Translations under genes and position numbers: made by a program
Notes under the pieces: generated by a model
What the model was told of the DNA's origin: nothing
The model's input: only the letters and a program-made list of their open reading frames with translations
The model's database searches: none
Shown: piece after piece, positions 1 through 64,000 of the stretch
How positions within the stretch are numbered: position 1 is the stretch's first letter
Layout of the letters: every line of letters starts with the position of its first letter
NCBI RefSeq assembly: GCF_000150275.1
Contig: NW_002060959.1
Coordinates: forward strand, 1,023,746 to 1,087,745
Direction of reading: 5' to 3'
Origin: Trichoplax adhaerens
Taxonomy: Eukaryota > Animalia > Placozoa
DNA: 64,000 nucleotides

Positions 1-19
1 CCACCAGCGTTTTTATCAA

Positions 20-600
20 TTGGACGCTACAGTACTATACTGTACTATGGTACTGTCACCCTGGGTTACCCATACTGTAGGTTGACCAGACCGGGCCAGC
101 ATACAATGCCATGCGACTGGGGGATCCACAGGGGATAATCACCGGGTACCGGACTGCCGCCAACCCAATCTGTTCTGGTCCGTACCGTACTGTACTAGCA
201 CCATGTGTACAGTATATAGTGTACTGTACACTGTACTGTACAGTACTGTACTGTATACTGTAAGGAGCGACTGTCTACTGTACTGTACTGTACTGTACGA
301 GTGTACGTGCCTTTGCCACAACCAACCTGTGCGCAGTGGGCACGTGCTAGAGTAAGAGCAACCGGTACTGGAAAGGGTACCGGTACTGGACCTCGAGTGC
401 ACACTGTGGATGGAGAACATGCGCTTGCGCAGTGCAGTGCTGTACCTCCGGCCCACTGGGTGATCCTTTGCCTGAGTCCAAGGTAGACTTTAGACAGCCA
501 GCAGGTCCAGAGTACAGACGCAACTGTACAGCGCAGCACAGATTCAAGGTCCGCCAAGACTAGAAACGTTGCACCCAAAATAGGATGACAATTTGCACGT
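20..600. promoter_or_regulatory. GC/CpG-enriched island with TACTG/CAGTA low-complexity arrays; probable promoter or 5' region upstream of FRA10AC1
   Basis: GC content is visibly higher than the rest of the window. NRF1-like TGCGCTTGCGCA at 420-431, dense GTAC palindromes, and composition matching the island at 35.4-35.7 kb. Confidence 0.45.
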
Positions 601-683
601 GATTGATATTACAAACAGTCAGCGACTAGCCTGGAAGTGGATTTGACAGCCTACTGTGCCAAAAATGAGTCCGCGATCATTGT

Positions 684-1495
684 CCAATGTCTACTCACCC
701 ATTAAAATAATAACGCCATACTGTACAGTGAACAGTAGTACAGTAGAAGAAAAAAAAAGTCATACAGTACGCTGTGCAGTACAATAACTCGAGGTCTAGC
801 TCACTCTACTGTAGGGGTACCCGGGACAGTACACTGAGTAGAGTACAGTACCGTACTACAGTATACAGTACTATATACTGTAGCCCAATGTCTACTCGCC
901 CATTAAAATAACGCCATACAGTACAGTACGTACAGTAGAAGAAAAAAAGTCATACAGTACACTGTGCAGTACAGTACAGTAACTCGAGGTCTAGCCCACT
1001 CTACTGTAGGGGTACCCGGGACAGTACACTGAGTAGAGTACAGTACCGTACTACAGTATACAGTACTATATACTGTAGCCCAATGTCTACTCGCCCATTA
1101 AAATAACGCCATACTGTAGAAGAAAAAAAGGTCATACAGAACTGTACAGCAACTCGAGGTCTAGCCCACTCTATGTACTGTAGGGGTGCCCGGGACAGTA
1201 CACTGAGTACAGTACTGTACAGTATCGTGTCCACAGTGGATAGTACTACAGTATACAGTACTATATACTGTAGCCCAATGTCTACTCGCCCATTATTATT
1301 ATTAAAATAAATAATAACGCCATACAGTACTGTACTGTACAGTAGAAGAAAAAAAAGTCATACAGTACACTGTGCAGTACAGTAACTCGAGGTCTAGCCC
1401 ACTCTACTGTAGGGGTGCCCGGGACAGTACACTGAGTACAGTACAGTACCGTGTCCACAGTGGATAGTACTACAGTACAGTATACAGTACTGTAA
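684..1495. repeat. Tandem array of 4 units of ~195-200 bp
   Basis: CCAATGTCTACTC(A/G)CCCATTA recurs at 684, 885, 1080 and 1275. Each unit has an AGAAGAAAAAAA tract, AACTCGAGGTCTAGC and GGGGT(A/G)CCCGGGACAGTACACTGAGTA. Confidence 0.95.
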
Positions 1496-1825
1496 CTAGC
1501 TAGACCTGATGGCCTTGTTGCTTGCGATTGCACATGCTCTGACCAACTTGAAAGTCGACAACAACTCTTCCAGCTTGAGCAATGATCGATGCATCAAAAT
1601 GAATTCAACTTCTGGCCAATCCTCCAATTTCTTACAGGTCCTACTAACTAATGCTAAAGTACTGTACAGTAAACTTTGCATCATTGTCATCAACGTACAG
1701 CCCTATTTTGCCTACAATCTCTGCTATTCATCTTGTACTGTATGAGAAGAGTGATTTACTGCAGTTTTCCTTGTACTCGACATGTAAACCTGGTACCATG
1801 GCCACTTTGTTGATTAAAAGATATC

Positions 1826-1851
1826 AATAATAATAATAATAATAATAATAA
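1826..1851. repeat. (AAT)8 microsatellite
   Basis: Read directly from the sequence. Confidence 0.95.
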
Positions 1852-2014
1852 GGACATCCATCGATAGTCATCCATGCAACACTCTACATGTCCATATTTC
1901 ATAATTGACGTTCATGTGGAGTCCAATGCTGTATCTTTACTAAAATAGCCAAATAAGAAAAATTCTTCTTTTTCAAATAATAAAATAAACAATCATACCA
2001 TTTCTATTCAATAC

Positions 2015-5000
2015 ATGCAGTTCCATGCAAGTGGTGGCATTGATTCGGATTTCGAAGATGAACCGACTGAACAATCTGTTAGCACAGGAGAATCTAGGTA
2101 CGATCAAGTCATTAGCGTACTACTTACTCAACCGGATATACCGACTAGCATGTCATTTTGTTAAAGGAAAAACTGCCTGAATTTCAACAGTTGCAGCCAA
2201 GTACAAGTACAAGATGCATTTCTCCTACGAAGCCAGTGGATGATAATATTCAATCAACTGGCTTCGACGTAATGGCGAGCTGCAGTAGGCAAGACTACTT
2301 TACTGTACTGTATTGTACAGTACAAGGCAGCCTTTTACGCATAGTACACCAATTACTAGTAGTAACCATGCATTGGCGATAGGCTGCAATATTGCACATG
2401 GCTTCAATACTTGCAAATAGCGCTCTACATCAAAAGAGTAGTCGATCTCCATAAAAATATTCATCAGCCCAAAATAAGATTATCGTCAAGACCAGTATTA
2501 AGCAAACAATGTACGGTATCATGGCAACTGTTTTATTTTTGCAAAGATTCAAAAATTTGTAAACAATCTTGCTAACAAATATTTCCAGTATACAGTACAT
2601 CTATAGCTGAGCACATGATGCATGATAGAGTTGTCGAGAAATTGTGTATTGAGAGGATCAATTCCACAAATGACGATGTTGAAGCCAAAGCTTACAAACT
2701 ATCTAAACGTTTTATTTCAGTCAACCAGATAATATTAACACAGGGTCGAAAAGAAAACATTCAACAACAAAGCATGGTCAAGTCATACCCTCCAAAAGAC
2801 TTGCTGAAGATATCTATGAGGCGTCAGTAATAGGCAAAATACTATTAATCAACTATAATCCTTTATGCTGATTGACACTTTTCTATTTATCATAGGGAAG
2901 CTGCGAAGATTGATCGTGTACACTTCTTGGCTCTAGATGCTGTAACTGTCTAACAACTTGATAATACACATATATTAAAATACAGTACTATTTATTTGGC
3001 TTTTATACGATTACGACAATACTATCTAGTTGATATAGTAAATACCAAGTAAATGAAATCGGCCAGTGCAAGATAATATCAAACAATATTTTTATACTAA
3101 TACAGTATGCGCGTCATAAAATAATGGTCAACAACTATATAAAGTACTACGGTGGGTCGATAAAGGATTTTCAACGATCCAGGTAAGCGATGTTGCCAAT
3201 AGTAGCATTATTTTATTACAAGTGATACTAATTGAAGGTATTAATGTATATTCAACGACGATGATCAAAGGTCATTAAGGGTAGATAGTACAATCAAAGT
3301 ATTAAATTGTACCCCTTATTATGACCTTATAGCAGTTATGCTATACAAAAATTTGAACGATAGCACTGATAGTACTGTAGCATGATGCGACTTTTCATTA
3401 TTACTTGCAATTCTACCATTCATTAACTGAGTTGGAGTAATTGCTGATAAAAACTTTCCTGTTTAAATAGGGCAAATGATAAAAACGATTATGACATTCT
3501 ACGAGAACAGCATCGGTAAGTAATGAAAAATAAAAGCAAACGTGTCCTGTAAAACTAACCTTAAATGCAATTCATTTACCCCTATGCTAATGCTTAGATT
3601 TGTTTGGGAAGATGATGATGATAATGATAATAACTGGTAATTTACAATGTATTTTATTTTTTAAAAAGTTCACTTATTATAACTATGACATTCAAGATTG
3701 CTAGCATGAACACTTCTATCGATATCTGAGCAATGCATTCTTTAATAAATGTCTATCTAAGGGATAAGAGACTGGCAAAGAAATATTATGACCGTTTATA
3801 CAAAGAATACTGTGTTGCTGACTTGTCCAAATATAAAGAAAATAAAGTAACGTATATTGATACTGTACGGTAAACTTAATGTGATGATAACGTTCAAAAG
3901 TTAATGCTGTCATTCGACGAATTTAGATTGCTCTTCGTTGGCGAATAGAAAGAGAGGTTATAGGCGGCAAAGGTTAGCTTAACACTGACTTGGACATTAT
4001 AATTGTTGCATTATTGTAAAAGATCTATTCAATTTTTTCCTGCAGGTCAGTTCTTGTGTGGTAACTTGAAGTGTGGAGCAAGTGATAATCTGCGTAGCTG
4101 GGAGGTATGCTTTTCAATCATATAAAAATAACAGATATACACGTACTAGTGAGAATTTAAATACTGCAGATAAAACTACAGTATACGTATATCCTAGTCA
4201 CCGAAATACTCTAACGAAGAATTTTACCAACTCGACTACATCTTTTTTCAGGTAAATTTTGGATATGTCGAGCGTGGAGAAAAAAAGAATGCCTTGGTGA
4301 AGCTAAGTAAGCAAATAATCAATTTGGCTTGATTCATATCATCTTTCTACATGTACTTGACACCAATTTGTATTGTTTGGTAAAATGTAGGACTTTGCCC
4401 TAAATGCTCAGATAAGCTAAATTATCATCACAGGTAGGAACTGGCTACTAATATTTTTACTATCAGTATGAGCTGGAAACAAAAAATTGATCTCATGTTG
4501 TTGCTACTTTGCAAGTGATTTTAAAGCATACTGTATATAAAATCAAAGTTTGATTGTTTTATAGTTGTCAATATCTAGAGTGAGGTTTATACTTGCCTTT
4601 GCTACAAGTAGAATGTCTGGACGTGACAATGCATTAAAATATATCTGAATGTATTCATAACAAATTATAGACAACGTTTGGCCAAATCGAAAGTAAAGGC
4701 GGATAATTCACGTACAATGAAAAAAGATTCAAACGTGCCAAGCAGAGCAACACCAGAGAAAGGTAATTGCTATCTGTACTTTACATTATATTTTGTATTT
4801 GCTATATCATACTGACATTGGCATTAAAATTAATACGCTTATACCCACATAGAGCTTGATGTCGCACCGAAAGAAACCGGGCCAGGTAACTGCTGAGATA
4901 TCATTTCGAATTTATTGACCGCAATTCGATAATGGTAGAAAGATTGACTAACAATCCTTTACACCTCGTACTCTAGTTAGCAGCTTACGAGAGCGACTTA

Positions 5001-5350
5001 TACAATATTTTATCATATGATATTGAATTGCAACTTCTCTAATGTTTAAAATCTACAGAATCATCTAGTAAACCTGATAACGTATGGAGTCGACCTGTAA
5101 ATGTGGATTCTAAAACGCGGTAAGATTTAATTAATTCCGGATAACTTTTTGATGTGCATTGTATGCAAATGCTTTTATTTCTTAACTTAAAAATAAATAG
5201 TACTAATTTACAGTATACGCGTATAGTTAAATACGGTTACTAGTCGCTACGAGATGCAGGCGAGATAACAAATTTTGCTAATTTTTTATTTATTTATCTC
5301 ACAACAGAGAGGATGAAATTGAGGACTACTTTGAAGATATGTTATTGTAA
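2015..5350 (+). CDS. FRA10AC1: FRA10AC1 protein (spliceosome C-complex associated), ~15 exons
   Basis: Spliced translation MQFHASGGIDSDFEDE...KHGQV...ALDAYARHK...YYGG...DILREQHRFVWEDDD...WDKRLAKKYYDRLYKEYCVADLSKYKENKIALRWRIEREVIGGKGQFLCGN...LRSWEVNFGYVERGEKKNALVKLRLCPKCSDKLNYHH...EDEIEDYFEDMLL* matches recalled FRA10AC1 motifs. Introns are GT-AG with consistent phases. The start could lie in an upstream exon. Confidence 0.93.
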
Positions 5351-6319
5351 AATTTTACTAGTTACGTAGTATAGTACCTTTAATGTACAGTATGATACTA
5401 TCATCGATGGACAATTTAAATTTTTCGGAACAATCTAGCTGGATAGTCACTGCAACGATTTGTAATTAGAAATTGAAATAGCGAGTTGACGTTATTGCTT
5501 TAATCTTGTATAGCAGCTGAATGTATTTCATTTCAGTCATAATATATTACACAGAGATATAGCATGAGCAAAACATTATTGTCTGTATTGTTTTAAGAAT
5601 TTTAATTTCTATACTGTATCGTTGTTAATGTATCTGCTAATCGCTGGCCTGAACAATAAATTATTATTTGAAAAATGCTAGCAGCAAAGGAAACTTCTTC
5701 CACTACAACGAACTACTAGACTAATTAATGAGTAATATTGACAAGTATTTCTGTCGAATTTATGCAAGCTACCAATCATGTAAGAAGGCTAAATCATGGA
5801 TATATCATTTGTAAGTGAGATTTTACAGAAATAAATGGATGAGATAGTTAATCCATCTGCTTTTCCTTTGACAGTACAGTAGTATCTGCATATTCTCCGC
5901 ATAAGTTGCCTGGATGAAATGCTCGCGTTAGAGCTATGAATAAATGACAGCCAGATATAGCAACAGCTCCGAACTCATCACATATATATTTTGTTGAAAT
6001 TTTAATAAATAATAGATTAGTCGCTAGCCGATGGATAAGAACTGTTATTATCAATATTATAGTGCTATAGCTAGCTGTCATTTTATTAAAACATTCAAGG
6101 CGGCTGAGCCAGTAGTAGAATAAATCATAGCTAGGAATAGCTGACGGAATATAATTTTGACATGGCCATGCAACATGGCATGCATTACATCAGAAGAGTG
6201 TAGCAAGTTAAAGAAATAGTACGTCACTTTAGTACTGTAAATCAAAGCATCAGTCACTAATTCATCAATATAGTACTGCTGCTAATAATTAGCACTTTCG
6301 TAGAATTTTCAACCCGATT
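4476..6319. repeat. Left copy of a diverged ~1.85-kb tandem duplication
   Basis: Colinear with 6656-8512, from TTGATCTCAT(G/A)TTG..GCTACTTT through GAATTT(T)CAACCC. Confidence 0.93.
5848..5998 (-). pseudogene. Decayed duplicate of SMIM8 last exon
   Basis: Similar to 8031-8171 (FGAVAISGCHLFIALTRA..GEYADTT), but the acceptor CAG has become CAA and indels destroy both NKYVM and the terminal KRKSRWD. Confidence 0.8.
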
Positions 6320-6655
6320 CATTCAGTTGTAGATTGTAATCAACGAAGTCATATTGACACAATTTCAGTTGGATATTATAGTGATTCGTTGCGCGATGAA
6401 CATGAGGTAACAAAAATTGTTAATAATTTTAATATTTTCTGATGGTCTAGTGATCACGGTAAATCGAGCCAACCATAATTTAACTTGTGCTCAATATTAT
6501 TTTAATCATAGACTGATTAAACCATGCATATCTTTTAGCATACTCGTATGTATGTGCATTTGCTCAAGATCAACAATGGGTAATCAAAAATGAATGATTG
6601 TAGCAACGCTCTTTTCGTTGATCTCTTATTTCGGGACCAAGCATGAAACTTATTT

Positions 6656-8512
6656 GAAATCAAAAGTTGATCTCATATTGCTGCTACTTTTGCAAGTGAT
6701 TTTAAAAGCATACTGTATACAAAATCAAAGTTTTCTGTTTTACACTTGCCAATAGCTAGGGCGAGGTTTACTGCATACTGGCCTTGCTAGAAATAGCACA
6801 TCTTGATGTAAAAATGTATTAAATATGTCTATATACGAATTCACGAGGAATTACAGATGCCGCTTTAGCAAAATAGAAAGTAAAGACGGATGACTCACGT
6901 ATAGTAAAAAAGATTCAAACTTGCCAAGCAGAGCAATGCCAGTGAAAGGTAATTGCTGTCTGTACTCCGCATTCTACTGTATTTTATAGTTGTGTAATTA
7001 TACCCACTTAGATTCTGTTGCGAAACCGGAAGAAATAGGGCCAGGTAACTGTTGAAACATCATTTTCAGTTCAATGACTACAACACGATGACATTTTAAA
7101 GATTTACTAATTAATTCTATATATTGCCTAATTATTCACACGTCGTTACTCTAGTAAGCAGCTTGTGAGAGTGATTTAGGCAATATTTAGCATAGGATAC
7201 TGAACTTGAACTTCTCTCATGTTTATCATCGACGGAATCATCTTGTAAACTTGACAACGTATGGATGGAATCGACCTATAAACAGGGATTCTTAGGTAAA
7301 ACGCAGTAAGGCTAAAATTAGTTGTGATGACTTTTTGATATTTAACGTTCGCAGATGCTTATATTTCTCAAAGATAAACAACACAATTGTACACTATATA
7401 CCGGTGATTAAATACAGTTACTAGACACTACAAGATGAGAGCAAGATAAAACAATTTTTGTTCATTTTTATTCATTTATCTTACGCTATCTACAGAGGGA
7501 TGAAATGAGGACTACATACTTTAAAGATATGTTGTTAATTTTACGAGTTATGTACTACGTTTACATTACAGCGTAATGCTTTCATCTGTAGACGATGAAG
7601 TTTTTCGGAGCAATGTAGCTGGATAGCTACGGCAACACTTGACAATTAGGAATTGAAACAGGAAGTTGACATTATTGCTTGAAACTTGGATACCAACTGA
7701 ATGTATTTCATTTCAGCCATAATATTGTATAGAGATATAGCATCAGCAAAACTTTATTGCCTGCATTGCTTTAAAAATTTCAATTTCTATCCTGTACTGT
7801 TATTCATAATGTATCTGTCAATCGATGGCCTGAATAATGAATTGTTATTTAAAGAAACGTAACATCATAGGAAACTTCTTCCAATGCAACGGGCTAGCAG
7901 TTTCAATAAATAGGTACCGCAATATTTACAAGTGTTTCATTCAAATTGATACACGTTGCCAATCATGTAAGTAGGCTAAATCATGAATATATCATTTATA
8001 AATAAGATTTCGTAGAAGTGGATCAGGCAGTTAATCCCATCTACTTTTTCTTTTGATAGTAGTATCTGCATATTCTCCACGTGCGTTACCTTGATGAGAT
8101 GCTCGCATTAAAGCAAGGAATAAAATGCAGCCAGTGATAGCAATAGCTCCAAAAGTCATCACATATTTATTCTGTAGAAATTATAATAATGGATTAGTCA
8201 TTAAACGACGGATAAGAACTGTTACAAACAATATTATTATAGCGCTGTTGCTAACTGGCACAGTTATTAGACTATCCAACACGACAGAGTCAATGGTAGA
8301 CCAAATCACAACTAGGAAAAGTCGACGAAATACAATTTTTGATCTAACCATATAACGACATCTATTCCATCATTAAAGTGTATCAAATTGAAAGAAGAGT
8401 ATATCACTGTTTTAGACTTTTAGTGGGGCAAATCAAAGCATCAGTTGCTAATGCATCGATCGTATAGTACTACTACTATTAACTCGCATTTTAGTAGAAT
8501 TTCAACCCAATT
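6656..8512. repeat. Right copy of the ~1.85-kb tandem duplication
   Basis: Colinear with 4476-6319 at an offset of ~2.18 kb. Confidence 0.93.
6858..7540 (+). pseudogene. Decayed duplicates of the last four FRA10AC1 exons
   Basis: Homologous to exons at 4671, 4853, 5059 and 5308. The first copy frameshifts into TGA, one acceptor reads CGG instead of CAG, and the last exon has indels (GAAATGAGGACTACATAC). Confidence 0.85.
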
Positions 8513-9222
8513 TACGTAGGCAGATGTAGACTAAACTACTTCAACAGCATGAAATGGAACAAAGTGCAACTTCGATCTACGCGTACATCATTTTGCAGCG
8601 ATTATCACCTCCATCATAAGAGTGTAGACATTTGAAATAGATGATATGACTGTATCTCTAATTTGACTGTTTCAGCTCTAGACAAATCATCCCTACAGCT
8701 ATGAAAGGTACGAAAGTACAATTTTCCAAACTCATCAATATGCTGCGGCGGCAGCCACTGCGTCCAGTTCGTACATGAAGTTTTTATAAATGATGCAAGA
8801 ATATATTGGCATAGAATCATGCCTACTGTAACACTTCTATTATTAAAAGTGCGTTCATTTGGCTAATGCTATACAAGAATTTTGTGCAATGAGAAATAGT
8901 GTGCTCAAGTTTAGCGTAGTGGATATGATCTCTATGTCATCTTAACCATGCCTATTTTATGCATCAAGTAAAGATCTGATCCTACTTGATGCAAGTAATG
9001 TAACATCATATTTAGCATAACATGGCCATCAAGTCATTCCTCTATCCGTGTAGACGAGTAAAAGTTTCAATGGCCTCCTTATTTACTCATACTGCTGCAA
9101 TCGACAACACATACCGGGCGTATGAACAATTCTGGATTAACAATTCGGAAAGCAGTAGTGGTTCGAATTTTTCGCAATCCATCATTGGGTTTAGGAGTTT
9201 TTCCTTCAGGATTGGCCATCAT
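8031..9222 (-). CDS. SMIM8: Small integral membrane protein 8 (82 aa; exons 9222-9115 and 8171-8031)
   Basis: MMANPEGKTPKPNDGLRKIRTTTAFRIVNPELFIRP|NKYVMTFGAIAITGCILFLALMRASHQGNARGEYADTTIKRKSRWD* matches recalled SMIM8 motifs [25 protein letters not shown]...SKWD. Phase-0 GT-AG intron. Absent from the ORF track. Confidence 0.93.
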
Positions 9223-10002
9223 ATTACATCAACTCTTATTCTTTTACAGCCAATGAATGAATTAATATCGGTCGGTTTGCTTTCTCCTTTTACTCAGCTT
9301 GTGCTTGCCTAGATGCCAGGTGTCTCTAACTCCAGTATAGTGCAGGCTTTCACTAGTCGATGATGGAAGGATAACCAGCAAAAATGATCAGCTTCGCCAT
9401 CTTCGCCTTTCTTGCTCACGGATTGGCATTGCCTTTTGAGCAAGCGCATCACAACCGTAAACATTGCAACCTTGTCGAACTTGTTTTCATCAGCTGCAAG
9501 GGGCCTAAAACGCTAGCCGATCCTGGCAGCTCTTTTTTAGCTTGACATTTTGTCGAGGTAATGCAGACAATTTTCACTTTCTATTGCCACCAGACTGCTG
9601 ATTGCAATATAATCGATTGATACTGGCTTGGCCATTTGCAGACCTTTGAGCAAGGAAGTGGTTGCCGAGAGATTATTGCTGGATACATCTTATCCATTGG
9701 CCTATCTTGGCTAGAAGGAAAACTTGACTCTTGTGCAGCGCCATTTAAAGAAGGAAAGAGTAATTCTAATTCATCATTAAGAAAACACAAACTCGTAACG
9801 TAAGAGTGATCGTAATCTATGACAACGAGCTGATGAGTTAGTGCTAAACGACAATCTTGAGCTGCTTGCAATTTTACCTTGGAATGATCAAGTCGATGAT
9901 GCTATTGGTCAATATCGACAAGATCTAAACATCCATACGCATAACTCACAATTTGATCCGGTTTGCCATCGGCTTATTTATTGTAGACATACCTCAGTCA
10001 GG

Positions 10003-10232
10003 TTATTCAAGGATCATTCCTGCAAGTATTGAAAGAGTGCTGCAGCAAATTATCGGTAACATTGGGCTGCGATCGCGTATGTTTGTGGACACCTAGGTAG
10101 CTGCGATACATTCAATCTAAAGTACTGCAATCTTAATCATACGGGCTGCAACGAAGCAAATTATTCACGGATCTTTCCTCCAAGAACGGAAAGAGTGCTG
10201 TAGCAGAGATTGGGAACATTTGGCTGTCATAG
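10003..10232. repeat. Imperfect ~70-bp direct repeat (10003-10075 and 10161-10232) in the SMIM8/polymerase divergent intergenic region
   Basis: TTATTCA(A/C)GGATC(A/T)TTCCT(G/C)CAAG..GAAAGAGTGCTG(C/T)AGCA..GG(T/G)AACATT(G/T)GGCTG occurs twice. Confidence 0.8.
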
Positions 10233-10272
10233 TGTCATCTTAATATTACGCTGAAAGCATTTGAACGTCAAC

Positions 10273-15039
<4,767 letters not shown>

Positions 15040-17629
15040 CCATTAGTAAATAAGGGCAGACTCATCTTAATATCGAAATACCTATTTTTTTATGTCCCAT
15101 CATCTCGGCAGGATGGTCACTTTACTTATTATGATTGCATTGCACACTGTATATTAAATATTGTGAAAAAATTAAAATGTTCTACACATAGCAAGCCTAC
15201 TACAAACTAATATTGATAGAGTAATGATTGCTACCTAGTTATTGCCTTTTTTAGCAAATACGCATATACAAGTAAGTAAAAAAACAATAAGAACAACTGT
15301 CTCAGCAATGTAACTTACTCTTAACCGCATCTATCGAAATTTGTAATATCCATAGATAAAACTTAGCTTGCGAATAAGATTTAAGTGATTAATATTCTTT
15401 TGCAATGATAGCTGATACTCCATTGCACCAATTTTTAACTCAAGTATTGCGAATATGTAGGTTTTACATCATATAAAATATAACTAGCACGGAAAAGTCA
15501 ATTCAGTTATTATAAGCATTTGTACTCGTACCATGATAGCGATAATCATTAGTGTTTTTGAGAATTAGAATCATCGCGCCCATCTATACTGTACTCACAT
15601 ATACAAGCAAATTTAAGTTACCTTTCGATGTTGATTGGAGTACAAGAATTTGTAAATATTATTTTTTAAATCGCAATAAAGTTATTGAAGATATGTTATT
15701 GACCACCATCATTACAAAACGCTTTACCGACTATCGATTTAGCTTAACGCCGGAAAGGAATATCTGGATTAGCCAATAATATGAAATAATTAAAAGTAGC
15801 AACCGTGTAGTTCTAACGGAATGTGATACCGTTACTCCGCTGAAACTAATCAATCCCCTGTTATCTAACGGCAGGTAGTGAGCCACTTTCTTTCATGATA
15901 CGGAAAAATAGTATCCATTGAATACTTAATGCAGAAAAACTATATAAGAGTATGCATAAGTTACGGCCCAAATAGTAAACAGGATAATCTATATCAGTCC
16001 AAAGCTAAAGGTTTATCAATGCATTGTCATTTTGATTTTATACAATATATGAATCGCGATTCCGCATCATGGCACAATCTACTTCCGAAGTCTATATCAT
16101 CCCATTACTATTTTATTTTCTGTTAACGCAATGGCGACGATAAGTGCGAAGTTATTCTAATAAATATGAGAGTAGACTGGATTTTTAATTACTATAAAGC
16201 TATACTGTAGACGCTAGTTACAAACTATAGCTTTCACTCAAAATGGAATCACATTGATGCTAGGGTTACTTCCTATATCATGCGAAAGCCGCATTCTTTC
16301 GCGAATACAAATAACAGATCCCGGAAATTATTATTGTTATTCCTTAGAGAAAAACCTCAAACTAAACAAAAGTCTTACGAACATTGAATCAATATTATCA
16401 AGACACTCTGAGCATAAACTCAATAGTATCCAGTTTCCGATGCTGATTTCGTTTACAAGAATATCAGCAGTTCCAAAGGCTATCAGGTCGATATTTAGGA
16501 AATTTTAGAATAGCTATTACTATATTAGAAAATCTTTTAAGCAGACTTTAGATACACAAACTATTTACCCTAGATTCAATACATTAATTTTGTGATGTAT
16601 CGCAAAGATCCTTAAGCAATTTGTATTGGTTATTTCGGAAAATCTTGCTGCAGATCGGTCCTGGTAAACTTATTAAAATTATAGTAAGTAAAGATATTTA
16701 CAACTGTTGCTGCAAGAGTTTGTAGCATTACAAAATTATCTCCTACGATAACTTATATTAGATGTAGAAAATTGCATACGATTTCGTTGAATAGGCACTT
16801 TTACAGAACTTTTTATGATAGCTCATTAAAAGTGATTCAGTATACAGTAGCAGTAGTAACCATCAAAAATTCACTTATACTGTATTTAGAATAGGAAAAC
16901 CATATTTCAATTTGAATTTATTTCTATTTACAGTATATTGCTGCTAGTATTAATATAATTACTGCCAATTGCTATAGATAGGATACGTGTATTGCATATC
17001 AATAGTAGTAGTATATTTAGCCTTATTAGTAGGATTGTTAAAGTCAACTTTGAGCATGGACGAACAGAAAATATCCTAGCTATAATTAGCTGCTCTAACA
17101 GTCTGTTGCTGAATTATACTGTATGATCATGACGTCGATAGAACATATGGCCATGAACTTGACATTGTAGGTAAGAAATAGAGAAAATAGTATCCAATAT
17201 TACCAATGACGACATCGTTGCAAGGTCGACTATTCATGTAATAGTACTAAATTGATATTCACCTTTTCCATTGGCGCATCATGTAGCATATTGACTTTAG
17301 AATAACATTTACCACCACTAATTATACTGCATTAATGCTCGAGAAAATTCAATCTTGTCAAACTGTCATTTATACCTGGGTCTGTAGTAAAGGAAAAGCT
17401 AGTTGTAAGCCAAGATATCAACAGAGACCTGTATTGCAACTGAATAGAAATCTCCATCGGATCTTAACTACGTACCTGTTTAGGTAAAAGATGAAAAGCA
17501 ATTTAGGACTAATCTACTTAAATTCAAATTAAATTGATTAAAAGTATGAATATGAAAGATTATATAGAACTAATCATATATTTCTTGGCCTTAATAAGCT
17601 GATAGGACGCGCAAAGCCACTCTAAGATC

Positions 17630-20600
17630 ATGGCTTCACCACGATTGATATTGGACGGAGAAGATTTGCCGGAAACAGCTTTGACGGCAACTGCAGAAGA
17701 CCAAAAACGTATCAATCGATATGAAGGAAATCCTTGTGTCAATCTATTGAAAGAGAAATGCTGCTCAAAATCATGCATTCGAAGTCGACTTCCAATCGTC
17801 GAGTGGTTGCCAAAATATCGTCTCAGGGATCTACAATGTGATATCATTGCCGGTATAACTGTCGGTGTTATGGTGGTTCCTCAAGCACTAGCTTATGCTA
17901 ATGTAGCAGAATTGCCTCCTCAGGTAAGCATAAAAAAATGAGCAACAGGCAATTCTATCATTCCTTTTTCTGCCTCTCTAAATTAAAAATCTTCTCTATC
18001 AGGGATAATTTATTTCCAAATAGCAACTTTGTTTATGGCTGATACAATACTTTTAATAGTCTCAATTGATCAAAAATATTCCTTATTAATTATGAAAATA
18101 CGTATCATGGCATCGGCATGACCAAAATAAGATTTTCTGACTACGCTCACTAATTATCATTCAATCTATCAATATGATAAATACCTAACATTAAATGATA
18201 TAAATTTAAAGAATAACTTCTTCACTGACTCACGATATCGAAATGAGTTCGTTTCTAATGATTCTTTATTATTTCTTCCATAGACAGTTCTATACTTTCA
18301 TTTTGCAATGAATTAATGTGACTATATCTAGAGCGCAGCTTTCTGTTTAATTTCTTAATCATTTTATTCTTTCATTCTCCTTCAATAACCTACAGTAACT
18401 TGATCTTAACTTAGCAATTAAGGTGTCTCTCACGAGTGAGGATTGAAGATCTAGAAAGTAGCATTAATAATAAAGATTTATCGATAGCATTTATAATAAT
18501 GATACTTCCCCTATGCTAAATAGACGAAATTTGGCAGTAGATTATTCTCATATCACGTCTATAATCGATCAATTTCTACTCATCAGTCGGATTAAATTAT
18601 ATTACTGCTCTATACTTTTATCTGTTTAATTTACTTTAATCCAGCACTCATAAAGCAGAGCTTAACTCACAAAATTTCCGTACATGTATGGTTAGAGAAT
18701 AAATCATGAAGGCAACAGATAATTTTCCCTAACATGGTAGACGGCAATCAATAAGATCTGCTCTAGCGCTTATTTTTATGAGTCAGAGATTGAGTATAAC
18801 ATGATTAACTTTCACCCCTAAATGCCTTAAATGAATGCCGAAAACTGCTGACAAACAGATTTATCCTACTCTTTCTTGTTTGTCCAACAGTTACTTTATT
18901 TAAATTTCCAAGAATTCTAAAAGGAACGAAATACTGTAGACATAGATGTTCACATAGCCTTATCACGCTTTGAAACGTATAATTTATTTTATTATTTGCT
19001 ATTATTTGAGCCTAATATGCCAAAGATTATGCCAGACTCATGCTAAAGTCGGAATCAAGCTATATGATACAATCATTATAATAATTGCTTTCATTTGCTA
19101 ACTCTGAAAATCATTTCGGCAACAAGCACATTAATTCCTATGGCGAAAGCATGCAAAATTCGGTAAAGTAAATTAATGAGTTGGACCAATTTGAAAATCA
19201 GTAATACCATAGCCTTGCACCAGGAGAAAAATTATTGCTATACCTTCACTAATCAGGCTACGGAATAGCAGAAGGTATAGGACATGGTTATAATACACAC
19301 TTACGCGTAGACGCTCAGATAATAATAATTTTCACATATTTCGCAATCACATGGCTTAATAGGTTATTTCGAAGATTTTTATCCTTTCAAACATACAATT
19401 TTAAGAGTTCATATGCCATCTTCCAGTTTATCGCAGCAAATAAATTATGAGAACTATTCTTCTTATTTTAGAAATAATCCTTAACGGTATAGAACATCAT
19501 AATACAATCAAAATGATCAAAAAAGGCTTAAGGTTTCAAATCCCATAATACTGAGGTTAAATTTTCTAGAAATCCGCTCTAATCCTATAGTTGCTACCTA
19601 AGCCATATGTCGACTGATGACAGACTGATTCAATAACAGATTCTATTCTATGGTGTATGCTGTATTCTTTAAAGAATAACATAGAATAAGTAGCATCTTG
19701 TAGAAAAGGATAAATCTTAACTATTTTAAATTTATTTTTAGGAGTGTGAACTAAATTTATTGTAGAGCATGAATTATAAAAATTCTATGCTTTGAACTTT
19801 AGCTCATTTAAAATTACTATATTCGCATACCAATTCCAAATTTAATAGGCCAATTTTTCCTAACATCATGATCATGAATCCTTAATTTCGCTATTGAAAT
19901 ACAACGTAATTGATAGTTAATTATATGCAGTACAGGCATAATTCGTTGTTACTGCTAATCATGGTTAAGTTTTCAAACCTATTGTGTATTTTTGCTTCAA
20001 AGTTTGTTTCTAAAAGATTTTAACTATCATTTATTCATCGAATTAAATATAGCTATCAAAGTATGTATAAATCCGATCGAACTACGCAGTTTCTGGATTA
20101 AGTTTTTGATTGATCTAAGGCCTCTAGAGATAAACGTATTGTCATCAATAATTTAAAAAAATGCTTTATCTGTGCTGTTTAATAGATAAATTTTCTTAAT
20201 TTTACTCTAAATGCAGCTATCAAAGCACATCGATCTGCTACATAGTTCTGGATTAGTTTTAGCTATCTTGGACATCTAAAGTAGCTAAGCTATCAAATTA
20301 ATGAAATTATATTCATTGCATATTCAGAATAGCGTATCTACAGAGTTTAAAAGTAAAATCATTTGCGTTTTTGGGCTAATCACATTGCCTATTCGTGGAG
20401 TTCTAACTATAGAGCTTCTGAATCTGGCCTTAGCTAATTCTAGATAGATAGAAACTCTATATTTTCAACAATTTATAAACTGTGCCAGCCTAATATTCAA
20501 CACATTTTAGCTATACATTCAATCAACATATACTCTTAATTTCTTTATATAGTTAACTTTAGGATTAAACAGTTTTAATTAATGTTAGTCATTTTGCTGA

Positions 20601-23600
20601 CTTTTACTTTCTATTTATAATTTTAGTATGGTTTATATGCATCTTTCCTTGGTGTCTTCGTCTACTGTTTCCTTGGTACATCGAAAGATGTTACTCTTGG
20701 TCCAACAGCTGTTATGTGCTTAATGGTAGCTGAATATTCGCGAGATGGAGATCCTAATTATGCTATTTTGCTAGCATTTCTATCTGGAGTTATTCAAGTA
20801 ATAATGGGGTTCCTGGATCTAGGTAAATTACCTGAAATAGTAACATTCATGAACTAGTTTGTGAGCATTCTCTACTATTTCATTTTAGCATGCTATAATA
20901 ATTTCTATCACGGTTATCGATAGCGCAATAAAAATTTAAATAAACGTGATATGAGCATTACTTATCCTAGCAATGTCTTTATGAATATTTTCTTCTACTA
21001 CAGGTTTTGTAGTTAACTTTATCTCCGTCCCTGTTATAAGTGGATTTACGTCGGCAGCAGCAATTACCATAACCGTGAGTCAACTGAAGGTAAAATTCAG
21101 ACATGTCTAAATATAAGGATTTACTTGTAGGCAAAATTGAGTTCAAACTTATAAAATTTAAATAATATTTGGATATCCTGTAAGTTAATAAATTGAATGG
21201 AAAGCAAATATCCACGCTTATGGTATATTACCTTTAATATTGTAGGATCTATTTGGCTTGAAGGATATTCCAAGAGAATTTTTTGAACGCGTTTACACCA
21301 TTTGCGAGAAACTGCCAGAAACTAAGTAAATATTAATGCAGGATAGACTGCATAGTTCTAATTATTGTCATTCAAGTAATAACCTATTCAGAATTATTAC
21401 TCTAATGGATTCTATTTGATCTATTTAGACCATGGGATGCTTGTATGGGTTTATCCTGTATCGTTATATTATATATTCTCAAAGTATGTTAGAATAGTAT
21501 TAAACCATCTTCAGTTCATAATTATGATAGAGCTCATAAGTTAGTTAAATTATTCCAATGTAGATGATAACTAACTAGAAGCCATTCTCTTCTCGATCCG
21601 TTGCAGTATATGAAGGACTATGATTACAAAGACGAAAAATATAACTATGCACCACCAAAATGGCAACGTGGTTGTCGTAATTTTATCTGGCTAATTGGAA
21701 CAGGTACGACGATAAAGACTAGAAAAAAATATCATTTCTTCAAGCTCTAAATCAATTTGCAGACGTATATAAATCGTTTTTCTTATGTAATTATTCATTT
21801 TCAAGACAGTTACCTAGTAATCTCTATGATTCATACAATTTATCAAAAAATTTAACCGAAACAGCACTTTCCACCACCAGAAATCCATGTTAATAGTTTA
21901 CTGATAATATGAGTATTTAGTATCTAACTCAGCTGGATTCAAATCGCTATAGCCTTCATAACTTGACTTAAACATAGATTTCCCTTTAAAAATTATCAAT
22001 ATATACTAGATCTTACGTTTTCCTAGACACTAGATGTCAATTAAAGTCATTTCAAGACTTAAACCGTTTATTTAACGATTCGTTTTCTTATAGAGATGAT
22101 TAATTTGTTTTAAAGATTCATGCAGGTATTCTCGAGCATAAAACAATCCGGTATATCAATTTCAAGTATCATCTATATACTGCTTATTAGTTGCATGAAG
22201 CGCAATTTCTAATATCCAATTCATTTAAATTTTTAAATCAGTTCAGTATCTATAGTTTATATATGCATTTCTCGTTAAAAAAAGGTGAAGAATCTGAAAA
22301 TATTTAGATCTGCAGAAGGCTAGACTTTAGCTATGTTATAGTAGTTTGCGAAAAAAAGGAAAAACTTAGAATTTTATTCCTCAATATGACATAATAGAAA
22401 TTTAAATACACAAATTATACTTAAAAATTATATATAAATGCGATTTCTATTCTTACCTTATTATTTTCATCATCATATTCTAGCCAGGAATGCCTTTATT
22501 GCAGTCATCTCTGCTCTTGTCTGCCTAGTGTTGGCCTATCTTGGCTATCCAGAAGATACCGTGTCTTTAACTGGTCCCATCGTAGGCGGTTTACCTCCAT
22601 TTGGTCCTCCACCATTCTCAACCACTGAAAATAATGCCACTATAGGATTTGGTAAAATGGCTGAGGTATGCCATTTACTCACAACTAGATATCTACTATG
22701 CTATGATTATAAGTGTTATAAAATACCTTGTAATCAGTATGGAATCTGCATAAAATGTAGTAGTCGTAATAGACTTGAATAGAATAAATTTTTCTGCACT
22801 ATTACAGAATTTAAATGCTGGAATTATAGTCATTCCGTTAATTGGGTACTTGGAGAATATCGCTATTGCCAAAACTTTCGGTATATCCTATAATTATTTT
22901 TATCATTCAAGTTTAATTCAGACCTAATGTTTTCATAATATTCTTCTGTGCAGCACGAAAAAATAAATATAAAATTGATGCTAGCCAAGAACTTATTGCC
23001 ATTGGTTTCGCTAATGTTATCAGCTCATTTGCTGCTTCTTTACCTATTACCGGTAGCTTTTCCAGGTAATTAAGCGTTATTTGATAGCTTGATTACATAT
23101 CATCGCAATAATACGTTATAGCTACCGGTACCTTTCTGATCGAAAAAATTTTATTGATGTAAATAAGTTTTCCACACCGATACCTATTCTAATTACAGTA
23201 ACCTTTACTCATGTTGATGCAAAAGTAGTATATAATTTATACATTAAAATATACGAATTATAGCTGTCATAACTGTATAGCTAATTTAACTTTCTCGAGA
23301 CGTAATGACGTTAATTTCAAGTCTATAACGATCATTCATTTGCACCGTTAAACTCTAGGTCTGCAGTTAATTCCGCTAGTGGTGTTCGAACAACTCTTGC
23401 TGGACTTTTTACAGGTTTGTTGAAGATACAAATTCTATATCGGGCTACCATATCCAGTTGCGAAGTTGATAATTTTTACGTTTAATATCTATATCAGAGT
23501 AAATAGTCATAAATAATCGTTACAATCCTAAATTAACATTAACTTCTAATTAATATAATTATCGACTATGCCTATCAACTAAATGAAAAGATTTTTTTAA

Positions 23601-25613
23601 TGATAATTAACTAATTATTTTAATCATCAGGATATTTGATAACAATAAACACCATCATAACTAATTTTACCATTTATTAAATTGCTTAGGTGGTATAGTA
23701 CTTCTAGCATTGGCTTTCTTGACAAATTGGTTCTACTATATTCCAAAGGCAGCCTTGGCAGCAATTATTATCACTGCAGTTCTATCTATGATCGACTTCT
23801 CTATTGTCAGAAAGTTATGGCGAGTAAAAAGTAAATCGCAAACTACATTTCTTATTAAAATTATAATTTGGGATAATAAATTGTTATTGGTCTAGGTAGT
23901 AATAGAGCTTATTGCCACTTATTTTATATAGGACTGGATCTGATCCCATTAGCAGTTTCTTTTTTTGTTTCTTTTGTCGGTCTTGAAGTAAGAATATCAT
24001 AGAATAAGATATAAATATGATTATAGCCAAGTAAATGACTAACTCTGAAATATATTTTAAATGCTAGTATGGCATCTTGGCTGGCGTTGCTGTTTCAGTT
24101 GCATTCTTATTACATGCAGCAGCCTTACCTAGAATTGAGGTTAGATTTTGCTACCGGACAATTTCTGAAGACCGTAAAATTTAGATTAAATAAGATCAAC
24201 AATTAGCATTTATGTTTTATCATCTTTTATCAACTAAATCTTGAATAGATCTATTCTGTAGTATCCTTTCCAAAGACAGTAGTTCTTAGATTAAATAATA
24301 TTATGAGACAGGCTATCATACCCATCGTCATTTTAAAAACTGATTTGGGTGTAGATTTACACTGCTGTGTCATTTCTAAAGGCAACAAAATTTAAATTTA
24401 TGTAATATCAAGAAATGATATATTCTGAGATCCCGTATAGATTTAGGCTACTGCATAATTTGTAAATGTAATAAAATTAAGGTTAAATAGCATGAAATAT
24501 CATATTTTCTTCATACATGTATGCATCAGCGTCATTTTATCTACTAAATCCTTTAACATTCATATATTTTTCTGTTATGCGGTTATAGATGTTTGCTGAT
24601 GAAGTATATGTCCTGAAAATTAACGGAAATTTGAACTATCCAGGCGTTGAACGTTTCATTAATTATATTCAGAATAAAATATTTGGCAGAAAAGGTAAAT
24701 TCATGATAGATTAAAGCAACTAGATTTACCATATTAATTTGTAAATATTTACTCACTTGCATTTTCTTCTATGATTACCATAGGTGCTACGCGGAAATGT
24801 GTGGTTATAGATTGTTCCCATATTTTTATGATTGATTATACGACAACTCAGGGATTTAATCAAATTTTAGAAGAATTTAAGCGATTTGATTCTAAACTGC
24901 ACTTTGCTGAAGTTCATGTAAGTACTTTGGACAGTCTAAACTTTCTCTACGGATCTTTGTTTTATAATTTATGGAGAAAATAGTTAAAATAGATGTATAG
25001 TACAATTCAAAGTTAAGGCAATTTAATATCATTCCAATATCTACCTGAAACTGTTGATATGGTGTTGTTAACTTATGATATTCAAAGTGAATAATTGCAA
25101 AATGAGAATGCCTTAAAAGCATGGAATTTTTTGGAATCTTATTAATGTTAAATTCTCTTAATGTTAAATATATTAGTGCTCATAACAAATCCAATATTGC
25201 CTTATTCTAATAGCCTAGGATACGTCGCACTTTAATTGCGGCCGGGGTTGATGATGGAATTATTTTTCCCACCGTTGATGCTGCAACGAACGCCTTCTAT
25301 GGTAGGTTTAAGTAATGGGAAATTGCTTTTTAATCGCTTAAAGTAATAGTTGATCAATTGACTACTCCAAGTTAGTCAGTTCTCTACTTAATGCTTTATA
25401 AAGATAGAAAGATAATGTATAACTATCCATTTCAATTTGTAAATAGACTATAGCGCATGACTAATTCTAAGATTATTGCTTTGTAAAATCAAAAATTAAA
25501 TTGCAATAATGCTGCTATCAAAGAATCAACATTAATATATAACTGTTTTAACAGACCCTGACCGAGAACTGGAAGATGACAATCAATCTGATTTCTGCAT
25601 GACTTTCTTATAA
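17630..25613 (+). CDS. SLC26A11: SLC26/SulP anion transporter, SLC26A11-like, with STAS domain
   Basis: [35 protein letters not shown]|[19 protein letters not shown]; [11 protein letters not shown]; [32 protein letters not shown]; [14 protein letters not shown]; STAS motif [14 protein letters not shown]. The last exon (25556-25613) is less certain. Confidence 0.9.
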
Positions 25614-28343
25614 TAAGAATTTTAATCTCATTTTTATTTTATCGCAAGATTAAATAGCTTGGATAGAAAGTGAAAATTTGGCTATAAATCAAATCTATTA
25701 TTCTATTGTAGTCATTTTTAAATTTAATTAAAGAGTGCGTTAGCTTTACAATTGATAAGAACATTTCTCATCTTTACTCGTCTCTCATCATTATTTAATT
25801 ATACTAAGATTAATTGTTATCATAAAGCTATTGAATATGTTGCTGCAGCTTAGATTTTATTTTCTAGTTTATATAAAAAAGGACGATTTTAACTCTAATA
25901 TCACTATCGGCCTACAATGGATCCTATATCATTTCTCGACATTGAATTTCTTTAATTTATATTACTATTTCAGCAATTTTGATAATCAATTGCATTATGT
26001 AAAGCCTTTACTTATTAATTTTGCCTGTAGTTCTATTCGGAGTTAATCTCAATCATCATAATATCGTCCTTTCAATTTGTAAAGCAAACCATGGATATGA
26101 GAAAACATTTCCATCATTTTTAAAATTATAGCTAGTAAAGGTAATAAAATTAAATAAGCTATCAATGCTATATATCCATACTTTGTCCATTATTAGTAAA
26201 ATTTACAGATGCGCTTTAGAGCAATTTAGAGTTACCACTACTGGAGATGATAGAATTTAATTAATTAATAGCTCACTGCGCTATATGTTAACAAAATAAG
26301 CATGTAAAATAACTAAATTTTGCAAGACTATCATCTATATCAACTCGACTAAACGGAGATGACTTGAGAATAATATATAATTTATATTAGACGAAACTAT
26401 ATGATTGATTGGCTTCAAGACTATCACACGACTCAATCGATAATGCTCGTGTATTCCATTACATCACCTACAAATTAAATTAAATTATTATATTACTTGT
26501 CGATTCGTAGATATTTACTAATAGAGTAGCAATAATGTTTATAAATTAATTTATTTCATTACTTCGAAAGCTAACATAAATGCAAATAGGTTTATGTAAC
26601 TTTACGTTATTTCTTACATAAACCAAAAAATTGATACCGCCATTACTATCTTAAATTACCGGCAATGCTGATTATACTGTACCCGTATTTGCATTAATTT
26701 TTACATTTATGAGAATAAAATAATAGATTACCAATTTATTAGATTTAACTCAATATTTATTTGGTATTTTAGAGTGCACGAATAGTGCAAATGTTAGCTT
26801 AAATCTCCGATACTTGAGCGTTCTATTTTAATTTTAATTGAAACAGAATACATAAAATGGTGAGCATCCTTCCATTATAGACGATCTACTGTATTGTAAT
26901 TTTCATTTTGTATTTCCTACTAGTACACAATAGAATGCAAATTTTTACTGCTTTAAAATACTTTACAGAGAAAAATAGGTTAAAGCTGGCAGAGAAACTT
27001 CATCAAAACTCCGTTAGATAGAATAAATTAAAAATGTCGCATTTATTATTTAGTGTATGGCATACATTTAATTTTTGCAACAAGATTTATTGTTATTCAA
27101 TGCTATAAAGATCTTTACTAGCATACAGTATAGCTCAGAATAAGCTATGAAAAATTGAGTTTACTAACAATAACACGCATGATAGCTATTTCACTTTGTC
27201 TAACAACTCAATTTTGTTATCTCTCATTTAAACTTATCGAAATATTAGCATAAGAACATAGTAGTAATACATTAATTATGAAAATCTCAAGGCAAACTTT
27301 CTTGTTTTTTCTGAACTTTACTCAGTTATTTAATAAGATGTATCCTTGTAATTTATTTGGCACGTTATCAAATAGACATAAACTGAAATACTGAGCTAAA
27401 TCTATTTTACAAGGATAATATGTTAGCCGTAATAAGCATGTTTATTTCTTATGATAATATGCAGTAACGCTTAGGAAAAGATCAGTTTATACAATCTCTT
27501 CACTTTCTATATAACATGGAAAAAAATCTGCTAGAGTTAAATTTTTGGATAATTCTGTACCATATTATAACTGCACTAGGTCCTTAAATATGGTCTATAA
27601 TATCAAAAGCATTATTTTTAAATAAAATAATTGATTCAAGATAGAAAGACAACACACAGAACCTATTGTAACGACCTTATATGACTTTAAACTTTATATT
27701 GGTTAAAGTAATTTACATAACAGTTGATAGCTTATGATTTTCCACTATTGTAACTCTCTAGGATATTATATCACTTGCAGTACGGTATATACTGTATAAT
27801 TTCAATATTAAAATATTAGATTAATTTCCTCAATATTTAACTTAAGTATTATAGTTCTTTCAGTAAAATAAATCCTAAATGGTTAAATTCAACAGCATTC
27901 TCAAGGCGATGACATATTAGTATACAAAACTTGTCAACTATTTGTCACATTGAATTCGTTATCGCTATATTAATAAACTTACATTTAATTAGAAAATATC
28001 TATTGTGAGAATATACGAAGCAATAAATTAAATTTTCTCATTAACTGACTTCAAAGGACGATATTCATATTGATAATTCCGGTATAACACAATAAGGTAT
28101 CCAGTCCATGTGGTACCCTCAAGTATAATAAAGTAGCAAATTCCTGACTCAAATAGAACTAAATCATTTCTTTCAAGTATAAGATCAAACTAATCCAGCA
28201 ATCATGATCAAGAAATTATAACATTTTTTCTAGTCTACAGATACGGTTTCAAGAAAAATTTTTGAATAGATATAATTATTGCAATCAGATCTATACTATA
28301 CGAGATATGTAAGCGATTTATAACTTTCGAACGTATAATACAA

Positions 28344-31300
28344 TTAAGGATTATCCCGCCGTGTAAATTTGACGTAAAATTCTTTATCAGGTCGATAAAC
28401 TGGTAAAGTTTTGTATTTTATATTGCAAACATCGGACTGGAATTGCCAATCGTAATTTTTGATTACATAAGAGATAGTTTCCTAAATTATTAATTAAATA
28501 TAAACATACTTTTCTTTCGCTTGATAATTATAAGTGAAATACGAACATTTTAATTATTACTCATACCTGTAACATCATTTTCATCAGCGTTCTTCCTACA
28601 CATGCACGGCGACCTCCTCCAAATGTCCATATCTTTCGGTTGTTAGAACTGAATCATGATTTTAAAGTGTTAGAATAAAACAGTTGATAACAACCAGATG
28701 TAATTCCTTCCTATTTCTTAAATGTATACTATTACGAGATTAAAATACAAAACATCTTATATTATTTACTCATTTAACCAACGTTCAGGTAAAAATTGAT
28801 CGGGATTGGGAAAAGCAGCTGGATCACGATGAGCTGCATGAGTTAGATATAAAAGAGAACACCCTTTTGGTATTGTAAATCCACTTATGACACCACCCTA
28901 ATAATGAATAAAAAATTATCAACATGTTCATTAGCATTCTAGTCAGGATGGATTTATGTATAAGTAAATACGGTATCTATGTCCTTATAGTAATTACTAA
29001 ATATAGAAAAATTTTCAAATGTATCAGCGCATTTAAATTAAGATGAGTTTCGCACTGTAATTTAAAATAAAAGTAACTCATTTATTCTAGTTGCCATCTA
29101 TGAAGAGCCGTAATATCTCTAATTGATACAAGTTATAAGTAACTTTTGATCAATATGTAATGACAGTATTTCAAATAAATTAGCCCACTGACATTAATAC
29201 AATTATCTTACTTTAATACTCGTATATTACAAAAACAAATTAGTCTACTTCAGTTGTCTACATAAAATCCGTAAATATCTCAAACTAATGTAAGTTAGGC
29301 TGTGTATAATTTGCCATCGCATAGTATAGACAGCATTTCAAATATATCAGTGCATTGATATTAAAATAAGTATTTTGCTACAATATACAGCAAGAAACAA
29401 CTAATCAATTTCAGCTGTGCGCTACCAAAGAATTATAAATATCTCAAAATTGATATACGTTATAGTTAATTTGATATTAAGTTGCTAATTAATTTATTGT
29501 ATAAATTAAAAAATCATCAAATTAGATTCAGTAATGATCAGTTTATAATCAAGAAGGGTGATAATCTAGCTAAATGAAATTCTTGTAAGTATTTTAAGGC
29601 AATACAAGGGGCTAGAGATTAGTAGCCCTCTATCAGTAGAAGCTAGTGAAAAATTTGATAACAGCTTTCAATTACTATATTACTGAAAGTATTGGCAGAA
29701 CATCAAATCAACTAACAATCCTAATCTGTTAGCCTCGACAATAAAAGTTGCTACTAAAAGTACTAAGGCTTCAAAAATTCGTTGGTTCTATATGACATAC
29801 CTTAATAGCTTGCCTTTTACCTCCAATAAATGGCGGATGAAGTCTTTCTATTTCAGTCGTGATAGCATTTAGTAAATCTAAATCATTACGAGCTATGTCA
29901 ACATAACGAGCCTAAAGGGATATAGTTTATATAATTATATCAAAACGCGAATTTGTTGTAAAATTATTTTATGTTCAAACTAGATTCATGTCGGAACGTA
30001 CATGTCCAGTTTTACCAAGTTCGATAAATGTGGAAGCTAAGAGCGATGCTACAGCTTTAGGAGGTAAAGCCGATACAAATAGCAATATGTGGTTTCTCAG
30101 TTCTTCCCTAGACTTGAAGCCGGCATTGGATATGGTCTGGTTGAATCTTTAGCAAAGGTATAACATTGGATGAATACGTAGAGCGTAACCATAATAGTCT
30201 AACTATTCGTACATGACTATAATGTAAACATACTCATTTTTATCAAATCTACACAGTAATTCTTCAATCCTATCTATTAGCTCATCCTATATGATTCAAT
30301 ATAAAATAGAAGTTATTATTCTTATATAAAGTGCGTAAATGACAATCCATATAAAAACGTTAAGTGATATTAAGCGATGTTTAGGGTAAGCTGTTCTATA
30401 ACCTTCGCTTTAATTGCTTTGCCAAATGTTGTAGACCATCCAGTAAAACTTGCGCTTACAGGAATAGAAATCAAGCCTATAATGGATCGTCACGTGTATA
30501 TCGATATATGTTTAATAATCAACTTAGAAATGAAATACCAGTGCTTTATATTTTCTTTTCGGAATAATTACTTATAATTCTACACTTATATATCAATATA
30601 TTATTAATAATTTAGAAATGGAATGCTAATACATTATCTATTCGGCAATAATTACTTGCTATTTCTACATTATAAATGGAACCTATTAAGAAAACTATTT
30701 GATACTACATGGGCATTACTGTGATACAATCATAAAAGACTAAATTTGCATTTATTATGTGAGAATAGAATGGAACGATCATTTATTAAAACTTTATATA
30801 AAATTATTAAAGTTTTATTTACCGTGCCAATGTTCCGTTGTTAACTCAATGATACTATCAATTTCGTGAGTTGATCCAGGATCCAATCCAAGAAATAAAC
30901 AAACGGTAATATAAGAAGCTACTTGCTTGAATTTGGTATACAATGGTACTTCTTTCCTAAGGATTATATGATAGTCGATAATATCAGCTATAACTCAAAC
31001 TTTAACCAAAATCATTAATTTATCATTTAGAAACAAGTGTTTATTATCTACTAATGTGAAAGGAATTGCTAACATTACACGGGTGCTAAACTATTCTTTA
31101 ATTTTTTTTAGCAACCAAGTTGAGTTATGGCCATCAAAATAAAATCTATGTCAGTTGAATGATATACTTGTAACTATGACAGTTTATCTCGTCTATTGTT
31201 CTCTTTGATAAAGAAATACTATCAAAGCAACCTTATTTTACTTCTGTACTCGTAATTATGAAAAGCGACAGCTCAGCCGATTTACATTGGCATCAAGAAA

Positions 31301-33481
31301 GCCTTAAATTATACCATTAATTTTGCAATCAATGCTTAGTTCTATATTACAATGATATAGAAAATATTAATTAAAGATGAAATTTCTGTTTCTACAATCG
31401 AGACAACAATAGTAGTGTGCTCTAAGCAAGCAAAACTACAATATATCGAAGTTAACTGAGAGCTTGAATGCTTGTTATAGAGGTTGGTCCATTGTAAACA
31501 ATCATTGCAGAAATATCATTCTATAATACCGCAGTTCAACAATGGACTGGCGAAATATTAGGGTATTGTATTAGAATTTGGTAAGTATAGAAATTGATTA
31601 ACATAATTTGTTATTGCTAACAAATACTAACAATTCTAATAATTGATGACAACAATCTATATTATTCGCTATCTTACTCATGTTCGAGGCTGCCAAGGAG
31701 ATTTTCTAATATCCTAACAAATGAATAAAAAGTTGATAATTAGAAGGAAACGATGTCATAACATCTGTAAATGAAGAGTATTGAAAAATAACAGCAAAAA
31801 GTAACGGCAGAAATAGATCAACAATTGCTGATTGAATTTTAGTGATACAGCACTGAAAGAGTAGATGATTTGGACACAAAGTACACCAGAATGATATCCA
31901 AGCAAAGAAACAATAACGAAAAAAATTGATGTTTCCGATTATCATTTCGACTCTACATTAGTCTACCAAATAAAAGGATTTATTACCAATTCTCATATAT
32001 ACGTACTCTATCTTATTTTGAGTGATATCTAACTTAGCTACACTAAAGTATAATTGAAATAAATTTGAGTGCAATCGATTCTTTAACTTACTTATGAATC
32101 ATAGGGCCACATAACCTAGCTAGTTGATCAGGATCTAGACATTTGCCAAGTACAGCTTTGACTCGAGTAGCTTCTTTATCTGTAATCAATTCTGATGTTA
32201 CTGTACTTTATTAAATAAGCGATTTTTGAATTATTCTATCAAGTTCAAAGCATTACCAAAACTAAAATCGATACAGCATGTAAAATTAATAACTCGTAAG
32301 AATTGCCAAAGCAGTGTAATATCGGTAGCAAAATAACATCGTTACTTTCTTTAATGCTATATTAGTACAAGATTGCATTCTTTCAGTAGTCAATGGTTAG
32401 AATAATAACTTACAAGGAATGTACAGAAATAAAATAGACCTAACATATAATCGATTTTCTTATCAGCCTGATTGTATTATCAAACTCTCTTACGCCTAAA
32501 TTGATTTATCTTACGAAACTATTGATAATACTACCCATGTAGATCAAGTCAATGTGATACTAAAAGAATTATCGTATGAAGAGACAACGAAGCTATTAAA
32601 TTTTTAATTTTAAAAATTATTGAAGTACGCCAAGTGTATATTTTAAATCTACTACCCTGACACATATTGTACTAATATCTATGTTATGACCCTTTTACAT
32701 TCAGTTAATTAATGCTGGCTTAATACATAACAACCATCATCTTCAATATTATGATCCAATAAAATGTAACTTAAATATCTTATCACGCTACTGCTTAGAG
32801 ATATAGCATGACTTGATGCAAGTTATTGCGTAGATCGTATGAAATTGGCAAATACCGTCATAAAATAAAATAATTATTATTATTCAAAATAGTGATGTGA
32901 TTGCCTTGGACGTTGATACGGTCTTATCAATTCTACCGTTAAGGCTGATTAAACTGGTATTAGCAGTACTAACAACTTAATTTAGGATCAAAATTGAAGG
33001 CATTACTAGCATTAATCGTCAATTGAACTAGCTGGTTTATGTTACCGTTATAATGCAAGATATTTTCTCCCCATAACGCTTTATAACGATACTCCATATC
33101 ATAAGTACCATTTGTATCTAAAAAGAAGAAGAAAATGAATAGATCAGCATGTGTTGTTAACTGCATTTTTAGTTTTCCTTTTTATTGGTATCAATAATAC
33201 TGTTAGGCAGGAAAATCCGTTTAATGATTGCAATAAGATGGTACACCTAGCAAAAAGTAGACTGATCAAAAATAATTCTAGCCACTTTTCTTACCATTTA
33301 GTAATTGCTGCACTGCATCATACGATGCAAGAAAGATTGTCTGCCGATTGAGTAATCTACTCTGGAATATTCTACCATATTTTTGGATGTGGTTATTGAC
33401 AAACTTCAACGAATCATTAGCAAATTCTAAACTGCGATCACCAATAATGGGCATGCCAATATGACCGGGAACTTTAGCCAT
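28344..33481 (-). CDS. Cytochrome P450, CYP26/CYP120-like (possibly CYP16-type), multi-exon
   Basis: N-terminal PGHIGMPIIGD hinge and KYGRIFQSRLL; ExxR (TEIERLHPP); FLPERW; heme motif FGGGRRACVG near 28590-28625; final exon ...LPVYRPDKEFYVKFTRRDNP*. Confidence 0.92.
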
Positions 33482-34866
33482 GTAGACAGATGAAACGATA
33501 GAGGAGACGAATGGAAATACACGTAGACTATAGCAAAATCAAAGCTAAATTAAAAATGCAATGACTTGACTATCTTCAACTGGAATTAGAAAAGTTCAAT
33601 TTGATCGCGGTTAGTCTATTGAGTTGACGTTGAATCTGAGATTCTTCTGACAAGAGTAATTAATTTATAAAGTAATGCGATATAGAAATAACGTTGTCAA
33701 TCAATTAATTTGATGCACATTGTTGACGGAATGAAAATGACCGTTGTACAGTTTCCAATCTGACAGCTTTTAACTCAAACTCAAGCCTATTCTTCAATAG
33801 TATGCTTGGCCAATAGCAGTCATAGAGCCAAATTTAGGCATTATTAACATGGATACTTTGCTCCCCACTGCAATTGGGCCACGGCCTCTTGCTTGTAATA
33901 CACGGCAAGGTTGAAGTTGTCAAACCTTGGTAAGCCTGACAAACGAATTAATTCAATCAATTAAATTGGAAGAAATCGACTAAAGTTGGAGCAACATTCC
34001 GGACATGCAGGCTGTTGACTACCTATGAAGTAACAACCCTTAAGCCTAAATAACTGAATATCATGTAACGATATCACGATTATTTAATACTGTACAGTTG
34101 ATAGATAAAGGTTGGTTTAGCTTGACCTACATCCTTCAATACAATGCATTCTTATCAGTGATCAAATAGTCCACAATCTTATCTATCTGCAGTATAATAG
34201 GTAGTGGGCCATAGGTTACAATAGGAGAACAATCGACAAACTAACTTGTATTGTTGTCCTTCATTAGAATAAACGATTGGATATACTACAGTATAGTATA
34301 CACTCAGCGCACACTACAAATGTAACCGGATGACAAGTTGAAATCTATTCGATGTTCGATGAAATGTACCAGTCACAGATAGGAGCGAACCTCCTGTGGA
34401 AATAAAAACTTTGACTACATACATTGCGTTATTGACGCTACTTGCGAAGAAGACATGACTAGGAATAGGATGCGATGGGCTGTAATACTGCACTACAGTA
34501 AGATATATTGGAGGATGTCGGCAGTATCCATGTCTGGAGATGAGATTGTTCTATTTTAATGGCCGATCGATAGCTGATAGACTTACGATGTCCATCGCCG
34601 TTATGACTTTTATCCATGCACTTTCTCTGCTCTTTTTCAGAAATTGCTATCACAGAAGACCATCGCTCATGTCGAAAGTTGACGACAGAATGGATGGCGT
34701 CTCAAAGTGCTCATTGAAGAGTATCGAATAGGTTTTGAGAATGTGCTCTTTGTGATATGAATTAAGTCATGATGAAGCGCATTGACAGGCTAGAGAGTGC
34801 ACGACATTGACCAGACATGCTATCAATAATTAACTGGTTTTCAAAAAATTGCATTGATGCATCTAT

Positions 34867-34914
34867 TGGTCAAGTTCAAGTCATGGTCAAGTTCATGTCA
34901 TGGTCAAGTTCATG
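34867..34914. repeat. 17-bp tandem repeat x3, TGGTCAAGTTCA(A/T)GTCA, rich in nuclear-receptor half-sites
   Basis: Units start at 34867, 34884 and 34901; the third is partial. Confidence 0.9.
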
Positions 34915-35319
34915 CAGTGTCGCCTAATCTCGCCTGTACAATATGTGATGGTGTGATTCATTCATTCAGCTAGTTATGAGCTGAAATAGAGTCCATTTTA
35001 TTATTTCGCCCGCTGTATCAAGCTTGGCGATTGGATTCATTTTTTGCTGTAATACAATATGACATCAAGAGCAGTATAGTATAAAACAATGCAAAAGTGC
35101 CATAACAAAATAGCTTTGAGTAAGACATCCGCCAGTACTTGTGGTAGTAATTTACTTGTAGTAGAACTCCTATGCAAAATGACGGCGAATAGTAAAAATC
35201 GTTGTCATTTTGTATAGAAGTTGTACTAAGTCAATACCATCCTTTGCGGCATTGGCGCATCGAATTGTGAACATCCACTTCCAAATGGAATGGGTCTACA
35301 TTAACAGTCAAGGGACTCT

Positions 35320-35740
35320 CTACCACGGTGGCTCCGCTCGCAGCTTTTCTGGTCCTGTAGTCTCTAGTTCGTCATGACTACAGTATTGACTCGGTACTCC
35401 TGCGGACTGAAAGAAATACGCAGGTGCAGTCCGCGAGGAACGGAAGTGCGCATCCGCATTCCCTTCCATTCCGTAGTTGACCCGCACCATCGATTCGCTC
35501 GTACAATACTGTACAGTGTACAGTACAGTACTGGTACTGTACACTGTACACTGTACCAGTACTACAGTGCAAGTACGGTAGTTGCGCCAGTCAGGCAAAA
35601 GATAAACACGTTCAGGCTTGAATCGTGTCAGCATCACCGGTGACCACTGGTACTACAGTACAGTACCGTCTAGTGCAGTCCGTTCCAGTCCGATCCGGTC
35701 CAGTACTGGACTGGACTGCAGTTCGGCGTCATGACACAGA
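35320..35740. promoter_or_regulatory. GC/CpG-enriched probable bidirectional promoter between the divergent P450 and DCLRE1A
   Basis: ETS-type CGGAAGTG (35441-35448) overlaps NRF1-like TGCGCATCCGCA (35447-35458). TACAG/TACTG arrays include a 17-bp perfect inverted repeat at 35510-35550. Lies between head-to-head genes. Confidence 0.55.
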
Positions 35741-36322
35741 AAGGAAAATCTGCAAATGGAGTCTAAGCGGCCTAGCAGGCTAATGCCATCGGCTCCTCGA
35801 TATTCGTCTACTACGGCTTGACGAGTTATGCGTGCTGTAGAGCGAGCGAGAAGAGTTCTCCTATTGCTACCAACGCAAAAAGTGGATCTAAGATTGAGAA
35901 TTGGAGACCCATACGTCTACCTATCCAAGCTTAGGCCAGCTTTCTAGCCTATGCAAGCGACGCCATTACCAACAGTCCAATCACCTGACGACAGCATCTT
36001 CATTGGCGCTGGATCAGCCGTCCAATGATAGTAGGTCATCTTCCATCTTAAGGTAAGCAAACTTGATCGATAGACTCTCAGATATACGATGAGAAGCATA
36101 CAGTAGTCGCCAATGAAGCAAACTGCAGATGCATACGCGTAGTACGATCATCGTTAGATGCACACCTGCAATAGCCACTCTTATCCATTCCATGGCATTC
36201 ATTTGTCATGGCATGAAAGGATGAGTTATTGACATAGACTAATTCCATCAACAGGTCTAGAAGGGATTCCTAACTTGGTTACATCATCTCAGCAACAAGC
36301 CTTCTACTGGATCGACTGCAAA

Positions 36323-39300
36323 ATGGTAGGCAATAACGAGGATGACGATGTTGTTTGGGATTTTAAAATCTACAACAAAATTAAAAAGGGATCAACCAAA
36401 AGACCCAAGAAAAAAGCAAAAGGACGCAAATTAACGCTGAACATCACTCATTTTACCCGCACCTTTTCAGGTCAGTCAACTGTCGATAGGATAAACAACT
36501 CTTGAATCCATTATACAAGTATTGGACTAAAACCTACATAGTGCAAAATCCAATAGGTGTACAGTAATACTATTATTCGCAATACCTTCTGTACTACATG
36601 CATTCATCAACAACATCAATCTCCACGCGTCGATTCATTGATGCACAACCGACCCATTCTGTACAGTACTGTAATCATCATTTCATAACATAAATTCATA
36701 TCTCTTGTCTTATGCTAGGTTCTACACCGGAGACCTCAAAAAATGCAAATGATAATCCGACTACCAACGATAACGATGATGACGAGGTTATTATCGTATC
36801 AACTCCCCCGTCATCCTTGAGTAACAGCCAAAATTTAAAGAATCAAACCATCAATGGCATTCTCGATCCTATCCCAAGCGATATCAATCAAGAGGATAAG
36901 GATAATCATAACATGATGACAACTCAGACTGGAGCTCAAACTCAATGCAATCATCATCGTGACATTGATGAAGTTTCTAACTGCCCAAGTCGACAGGATA
37001 ATTCAGCTTTCCTTGAAAAAAACAATACAATACATCAATCATCTTCTGCAGACGCCTTCCAAAATAGTGATACACTACAAATGGATCAGGAGAATAGACA
37101 GGATGACGTTGCTGCTAACTCGAACCATGAATCTGTTTGTATCACAGACGAAGAAGGAGAAGATCAGCATAATTCAACGGCTGCAATGGATAACAGTTAT
37201 CTTCATTTGATGGAAGGCAGTGATGACGATATTGATGATCTAGTAGTCATCCAATCGCTAACTAGAGATCCTAGCCATTTACTTCTAGTCAAAAGTGATA
37301 GTGACATTGTTGATGCAGCCAAACAAGATAGCATCCAATCAACGACACAAGATCATGATGATAAAACGGTATCAGATACATCAACACCAATATCCAAGAA
37401 AGCTCCCAAGTTGTCATACTTCCAGAGGACATATCAGTTAGCACAGAAAAGGAAGAAAAGTGACATGCAACAGAGTTCTATCTTGAACTATTTTTCATGC
37501 CCTAACAAAATGGTGACCAAACCTAGCGTAAGCCAAAGCAAGAACAGCAGCCATAATCAGGAAAGTAAGCAATCTAATAAAATACGAAAATCCAACAAAT
37601 GGAATGACCCTAAAGGAAAGAGAAAATGTCCCTTTTATAAGAAAATCACTGGTAATGAGTAGCATATTGGTCGTAAAAATCACACATAGCTAGTGGATTA
37701 ATGTCAGCATGCATAATTAATCGATTCTTATTGTACTAAACTAAATTATCTGATAATTCTACAAGTACCATATACTGTACTAATAATGAACTTACTTCAT
37801 TCTCAATATGATTGCATGTCCTATCAAATAGGTACAACATTTTGCGTTGATGCGTTTAGCTATGGTCCAATCTCTGGCATAACTGCCTACTTTTTAAGTC
37901 ATTTTCATTCGGATCACTACTATGGGCTAAACAAAACTTTTAATGCTAAGCTTTATTGCAACAAGATAACCGCCAATTTGGTCAGTAGAATGTTACATGT
38001 CGAAAAGCAATACATCACAATTTTACCAATGCATCAATCAGTTGTAGTGGATGACGTCGAAGTTACGCTGTTAGACGCTAACCAGTAAGTACAATAAGAT
38101 CTGTTGCTTCTTATGAAAGCCACTTTATGCAGTATTCTAATAGCAAAATCATGACAGAATGATCAATGAAGCCTTTGGAGTAAGTTAATCTCTTCACTTT
38201 TGTAGTTGTCCTGGTTCTGCCATGTTTGTCTTCAGACTACGTAATGGCTCTGTTCACTTACACACAGGTATTGAAGGTTCACCAGAGATATACTTGTATA
38301 CTGTACTTTAGATATTAGTGAATGTGGCTCTGTACAAACGGATAGGTTTAACTCTTCATCATCATCCATATATTGTTGCATTAAATTGAAGACATTTTGT
38401 AGGAGATTTTCGAGCCTCAGAAGAAATGGAAAAATTGGATATACTAAAAAATAGTGTAATATCCGAACTGTATTTAGATACCACGTATGTATAGTATCAT
38501 CAGAAAAATTATCATTAGCTAAACTATTGCCTGCCAAGTGATTTTCAATTGTTCGTATTATCAAAATAATTACTACTACCAGATACTGTGATCCGAGCTA
38601 CGATTTCCCATCGCAAAAATTTGTGCTAGACTATGTATTGGCAACCGTCACCGACGCATTAAAATGTAACAAGCGTTGTTTAGTAGCTTGTGGAACATAT
38701 ACTATTGGTAAAGAAAAAGTTTTTCTAGGTAACATGGGCATTAGTCGTTTTATAGCATTTACCATACTCGTATTAATCAAATTAATTCTACATTAGCCAT
38801 TGCCAGGGCCCTGGAGTGCAAGGTATACGCTCAAAAGAATAAACTTGGAACGTTACAGTGTTTAGAAATTGAGAATTTTAAGACATTATTTACTTCCGAT
38901 CCACATTCTACTTTTCTTCATGTCTTACCAATTTGGTCCGTTAGTGCAAAGGTATGTTTAAATGATTGATAAAATATTTAACTTAGAAAATCGCGTTGAA
39001 ATGTTTTTAATGCGGCCAAGTACTTATTGCAATACTAGATTACAATCTATTATTGCACTTAATTTATGATGATTTGCAGTGCAAAAGTTGATATTAGTAA
39101 GATAATGAAATAAATCCAACATATTTTGATGAAACTGGACGCTAATATGACTATAAAATTTACGATATCCAGTTTCTTAGAAATTATTTAGACCAAAACG
39201 CAGATCAATTTGACTGTGCAATTGGATTTAAACCTACTGGATGGACTCATACGAATAATGTTACTGCTTCTGGAATTGTTGCCAGACAATATGGATCGAT

Positions 39301-39582
39301 ATCCATATACGGTAAGGGCGAAATAGTTTCTATTTGTTACTAATGTTGCCCTCTGTACTCAAAATAGCATTCTGAATGAAAAGATATAAATATAGTTGAT
39401 AATAATTTTTAAATATTATTCCTGATTCCGTAGGTGTACCTTACAGTGAGCACAGCAGTTATAGTGAGATGAGACGATTCGTACAATTTACGAAGCCCCG
39501 AAAAATTATCCCAACGGTTAATGTTGGTTCGCCTGAGAAAAGACGTGAAATGAATATGATCTTTCAGCAATGGCGGTCTTGA
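36323..39582 (+). CDS. DCLRE1A: DNA cross-link repair 1A (SNM1A/PSO2), MBL/beta-CASP nuclease
   Basis: N-terminal [10 protein letters not shown]; [11 protein letters not shown]|[11 protein letters not shown]; [13 protein letters not shown]; DANHCPG; HTGDFR; LYLDTTYCDP; GTYTIGKEK; FKPTGW; [22 protein letters not shown]. Confidence 0.95.
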
Positions 39583-40319
39583 AATCACGTGGCCCTGATA
39601 AATCGTATTATCGGTTATGCAAATTTTATTATAAAATGTTGTTTGATGTAAAGTCTTGTAAATTTTATTTAGGCGAGTATCGATTAGATAGTATTATAGT
39701 ATGTTTTTAATGTGACGACCGAAGCATTGTAGAACCTGTAAATATTGAAATCGTCACACTGCTACAATTGCAGTGGCGAGGTCGGATGTTCTATACACTT
39801 GCTCACCAGCAACTTTATAAATCAACTGTAGTACAGTGTAATAACTAAGCAGTTTAAGCGATTTATCAATTTTGAACTTTTTACTTTATTACCATGCAAA
39901 ATCAAGATCACATTGTTTCACAGCATTATTTAAAGCGTCACGACCGATACTAATATGCGCAGGACGTATAGCCAAAGAATTATAGCATAGAAATTTTTCC
40001 GCAAGGAAACAAGCACTAAAGCAAATTAATATCATCATTAGTTCTATCAATTGATGGAAATGATATCATTTAATAATTATACATATTGAGAAATTGCAAA
40101 TCGTTTGTAAGCATATCAGAAATTATAAATGCTTTTAAACATTTAGCTAGACTATATTATCAAAAAATCAAGGATGGATAATGTAGGGAGACGAAGCTCA
40201 CAAACCCTACAGCAACGAACAATTTGACTAAGGCAATAGCTAGTGCACATAATCGATGTTCACATAAGCAATCAAATAAACATAATCAATTCTTTATAAA
40301 CCATGTTTCTGTATCATTT

Positions 40320-41804
40320 TTAAGAGCTGAAGCATAATATTAAGCAATTGTATTTAATAAAGGCCAATTTTCCATTGTAATCATAGACTTGGCTTTTTCG
40401 ACAACGGGTGTATCTGCATCGAGGAGACTTGAGCACTGCACTTTCTTTAGCTACATAGATAGCAAATTCAATAGTTTATTATGATATCCTAGCAATAGAA
40501 GGTAGGTGAACCGATTCATTGTCTACTTACTTTTGACTTTGTAGATCTCCGTATCCATACAAAAGCTAAAAAATTCTGGACGCTTTCTGAATCTTCGTGT
40601 CATAACCTCAACTTGTAAACCCTATTAAAAGATTAATAATATAGTATGGGAATTTTGCTGCAATTTAATTGTCAACACGCACCGTATTCAATGTACAATG
40701 CTTCTTACCCCTGTCGACCATAGTTGCAAATTTGATTTTAATGCCATTTCATAAATCTCTTCGCGACTCCAATTCTTGCGCGCTTTCGCAGTAGTAGCCA
40801 TGTTTACGTTTGTGTCGGTTTGATTCTCATTTAAACTTCCATTATTAGTAATATTGAAATTATTTACAATAGTTTTATTTTGTTGTATAGTTTGATTGTT
40901 AAGCATCTCCAAATTTAATAAGTCTCTCATTCGCTTTTTATTAATGCGCCTGTATAGACAATTATCACCAATGTTTACCAGGAAATCGTCCTAAAATGAA
41001 GGTATACATCCAATTATTAGCTAGAACTACAATAGATACTTATCACAAGTACCGGTGGATAGTAGATAATTGCATTTAAAGTGATTCCATTTACAAAGAT
41101 AATGTACAAAGCCTTCCTTAATGCCGACATTAATTCATTAATGATATCAATAATAATCAAGGGTTATCGAAATAAAAGGACCTTTATTATGGTGTGTGCG
41201 GTTAATTGTATCTATTATATCAGTAATGTAATGTAATGTAATAGTAGTGCCTTTGACTAAGCCCGTACAATGAATTATCTGTTTGGTTGATCGCAATTAC
41301 ACATGTGAAGCAAAAACTGTTGAAAAAAAATCTGGCGTATTAATGTTTATTGCTATTTCAAAAACTGTTTGTCATCCATATTCTCGTATATTATAAAGAG
41401 ATACTCTACTACTATTTCGCTAAATCTGCAGTATTATGTTTACTGACATTTAACAAAAAGTAACCCATATAATATACTAAAATTATGGCTCATATAACTT
41501 AGTCTTTTTATGATAACCTGCCTGATTTATCAAGCATCATTTAGTTTAAACACGAACTCAGAGATAGCCCTGCGGTACACATAGAATATATAACGCGAAA
41601 TAAATCATTAAACTATCATTATTACTATCCTGGCTTTAAATTAGAAAATAAAAAACTATAACAATTCCTAACCTTGGCGACATCGATCACAACAAATGCT
41701 CGCCCTATCAATTCGACAGGTTGATGATTTGTAACTGTAGGTCCAGGTAAATTTCTCGCAGAAATTCCGGCAATCAGGAAAAATAACACAATCATAAACT
41801 TCAT
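40320..41804 (-). CDS. Secreted 211-aa BRICHOS-like precursor with C-terminal cationic 4-Cys peptide (exons 41804-41673, 40990-40709, 40621-40531, 40450-40320)
   Basis: Four exons join in frame with GT-AG introns (phases 0, 0, 1). Signal peptide MKFMIVLFFLIAGISA; VVIDVAKDDFLVNIGDNCLYRRI and FSFCMDTEIYKV resemble the two Cys blocks of BRICHOS; tail SPRCRYTRCRKSQVYDYNGKLAFIKYNCLILCFSS*. The gene model is firm; the BRICHOS call is pattern-based. Confidence 0.78.
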
Positions 41805-44526
41805 CTTGAGATAATGTAATAGAGATGAGATAGTCCAAACTATTTATTCTTTTGATCGTTTCTCTTCAACGGAGGGTAAATTATAAATCCGGAAGGGAAA
41901 CCTTGCTGTTTTATACTTTTCTGCTTCAATGACTTTCTATTTATCCGCGCTGACTAACGATTTAAACATGGAATTTTGGGATAAGCAAATTACTATCACA
42001 CTCAATCAATCGGCACCATAAATGATTTATTCACTCTAACACAAAAATACATATGCTTAATATATCGTGAAAGATATGGCATTCTACTATTAAAGTGAGA
42101 TAAATACTGTATCAATTTCTTGCTATTGTAGAAATAAAACGATAAATCTTTATCTATGACGCCAACGTGGTGCCGACATGATTGGCAATGTCTATTGTTA
42201 GCACACTCAATATAAAGTATCAGATGAGTAATTTGCTATTAATAGCGCTGTGTTCCTATTTTTAATATAACGGAAAGAAAGACGGTACATCCATACGTAA
42301 CAAAATAGCAATAAATCCCGCACTTCCTAAAATAGATTTGTTTTCTATATCTTAAAGTGGATATTGCTATCTTTACTTGTTAAGTAGTTAAGTAAAATTT
42401 TTTTGAATACTGTATCCTGTATGCATTTTATTCTTACTGCCATATATAGCTAACAAGCACTAATTGAAGTTGCTATCTACTGTATAATTTCGTTCATCAT
42501 TTCAATTTTATAATTACGCTGATTCTGTTACAATTAAGGTATATTTATTTGACGTTAATATCTGTTAATGTCAATCGATTTCCGCTTGTCATAGCGCAAT
42601 ATAGCTTGTGTATGTTATGCGGTTATTTTGTAATAATCATTAGCCATCATTGATACTCGTATATGTATCTCTCAATCTGTAACATAATCTATGGTGAATA
42701 ATTGTATGAAATACTTAATAATTGAGTTATCAACGTCATCAATTCCTCTCTTACCTTGGATAAATTTAGTTACATTTACACCGTACGTTGTAATTTGGCG
42801 CTAATCTTTAACGATGGCTACTAATTAAGATTACCTATATTATTCCTTGCAGCAGAATTTCGTAACACAAGGAGATCGTTGAATGAATTGATTGTGCTAG
42901 TAAATATAATGCATATTGCTCCTAAAATACATGCTAACTTAGGGCATAGTGCCAATTTCATTCTAGCGCTTAATACAACGATAGTGTCCAAATTTATCGC
43001 GAATTTTAAGTACTGTTAACATATAGCCACTCTGATTTCATAATTTTAATCCATTTCATTGGCCTACCTAACAACTTGAACTAAATTAATAAGTGTTGGT
43101 AGCCAACCATAGGTAGAATGGAAAGCTTTTATCTTACTTCTGTGGTAGATATATTTTCATAATCCCTGTACTTAAAACAGTTTAACCAATAGAAGGCACA
43201 TATGTACCATAGAAATAAAGAAAGATGGTATGATATACAATATATCCTCTTGCTCCTTATTATTATTACAGTGCAATACCACGAATAGGTGGAGTCTTAA
43301 CCATTTAATATTAGCAAACAATTTGTCGATTTATTATAACAGGAAAGATAGACAGTAATTAACTCTTTCAAGATGACACCTACATTGGATCACCTTTTAC
43401 TGCCATTTAAATAAAGCGCATTTATTAAGCTAATACTAGACGACACAGTTTTTACAATTGTCTTTAGACACGCATTAGCTCTACACCTTCAAAGACAATT
43501 TTATGGTAATGAAATTAAAATCTACATGGCTAAGATTGACATTTTTACTTACAAGAACTAAATATCGAGATGACTTATTAAGTGCCTGAATTTGTAGAAA
43601 TATTTGATAATTTATTCGTTAAGGTAATCAAAATGTTGCACTGAAATTTGGAACCTCATAAAATTGTGCTTAGTTCCTTTAAATTTCTAACATGAGTGAT
43701 TATATTAATGTACGAGTATGAGATAGAAGTACTGTAACTTCTGTGAACTACAGTAAACTGATATGTTAATCTAAGATTAATGCTAATCGCAATCAGAATG
43801 AGCTCAGTATTGCCATATTCAGCAACATACGTTTTTGATTTTCCATGAATCGAAAATAATAATATACTCTCCCTTCCTGTTAATCGCTACCTCTCTTATT
43901 TAAAACTTTTGGAATACGCAATTTCAAATATTTTAAATATTGTGTTAACGTCGATATTACATTAACTAACAGTCGTCGGTTTCCTAAACTGACTCGATGA
44001 TAGGTTTCGCTAATTGTCTTTCAAGGTATAAAGAGACTAGTTGTAATTCGAATAAAAAAAAATTGTAAGGAAATTGCAATATGCATCATATTTAGTAGTA
44101 TATAATGTAAAAATAATGGCGGACTCTAGCAATTATTAGTTGTTTACTAGGTATCTTAATAACTATAATAACTTCCCGCTTTTGTACGTAAGCTAAACTA
44201 GGATAATACTTGTAGATAGAATAATTTAGGTACTTTTATTACATCATGAGACGGCTAACTTTGTGATGATTTATCTTTTGTTATGTTAATGCTTAAATTA
44301 TGCTAATTTGACTGATGATCTAATTCCCCATATACATTCAAGGCTAATTAATATAGTCGAATAGATTCTTGACCAGCTATAGGATTGGAAAACCTGTATA
44401 GCTTTAACACAGAAATTATCCTCAATGATTTCCGTTCTTTATTCCAAGTTATAGTAGATGATTGAATTGTGCTCTCATTGATTATTTTTGATATAACGAC
44501 TGCATATATATATGAAGCCCTAAAAC

Positions 44527-47500
44527 ATGGGTAATCGATCTTTCAAGTCTACTATACGTATACCTCAACAAATTAAATCCCTCTTTGAAAAAGCTATAGA
44601 AAATCATCAATCCGGCAACCTTAATGAAGCCTTATCCAATTGTATACGAGTTTTGGATAAAATCCAAGCTACATCCCGGAGTACTATTGATCTTAATCGG
44701 ATGCGATGTGAGATTTATCTTCTTGTTGGCGATATATATATACAACAAAGTGAATGGATAAAAGCTAAAGAATTCAATGAAAAAGGACAAGAAATGGCCG
44801 AAAAGCTGCAAGAAAATGTAATCATTGTCCGATGCTTAGATCAACAAGGTGATATTCAAAAGGTGCAAGGAGATTTGAAGGGGGCATCGGATAATTATGC
44901 TAAATCATTGAGTATAAAGTTAAATTATTTAGGCAAGGAAGACCTAGATGTCAGTAATTCATATGACCGGATAGGAAATATACATTATGCTCAATGCAGA
45001 TATGACGAGGCTCTCTCTATGCATGAAAAATCACTCAAAATTCGATTATCAGCCCTTGGTCACAATCATTCTGATGTGGCTAAATCTTATAGCAATATTG
45101 GAGAAAGCTATTGGGAACAGAGTAAATATGAAGAGGCTATTTGTATGCATGAGAAATCGCTCAAAATTCGATTATCAGTTTTTGGCCTTAATCATCCTGA
45201 TGTTGCTACATCATATAATAACTTGGGAAATGTCCAGGCTGATCAAGGCAAGCAGAAAGAGGCCATTTCTATGTATGAGAAGTCGCTCAAAATTCGCTTG
45301 CAAGTTCTTGGTCATAATCACTTCGCTGTTGCTCAATCATACAATAATTTAGGAAATATCTATGCTGATCAAGGTAAGTATGAAGAGGCTATATCTATGT
45401 TTGAGAAATCACTCCAAATTCGATTGTCGATTTTTGGTCATAATCATGCAGATGTTGCTACATCATATAACAACTTGGGAACTATATTTTATGATCAGGG
45501 CAAGCATGAAAAGGCTCTCTCTATGTATGAGAAGTCTCTCAAAATTCGATTGTCAGTCCTTTGTAGCAATCATCTCGATGTTGCCCAATCGTATAACAAT
45601 ATCGGTCTTATATATGGTGATCAAGGCAAGCACGAAGAAGCTATTTTTATGTATGAGAAATCACTTAAAATTCGATTATCAGCTCTAGGTCATAATCATT
45701 GTGTCGTTGCTCAATCGCACAATAACCTGGGAAATGTCTTTGCAGATCAGGGCAAGCATGAAGAAGCTATTTCTATGTATGAGAAATCGCTTAAAATTCG
45801 ATTATCACTTCTAGGTCCTAATCATGTTGCTGTTGCTACATCATATAATGATGTGGGAACTATATATTGTGATCAAGGAAAATACGACGAGGCCATTTCT
45901 ACGTTTGAGAAATCAGTCAAAATTCAGCTGTCAGTTCTTGGTCCTAATCATCCTACTATAGCTCAATCCTATAACAACATCGGAAATGTATATTCTCATC
46001 AAGATAGGCACGAAGAAGCTATTTCCATGTATGAAAAGTCACTCAAAATTAATTTACTAGTCTTTGGTCACAATCATATAAGTGTTGCTGCATCATATAA
46101 TAACATGGGGAATGTCTTTAAAAATCAGAGCAAGTATAATGAAGCGGTCACTATGTATGAGAAATCGCTCAAAATTCAACTTTCAAACTTTGGTCACGAT
46201 CATCCCGATATTGCTTCATTATATAATAACATGGGGAATGTCTATGCTGATCAGGAGAAGCATGAAGAAGCGATTTCCATGTATGAGAAGTCACTTAAAG
46301 TTCGATTATCAATCCTTGAGAACAATCATCCCGATATTGCTGCATCCTATAATAACATTGGGGTCGTTTATAGGAAGCAGACTAAATATGAAGAAGCTAT
46401 TTCCATGTTTGAGAAATCGCTCGAAATACAATCATCAGCCCTGGGTTACAATCATCCTGAAGTTGCCAAATCCTATAGCAACATGGGAAAAGTTTATTGG
46501 AAGCAGAGTAAATATGAAAATGCCATATCTATGTATGAGAAATCACTCAAAATTCGATTGTCAACTCTTGGTAGCAATCATTCTGAAGTTGCCAAATCAT
46601 ATGACGACCTGGGAGAAGTCTATAGGAAGCAAAGTAAGTCTATGGAGGCTCTTTCTATGTACGAAAAGTCGCTCAAAATCCGATTATCAGTTTTTGGTCA
46701 CAATCATCCTGCTTCCGCTCAGTCATATAACAACATTGGACTAGCATATTGTGATCAAGGCAAGCATGAAGAGGCCATTTCTATGTATGAGAAATCACTT
46801 AAAATTCAATTATCAGTCCTTAATCATAATCATCCTGATATTGCTATGGCTTACGGAAACCTAGGAATTGCCTATTCTCTCCAGGCCAAATATGAAGAGG
46901 CTATTTCTATGTATAAGAAATCGCTCGAACTTCAATTGTTAGCCTTTGGTACTAATCATCCCGATGTTGCCAAAACATATAACAACATGGGAACCGTCTA
47001 TAGTGATCAGGGAAAGTATGAGGAGGCAATTTCTATGTATAATAAGTCACTCAAGATTAAGTTATCAATCTTTGATCACAATCATCCCGAAGTTGATAAA
47101 TTATACAACAACATGGGGATTGTATATTTTCATCAAGATAAGCATGTAGAAGCCATTCGTATATTTGAAAAATGCCTCAAGATTGTTCTATTGATCTTTG
47201 GCCATAATCATGAACGCGTTGCTGCAACTTATAATAATATGGGAAATGTCTACAAAAACCAAGGCAAATATGAAGAAGCTATTTCTATGTATGAAAAGTC
47301 ACTTAAAATACAAATGTCAGTTCTAGATCATAATCATCCTGATGTTGCTGCATCATACAATAACATGGGAAATGCCTATAAAAATCAGGGCAAGCATGAA
47401 GAAGCTATTGCTATGTATGAGAAGTCTCTTAAAATTCGGTCATTAGTACTTAGCCACAACCATCCTGATATTGCGGCATTATATGACAACATAGGAATTG

Positions 47501-48714
47501 TATACTCTTGTCAAGGTAAATATGAGAAAGCTAATTCTGCGCTTGAGAAGTCACTTAAAATTCGATTATCAGTCTATGATAGCAAGCATCCCGATATTGC
47601 AGCATCCTACAACAACATGGGCGAAGTCTACAGGCAGCAGAGCAAACATAAAGAGGCCATTTCTATGTTTGAAAAGTCACTCAAAATTCGACTATCTGTC
47701 CTTGGTGACAATCATTGCGATACTGCTGCTTCCTATAATAACATAGGAGAAGTCTATTGGAATCAGGGTAACCACGAAGAGGCTATTTATATGCATGAGA
47801 AGTCGCTCGAAATTAGATTGTCAGTTCTTGGTTGCAACCATTCCGATGTTGCTCAATCCTATAATAACATTGGCCTTGTATATTATGATCAGGGCAACTA
47901 TGAAGAGGCTTTACCTATGTACCAGAAGTCACTTAAAATTCGATTATCAGTCCTTGGTCACGAACATTCCGCTGTGGCCCAATCATATAACAATATTGGA
48001 GCTGTTTACTATGCTCAAGGAAATCATGAAGAGGCTCTATCAATGTATGAGAAGTCACTTAAAATTCGATTATCTGTTCAAAGCCACAATCATCCTGATG
48101 TTGCCCAATCATATAATAACATCGGCTTTATATATTGCAATCAGGGCAGGCATGATGAGGCTCTATCTATGTACGAAAAGTCACTTGAAATTCGATTATT
48201 AATCCTTGATGATAATCATCCCGCTATTGCCCAGTCATATGACAACATAGGAAATTTATATGATGATCAGGGCAAGGATGAAGAAGCGATTCCTATGTAT
48301 GAAAAATCACTCAAAATTCGATTATCGGTCCTTAAAGATAATTATCCCGACGTCGCTGCATCACAGAATGTAAGAACTGTGCGCTTTCGTCAGAGCAAAC
48401 ATGAACGGGCTATTTCTTGGTATGAGAAATCACTCGAAAATAAAGTGTCTGCTCTTGATCAAAATCACCCCGATACTGCGATGTCATACAGGAATCTTGG
48501 AAATATCTATTCTCGCCAGTGCAGGCATGAAGAGGCTATATCTATGTACGAAAAATTACTCAGAATTCAATTATCAGACTTAGGTCACAATCATCCACAA
48601 GTCGCAATATTATATTACAAGATAGGAAGTGTCTACGATAGCCAGGGCATGTATGATGAGGCCCTATCAATGTATGAGAAATCATTTGAAATTTTATCAT
48701 CGCAATCATCATAA
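44527..48714 (+). CDS. Single-exon tetratricopeptide-repeat protein, 1395 aa, ~30 42-aa repeats (kinesin light chain/nephrocystin-3-type TPR)
   Basis: Uninterrupted ORF with consensus HPDVAxSYNNxGxVYxxQGKxEEAISMYEKSLKIRLSxLGxN. Confidence 0.95.
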   Translation: MGNRSFKSTIRIPQQIKSLFEKAIENHQSGNLNEALSNCIRVLDKIQATSRSTIDLNRMRCEIYLLVGDIYIQQSEWIKAKEFNEKGQEMAEKLQENVIIVRCLDQQGDIQKVQGDLKGASDNYAKSLSIKLNYLGKEDLDVSNSYDRIGNIHYAQCRYDEALSMHEKSLKIRLSALGHNHSDVAKSYSNIGESYWEQSKYEEAICMHEKSLKIRLSVFGLNHPDVATSYNNLGNVQADQGKQKEAISMYEKSLKIRLQVLGHNHFAVAQSYNNLGNIYADQGKYEEAISMFEKSLQIRLSIFGHNHADVATSYNNLGTIFYDQGKHEKALSMYEKSLKIRLSVLCSNHLDVAQSYNNIGLIYGDQGKHEEAIFMYEKSLKIRLSALGHNHCVVAQSHNNLGNVFADQGKHEEAISMYEKSLKIRLSLLGPNHVAVATSYNDVGTIYCDQGKYDEAISTFEKSVKIQLSVLGPNHPTIAQSYNNIGNVYSHQDRHEEAISMYEKSLKINLLVFGHNHISVAASYNNMGNVFKNQSKYNEAVTMYEKSLKIQLSNFGHDHPDIASLYNNMGNVYADQEKHEEAISMYEKSLKVRLSILENNHPDIAASYNNIGVVYRKQTKYEEAISMFEKSLEIQSSALGYNHPEVAKSYSNMGKVYWKQSKYENAISMYEKSLKIRLSTLGSNHSEVAKSYDDLGEVYRKQSKSMEALSMYEKSLKIRLSVFGHNHPASAQSYNNIGLAYCDQGKHEEAISMYEKSLKIQLSVLNHNHPDIAMAYGNLGIAYSLQAKYEEAISMYKKSLELQLLAFGTNHPDVAKTYNNMGTVYSDQGKYEEAISMYNKSLKIKLSIFDHNHPEVDKLYNNMGIVYFHQDKHVEAIRIFEKCLKIVLLIFGHNHERVAATYNNMGNVYKNQGKYEEAISMYEKSLKIQMSVLDHNHPDVAASYNNMGNAYKNQGKHEEAIAMYEKSLKIRSLVLSHNHPDIAALYDNIGIVYSCQGKYEKANSALEKSLKIRLSVYDSKHPDIAASYNNMGEVYRQQSKHKEAISMFEKSLKIRLSVLGDNHCDTAASYNNIGEVYWNQGNHEEAIYMHEKSLEIRLSVLGCNHSDVAQSYNNIGLVYYDQGNYEEALPMYQKSLKIRLSVLGHEHSAVAQSYNNIGAVYYAQGNHEEALSMYEKSLKIRLSVQSHNHPDVAQSYNNIGFIYCNQGRHDEALSMYEKSLEIRLLILDDNHPAIAQSYDNIGNLYDDQGKDEEAIPMYEKSLKIRLSVLKDNYPDVAASQNVRTVRFRQSKHERAISWYEKSLENKVSALDQNHPDTAMSYRNLGNIYSRQCRHEEAISMYEKLLRIQLSDLGHNHPQVAILYYKIGSVYDSQGMYDEALSMYEKSFEILSSQSS

Positions 48715-48870
48715 TCCTTAGCTAGAGGTATACAGAAGCTATCAATAATTAATCAAGGCAAACGTGAAGAGACTTAAAGTATTTATGAAAAATTACTTAA
48801 AGCTCTAGTATAACTGTTTGACCACAATCATCTTGATACTGTTAATCCATATAGAAGCCTTCGATGTTTA
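48715..48870 (+). pseudogene. Decayed TPR-repeat remnants after the stop codon
   Basis: AATCAAGGCAAACGTGAAGAG..TATGAAAAATTACTTAAA..TTTGACCACAATCATCTTGATACTG matches the repeat DNA but contains stops. Confidence 0.75.
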
Positions 48871-50906
48871 TTGTACTTAAAAAATTTCGATAGATCGTGA
48901 TTATTTGTATTAGGTATTGAAAGCTATCAGATGTTTAGTATTTGCGAATGTTTTATAGAATGGTTAATCAACATATTTGTATTATCTATAGCGATACCAC
49001 AATATAACATGGATCAAAGTCTTTATACATGAGAGGCCTATAAGGAAAATTAGAATTTTCTCTATGTTAGAGTGAAAAATAAAAAGCTTACTTCATATAG
49101 TGATGTAGCAAAGTCAATTTATTAGTTATTTAATTAATGAGTTTAAAATGTAAACTGTTAAAAGTAAAGCAAGCAAAACAATAAATGATAGATGGAAATA
49201 TAAAACTATGAAGACGTACTAGAATAATCAAATAACAAACTAATACATTTTAATAAACTATACCAATTTAAGAAAACATTATAACCGCAATGAGTAGTTG
49301 AAAATATTTACAAATAGTATTCTAAAAAATTTATGTTGTGCCAACAAGAATTTTAACTTGTTTCAAGGCAAACTTCAGCACCAGCTAGAAATAACCACTC
49401 TTTTGATAATAGATAATGCCAAGTCAAATAAAGAAGTAATATAGATTCTTACCTCTATAACTTATTATTTTAAATCCTTTAAAATTCATGCTCCTTCCTC
49501 TAAAAATCACGCCGTACTCTGTAATCTAATATGCAATATTTATTACATTCTGTAAAGTAAGTCTTATACTGCATAGCCGATCATGGTATGACTACGCAGT
49601 TGTTATTCACTATTAGTAATTTGAATTCCACTATCCGCATAGATACAGTATCAAGATTTGCGATAAGAACATTCACGGGCTTTTATAACATTTAGCAATA
49701 TATTTCTTTGAATACGAATGCTACATTATGTAGTTACAATCTTTTCCACCATACGATCCGTTTAATTACGCAAATAATATATTTGATTGTACTTGTTATT
49801 CATTCTTAGCCTATTTTAAGACTGTAATCTTGCATATCGATTAATTAGTAGAGAGTACACTACATTAAGGGATACAAGTTACACTATAAGGATAAGATTT
49901 GAAGTTCAAGAGCAATGATTCAGTTGGGGCAGGTATTAGTTAGCGTTCAGACTATGACTGTCCTTGATGAAATTCGTAAGTAGCGTACAAGTGAAGTCTG
50001 TGTCGATCAATATGGGGAATAAACACCGTAAGTTATTGCCACCGTATGCGGTTAGAAAGGTTGCAACCCTGCTGGATCTCCATTATTTTGTAAAGTCCAG
50101 CATGATCGATAATAACACGTACGGAACTGCGATAGAAAAGGACTAAGCTAGGAAGAAGCCTCTGGATGCTGTATCATAAGATAAATGCTATGGATGTCAG
50201 CTTAATAGATGCAATGGCCACTAAACCAACACAAATCACTATTACAAAATCTTGATGGATTAGGCGATGTTGAAATACTTTGGAAAGTTCTTTCAAAGTG
50301 AAATTAAAAATATCAGACAGTACTAAAAATCTACAACACAATATATTGCTTCCGTACATCAATCATCATAATTTAAAACATTTATTACACTTTAGATAAA
50401 GCGTCCACGTATTAATTATCGATTGATATTGCAAAATAAGTTTTACCGCAAGTGTTACACACGTCAGTTTTTGTTGCTAATTAATAAAAGTACTACCATT
50501 TAAAATCCAGGTACATTAAGCAATACATACTGATTACATAGCTTGCATTTTCTTATCTTTTAGACGGTAATATGAATACTAAGGTGGAATCGATGTAGAC
50601 CCTATTTTTATTTTCAGTTTCTTAATTTCTTAAGGTACTTAAATTACAGCAAGATATAGCAAAACGATAATCTACTGTATATTGATTCAAGTTCACTGCT
50701 ATACGTTAGCGATGAGAAAAAAAGTGGGTTTAAATATCTATTTAATACATCATCAATGTGAATATGGCAGCCTACTCTAGCTAATTTATCAATAGCAATA
50801 AATGAAATATAATGGTAGGATAAAAATGAAAATATCAATCCCAAATTTATATGCTACGTGCATTAACTAGGGATGCCTACTTATAAAATTTTTCGTCGTG
50901 TATGAT

Positions 50907-53900
50907 TCAGATAATACAATCTCCAGTTTGGGCAACCTATCTTATTACTTCGAAGTATCATCTAGGTTAACACTTTATTTTTAAAATTGCGCCCATTCTG
51001 AGTAAGGTAAAAATCGAACTTTTACCTCCACCATTCCACGCAGTAATCTTTCCAGACGTTGCATGTCATCTTCTTTGGATGAAATATTGAAACGTTGGAC
51101 TTTAAAATTATGAATTTCAGTCACTTGGTGTGAATGAGTGATGCGTTCTGACTTAACTTCTGAATAGACTGCATCGGCTATTAACGGTGCAGCCACCGCG
51201 GGTAAAGCTTCTTCCATGGGTTGAACGTCCGCTTTTAAATTATCTCCTATAGATCGAATCTTTGGACCTTTTACTTCAAAATGACCAATTTTACCTACTT
51301 GATATGAAGCTGCAGCGGGTTCTGGATAAGCTGCATCGGCTATTAAAGGTGCAGCCACCGCGGGTAAAGCTTCTTCCATGGGTTGAACGTCCGCTTTTAA
51401 ATCATCTTCTACAGATCGAATCTTTGGACCTTTTACTTCAAAATGACCAATTTTACCTACTTGATATGAAGCTGCAACGGGTTCTGCATGAGCTGCATCG
51501 GCTATTAAGGGTACAGCCACCGCGGGTTGAACATCCGCTTTCAAGTTATCTTCCATAGATCGAATCTTTGGACCCTTTACTTCAAAATGACCAATTTTAC
51601 CTACTTGATATGAAGCTGCAACGGGTTCTGCATGAGCTGCATCGGCTATTAAAGGTACAGCCACCACGGGTAAAGCTTTTTCCATGGGTTGAACGTCTGC
51701 TTTTAAATCATCTTCTACAGATCGAATCTTTGGACCTTTTACTTCAAAATGACCAATTTTACCTACTTGATATGAAGCTGCAACGGGTTCTGCATGAGCT
51801 GCATCGGCTATTAAAGGTACAGCCACCACGGGTAAAGCTTCTTCCATGGGTTGAACGTCCGCTTTTAAATCATCTTCTACAGATCGAATCTTTGGACCCT
51901 TTACTTCAAAATGACCAATTTCAGCTGCTTGATTTGAAGCTGCAACGGGTTCTGGATTAGCTGCACCGGCTATTAACGGTATGGCTGCCACAGGGAAAGA
52001 CTCCTTCGTATATTGAACTTCCGCTTTCATATTATCTACATTTTCAGAACAGACTAACTCTGAAATTTCGGATAATGACTGTATGCTACTGTACGGCTAA
52101 TATATTGGCAACTATATATCTAGATTTATCATCAGATTGCACTATGACTGTATTTATATCGCCAATGTGATAGCTAACGATACCTGTCTGGATTTCCGAA
52201 TGTAGCTTGAAGTCCATATCAGGAACGTGATGATCTCCATCGATACTCGGAATATCGGGCTTCTCTAGGCTAATATTACCATCTAAGATATAAATTTTAC
52301 TAACGTCAGTATTATCGTTGACAGACAAACTTGCTTATCGTAAATTGAATCAATAACATACTAACCTGGCATTACTCCTGGTAAAATTTCACCGCTACCC
52401 ACATCAAATTGACCATCCCTTGGAGATTCTTCTGGTTCTGCTTCTTTGGAATTTATTCGGGTAATCTACAAAAGTGTTAATAATACTTTAGTTATCATAT
52501 TACTTCTAATGCAATCCACACTGTTAGCACGACATGTCTGCATTTAATTATTTGCCAGTTGAACGGTATTTATCTAACTCGAGATTAGCGATTGCATTAA
52601 AAATCTGTAATTAAATAATAATTATAAATTACATATCGGTATTACTATCGGTTTACAAATGCACCTTTCTAAAGAAACGACTAGCTAGTTTTGAGATTGA
52701 GACTCTTGTTTTCTTTGTTTTATCGATGCCTAATTTTAGATCATCTTCAGTTGGTTCGGTCTGTTCTTCATATTCTACCGGTATGCCATATTCAACTGCT
52801 TCTATATCAGCATCTGCGACCATATCTGGAATTAGCAAGCTATTTGTTGCTTGAGGTGAAGGAACACTTTTTGTAACTTCTGTAGTATATAGTTGATCTC
52901 AATTAGCATTAATGTCATTTCCCATATCAGAATTAACATTAGGTTTAACACTAGCATTTGCCAATTTCCTGCTTTACCTGTTTCGTATCTTGTAACACTT
53001 TTCAATTGTAGAGCACTACTTTCAACAGAAACCTACAAATTACAGTAAAAACACGATTGCCAATAATATTTAACTCATCACATGATTTAGTTCATCATAC
53101 TTATTCATCCATTTTTTAAATTCATACCCCAAACTCCAATTTAGACGGCTCCATTTCAGGCATATTAACTGACATCTTTTTCGCACTCGAAAATTTGCTA
53201 GAAGCACTTGAACTTGATGCTTTAGATGAACTCGATGATGTTGAGGATGTCCTGCTGTAAACACGTGACGAGAGTATTCCTGGACGTTCTTTCTCTTCTC
53301 TATCCAGTAAACTAAAATCAATCTTGACTGGAATTGGTTTATCTGCAGGAGCTATTTCATCTTCATGTTGTAGTGGTAACACTTCAATATCCATGTTGTT
53401 GTCCTTATCTGGTAATTCTTCTGGTAAATTTATAGTTATTTCTGGTTCTAGAATCAGATCATCAGGTACTTCTTCTACTGTTCTATCTTCAGTTTGATTA
53501 ATCTCTTCTTCTACTATTTCATTTGGTTCTTCTCTATCAAATATACTGAAATCAATCTTAACCGGTAAAGATTTAGTATCTGGAGCAATTTCCAATTCCA
53601 TTTCTTGCGTCGATTCCATATCGTCGCCAGGCATTTTATATTGGAGGTCGAGATCTTTCGGTACTTCAGCCGTAACATTGAAGTTAGTACTTAAGGTTGG
53701 TTCTACAATTCTTGTAGGCTGTTCAGGCTTGTTAAAATCGTCTTTATCTGGTAAGCCTGCGGACAGTCCAAAAGCTATTTCTGGTCGGAAATTCATTTCG
53801 TCAGGTACGTCTTCTACTTTCATATCTCCTATAGGACTAGTTCCTTCTTCTACAATTCCAGTAGGCTGTTCAGGCTTGTTAAAATCGTCTTTATCTGGTA

Positions 53901-56900
53901 AGTCTGCGGACAGTCCAAAAGTTATTTCTGGTCGGAAATTTATTTCGTCAGGTACATCTTCTGCTTTTATATCTCCTATAGGACTAATTCCTTCTTCTAC
54001 AATTCCAGTAGGCTGTTCCGGCTTGTTAAAAGCAATGCCTAAGTTTGGTTCTTGAGGTCGAGCAAGGATTGCTGTATCGAAATCGTTCGGTGTATCTGGT
54101 TTATCTTCTTCTTTAATTGTTGCTAAACCGGCCATATCTGGTCTCTCTATTGGCTCAGCATCGATTTCGATATCGAGCTTAGGTCTTTCATGACTTAAAG
54201 CTCCTAACACTCCTATTGTAGGAATAGCTTGAGGTACTACGTTTTCAGGTTGATTTTCTTCATCTGATTTAATCTACATATAATATAGAGTACGTGCAAT
54301 ATGAAATATATATTTATACAGTATTATACTTTCATAGTTACGTAGCTATTTAACGTAACGGGTTTAAATCAATTTAATTACCGGAGCTTGTTCGTCTTTA
54401 TCATCGATTTTCTTAGGCTTTTTCTAGCGAGAATAAAATAACATTTAATAATGAATACACCTAGACACATATTACGAGTACGCTTACGCATAAGTATTTA
54501 AACTTACGGTAAGGACGAGACGTTTAGCTTTCTTTCCTAGTTTTTTCATTCTTTTAACAATTTTACGTTGTCGTCGTTTTTTATCCTTGTATACTGGATA
54601 AGATAATTCTCCCGCATATATTACTTCGCCTGTTTCTGGTACGACAATTTTACCTCTTCTATCTACTTCATTTTCATCTTCAGTAGAAGTACCTCCATCA
54701 GATTCAGTCGTAGCATCGGTCGATAATACGCTATCTCTTTGAGGGCTCAAATTTATATCGCTTTCATATTTTGGCAAGTTCATCTAATCAGTAAATATCA
54801 AATAATAAAACAATTAATTATTAGTTCATATAGTATATCAAAGTATACTTCTTATAACACGCCAAGATAACTATATAAGAATATGTTAAGAAAGGTTAAA
54901 TTATTTACTATTATACTGTACGTACAAGTAAATAAATATTAAAAGTATCACATACTCGTATTATTTACATTCATATTGAGATTTAGTGTTAATTCTAGTT
55001 TTACCTCAACATCAAAATCTGGAGACTTTGGCTGATCTTCTATTTCAAGGTTAGCACTAAAGTCTGGTATTGCAGCGGCCGCAGCGATTTCTCCTTCATC
55101 GATTGACGGCTGTGGAAGTACATCAGGTTGTTCGTATTCTTGCACGCTCTTTAATTCCGGAGCTTGCATTTCAGCAGAAACCTACAAAATAAGTAAGGTA
55201 AACACTATTGTAATTGATGTCTAAGTTTCTTATGCGTACCTGATAAACTTTACGTGCATCTATTCTAGCTATAGTTATACTGTATATTATCATACCCCGA
55301 ACTCTAATTCAGGTGGCTTTATCTCAGGTGTATTTACAAACATTCTTTCCGCACTCGATGATTTACTAGAAGTACTTGAATTGGATTCCTCGGATGAGCT
55401 TGACGATGTCGACGATGTTCGACTACCAGAAATACGTAGCGGTGGTATTTCTGGATAAGTTATCTCTTCTTGTGGTACATCTTTAATATGAGCATCTACT
55501 CCAGGTAAAGTTTGTTGTACTTCATATGCCATACCAATTTGTAGCGCTGTCTCTGTTTCTGCTCTATATTCATACGATGTCGAAAACTTAGTCATGCTTA
55601 TATTGGTTGCTACTGTAGTGTTTCTTTCGGTATGAATAATTGATGTTCCTTCTTTGTTAATATCATCTACATGCTGTAAATGCCAGTTTCTCGTATCTAT
55701 ATCGTCTTTACTTGGTAAACCTACGGGTAAGCCAAAAGTTATTTCTGGTCGGAAATTCGTTTCGTCAGGTACATCTTCTGCTTTCATATCTTCTATAGGA
55801 CTAATTCCTTCTTCTACAATTCCAGTAGGCTGTTCAGGCTTGTTAAAATCGTCTTTATCTGGTAAGCCTGCGGACAGTCCAAAAGTTATTTCTGGTCGGA
55901 AATTCATTTCGTCAGGTACATCTTCTACTTTCATATCTTCTATAGGACTAGTTCCTTCTTCTACAATTCCAGTAGGCTGTTCAGGCTTGTTAAAATCGTC
56001 TTTATCTGGTAAGTCTGCGGACAGTCCAAAAGTTATTTCTGGTCGGAAATTCATTTCGTCAGGTACATCTTCTACTTTCATATCTCCTATAGGACTAGTT
56101 CCTTCTTCTACAATTCCAGTAGGCTGTTCAGGCTTGTTAAAATCGTCTTTATCTGGTAAGCCTGCGGATAGTCCAAAAGTTATTTCTGGTCGGAAATTCA
56201 TTTCGTCAGGTACATCTTCTGCTTTCATATCTTCTATAGGACTAGTTCCTTCTTCTACAATTCCAGTAGGCTGTTCAGGCTTGTTAAAATCGTCTTTATC
56301 TGGTAAGCCTGCGGACAGTCCAAAAGCTATTTCTGGTCGGAAATTTATTTCGTCAGGTACATCTTCTGCTTTCATATCTTCTATAGGACTAGTTCCTTCT
56401 TCTACAATTCCAGTAGGCTGTTCAGGCTTGTTAAAATCGTCTTTATCTGGTAAGCTTGCGGACAGTTCTAAAGCTATTTCTGGTCGGAAATTTATTTCGT
56501 CAGGTACATCTTCTGCTTTCATATCTTCTATAGGACTAGTTCCTTCTTCTACAATTCCAGTAGGCTGTTCCGGCTTGTTAAAAGCAATGCCTAAGTTTGG
56601 TTCTTGAGGTCGAGCAAGGATTGCTGTATCGAAGTCGTTCGGTATATCTGGTTTATCTTCTTCTTTAATTGTTGCTAAACCGGCCATATCTGGTCTCTCT
56701 ATTGGCTCAGCATCGATTTCGATATCGAGCTTAGGTCTTTCATGACTTAAAGCTCCTATCACTCCTATTGTAGGAATAGCTTGAGGTACTACGTTTTCAG
56801 GTTGATTTTCTTCATCTGATTTAATCTACAAATGAATATAGAATACGTGCAATATGATATATATGTATACAGTATTATACTTTCATAGTTACGTAGCTAT

Positions 56901-59900
56901 TTAACGTAACGGGTTTAAATCAATTTAATTACCGGAGCTTGTTCGTCTTTATCATCGATTTTCTTAGGCTTTTTCTAGCGAGAATAAAATAACATTTAAT
57001 AATGAATACTCCTAGACACGTATTACGAGTACGCTTACGCATAAGTATTTAAACTTACAGTAACGACAAGATGTTTAGCTTTCTTTCCTAGTTTTTTCAT
57101 TCTTTTAACAATTTTACGTTGTCGTCGTTTTTTATCCTTGTATACTGGATAAGATAATTCTCCCGCATATATTACTTCGCCTGTTTCTGGTACGACAATT
57201 TTACCTCTTCTATCTACTTCATTTTCATCTTCAGTAGAAGTACCTCCATCAGATTCAGTCGTAGCATCGGTCGATAATACACTATCTCTTTGAGGGCTCA
57301 AATTTATATCGCTTTCATATTTTGGCAAGTTCATCTAATCAGTAAACGTCAAATAGTAAAGAAATCAATTATTACTATATTCTGTTGCAGTATATGTAAG
57401 CAATTATATGATATACGTATCATGTATGTATCTATTTCCGGTTATAGTAATCATACCTCAAATTCTAATTCAGGTGGTTTCATCTCAGGTGTATCAACTG
57501 ACATTCCTTCCGCATTTGAAGCTTTGTTGGAATCACTCGAACTTGATGATGTTGATGAGGTTCTGCTAGCAGAACTACGAGGAGATGGTATTTCTTCATC
57601 TAGTAAACTAAAATCAATCTTGACTGGAATTGGTTTATCTGCAGGAGCTATTTCATCTTCATGTTGTAGTGGTAACACTTCAATATCCATGTTGTTGTCC
57701 TTATCTGGTAATTCTTCTGGTAAATTTATAGTTATTTCTGGTTCTAGAATCAGATCATCAGGTACTTCTTCTACTGTTCTATCTTCAGTTTGATTAACCT
57801 CTTCTTCTACTATTTCATTTGGTTCTTCTCTATCAAATATACTGAAATCAATCTTAACCGGTAAAGATTTAGTATCTGGAGCAATTTCCAATTCCATTTC
57901 TTGCGTCGATTCCATATCGTCGCCAGGCATTTTATATTGGAGGTCGAGATCTTTCGGTACTTCAGCCGTAACATTGAAGTTAGTACTTAAGGTTGGTTCT
58001 ACAATTCTTGTAGGCTGTTCAGGCTTGTTAAAATCGTCTTTATCTGGTAAGCCTGCGGACAGTCCAAAAGCTATTTCTGGTCGGTAATTTATTTCGTTAG
58101 ATACATCTTCTACTTTCATATCTTCTATAGGACTAGTTCCTTCTTCTACAATTCCAGTAGGCTGTTCAGGCTTGTTAAAATCGTCTTTATCTGGTAAGTC
58201 TGCAGACAGTCCAAAAGCTATTTCTGGTCGGAAATTTATTTCGTCAGGTACGTCTTCTGCTTTCATATCTTCTATAGGACTAGTTCCTTCTTCTACAATT
58301 CCAGTAGGCTGTTCCGGCTTATTAAAAGCAATGCCTAAGTTTGGTTCTTGAGGTCGAGCAAGGATTGCTGTATCAAAATCGTTCGGTATATCTGGTTTAT
58401 CTTCTTCTTTAATTGTTGCTAAACCGGCCATATCTGGTCTCTCTATTGGCTCAGCATCGATTTCGATATCGAGCTTAGGTCTTTCATGACTTAAAGCTCC
58501 TATCACTCCTATTGTAGGAATAGCTTGAGGTACTACGTTTTCAGGTTGATTTTCTTCATCTGATTTAATCTACATATAATATAGAATACGTGCAATATGA
58601 GATATATATGAATATACAGTATTATACTTTCATAGTTACGTAGCTATTTAACGTAACGGGTTTAAATCAATTTAATTACCGGAGCTTGTTCGTCTTTATC
58701 ATCGATTTTCTTAGGCTTTTTCTAGCGAGAATAAAATAACATTTAATAATGAATACACCTAGACACGTATTACGAGTACGCTTACGCATAAGTATTTAAA
58801 CTTACAGTAACGACAAGATGTTTAGCTTTCTTTCCTAGTTTTTTCATTCTTTTAACAATTTTACGTTGTCGTCGTTTTTTATCCTTGTATACTGGATAAG
58901 ATAATTCTCCCGCATATATTACTTCGCCTGTTTCTGGTACGACAATTTTACCTCTTCTATCTACTTCATTTTCATCTTCAGTAGAAGTACCTCCATCAGA
59001 TTCAGTCGTAGCATCGGTCGATAATACACTATCTCTTTGAGGGCTCAAATTCATATCATTTTCATATTTTGGCAAATTCACCTGATCAGTAACATTAAAT
59101 TAATAGGATAAATAATAAAATTAGGGCTTTTAATGTAAGTAAATTCGCTATCGTACTAGTAAAATATAAAATTAACGTACTAAAGCATTGAAAGCACATC
59201 GCACACTATTTATATTGTAAATGTTAAAATTTCTCCATAATTTATAGTATTTCTAATAAAACTGGTTGATGGAAAGGTAGCACAGAGTAACTTTCATCCA
59301 TTCTATAAAAATTTGGCATCGGTATTAAAGTAACGTTTTTGTAACCAACTATTTCAAACAAGACAATAGTTACTTTTATAAAATGGAATTGAAGCTGAAT
59401 AATTCTATAGTATAGCTATACTACCTCATAGGAAGTTTCTGGCATCAGTTCATGATCAGGTTGAGTTAGTTGACTAGGGTTTTCTGTTGTTATCTCTAGT
59501 GCGACAGGTTCCATCTCAGGCATTTCCACTTCTTCTGCCATGATAGAATCGTTTAAAGTTATTAAGTAATACATTAACTTATTATAGTTGATTCTAAACG
59601 ATCATGAAATTGCAGAGCCAACTAGTAAACTAGCTAACAATATACTTGCCTTGTGCATCAGGAGAGAACTCTTGCCCAAAAGCAAAGCTTGCTTGAAGTT
59701 CTGGTAAAGGTGCTTTTTCTGCATTCACTTCTGGTAATTCTGGCTGAGATGCAACTAACTGTTCAGGACTTACTTCTAAATCTGGTTTATCCAAAGTTTC
59801 CACTTCGCCCTCTATCGACGGATGTTGCAATTGGTCTTCCATATCAAAGTTGTCACTAAAGTCTGGAATAACAACAGCTGCAGAAAGTGCTCCTTCGATA

Positions 59901-62900
59901 ATAGGAGTTTGGGGAGATTCATCAACAAGTTCTTGGTTGGTACTGAAATCTGGTCTGTCAATGTCTGAAGTTATATTCTCATCAACTACAGGTAACTGCG
60001 GTTTTCCGTTAAAATTTATGGTGTAATCAGGCTTAGCCAAAGTGGTGTTGTCTTCATCAACTTGTGGTTTATCTAGGTTAATATTATAATCCAGTTGACT
60101 AGAAGGCAAAGTAAGCTCTTCTTCACCAGGTGAACGTAGTGGATGCTGTAAACCCGCATTGACATCAAAGCTGTAATTAGGTTGATCAGCGAGTATAGTA
60201 GCTGGCTCTTCATCTACTTGACTAGAAGGCAAAGTAAGCTCTTCTTCACCAGGTAAACGTAGTGGATGCTTTAAACCCGCATTGGCATCAAAGCTGTAAT
60301 CAGGTTGATCATCGAGTATATCAACTGGCTCTTCATCTACTTGACTAGAAGGCAAAGTAAGCTTTTCTTCACCGGGCGAACGTAGCGGATACTGTAAACC
60401 CGTATTGACATCAAAGCTGTAATTAGGCTGATCAGCGAGTATAGCAGCTGGCTCTTCGTCTACTTGACTAGAAGGTAAAGTAAGCTCTTCTTTACCAGGC
60501 GAAAGCAGTGGATGCTTTAAACCCGTATCGACATCAAAGCTGTAATTAGGTTGATCAGCGAGTATAGCAACTGGCTCTTCATCTACTTGACTAGAAGGTA
60601 AAGCAAGCTCTTCTTCACCAGGCGAAGGTAGTGGATGCTGTAAACCCGCATCGACATCAAAGCTGTAGTTAGTTTGATCAGCAACTATGGCAGTTGGTTC
60701 TTTATCTACTTGTGGTTGATCAAGTTTTAAGTCAAGTGCGCCATTAATACTAAAATCGGGTTTATCTGTAACTGAATCGATAGCATCTTCATTGACTTGA
60801 GGCTGTTCTAAATCGATATTACCACTACAACTTTCATCTGCTACAATTGCCGCTACAGTTATTGCCTCTTCGACAACTGGAACTTCCCATTCTTTGCTAA
60901 CAGTTCCATTAACATTGTAGTTACTTTCGATATTGGATACTAGACTATCCTCAGCTTTACTTAGGGATTTCTCGTCCTTACTAGTAACCAATTCTGCATT
61001 AGTTATAACTTGTTCCGAAGATTGACGAATATCTTTCTGTAGCTGACTTCCTGATATATTGACTACTGTATTCTCATTTTGGCAAATTTCTAGCCTATTT
61101 TCCGCTTTTTGAACAAGACCTTGATCTCTCTTAAAAATTATATATTCATTGTGTGTTTGGTCGACATTCTTTAGCTCAACAATCTGATATTCTTGACCTA
61201 GTTGAATATGGAAGGCAGAAGAACCTGACTCGATTATACTTGAAGTAGTCGTAGTCCAGTTTTGGCTGACTGTGGTAACATGTTCAGTTTGCTGCTGTCT
61301 TAATTCCTTAGTAGCTACAGTTTGATACTGACTCTCACTATAATTAGTAGACGATTGAGCTGTGCTACTTGCTTCCATAATATTTTGTTGTTGTATTGTA
61401 TGTTGAGCTGTATGCTCTATTCCATGCTGCATAGAATGTTCTAATTTATGATCTTCCGAATGCTCTATCCTCTGTTGGACTGCGTGATCTACCCTACGCT
61501 CCATGGTGGTTTCTACTCTTTGTTCCATTACTCGTTCTGTTGAGCCTTTTCTCCTTCTGAAAGAAATTCTGCGTTCCTACAATAATTAAGAAGAGTAAGG
61601 GAGATAAACTCAGTATTATTATGGCATATAAACTTATCCATTAATTAAATGTCAATAAAAATTTGTAACAATCTGTTAATTTTATTAACCGCAACTTCAC
61701 ATACCAACTGTTTAATTTCTATTTCATGTTCTTGATCGTCGTCAGGTTCCAAATCCTCCTCATATTCTGGTGTATAATCCTGTTCAAATGCGAATTCATC
61801 TTCATCACTGGAATGATCTGATGGCATTTCTTCCATATCTTGTTCTACGGCTATATTTGACTTATTAAATGAAATTGAGAGAGATTTTAGACAATGATAT
61901 ACTCTTATTTTCGGTACGATTTAAATTTTACTATTTGCAAATCTTACGGCATAGAAGATGTGAAGGCAATCAAAAATCAATAACAGCGGTAGTAAACAGT
62001 TATCTAATCCTACAACTTAATTTATCAGATTCTGGACCTACATCACTAAACCAACTCCGCCGTTGATTGTAATTTTGGAATGTTTGCGAGGATAGTAATG
62101 TTTGTGGGCTTAATGCATTCTCTTCCAGTTTATTGTCAGATGCTTTATAGCCAATAGAAGTAGGCGGTGAACGTATTCTTCTCAATTCAGATGGTATTTT
62201 ATGGGATGTCGATAAGCGTTCCTTATTAGGATCTGGCAGTCGATAGTAGTAACCGGTTCTACAACCCTACATTACGTTCAAAAATAATAACAATTTTTTC
62301 AAGTGAATAAGCTTGGACTTACAAAAATGCTGCACTATTATCATGTAGCGTAACTCGTAATATACGTATAATGTCCATATTTTATCAACTGGTTTAAAAT
62401 GGTTACCCTCATATCCAAATTTCTTATATAAGCTTCAAATTCGATCTTGCATTTGTGTAATTTTTCCTTTGAGTAGCTTCCATTTTCAATAGAATAATCT
62501 ATTTCGACTGGAATTTGATGTAAATTATGTAGTCCTAGGGCTAAGTAGCTGAGCTAAAATGAAAATGGAAGTGAATTCAATTGGGTTGAATAATTTTGAA
62601 CTTGGAAGTTTCGTAGTATCGATTATTCCCAACGGATATAAAGTATATTGTTCCAGGACAATTTTTAGGCTGTTTTTAAAGGCAGTATAATATTCTAATG
62701 TACAGGATTGAAATAATTGTAAAATAATACCATTTTGAAAGTCTATATTATATCTACGCCATGGATGGATAAGATGGTTATTATTGAACTAGCGCCTAAA
62801 GTATCGAAGAGTTACTATAATTCAACGGTCTGATATGATAAAATCTGGTAATACGAGTAAAGATCAATGATAAACTACTTCGACTATATATACAGTATAC

Positions 62901-64000
62901 TATCACTTTGACTATATATATACTATCGTCTATTCCCAACGAATGTAAAGTATATTGTTCCTGGACAATTTTTAGGCTATTTTTTTAAAGGCAGCATAAT
63001 ATTCTAATGTACAGGACTGAAATAACTGTAAAATTATACCATCTTGGAAGTCTATACTATATCTACGCCATGAATGGATAAGATGGTTATTATTGAACTA
63101 ACGTCTAAAGTATCGAAGAGTTACTATAATTCACCGGTCTACTATGATCAAATCTGGTAATACGAGTAAAGATCAAATAATAATAAATCACTTACTGGAA
63201 AATGAGACTATTCAAACTTGCAGTAGTAACATTAAATTCTACTTACTTCAACATCGCAAGCCTTAATCACACGTGTTGCATTGTAGAAAGCTTCTTCAAC
63301 AGTTAATCCAGTAACAAAAAATCCGTTATTTTTCATCAGTACAATCTATTCATAAAATAAGTAAGGAGTACTCATCAAATAGCTCGTTATCGGATATCTA
63401 TTGATTCAAATAGAAACCATGTTACTTATAATAAATTAGTAATGCTCTATTCCTGATTTACTATTGAAACGATTTACTTTGGTGATATAAACGGTGACAA
63501 CATTTATTTTTCAAACCTGCGCTGGGGATCGAGCGAATTCGCTAACAAACGCTTGTCTATCCTTATCATCCAAGGCTGTCGGATTGCAGTTAAATTGAAA
63601 TTGAGGAAAAATCTGTAAATTACAATCCGAAGGGATACTGTTTAGTGTAAGTGCCTTGATCGGTCGTTAAAATGATTCAAATGAGAATAAATTCTATTTT
63701 ATGGTGGATAACTATCACTCAGATATGCTAGATTGAAATTCGAAATACCGCAATGACTCGAACTGTAACTAAGCTTGTTCGATGGAATAAAATGGACTGT
63801 AATATCAAATCCAATTTACACCTAAAGTCTTGTCTAAAGTACACTAATCTCTATTTTACGACTAGCGCTACAACAAGCTAACCTCTGTGGCTTCTTGGCA
63901 TAATGGTAGTAAGCCAGCTTTGGTAGCGGATATCTGAAAGAGTAATGATCATATTTAAGATAGATCCATGTACAGTAGTTAGCATATCAGAGACCTTCCT
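50907..64000 (-). CDS. Adducin-family protein (class II aldolase-like head/neck) with giant repetitive acidic tail; 5' end lies beyond the window
   Basis: Exons in 63933-62040 give ISATKAGLLPLCQEA, IVLMKNNGFFVTGLTVEEAFYNATRVIKACDVE, EFEAYIRNLDMRGCRTGYYYR and SPPTSIGY. These match recalled adducin motifs ([44 protein letters not shown]). Downstream exons chain in compatible phases to ~51026. The terminal exon (VAQTGDCII*) is tentative. Confidence 0.8.
51140..52030 (-). repeat. Coding tandem repeat, 162 bp/54 aa, 5 units plus a diverged partial; one unit has an in-frame 18-bp deletion
   Basis: AGATCGAATC at 51251, 51413, 51557, 51719 and 51881; unit KADVQPMEEALPVVAVPLIADAAHAEPVAASYQVGKIGHFEVKGPKIRSVEDDL. 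Confidence 0.95.
53128..59081 (-). repeat. Triplicated 3-exon cassette including introns (59081-57457, 57334-55296, 54783-53128)
   Basis: Near-identical exons NLPKYE..KKLGKKAK, KKPKKIDDKDEQAP and IKSDEENQPE.., with near-identical introns (e.g. CATAGTTACGTAGCTATTTAACGTAACGGG) in all three copies. Confidence 0.95.
55701..56583 (-). repeat. Coding tandem repeat, 147 bp/49 aa, 6 units (about 2.3 units in each of the other two cassettes)
   Basis: Unit FNKPEQPTGIVEEGTSPIEDMKAEDVPDEINFRPEIAFGLSAGLPDKDD; TCCAGTAGGC at 55821 and 55968. Confidence 0.95.
60093..60715 (-). repeat. Coding tandem repeat, 123 bp/41 aa, 5 units
   Basis: GACTAGAAGG recurs every 123 bp from 60097; unit PSSQVDEEPxAILADQPNYSFDVxxGLxHPLxSPGEEELTL. 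Confidence 0.95.
62624..63176. repeat. Intronic direct repeat of ~245 bp (62624-62867 and 62931-63176)
   Basis: TATTCCCAACG..AAAGTATATTGTTCC..GTAAAGATCAA occurs twice, 307 bp apart, within an adducin intron. Confidence 0.93.

What the first reader, a model, noticed from the sequence alone, without database searches (positions are those of the whole stretch)
40320..41804. Hidden BRICHOS-like prepropeptide ending in a cationic disulfide beta-hairpin: candidate antimicrobial peptide system
Seen: four exons splice into a signal peptide, a domain with an Asp and two Cys blocks (VVID..GDNCLYRRI; FSFCMDTEIYKV) around an Asn-rich loop with several NxS/T sites, and a 35-aa tail SPRCRYTRCRKSQVYDYNGKLAFIKYNCLILCFSS. 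The tail has 7 K/R and 1 D. Cys9 and Cys28 are exactly symmetric about a central Asn-Gly turn, and Cys4/Cys32 nearly so, which is the geometry of a two-disulfide hairpin. Known: annelid arenicin, alvinellacin and capitellacin are beta-hairpin antimicrobial peptides released from BRICHOS precursors, where BRICHOS chaperones the aggregation-prone C-terminus. As I recall them, alvinellacin contains CYTRC and capitellacin starts with SPR. Inference: a BRICHOS-chaperoned host-defence or amyloid-prone peptide in a non-bilaterian animal.
Basis: partly seen in the sequence, partly recalled or inferred. Interest (0 to 1): 0.88.

Follow-up and report, generated by a model that had tools for sequence, protein, structure and literature searches.

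The report
Placozoan secreted protein with cysteine-stapled hairpin tail
This is a real, expressed Trichoplax gene for a small secreted glycoprotein whose last exon encodes a positively charged, disulfide-stapled beta-hairpin. Its layout resembles BRICHOS peptide precursors, but neither BRICHOS membership nor antimicrobial activity could be shown.

Summary
The Trichoplax sp. H2 annotation has the same model (TrispH2_005031). The T. adhaerens model (TRIADDRAFT_60778) has a wrong last exon, so the tail is missing there.

The exon-4 peptide folds alone into a confident long beta-hairpin (pLDDT 83).

The BRICHOS reading is neither proven nor excluded.
- For: the four-part BRICHOS precursor layout; Asp/Cys spacing like ITM2A once the 45-residue Asn-rich loop is discounted; BRICHOS and OAF clusters as nearest neighbours by protein language model features (scores 0.77-0.84, a lead only).
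- Against: no Pfam BRICHOS match; no score above shuffles against real Trichoplax BRICHOS exons; an insignificant hhalign result.
- The full-length model was too poor (pLDDT 36) to test the fold.

There is no dibasic cleavage site before the tail and no acidic pro-region. No relatives turned up outside Trichoplax H1/H2, and there are no paralogues. Antimicrobial function is untested.

The parts
41805..41995 (-). 5' untranslated part of exon 1 (at least this long)
   Evidence: The X6 contig covers 41672-41995 without a break (table 8).
41673..41804 (-). Exon 1 coding part, 44 codons: start codon, signal-like segment, linker and first strand ending VVIDVAK (candidate BRICHOS Asp at residue 41). 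The intron that follows is phase 0.
   Evidence: Translation. Joint 40989/41672 (cut +1) with GT..AG ends in X6 and X7.
41757..41804 (-). Predicted signal peptide, about 16-17 residues (hydrophobic core, then ISA before RN)
   Evidence: Read from the sequence. AF2 makes residues 4-12 a helix. No signal-peptide predictor was available.
40991..41672 (-). Intron 1 (682 bases, GT..AG)
   Evidence: Skipped in contigs of X6 and X7 (table 5).
40709..40990 (-). Exon 2, 94 codons: DDFLVNIGDNCLYRRI (Cys55), a helical stretch, the Asn-rich loop and a second helix
   Evidence: Translation. Contigs of X6, X7 and X11. 100% match to P0001 and 97% to P0002.
40769..40903 (-). Asn-rich loop, residues about 74-118, with six NxS/T sequons here (seven in H2). 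It holds all three amino-acid differences between H1 and H2.
40622..40708 (-). Intron 2 (87 bases, GT..AG)
   Evidence: Skipped in X6, X7 and X11.
40531..40621 (-). Exon 3, 30 codons plus 1 base: RRFRKR basic cluster, then PEFFSFCMDTEIYKVK (Cys159). The intron that follows is phase 1.
   Evidence: Translation; joints.
40451..40530 (-). Intron 3 (80 bases, GT..AG)
   Evidence: Skipped in X6, X7 and X11.
40320..40450 (-). Exon 4 coding part: 2 bases completing a Thr codon, 42 codons and the stop (40322-40320)
   Evidence: Translation; joint 40450/40531; identical tail in P0002.
40323..40427 (-).
   Evidence: Counts. AF2 on the exon-4 peptide gives mean pLDDT 83, with strands at 11-13, 17-22, 28-34 and 37-39 of 42.
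39881..40319 (-). 3' untranslated region, about 440 bases. AATAAA on the minus strand lies at 39890-39885. The region contains the spurious last exon of the public model TRIADDRAFT_60778 (about 40050-39889).
   Evidence: Contigs run without a break from 40450 to 39881 (X7) or further (X6). Sequence. P0001 and its ORF.

Best explanation
This is a single-copy, expressed, four-exon Trichoplax gene for a secreted N-glycoprotein of about 211 residues, built like a very divergent BRICHOS precursor.

After a signal peptide of about 16 residues and a short linker comes a domain of about 150 residues. It starts with three short strands carrying an Asp (41) and a Cys (55). It continues with helices interrupted by a 45-residue Asn-rich, multiply glycosylated loop. 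It ends with a second Cys (159) followed by a strand (EIYKV). Cys55 and Cys159 would form the domain's single disulfide.

The last exon encodes a 42-residue basic end that folds into a long beta-hairpin, with one Arg/Lys-rich strand and one hydrophobic strand. Two nested disulfides would staple it: Cys185-Cys204 in register, and Cys180-Cys208 through a one-residue bulge.

The proposed mechanism is as follows. In the secretory pathway the domain shields the sticky hydrophobic strand of the hairpin, as BRICHOS domains do for their beta-prone C-terminal peptides. Outside the cell the hairpin is the working part. Host defence at the feeding epithelium is the likeliest role, either after release by a non-dibasic cleavage or while still attached.

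Shown: the gene, its splicing, its expression, its restriction to Trichoplax H1/H2, the sequence features, and a confident hairpin prediction. Inferred: BRICHOS homology, disulfide pairing, chaperoning, cleavage and activity.
For: - Splicing and expression: joints in three runs from three studies. The same model is annotated in Trichoplax sp. H2.
- Layout: a hydrophobic start, a linker, a domain with only two cysteines and a beta-prone Cys-rich end. This is the four-part pattern given for BRICHOS precursors in PMC4002450, PMC9714404 and PMC11767717.
- Spacing: PMC2751770 gives the only strictly conserved superfamily residues as D144, C160 and C219 in human ITM2A, plus a C-terminal Cys pair C244/C261. 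That is spacings of 16, 59, 25 and 17. Here D41, C55, C159, C185 and C204 give 14, 104, 26 and 19. The 45 extra residues equal the Asn-rich loop. [quoted passage not shown]
- Secondary-structure order in the weak AF2 model is strands, helices, loop, helix, strands. This is compatible with 'three short strands, then two helices'.
- Nearest named clusters by language-model features are all BRICHOS or OAF: 0.83 with 178 shared features, 0.81 with 175, and 0.80. With the domain alone (residues 23-172), BRICHOS scores 0.77.
- Hairpin: AF2 on the exon-4 peptide alone gives mean pLDDT 83, and all five models score 72-83. The same two strands appear in the full-length model.
Against: - No Pfam BRICHOS or OAF hit at E<=10 on the exons or on the full-length H2 orthologue. 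The whole-genome BRICHOS scan hits three other loci but not this one.
- Real Trichoplax BRICHOS exons reach E of about 1e-3 on their own. Profiles built from them score this protein below most shuffles. hhalign gives probability 0.85%.
- MAFFT aligns those exons with an 'invariant' Asp and Cys at two different places in the protein, depending on the input. The Asp/Cys motif is therefore cheap.
- The language-model scores are below 0.9, which the tool calls a lead only.
- The full-length model (pLDDT 36) gives meaningless fold matches. The docking test gave no answer.
- No dibasic site stands before the tail (the sequence runs VLK then SPR). The only basic cluster, RRFRKR followed by Pro, lies before Cys159.
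- The pro-region has net charge +3, not acidic.
- The hairpin is about twice as long as known annelid hairpin peptides and has one nearly all-hydrophobic strand. That suits a strand packed against the protein as well as it suits a free peptide.
- Intron 1 lies three residues after the Asp. In the three real BRICHOS genes an intron lies just before it.
Confidence: 0.45

Rival explanations
1. This is a Trichoplax-restricted orphan secreted glycoprotein with no BRICHOS ancestry. The C-terminal hairpin is a fixed structural part whose hydrophobic strand packs on the body of the protein. It is never released, and the protein serves in mucus, adhesion or extracellular digestion.
For: - All formal homology tests are negative.
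- Only two relatives, both Trichoplax, turned up among 1.8 billion representatives, and there are no paralogues.
- No processing site precedes the tail, and the pro-region is basic.
- One strand of the hairpin is almost entirely hydrophobic.
- Heavy predicted N-glycosylation is typical of extracellular structural or mucus proteins.
Against: - The nearest language-model neighbours are consistently BRICHOS or OAF rather than a mix of families.
- The Asp/Cys spacing fits the published pattern once the loop is discounted.
- The tail is a separate exon, and AF2 folds it confidently on its own.
Confidence: 0.35
2. This is a precursor of a signalling peptide or small protein hormone. A convertase cuts after the RRFRKR cluster. 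This gives a 59-residue, five-cysteine C-terminal product, possibly held to the N-terminal chain through Cys55-Cys159, that acts on other cells of the animal.
For: - RRFRKR is the only strong basic cluster in the protein.
- Placozoans rely on many secreted peptides for behaviour (abstracts of PMC10580291 and 10.1101/360925).
- The gene has a signal peptide and is expressed.
Against: - Pro directly follows the cluster, which is generally unfavourable for convertases (own knowledge).
- There is no C-terminal Gly for amidation and there are no repeated peptide copies.
- The gene is absent from the placozoan peptide and cell-atlas papers and supplements I could search.
- The product would have an odd number of cysteines.
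Confidence: 0.12
3. The model is an artefact: the transcript is non-coding, or the true reading frame ends elsewhere, as in the public T. adhaerens model with a different last exon.
For: The public model TRIADDRAFT_60778 uses another last exon. H1 and H2 are too close (98-99% identical in exons, introns and UTRs alike) to show purifying selection.
Against: - No contig supports the alternative joint; all three spliced runs join 40531 to 40450.
- All four runs and the H2 genome carry 4 extra bases at 39982-39984 inside the alternative exon, which would shift its frame.
- The three introns keep one open frame of 211 codons with a signal peptide.
- The single difference in exon 4 between H1 and H2 is synonymous.
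Confidence: 0.03

Closest known systems
BRICHOS-related beta-hairpin antimicrobial peptide precursors of annelids (arenicin, alvinellacin, capitellacin, HfBRI peptides)
   Same: - A signal peptide, then a pro-region of about 150 residues with two cysteines, then a cationic C-terminal peptide. Here that peptide is predicted to be a disulfide-stapled two-stranded sheet with nested C1-C4 and C2-C3 pairing, as determined for alvinellacin.
- Total length is about 200-240 residues.
- The last intron is in phase 1 and the others are in phase 0, as reported for the alvinellacin gene. This is a weak coincidence.
   Different: - Their pro-regions are recognised by Pfam as BRICHOS and are about 33% identical to each other. 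This one is not recognised and has no detectable similarity to anything outside Trichoplax.
- They have a Lys/Arg-Arg site before the peptide. This protein has none.
- Nicomicin precursors are described with an acidic pro-region. Here the net charge is +3.
- Known hairpins are about 20-25 residues. This one is 35-42, with an 18-residue span between the inner cysteines and one hydrophobic strand.
- In the 2025 review read here, BRICHOS-related antimicrobial peptides are described only from annelids, including Urechis.
ITM2/Bri2-type BRICHOS proteins (C-terminal 23-residue peptide released by furin)
   Same: The order and spacing of the conserved Asp, the two domain cysteines and a C-terminal cysteine pair are similar. 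ITM2A has 16/59/25/17; this protein has 14/104/26/19, with 45 extra residues in a loop. The C-terminal peptide is beta-prone and bridged by cysteines.
   Different: - ITM2 proteins are type II membrane proteins with a furin site. This protein has a cleavable-looking signal peptide and no furin site.
- It has two extra cysteines in the tail.
- There is no sequence match by HMMER to any solved BRICHOS chain.
Secreted BRICHOS relatives found only by structure (OAF; gastrokines)
   Same: These have a signal peptide rather than a membrane anchor and a central disordered segment. OAF escaped sequence profiles and was recognised through AlphaFold models and HHpred. OAF clusters are among this protein's nearest language-model neighbours.
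   Different: There is no Pfam OAF_N or OAF_C match. No usable model could be made here to repeat that kind of structural argument.
Known or proposed placozoan antimicrobial peptides (trichoplaxins; arminin-like AMP1-4 of Trichoplax)
   Same: Same animal. The arminin-like genes encode secreted precursors of about 150-250 residues with a basic C-terminal part containing aliphatic residues.
   Different: Trichoplaxins are alpha-helical. [quoted passage not shown] This protein has none of these and has a four-cysteine hairpin instead. It is not mentioned in that paper.

Membership tests
BRICHOS superfamily (Pfam PF04089) | Significant match to the family profile | tested here: not met
   - No BRICHOS hit at E<=10 for the four exons or for the full-length H2 orthologue and the H1 public model.
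- The PF04089 scan of the whole genome hits three other loci, not this one.
- Real Trichoplax BRICHOS exons of 32-33 residues reach E of about 1e-3.
BRICHOS superfamily (Pfam PF04089) | The three strictly conserved residues (one Asp, two Cys) in the right order and spacing (PMC2751770) | tested here: inconclusive
   D41, C55 and C159 are present in order, with spacing 14 and 104 against 16 and 59 in ITM2A. The excess equals the 45-residue loop. The alignment has no statistical support: mini-profiles score below shuffles, hhalign probability is 0.85%, and MAFFT finds an 'invariant' Asp/Cys at two different places.
BRICHOS superfamily (Pfam PF04089) | Four-part architecture: hydrophobic start, linker, domain, beta-prone C-terminal region | tested here: met
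   Sequence. The C-terminal exon is predicted as a confident hairpin. The pattern is as described in PMC4002450 and PMC11767717.
BRICHOS superfamily (Pfam PF04089) | BRICHOS fold: a five-stranded sheet with two helices, and a disulfide between strand 4 and the short helix (PMC9714404) | tested here: inconclusive
   The single-sequence AF2 model has mean pLDDT 36. The Atlas and PDB fold searches give only TM of about 0.3 or E>0.2 to unrelated folds. No alignment depth is obtainable, because only two near-identical sequences exist.
BRICHOS superfamily (Pfam PF04089) | Domain binds its own C-terminal peptide (face A) | tested here: inconclusive
   The docking job of residues 18-172 against 177-211 gave 'no answer', score 0.00. 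This is not evidence either way.
[quoted passage not shown] | Dibasic convertase site between the domain and the peptide | tested here: not met
   The residues before the tail are KVKTKESAVLK, with no KR, RR or RxxR. The only cluster, RRFRKR then Pro, lies 25 residues further up, before Cys159. The feature is described.
[quoted passage not shown] | Cationic C-terminal hairpin with one or two disulfides | tested here: met
   Net charge +6, with four cysteines placed for nested pairing. The hairpin is predicted at pLDDT 83. This is a prediction only; the disulfides are not shown.
[quoted passage not shown] | Antimicrobial or membrane activity of the mature peptide | not testable with these tools
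   This needs synthesis or expression and MIC and membrane assays.
Arminin-like putative antimicrobial peptides of Trichoplax | Highly acidic N-terminal region, DE cleavage motifs, C-terminal Gly for amidation (PMC12013895) | tested here: not met
   The pro-region has net charge +3, and the protein ends in Phe-Ser-Ser. The features are listed.

The most novel reading that the evidence does not exclude
A placozoan makes a BRICHOS-chaperoned, two-disulfide beta-hairpin host-defence peptide. This would be the first such system outside annelids and the first cysteine-stabilised antimicrobial peptide of Placozoa. Either the pairing of a BRICHOS chaperone with a hairpin effector predates Bilateria, or it arose twice. 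Release would be by a non-dibasic route.
Probability: 0.15. Interest if true: 0.75.

Novelty: new variant of a known kind. Interest (0 to 1): 0.42.

Why it matters
If the BRICHOS reading and a defence role are right, the chaperone-plus-hairpin design known from lugworms and vent worms would extend to one of the simplest animals. Only helical trichoplaxins and unproven arminin-like genes are on record there as antimicrobial peptides. That would give a tractable natural pair, a domain and its sticky client, for studying how BRICHOS domains handle aggregation-prone peptides.

Two results stand even without that. The T. adhaerens reference annotation of this gene is wrong at its 3' end. The correct product is a lineage-restricted secreted protein with a well-defined hairpin module that can be made and tested directly.

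Tried and rejected
- **Exon-by-exon Pfam scan:** only noise (DUF3616 at E 0.1, Vir1p).
- **Full-length Pfam and PDB sequence searches with the H2 orthologue:** nothing.
- **Exon-4 peptide against PDB sequences:** one chance hit at E 2.
- **L005 BRICHOS exon against PDB sequences:** nothing.
- **Homologue searches:** exon 2 against 1.84 billion representatives and the H2 protein against 5.8 billion proteins found only the two Trichoplax models. JGI metagenome contigs gave none.
- **Fetching genuine BRICHOS proteins by reference:** I queried with alignments that included real Trichoplax BRICHOS exons. A proper HHpred-type comparison with a BRICHOS family alignment could therefore not be run.
- **Fold searches with the poor full-length model:** meaningless.
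- **Fold search with the hairpin model:** only generic hairpins such as the STING lid.
- **Complex prediction, domain against tail:** no answer; it is not used as evidence.
- **H1 against H2 DNA comparison:** 98-99% identity in exons, introns and UTRs alike, so there is no selection signal.
- **Literature:** no paper or supplement I could search names TRIADDRAFT_60778 or TrispH2_005031. The 2018 cell-atlas paper is not held. One paper search was badly framed and useless.
- **Rejected idea:** that the tail is a truncated second BRICHOS start (VYDY...C, with the canonical 16-residue Asp-Cys spacing). hhalign P-value is 0.065, Pfam is silent on it, and the stop codon is the same in H1 and H2.
- **Rejected idea:** a CaaX or GPI reading of the C-terminus. 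The protein is luminal, and the hydrophobic run is only six residues.

Full report
**Source and method.** Earlier notes of this scan name the genome as Trichoplax adhaerens. I confirmed this: exon 2 of the gene is 100% identical to the NCBI protein TRIADDRAFT_60778 of that species. Exons were searched one by one, by reference. Whole-protein searches used the public orthologue from Trichoplax sp. H2 (P0002, TrispH2_005031). It has the same 211-residue model and differs from the window's product at only three residues of exon 2 (A109S, A114T, K116E). The one read-laying run used 3,501 letters.

**The observation.** The gene lies on the minus strand.
- Contigs of three runs from three studies (X6, X7 and the RNA-Seq run X11) skip 40451-40530 and 40622-40708. 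X6 and X7 also skip 40991-41672. Each skipped stretch has GT..AG ends on the minus strand.
- This gives exon 1 at 41995-41673 (ATG at 41804), exon 2 at 40990-40709, exon 3 at 40621-40531, and exon 4 from 40450, with the stop at 40322-40320. Intron phases are 0, 0 and 1, and the product has 211 codons.
- The transcript runs on to about 39881, just past an AATAAA at 39890-39885.
- The gene is single-copy. All four exons match only this locus in the 105-Mb assembly.

**The public T. adhaerens model is wrong at its end.** P0001 (219 aa) replaces exon 4 by an open frame at about 40050-39889. No contig supports that joint, and the stretch lies inside the continuous 3' UTR (table 8). All four runs and the H2 genome carry four extra bases at 39982-39984, which would break that frame (table 4). 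So the tail is 'hidden' in the reference annotation but correctly annotated, as a hypothetical protein, in H2.

**Features of the protein (P0002 numbering).**
- A hydrophobic start with a plausible cleavage after Ile-Ser-Ala (residue 16).
- Only six cysteines: 55, 159, 180, 185, 204 and 208.
- Seven NxS/T sequons between residues 76 and 119 (six in the window's copy), in a stretch that is 25% Asn.
- A pro-region of net charge +3.
- A basic cluster, RRFRKR followed by Pro, at residues 147-153.
- Cys185 and Cys204 are exactly symmetric about Asn194-Gly195. Cys180 and Cys208 are one position off.

**The hairpin.** Folded alone and without an alignment, the 42-residue exon-4 peptide gives mean pLDDT 83, and the five models score 72-83. 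Strands lie at 11-13 and 17-22, a five-residue turn at Asp-Tyr-Asn-Gly-Lys, and strands at 28-34 and 37-39. The breaks at residues 14-16 and 35-36 are where a bulge would absorb the one-residue asymmetry of the outer cysteines. The poor full-length model shows the same two strands. One strand is Arg/Lys-rich and the other almost wholly hydrophobic. Structure and sequence searches with this piece found only generic hairpins or chance matches. The hairpin is therefore a supported prediction. The disulfide pairing is inferred.

**Formal tests of BRICHOS membership are negative or uninformative.**
- Pfam finds no BRICHOS or OAF on the exons or the full-length proteins at E<=10.
- The PF04089 scan of the whole genome finds three other loci (L004, L005, L006) but not this one. 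Those single exons of 32-33 residues reach E of about 1e-3 by themselves.
- Profiles built from these genuine Trichoplax BRICHOS exons score the protein at -5.8 to -0.7 bits. Between 2,104 and 3,556 of 5,000 shuffles score the same or higher.
- hhalign gives probability 0.85%, and its best local alignment is to the tail (VYDY...C), not to the Asp41-Cys55 block.
- MAFFT lines the BRICHOS exons up with an 'invariant' Asp and Cys either at 41/55 or at 192/208, depending on which exons are given. This shows how little an Asp-plus-Cys coincidence is worth.
- The single-sequence AlphaFold model has pLDDT 36, and its fold matches are noise. No deeper alignment can be made, because only the H1 and H2 proteins exist in the searched collections.
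- The docking test of domain against tail gave no answer.

**Leads in favour of BRICHOS.**
- The four-part layout (hydrophobic start, linker, two-cysteine domain, beta-prone Cys-bridged end) is the one given as common to almost all BRICHOS proteins.
- PMC2751770 states that only D144, C160 and C219 (ITM2A numbering) are invariant in the superfamily, with a further Cys pair, C244/C261, in the C-terminal region of most families. It predicts three short strands followed by two helices, and a central disordered segment in some families. Here the corresponding spacings are 14, 104, 26 and 19, against 16, 59, 25 and 17. The 45 surplus residues equal the Asn-rich loop. This fit was made after the fact, with some freedom of choice.
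- The nearest named clusters by language-model features are all BRICHOS or OAF: 0.83, 0.81 and 0.80 for the whole protein, with 175-178 shared features, and 0.77 for residues 23-172 alone. The tool rates scores under 0.9 as leads only.
- OAF itself was recognised as BRICHOS through AlphaFold models and HHpred rather than through sequence profiles. A Pfam miss is therefore not decisive.

I put the chance of a true BRICHOS-type fold at about one half.

**The antimicrobial reading.**
- What fits: the cationic, cysteine-stapled hairpin and its position on its own last exon, after a phase-1 intron, as reported for alvinellacin.
- What does not fit:
  - The annelid precursors have a Lys/Arg-Arg site before the peptide, and nicomicin precursors have an acidic pro-region. 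This protein has neither.
  - The hairpin is much longer than known ones, and its hydrophobic strand could equally be packed against the protein.
Such short matches carry no weight.
- A 2025 review names trichoplaxins as the only known placozoan antimicrobial peptide family. It describes BRICHOS-related peptides only from annelids. Another 2025 paper proposes arminin-like peptides in Trichoplax with quite different features and does not mention this gene.

**Verdict.** The best reading, at about 0.45, is a very divergent BRICHOS-like secreted precursor whose last exon makes a disulfide-stapled beta-hairpin. An unrelated orphan secreted glycoprotein with a built-in hairpin is nearly as likely, at about 0.35. 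A defence function is possible but untested, about 0.15 for the full BRICHOS-plus-antimicrobial story. The decisive steps are orthologues from other placozoan genera, a confident structure, cell-type expression, and peptidomics and assays of the tail.

Noticed in passing
window 39889-40050 (minus strand) and 39982-39984: The public model TRIADDRAFT_60778 ends in an open frame inside the RNA-supported 3' UTR. All four runs laid, and the H2 genome, have 4 extra bases (G and TCC) at 39982-39984 relative to the window. This is either a reference assembly error or a strain difference, and it would shift that frame.
   Followed up: yes
window 39433-39582 (plus strand): This is the last coding exon of the convergent neighbour, a DRMBL-domain (SNM1/Artemis-type) gene of 688 aa in the H2 annotation. 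It has an acceptor at 39431-39432 and a stop at about 39580-39582. Its 3' UTR meets the 3' UTR of the hairpin gene near 39881, so one RNA contig (X6, 4,046 nt) runs through both genes.
   Followed up: partly
window 39828 and 39880: Strain-dependent insertions in the 3' UTR. There is a 16-base insertion after 39828 in X6 and X11. There is a 12-base insertion (TTTATTACTTTA) after 39880 in X6, X11 and the H2 genome, which duplicates the unit carrying the minus-strand AATAAA signal.
   Followed up: partly
G000:C1399:195968-196066 (L005), C1410:5947415-5947531 (L004), C1402:1164851-1164961 (L006): These are three exons elsewhere in the genome that Pfam recognises as the N-terminal half of BRICHOS (for L004 and L005, E of about 1e-3 for 32-33 residues; L006, 15 bits, appears only in the genome scan). 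Trichoplax therefore has canonical BRICHOS genes. Their public protein models could not be fetched in the 116-369 aa length range.
   Followed up: partly
window 40323-40388 (minus strand; residues 190-211): The hairpin's turn region reads VYDY-NG-KLAFIK, with a Cys 16 residues after the Asp. hhalign and MAFFT align this with the start of real BRICHOS domains (IFDYQQNIV...C). The match is not significant (P-value 0.065). It could hint that the tail arose from, or mimics, the first hairpin of a BRICHOS domain.
   Followed up: partly
window 44527-48714 (plus strand): A single uninterrupted open frame of 1,395 aa made of about 30 tetratricopeptide-like repeats of 42 residues (consensus like EAISMYEKSLKIRLSVLGHNHPDVAQSYNNIG). 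The same gene flanks the locus in H2.
   Followed up: no
window 50981-58506 (minus strand): A tandem group of long open frames (349, 362, 490 and 351 aa). The three at 53122-58506 share an N-terminus and repeats of about 42 residues beginning NKPEQPTGIVEEG. The one at 50981-52030 has a different repeat. All are acidic with Ser-rich ends, and look like a lineage-specific repeat-protein cluster.
   Followed up: no

Follow-up and report, generated by a model that had tools for sequence, protein, structure and literature searches.

A tandem adducin gene of Trichoplax adhaerens may continue past an in-frame stop codon into a long tail of placozoan-specific repeats

We have analyzed a 64,000 nt stretch of Trichoplax adhaerens DNA, called the window below. 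Its minus strand contains one of two tandem adducin genes, which we call paralogue A. We think it probable that this locus is one adducin gene, in which the stop codon of a long exon (T1) lies in a removable interval and the frame continues into an array of placozoan-specific tail modules. A giant form of roughly 3,100 to 3,200 residues is plausible, and would require this stop to be spliced out. Adducin is a core component of the membrane skeleton made of spectrin and actin. Placozoans are placed near the base of the animal tree, and Trichoplax has neither muscles nor nerves.

The head and neck of paralogue A

On sequence comparison, paralogue A is the orthologue of the "Protein hu-li tai shao" of Trichoplax sp. 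H2 (P0110, 1,106 aa). Spliced mapping of this protein on T. adhaerens gives nine exons, all with GT-AG borders and in phase 0, and 1096 of the 1106 residues are identical. They comprise the exons of an Aldolase_II head and of a neck, then a very acidic exon and T1, a repeat exon of 642 aa (Table 1). The mapping reproduces the junctions named in the initial annotation (62042, 61860–61705 and 61576). That annotation also suggested a search of the head with an Aldolase_II HMM, which finds PF00596 in P0110 (E 1.4e-24, profile positions 2–182 of 183), in exon h2, just past the end of the window (E 1.9e-10), and in h5, the last exon of this domain (profile positions 151–182 of 183).

The closest relatives of residues 1–470 outside placozoans are all named Hts or adducin, with 27–35% identity and 68–86% coverage; the best of them show 32–35% identity over 70–86% of this region. 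Aldolase-type PF00596 loci sit elsewhere in the T. adhaerens genome, separate from adducin. The head exons had been described as adducin-type, and this is borne out by the PF00596 matches and by Hts and adducin relatives through the neck. We classify the product as an adducin, as it has an Aldolase_II head and the relatives of its head and neck are adducins, not aldolase enzymes. The initial annotation had considered that transcripts might end near 62000, with the repeat exons in a separate gene. In the public H2 model, 650 aa of repeat tail already follow the neck; the H2 annotation is then split at the T1 stop.

Adducins have lost the histidine triad with which the aldolase enzyme binds its catalytic zinc, and actin barbed-end capping and spectrin recruitment are also hallmarks of the family. 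The aldolase domain of a Trichoplax adducin is reported to have diverged in the histidine triad and to bind Mud (PMC12599920). This paper and work on Drosophila are all that we found in the literature on Trichoplax Hts or a giant adducin. The JGI protein model is a 197 aa chimera of both paralogues. With head exon 1 as query, HMMER was run against 1.84 billion representative proteins; the matches were short fragments from placozoans and ordinary adducins, and none was a full T. adhaerens model.

Table 1. Exons and candidate splice donors of paralogue A, in window positions (/, splice point)
Feature	Position	Strand	Evidence or remarks
Exon h1	window end +880..+1248 (beyond window)	-	P0110 spliced mapping
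Exon h2	window end +269..+499 (beyond window)	-	P0110 spliced mapping; PF00596
Head exon h3	63883..63933	-	P0110 spliced mapping, GT-AG, phase 0
Head exon h4	63517..63612	-	P0110 spliced mapping
Head exon h5, C-terminal end of Aldolase_II	63247..63345	-	PF00596; P0110 mapping
Head exon h6	62407..62553	-	P0110 mapping; tblastn 100% to P0110 residues 283-331
Neck exon	62042..62266	-	P0110 mapping; collinear with paralogue B neck
Short very acidic exon, 42% Asp+Glu	61705..61860	-	P0110 mapping; composition
Exon T1	59650..61576	-	98% identical to P0110; tandem repeats; paralogue B homology
Candidate internal donor in T1, GAA/GTAAGT, phase 0	59768..59776	-	could join B1 directly
Candidate GC donor, AAG/GCAAGT, phase 1	59644..59652	-	15 nt before stop
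Exon X, acidic, 37 aa	59425..59534	-	first exon of separate H2 gene model; homologous to paralogue B mini-exon
Exon B1, acidic half and polybasic stretch, phase 0-0	58806..59081	-	splice sites; B-type homology
Exon C1, 49-aa (147-nt) acidic repeats, phase 0-0	57457..58569	-	repeats; splice sites
Exon B2	57059..57334	-	splice sites; B-type homology
Exon C2, six 49-aa repeats and unique end	55296..56825	-	missing from H2 assembly, kept in another placozoan
Exon B3	54508..54783	-	splice sites; B-type homology
Exon C3	53128..54273	-	splice sites
Mini-exon m1	52978..53032	-	splice sites
Exon E, second polybasic patch type at its end	52665..52879	-	splice sites
Exon G1	52366..52465	-	splice sites
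Exon F	52184..52282	-	splice sites
Last exon D, five 54-aa (162-nt) repeats and unique end	50981..52059	-	stop 50981-50983; AATAAA starts 50979

The stop codon of exon T1

When T1 is not spliced, it reads to an in-frame stop at 59630–59632, where the H2 model ends. The transcript need not end there, as the stop may lie inside a removable interval. Two candidate routes would bypass it. In the first, a GC-AG intron in phase 1 (GC at 59649–59648, acceptor CAG/ before 59534) would lead to exon X. In the second, the internal GT donor (GT at 59773–59772) would be joined directly to B1 at 59081, in phase 0. Either route would keep the frame into the tail modules, where polybasic B exons alternate with acidic C exons rich in Pro, Glu and Asp; the array would close with the second basic patch in exon E and the terminal repeat exon D. 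The unspliced interval would give the 1,106 aa form. With the interval removed, the product would reach up to about 3,110–3,190 aa in T. adhaerens; if there is only one B-C unit, as in the H2 assembly, it would have about 2,100 aa.

The candidate GC donor of T1 aligns with a phase-1 GT donor of the second adducin gene, paralogue B. The counterpart of exon X in the same alignment is a mini-exon of paralogue B, which is conserved in another placozoan. GC splice donors are rare. The chance expectation of this motif is 0.43 per window, both strands included, and that of the internal GTAAGT donor is 0.74 per window; the internal donor could be a chance match. In another placozoan, the homologous exon (called t) ends nine codons earlier, with GAA/GTAAGA. 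The first AATAAA or ATTAAA after the T1 stop is found 496 nt downstream, past exon X.

Two other candidates were rejected. A 52 nt GT intron (AA/GTATAT to TTTAG/) would insert a hydrophobic AT-rich peptide. Past the GC donor, the residues read through resemble the start of the paralogue B mini-exon, and this likeness was set aside because the donor consensus alone explains it.

One gene or two

The MAKER annotation of H2 presents the downstream exons as a separate gene of 1,027 aa, which starts 89 bp after the T1 stop. The H2 models were built with Trinity evidence (PMC6057997). When we rebuilt the downstream gene we obtained 1,021 aa, so one junction differs from that of MAKER. The H2 model is the sole public model of paralogue A, and it speaks against a single gene: it stops at the T1 stop, and a new gene begins from an ATG with a favourable context immediately before exon X. 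Other observations against a single gene are the rarity of GC donors, the possible chance origin of the internal GTAAGT and the presence in H2 of only one copy of the three-copy B-C unit.

If there are two genes, as annotated in H2, the adducin would end at the T1 stop and a tail-only protein (1,027 aa in H2, about 2,090 aa in T. adhaerens) would start from an ATG before exon X, by fission of an ancestral long-tailed adducin. We consider this rather unlikely. It would account for the split in the H2 models, for the in-frame stop, where the homologous spot lacks a GT donor, and for the A at -3 and the G at +4 of that ATG. It does not fit well with a gap of 89 bp, too small to hold a 3' UTR together with the promoter and 5' UTR of a next gene, nor with the absence of a poly(A) hexamer before exon X. 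The consensus GC donor at the paralogue B intron position also argues against it, as do the modules present in one chain in paralogue B and in another placozoan.

Paralogue B is the "Beta-adducin" of H2 (RDD43560.1), the upstream tandem neighbour, with a single public model of 1,779 aa. It is 39% identical to paralogue A over the first 700 aa, and the first 250 aa or so of T1 are homologous to it. The order of its elements is the same: head, neck, T1-like exon, mini-exon, B-type exon, later basic patch and terminal repeat exon. Unlike paralogue A, it has one B exon and no 49 aa C repeats, and it has a GT donor where A has GC, with no stop codon at that spot. The B exon type is found four times in the 105.6 Mb genome, three times in paralogue A and once in paralogue B, and nowhere else. 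Contig L011, from a different placozoan, has four exons in frame: C2-type, t, B and C. Its t exon is 61% identical to the C-terminus of T1 (E 2e-11). A comparison of related adducin loci had been proposed in the initial annotation; H2, paralogue B and L011 were compared, and in the last two the modules lie in a single chain. In word-index searches, the H2 protein was the sole match of T1, and exon B1 matched one Logan fragment. A scan of JGI metagenomes with the B exon alignment found nothing. The tail exons of T. adhaerens and H2 differ by about 1%, with no frame-breaking indels (the sole indel has 21 nt), and their introns by about 2.3%, as estimated from counts.

One gene is favoured for several reasons. 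In-frame routes bypass the stop, and the GC donor has the position and phase of the paralogue B intron. One public model of paralogue B holds homologues of both T1 and the B/C junction, in the same order. The B exon type is confined to the two adducin loci, and another placozoan has an exon like the end of T1 between C-type and B-type exons. The second H2 gene would start almost immediately after the T1 stop, with no poly(A) hexamer in between, and the tail exons diverge less than the introns. This comparative evidence favours the presence of a further 2,050 aa or so in the same mRNA as the head.

The number of B-C units

The unit formed by a B and a C exon is present three times in T. adhaerens and once in the H2 assembly, where a 4.3 kb stretch is missing and the remaining copy is a hybrid of B1 and C1-C3. 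The three-copy unit contributes about 1,070 aa to the giant size. The copies are 96–100% identical over most of their length, and C exons differ in repeat number and unique ends. The three units of the Sanger assembly might be mis-assembled alleles or repeats, the giant size being partly an artefact and the true gene having one unit (about 2,100 aa if joined). The near identity of the copies and the missing stretch in H2 would agree with this. We find it improbable, as the three C exons have distinct repeat numbers and unique ends, and the window contains no N. Another placozoan also conserves the end specific to C2 (35% identity), and there too a B exon is preceded by a C2-type exon. The hybrid copy in H2 is what would be expected of a collapse or an unequal crossover.

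Size and composition of the joined chain

The downstream ORFs may be chained with canonical splice sites and matching phases, in the order X, B1, C1, B2, C2, B3, C3, m1, E, G1, F and D. The chain of all exons, assembled computationally, has 21 exons and an open frame of 3,191 aa (355 kDa, pI 4.46), 2,991 aa within the window and 200 aa (h1 and h2) at +269 to +1248 from its end. Frame, length and composition of this joined model were checked, together with one local BLASTP against P0111; database and folding queries were made exon by exon. The initial annotation had the head exons spliced in phase into the long minus-strand ORFs, with more than 3,000 aa in the window. The P0110 mapping confirms the join from the head to T1, and the chain goes further by the predicted removal of an in-frame stop that had not been noticed.

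The tail past the neck has 2,785 aa; Asp+Glu make up 20.9% of it and Pro 8.8%. A long acidic tail rich in Pro, Glu and Asp had been proposed, and its first part is indeed joined to the head in the H2 model; the acidity is uneven, as polybasic B exons alternate with acidic C exons. T1 includes a conserved placozoan tail module, five 41 aa (123 nt) repeats and, close to its end, the t module. The charge-hydropathy index is negative in every tail block except m1-E and D. AF2 gave uninformative models for the N-terminal 200 aa of T1 (conserved module, three-sequence alignment, pLDDT 46) and, from a single sequence, for exon D (beta-rich repeats, mean pLDDT 56, possibly a repeat artefact). The exon D model had no match in the PDB at E <= 0.001, and a search of the ESM Atlas with this exon gave no usable match. 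Composition, charge-hydropathy index and the low pLDDT of T1 point to a hydrophilic, probably unstructured tail, as in adducins.

The MARCKS-related domain of adducins consists of a C-terminal lysine run, followed by F/L-R-x-P-S-F and another lysine run. With a profile of 23 bilaterian adducin C-termini, neither P0111 nor any exon of paralogue A scored above shuffled controls. We had considered exon E or the B exons as a recognisable domain of this kind, and dropped this when the profile failed. They have generic polybasic patches only, and the lack of a detected canonical motif counts against our preferred explanation.

Neither exon E nor any other downstream tail ORF matched a Pfam family. 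This, and the tandem repeats of 123, 147 and 162 nt, might suggest that the downstream ORFs do not code for protein and are either satellite-like repeats or a decayed pseudogene. We consider this extremely improbable. Every repeat period is a multiple of three, and ORFs of 350–650 aa in DNA with about 35% G+C are far beyond chance expectation. Each junction has canonical splice sites with matching phase, a distant placozoan has kept both the exon structure and the protein sequence, and the tail exons are less diverged than the introns. The ORFs read on the plus strand across the repeats are mirror images without support.

Significance and comparison with known systems

The two tandem adducins of Trichoplax have tails that are modular and unusually long. 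The public models are incomplete or inconsistent: the JGI model is a chimera, and H2 splits one locus in two. A single GC-AG intron may decide between a form of 1,106 aa and one of about 3,200 aa. The corrected gene structure is of use for work on cytoskeleton evolution and for users of these models, such as the aldolase-domain study. If the single long gene is real, a fully extended tail would span about 1 micrometre (our estimate for 2,785 aa), and closely related strains would differ in how many B-C units they carry.

From what is known of the family, the head and neck would oligomerise at actin-spectrin junctions, the basic patches would be putative membrane-, actin- or calmodulin-binding sites and the acidic repeats putative disordered spacers. 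We put forward only tentatively a single adducin of about 355 kDa, where at least three polybasic patches that bind membrane or actin would alternate with acidic disordered spacers, as an independently evolved giant adaptor. The elastic linker proposed in the initial annotation, similar to giant ankyrins, is speculation. The likeness to these proteins (480-kDa ankyrin-G/B, Drosophila Ank2-XL) is an analogy only: a membrane-skeleton adaptor is enlarged by very large low-complexity exons. They belong to a different protein family, and an extended-fibre function of the Trichoplax tail is speculative.

The adducin/Hts family (ADD1-3, Drosophila Hts) has the same arrangement of an Aldolase_II-fold head, a neck and a hydrophilic tail with basic patches. 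However, the Trichoplax tail is built of placozoan-specific repeat modules and has from 650 to about 2,800 aa, compared with some 300 aa in the family. Its basic patches are internal and repeated, and the C-terminal MARCKS-related motif is undetected by profile.

The Drosophila hts gene produces short and long forms with shared head and neck exons, and the long isoform, Ovhts, is the source of HtsRC. The two Trichoplax forms, if both are made, would resemble these isoforms. In Drosophila and other insects, the shared exons are also joined to large lineage-specific C-terminal regions, acidic (14–21% Asp+Glu) and rich in Ser. The insect tails have no sequence similarity to the Trichoplax tail and lack its t-B-C module array, and the Trichoplax long form is a prediction from genomic sequence. 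Insect Hts isoforms of 2,000–2,700 aa have already been predicted in Rhagoletis, Diachasmimorpha and Cotesia. For this reason, the long-tailed Trichoplax adducin is not new in kind, it is a variant of a known one.

Head, neck and T1

The region has a G+C content of about 33–38%. Long minus-strand ORFs span 61528 down to 50981, and adducin-like segments are found at 62–64 kb of the window. When the 632-aa ORF of the first repeat exon (T1) was used as a query in a word-index search, a single protein was returned: P0110, "Protein hu-li tai shao [Trichoplax sp. H2]", with 1,106 aa and PF00596. Spliced mapping places it on T. adhaerens in nine exons, every one GT-AG and phase 0, with identity at 1096/1106 residues. 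This gene (paralogue A) starts at 65248, past the window end. The Aldolase_II match of P0110 covers the whole profile (E 1.4e-24), and its end falls in one of the short exons, as shown in the Table. The top non-placozoan relatives of residues 1–470 are insect Hts and adducins, with 27–35% identity. The exon mapping, the domain match and these relatives all indicate that head, neck and T1 are part of a real adducin gene. The adducin head claimed in the initial annotation is thus confirmed, and the junctions it suggested for RT-PCR (62040, 61860 and 61577) are exact exon boundaries of P0110, with GT-AG and phase 0.

Exons of paralogue A and other features of the region. Coordinates above 64000 continue the window numbering; L003 and L004 are the 20-kb extension.
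Feature	Coordinates	Strand	Remarks
P0110 exon 1 (h1)	65248-64880	minus	spliced mapping
P0110 exon 2 (h2)	64499-64269	minus	spliced mapping
P0110 exon 3 (h3)	63933-63883	minus	spliced mapping
P0110 exon 4 (h4)	63612-63517	minus	spliced mapping
P0110 exon 5 (h5)	63345-63247	minus	spliced mapping; Aldolase_II end
P0110 exon 6 (h6)	62553-62407	minus	spliced mapping
P0110 exon 7 (neck)	62266-62042	minus	spliced mapping
P0110 exon 8 (short acidic)	61860-61705	minus	spliced mapping
P0110 exon 9 (T1)	61576-59633	minus	spliced mapping; unspliced reading
B-C array, T. adhaerens	53128-59081
B-C array, H2	L008:16155-17829
Paralogue B	77733 to 67486 (L004:3733 to L003:3486)	minus	upstream of A
TRIADDRAFT_13778, N-terminus	L004 ~3305-3760		paralogue B exon 1
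TRIADDRAFT_13778, remainder	L003:880-1248 listed		paralogue A exons 1-2, 12 kb off
ORFs over tandem repeats	51262-51960, 53678-54055, 55654-56607	plus	antisense, 98-317 aa
TPR gene	44527-48714	plus	one exon, 1,395 aa
Ser/Asn/Asp-rich ORF	36712-37662	plus	316 aa
Hexosaminidase gene, another placozoan	L005:240-1856, L009		Glyco_hydro_20

A stop codon and two possible ways round it

T1 is closed by an in-frame TAG at 59632–59630, and the H2 model ends at the same stop. The initial annotation proposed a giant chain from head to tail; head, neck and T1 are indeed joined, but this TAG had been overlooked. In the H2 assembly, MAKER predicts a second gene 89 bp downstream of the T1 stop, with 1,027 aa and no Pfam domain, after which comes a convergent TPR gene. 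MAKER, with Trinity assemblies as a guide, predicted the H2 models (PMC6057997); as predictions they decide neither for nor against a split into two genes. Our reconstruction of this second gene, based on open frames and splice sites, consists of exons X, B, C, m1, E, G1, F and D. The result has 1,021 aa instead of the annotated 1,027, so one junction is unlike that of MAKER. T. adhaerens carries the same exons X to D, with canonical sites throughout.

To judge from the sequence, two candidate in-frame routes can carry the frame past the T1 stop. Route 1 uses AAG|GCAAGT (phase 1), 15 nt ahead of the stop, and a phase-1 CAG| acceptor 115 nt downstream, where exon X begins. AAG|GCAAGT is the extended consensus of GC-type donors. 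Route 2 uses a perfect GAA|GTAAGT within T1 (GT at 59773–59772), whose phase 0 fits the phase-0 acceptor of B1. The chance expectation per window, on both strands, is 0.43 for the AAG|GCAAGT nonamer and 0.74 for GAA|GTAAGT. GAAGTAAGT is observed three times, and one of these matches is the authentic donor site that exon h5 uses.

Route 1 with all exons gives 21 exons and 9,576 nt without internal stops, coding for a predicted protein of 3,191 aa (355 kDa, pI 4.46). By arithmetic, the route 2 chain would have about 3,113 aa. Of the route 1 chain, 2,991 aa are encoded inside the window. The joined chain served for frame, length and composition and for one local BLASTP against P0111; database searches and folding covered single exons, or proteins retrieved from the databases.

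Probable linkage of the downstream exons to the adducin head

Sequence comparisons make it probable that paralogue A is continuous to about 3,100–3,190 aa. A tandem adducin gene, paralogue B, is found on the same strand. Its H2 counterpart P0111 ("Beta-adducin", RDD43560.1) is one 1,779-aa model, which maps cleanly onto T. adhaerens. Local BLASTP aligns residues 3–709 of A with residues 5–694 of B (39% identity, E 5e-146), and each B exon of the A tail, together with the start of the next C exon, matches P0111 residues 802–886 (37%, E ~1e-9). These alignments are collinear, therefore the T1 part and the B/C part were already together in one ancestral gene. The T1-like exon of paralogue B has a phase-1 GT donor at its end; the intron behind it measures 91 nt, and next comes a mini-exon of 18 aa, which is conserved in another placozoan (L005). 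DNA alignment places the GC donor of A on the GT donor of B, and exon X on the mini-exon. According to a six-frame search of the 105.6-Mb assembly (1,414 contigs), the B exon type occurs only four times in the whole genome: three times in the A tail and once in paralogue B.

A word-index search with exon B1 provided a Logan contig from another placozoan (L011). On it, four exons form a single chain with compatible frames, all sites being GT-AG and phase 0. The chain consists of a C2-type exon, of which the end is present (35% identity with 55296–55700, E 3e-8, C2-specific part included), a 65-aa "t" exon with GAA|GTAAGA at its end, a B exon (52% identity) and the start of a C exon. The last 31 residues of the "t" exon match the T1 C-terminus (61%, E 2e-11). 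The end of T1 therefore belongs to the same t-B-C module array as the downstream exons.

A separate second gene, as predicted in H2, would have no room: neither AATAAA nor ATTAAA is found from the T1 stop to 59134, beyond exon X. The stop of exon D is overlapped by AATAAA. T. adhaerens and H2 differ at 2/1,374 nt in the head exons, about 1% in the tail exons and about 2.3% in introns (estimated from alignment totals and exon differences). The count is 28 non-synonymous against 21 synonymous differences; the sole indel has 21 nt. We count these differences as coding constraint, which would be evidence that the downstream exons are part of the adducin gene.

Two other observations concern this pair of genes. 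Paralogue B has its own terminal exon with a threefold repeat and an internal lysine-run patch. The JGI model TRIADDRAFT_13778 (XP_002116789.1, 197 aa, partial) joins pieces of both paralogues into a chimera.

Tail composition and copy number

The tail contains tandem repeat families of 41 aa (T1), 49 aa (C exons) and 54 aa (D); all periods are multiples of 3 nt. Asp+Glu make up 20.9% of its residues, Lys+Arg 9.4% and Pro 8.8%. The charge-hydropathy index places T1, X, B, C and G1-F on the disordered side, but not D. Confidence was low in the AF2 models made for exon D and the conserved T1 module, and none of the tail exons matches a Pfam family. The B exons carry a net positive charge and a conserved lysine/arginine-rich stretch, and another basic patch is found at the end of exon E. 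A MARCKS-related C-terminus is a defining feature of adducins. A profile of it, built from 23 bilaterian adducins, does not score above shuffled controls on paralogues A and B, so the feature is not recognisable in them. The plus-strand ORFs over the repeats were rejected as genes: they are mirror-image frames of the repeat units, without splice sites or homologues.

The B-C unit is present in three copies in T. adhaerens, against one in H2. Repeat analysis gives a B exon spacing of 1,747 and 2,551 nt, and 4,296 nt between C1 and C3. H2 matches B1-C1 as well as B3-C3: its single copy has a B1-like start and a C3-like end, the hybrid which a 4.3-kb collapse or unequal crossover would be expected to give. 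The two arrays differ by this 4.3-kb block either because the strains have unequal numbers of tail modules or because the H2 assembly has collapsed here. C1, C2 and C3 differ in repeat number and in their unique ends, and the C2-specific end is kept in L011, so we consider two or more of the C types to be genuine and ancestral.

Neighbouring genes

The TPR gene, convergent with the adducin tail and also found in H2, codes for a protein consisting almost entirely of TPR_12/TPR_10 repeats (19 and 28 matched stretches). The Ser/Asn/Asp-rich ORF has no Pfam match and lies in a locally G+C-richer region (34–38 kb). Its last residues seem to resemble the beginning of an SNM1/DCLRE1-type nuclease domain, so the ORF could be exon 1 of a gene of that type. 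In another placozoan, the hexosaminidase gene adjoins the paralogue-B orthologue. The same neighbourhood is found past the window end, therefore local gene order is conserved between placozoan lineages.

Possible function and comparison with other adducins

From what is known of the family, head and neck would oligomerise and sit at actin-spectrin junctions. The aldolase domain of a Trichoplax adducin is reported to bind Mud, like Drosophila Hts (PMC12599920). In the tail, the repeated basic patches would be the sole plausible membrane-, actin- or calmodulin-binding elements, and the acidic repeats may act as spacers.

Long adducins are already known, and the placozoan proteins of 1,106 and 1,779 aa are already public. 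A representative-protein search returned adducin-head proteins of 1,200–2,700 aa, including those of Rhagoletis (2,714 aa), Diachasmimorpha (Hts, 2,130–2,174 aa) and Cotesia (2,047 aa). The tails of these long adducin-head proteins have 14–21% Asp+Glu. What is new is that paralogue A probably runs on to about 3,100–3,190 aa, together with the modular t-B-C array and the candidate GC-AG or internal-donor switch. Reading through to the stop would give a short isoform of paralogue A, and splicing the stop out a giant one; we propose a parallel with Drosophila hts, which likewise has short and long isoforms.
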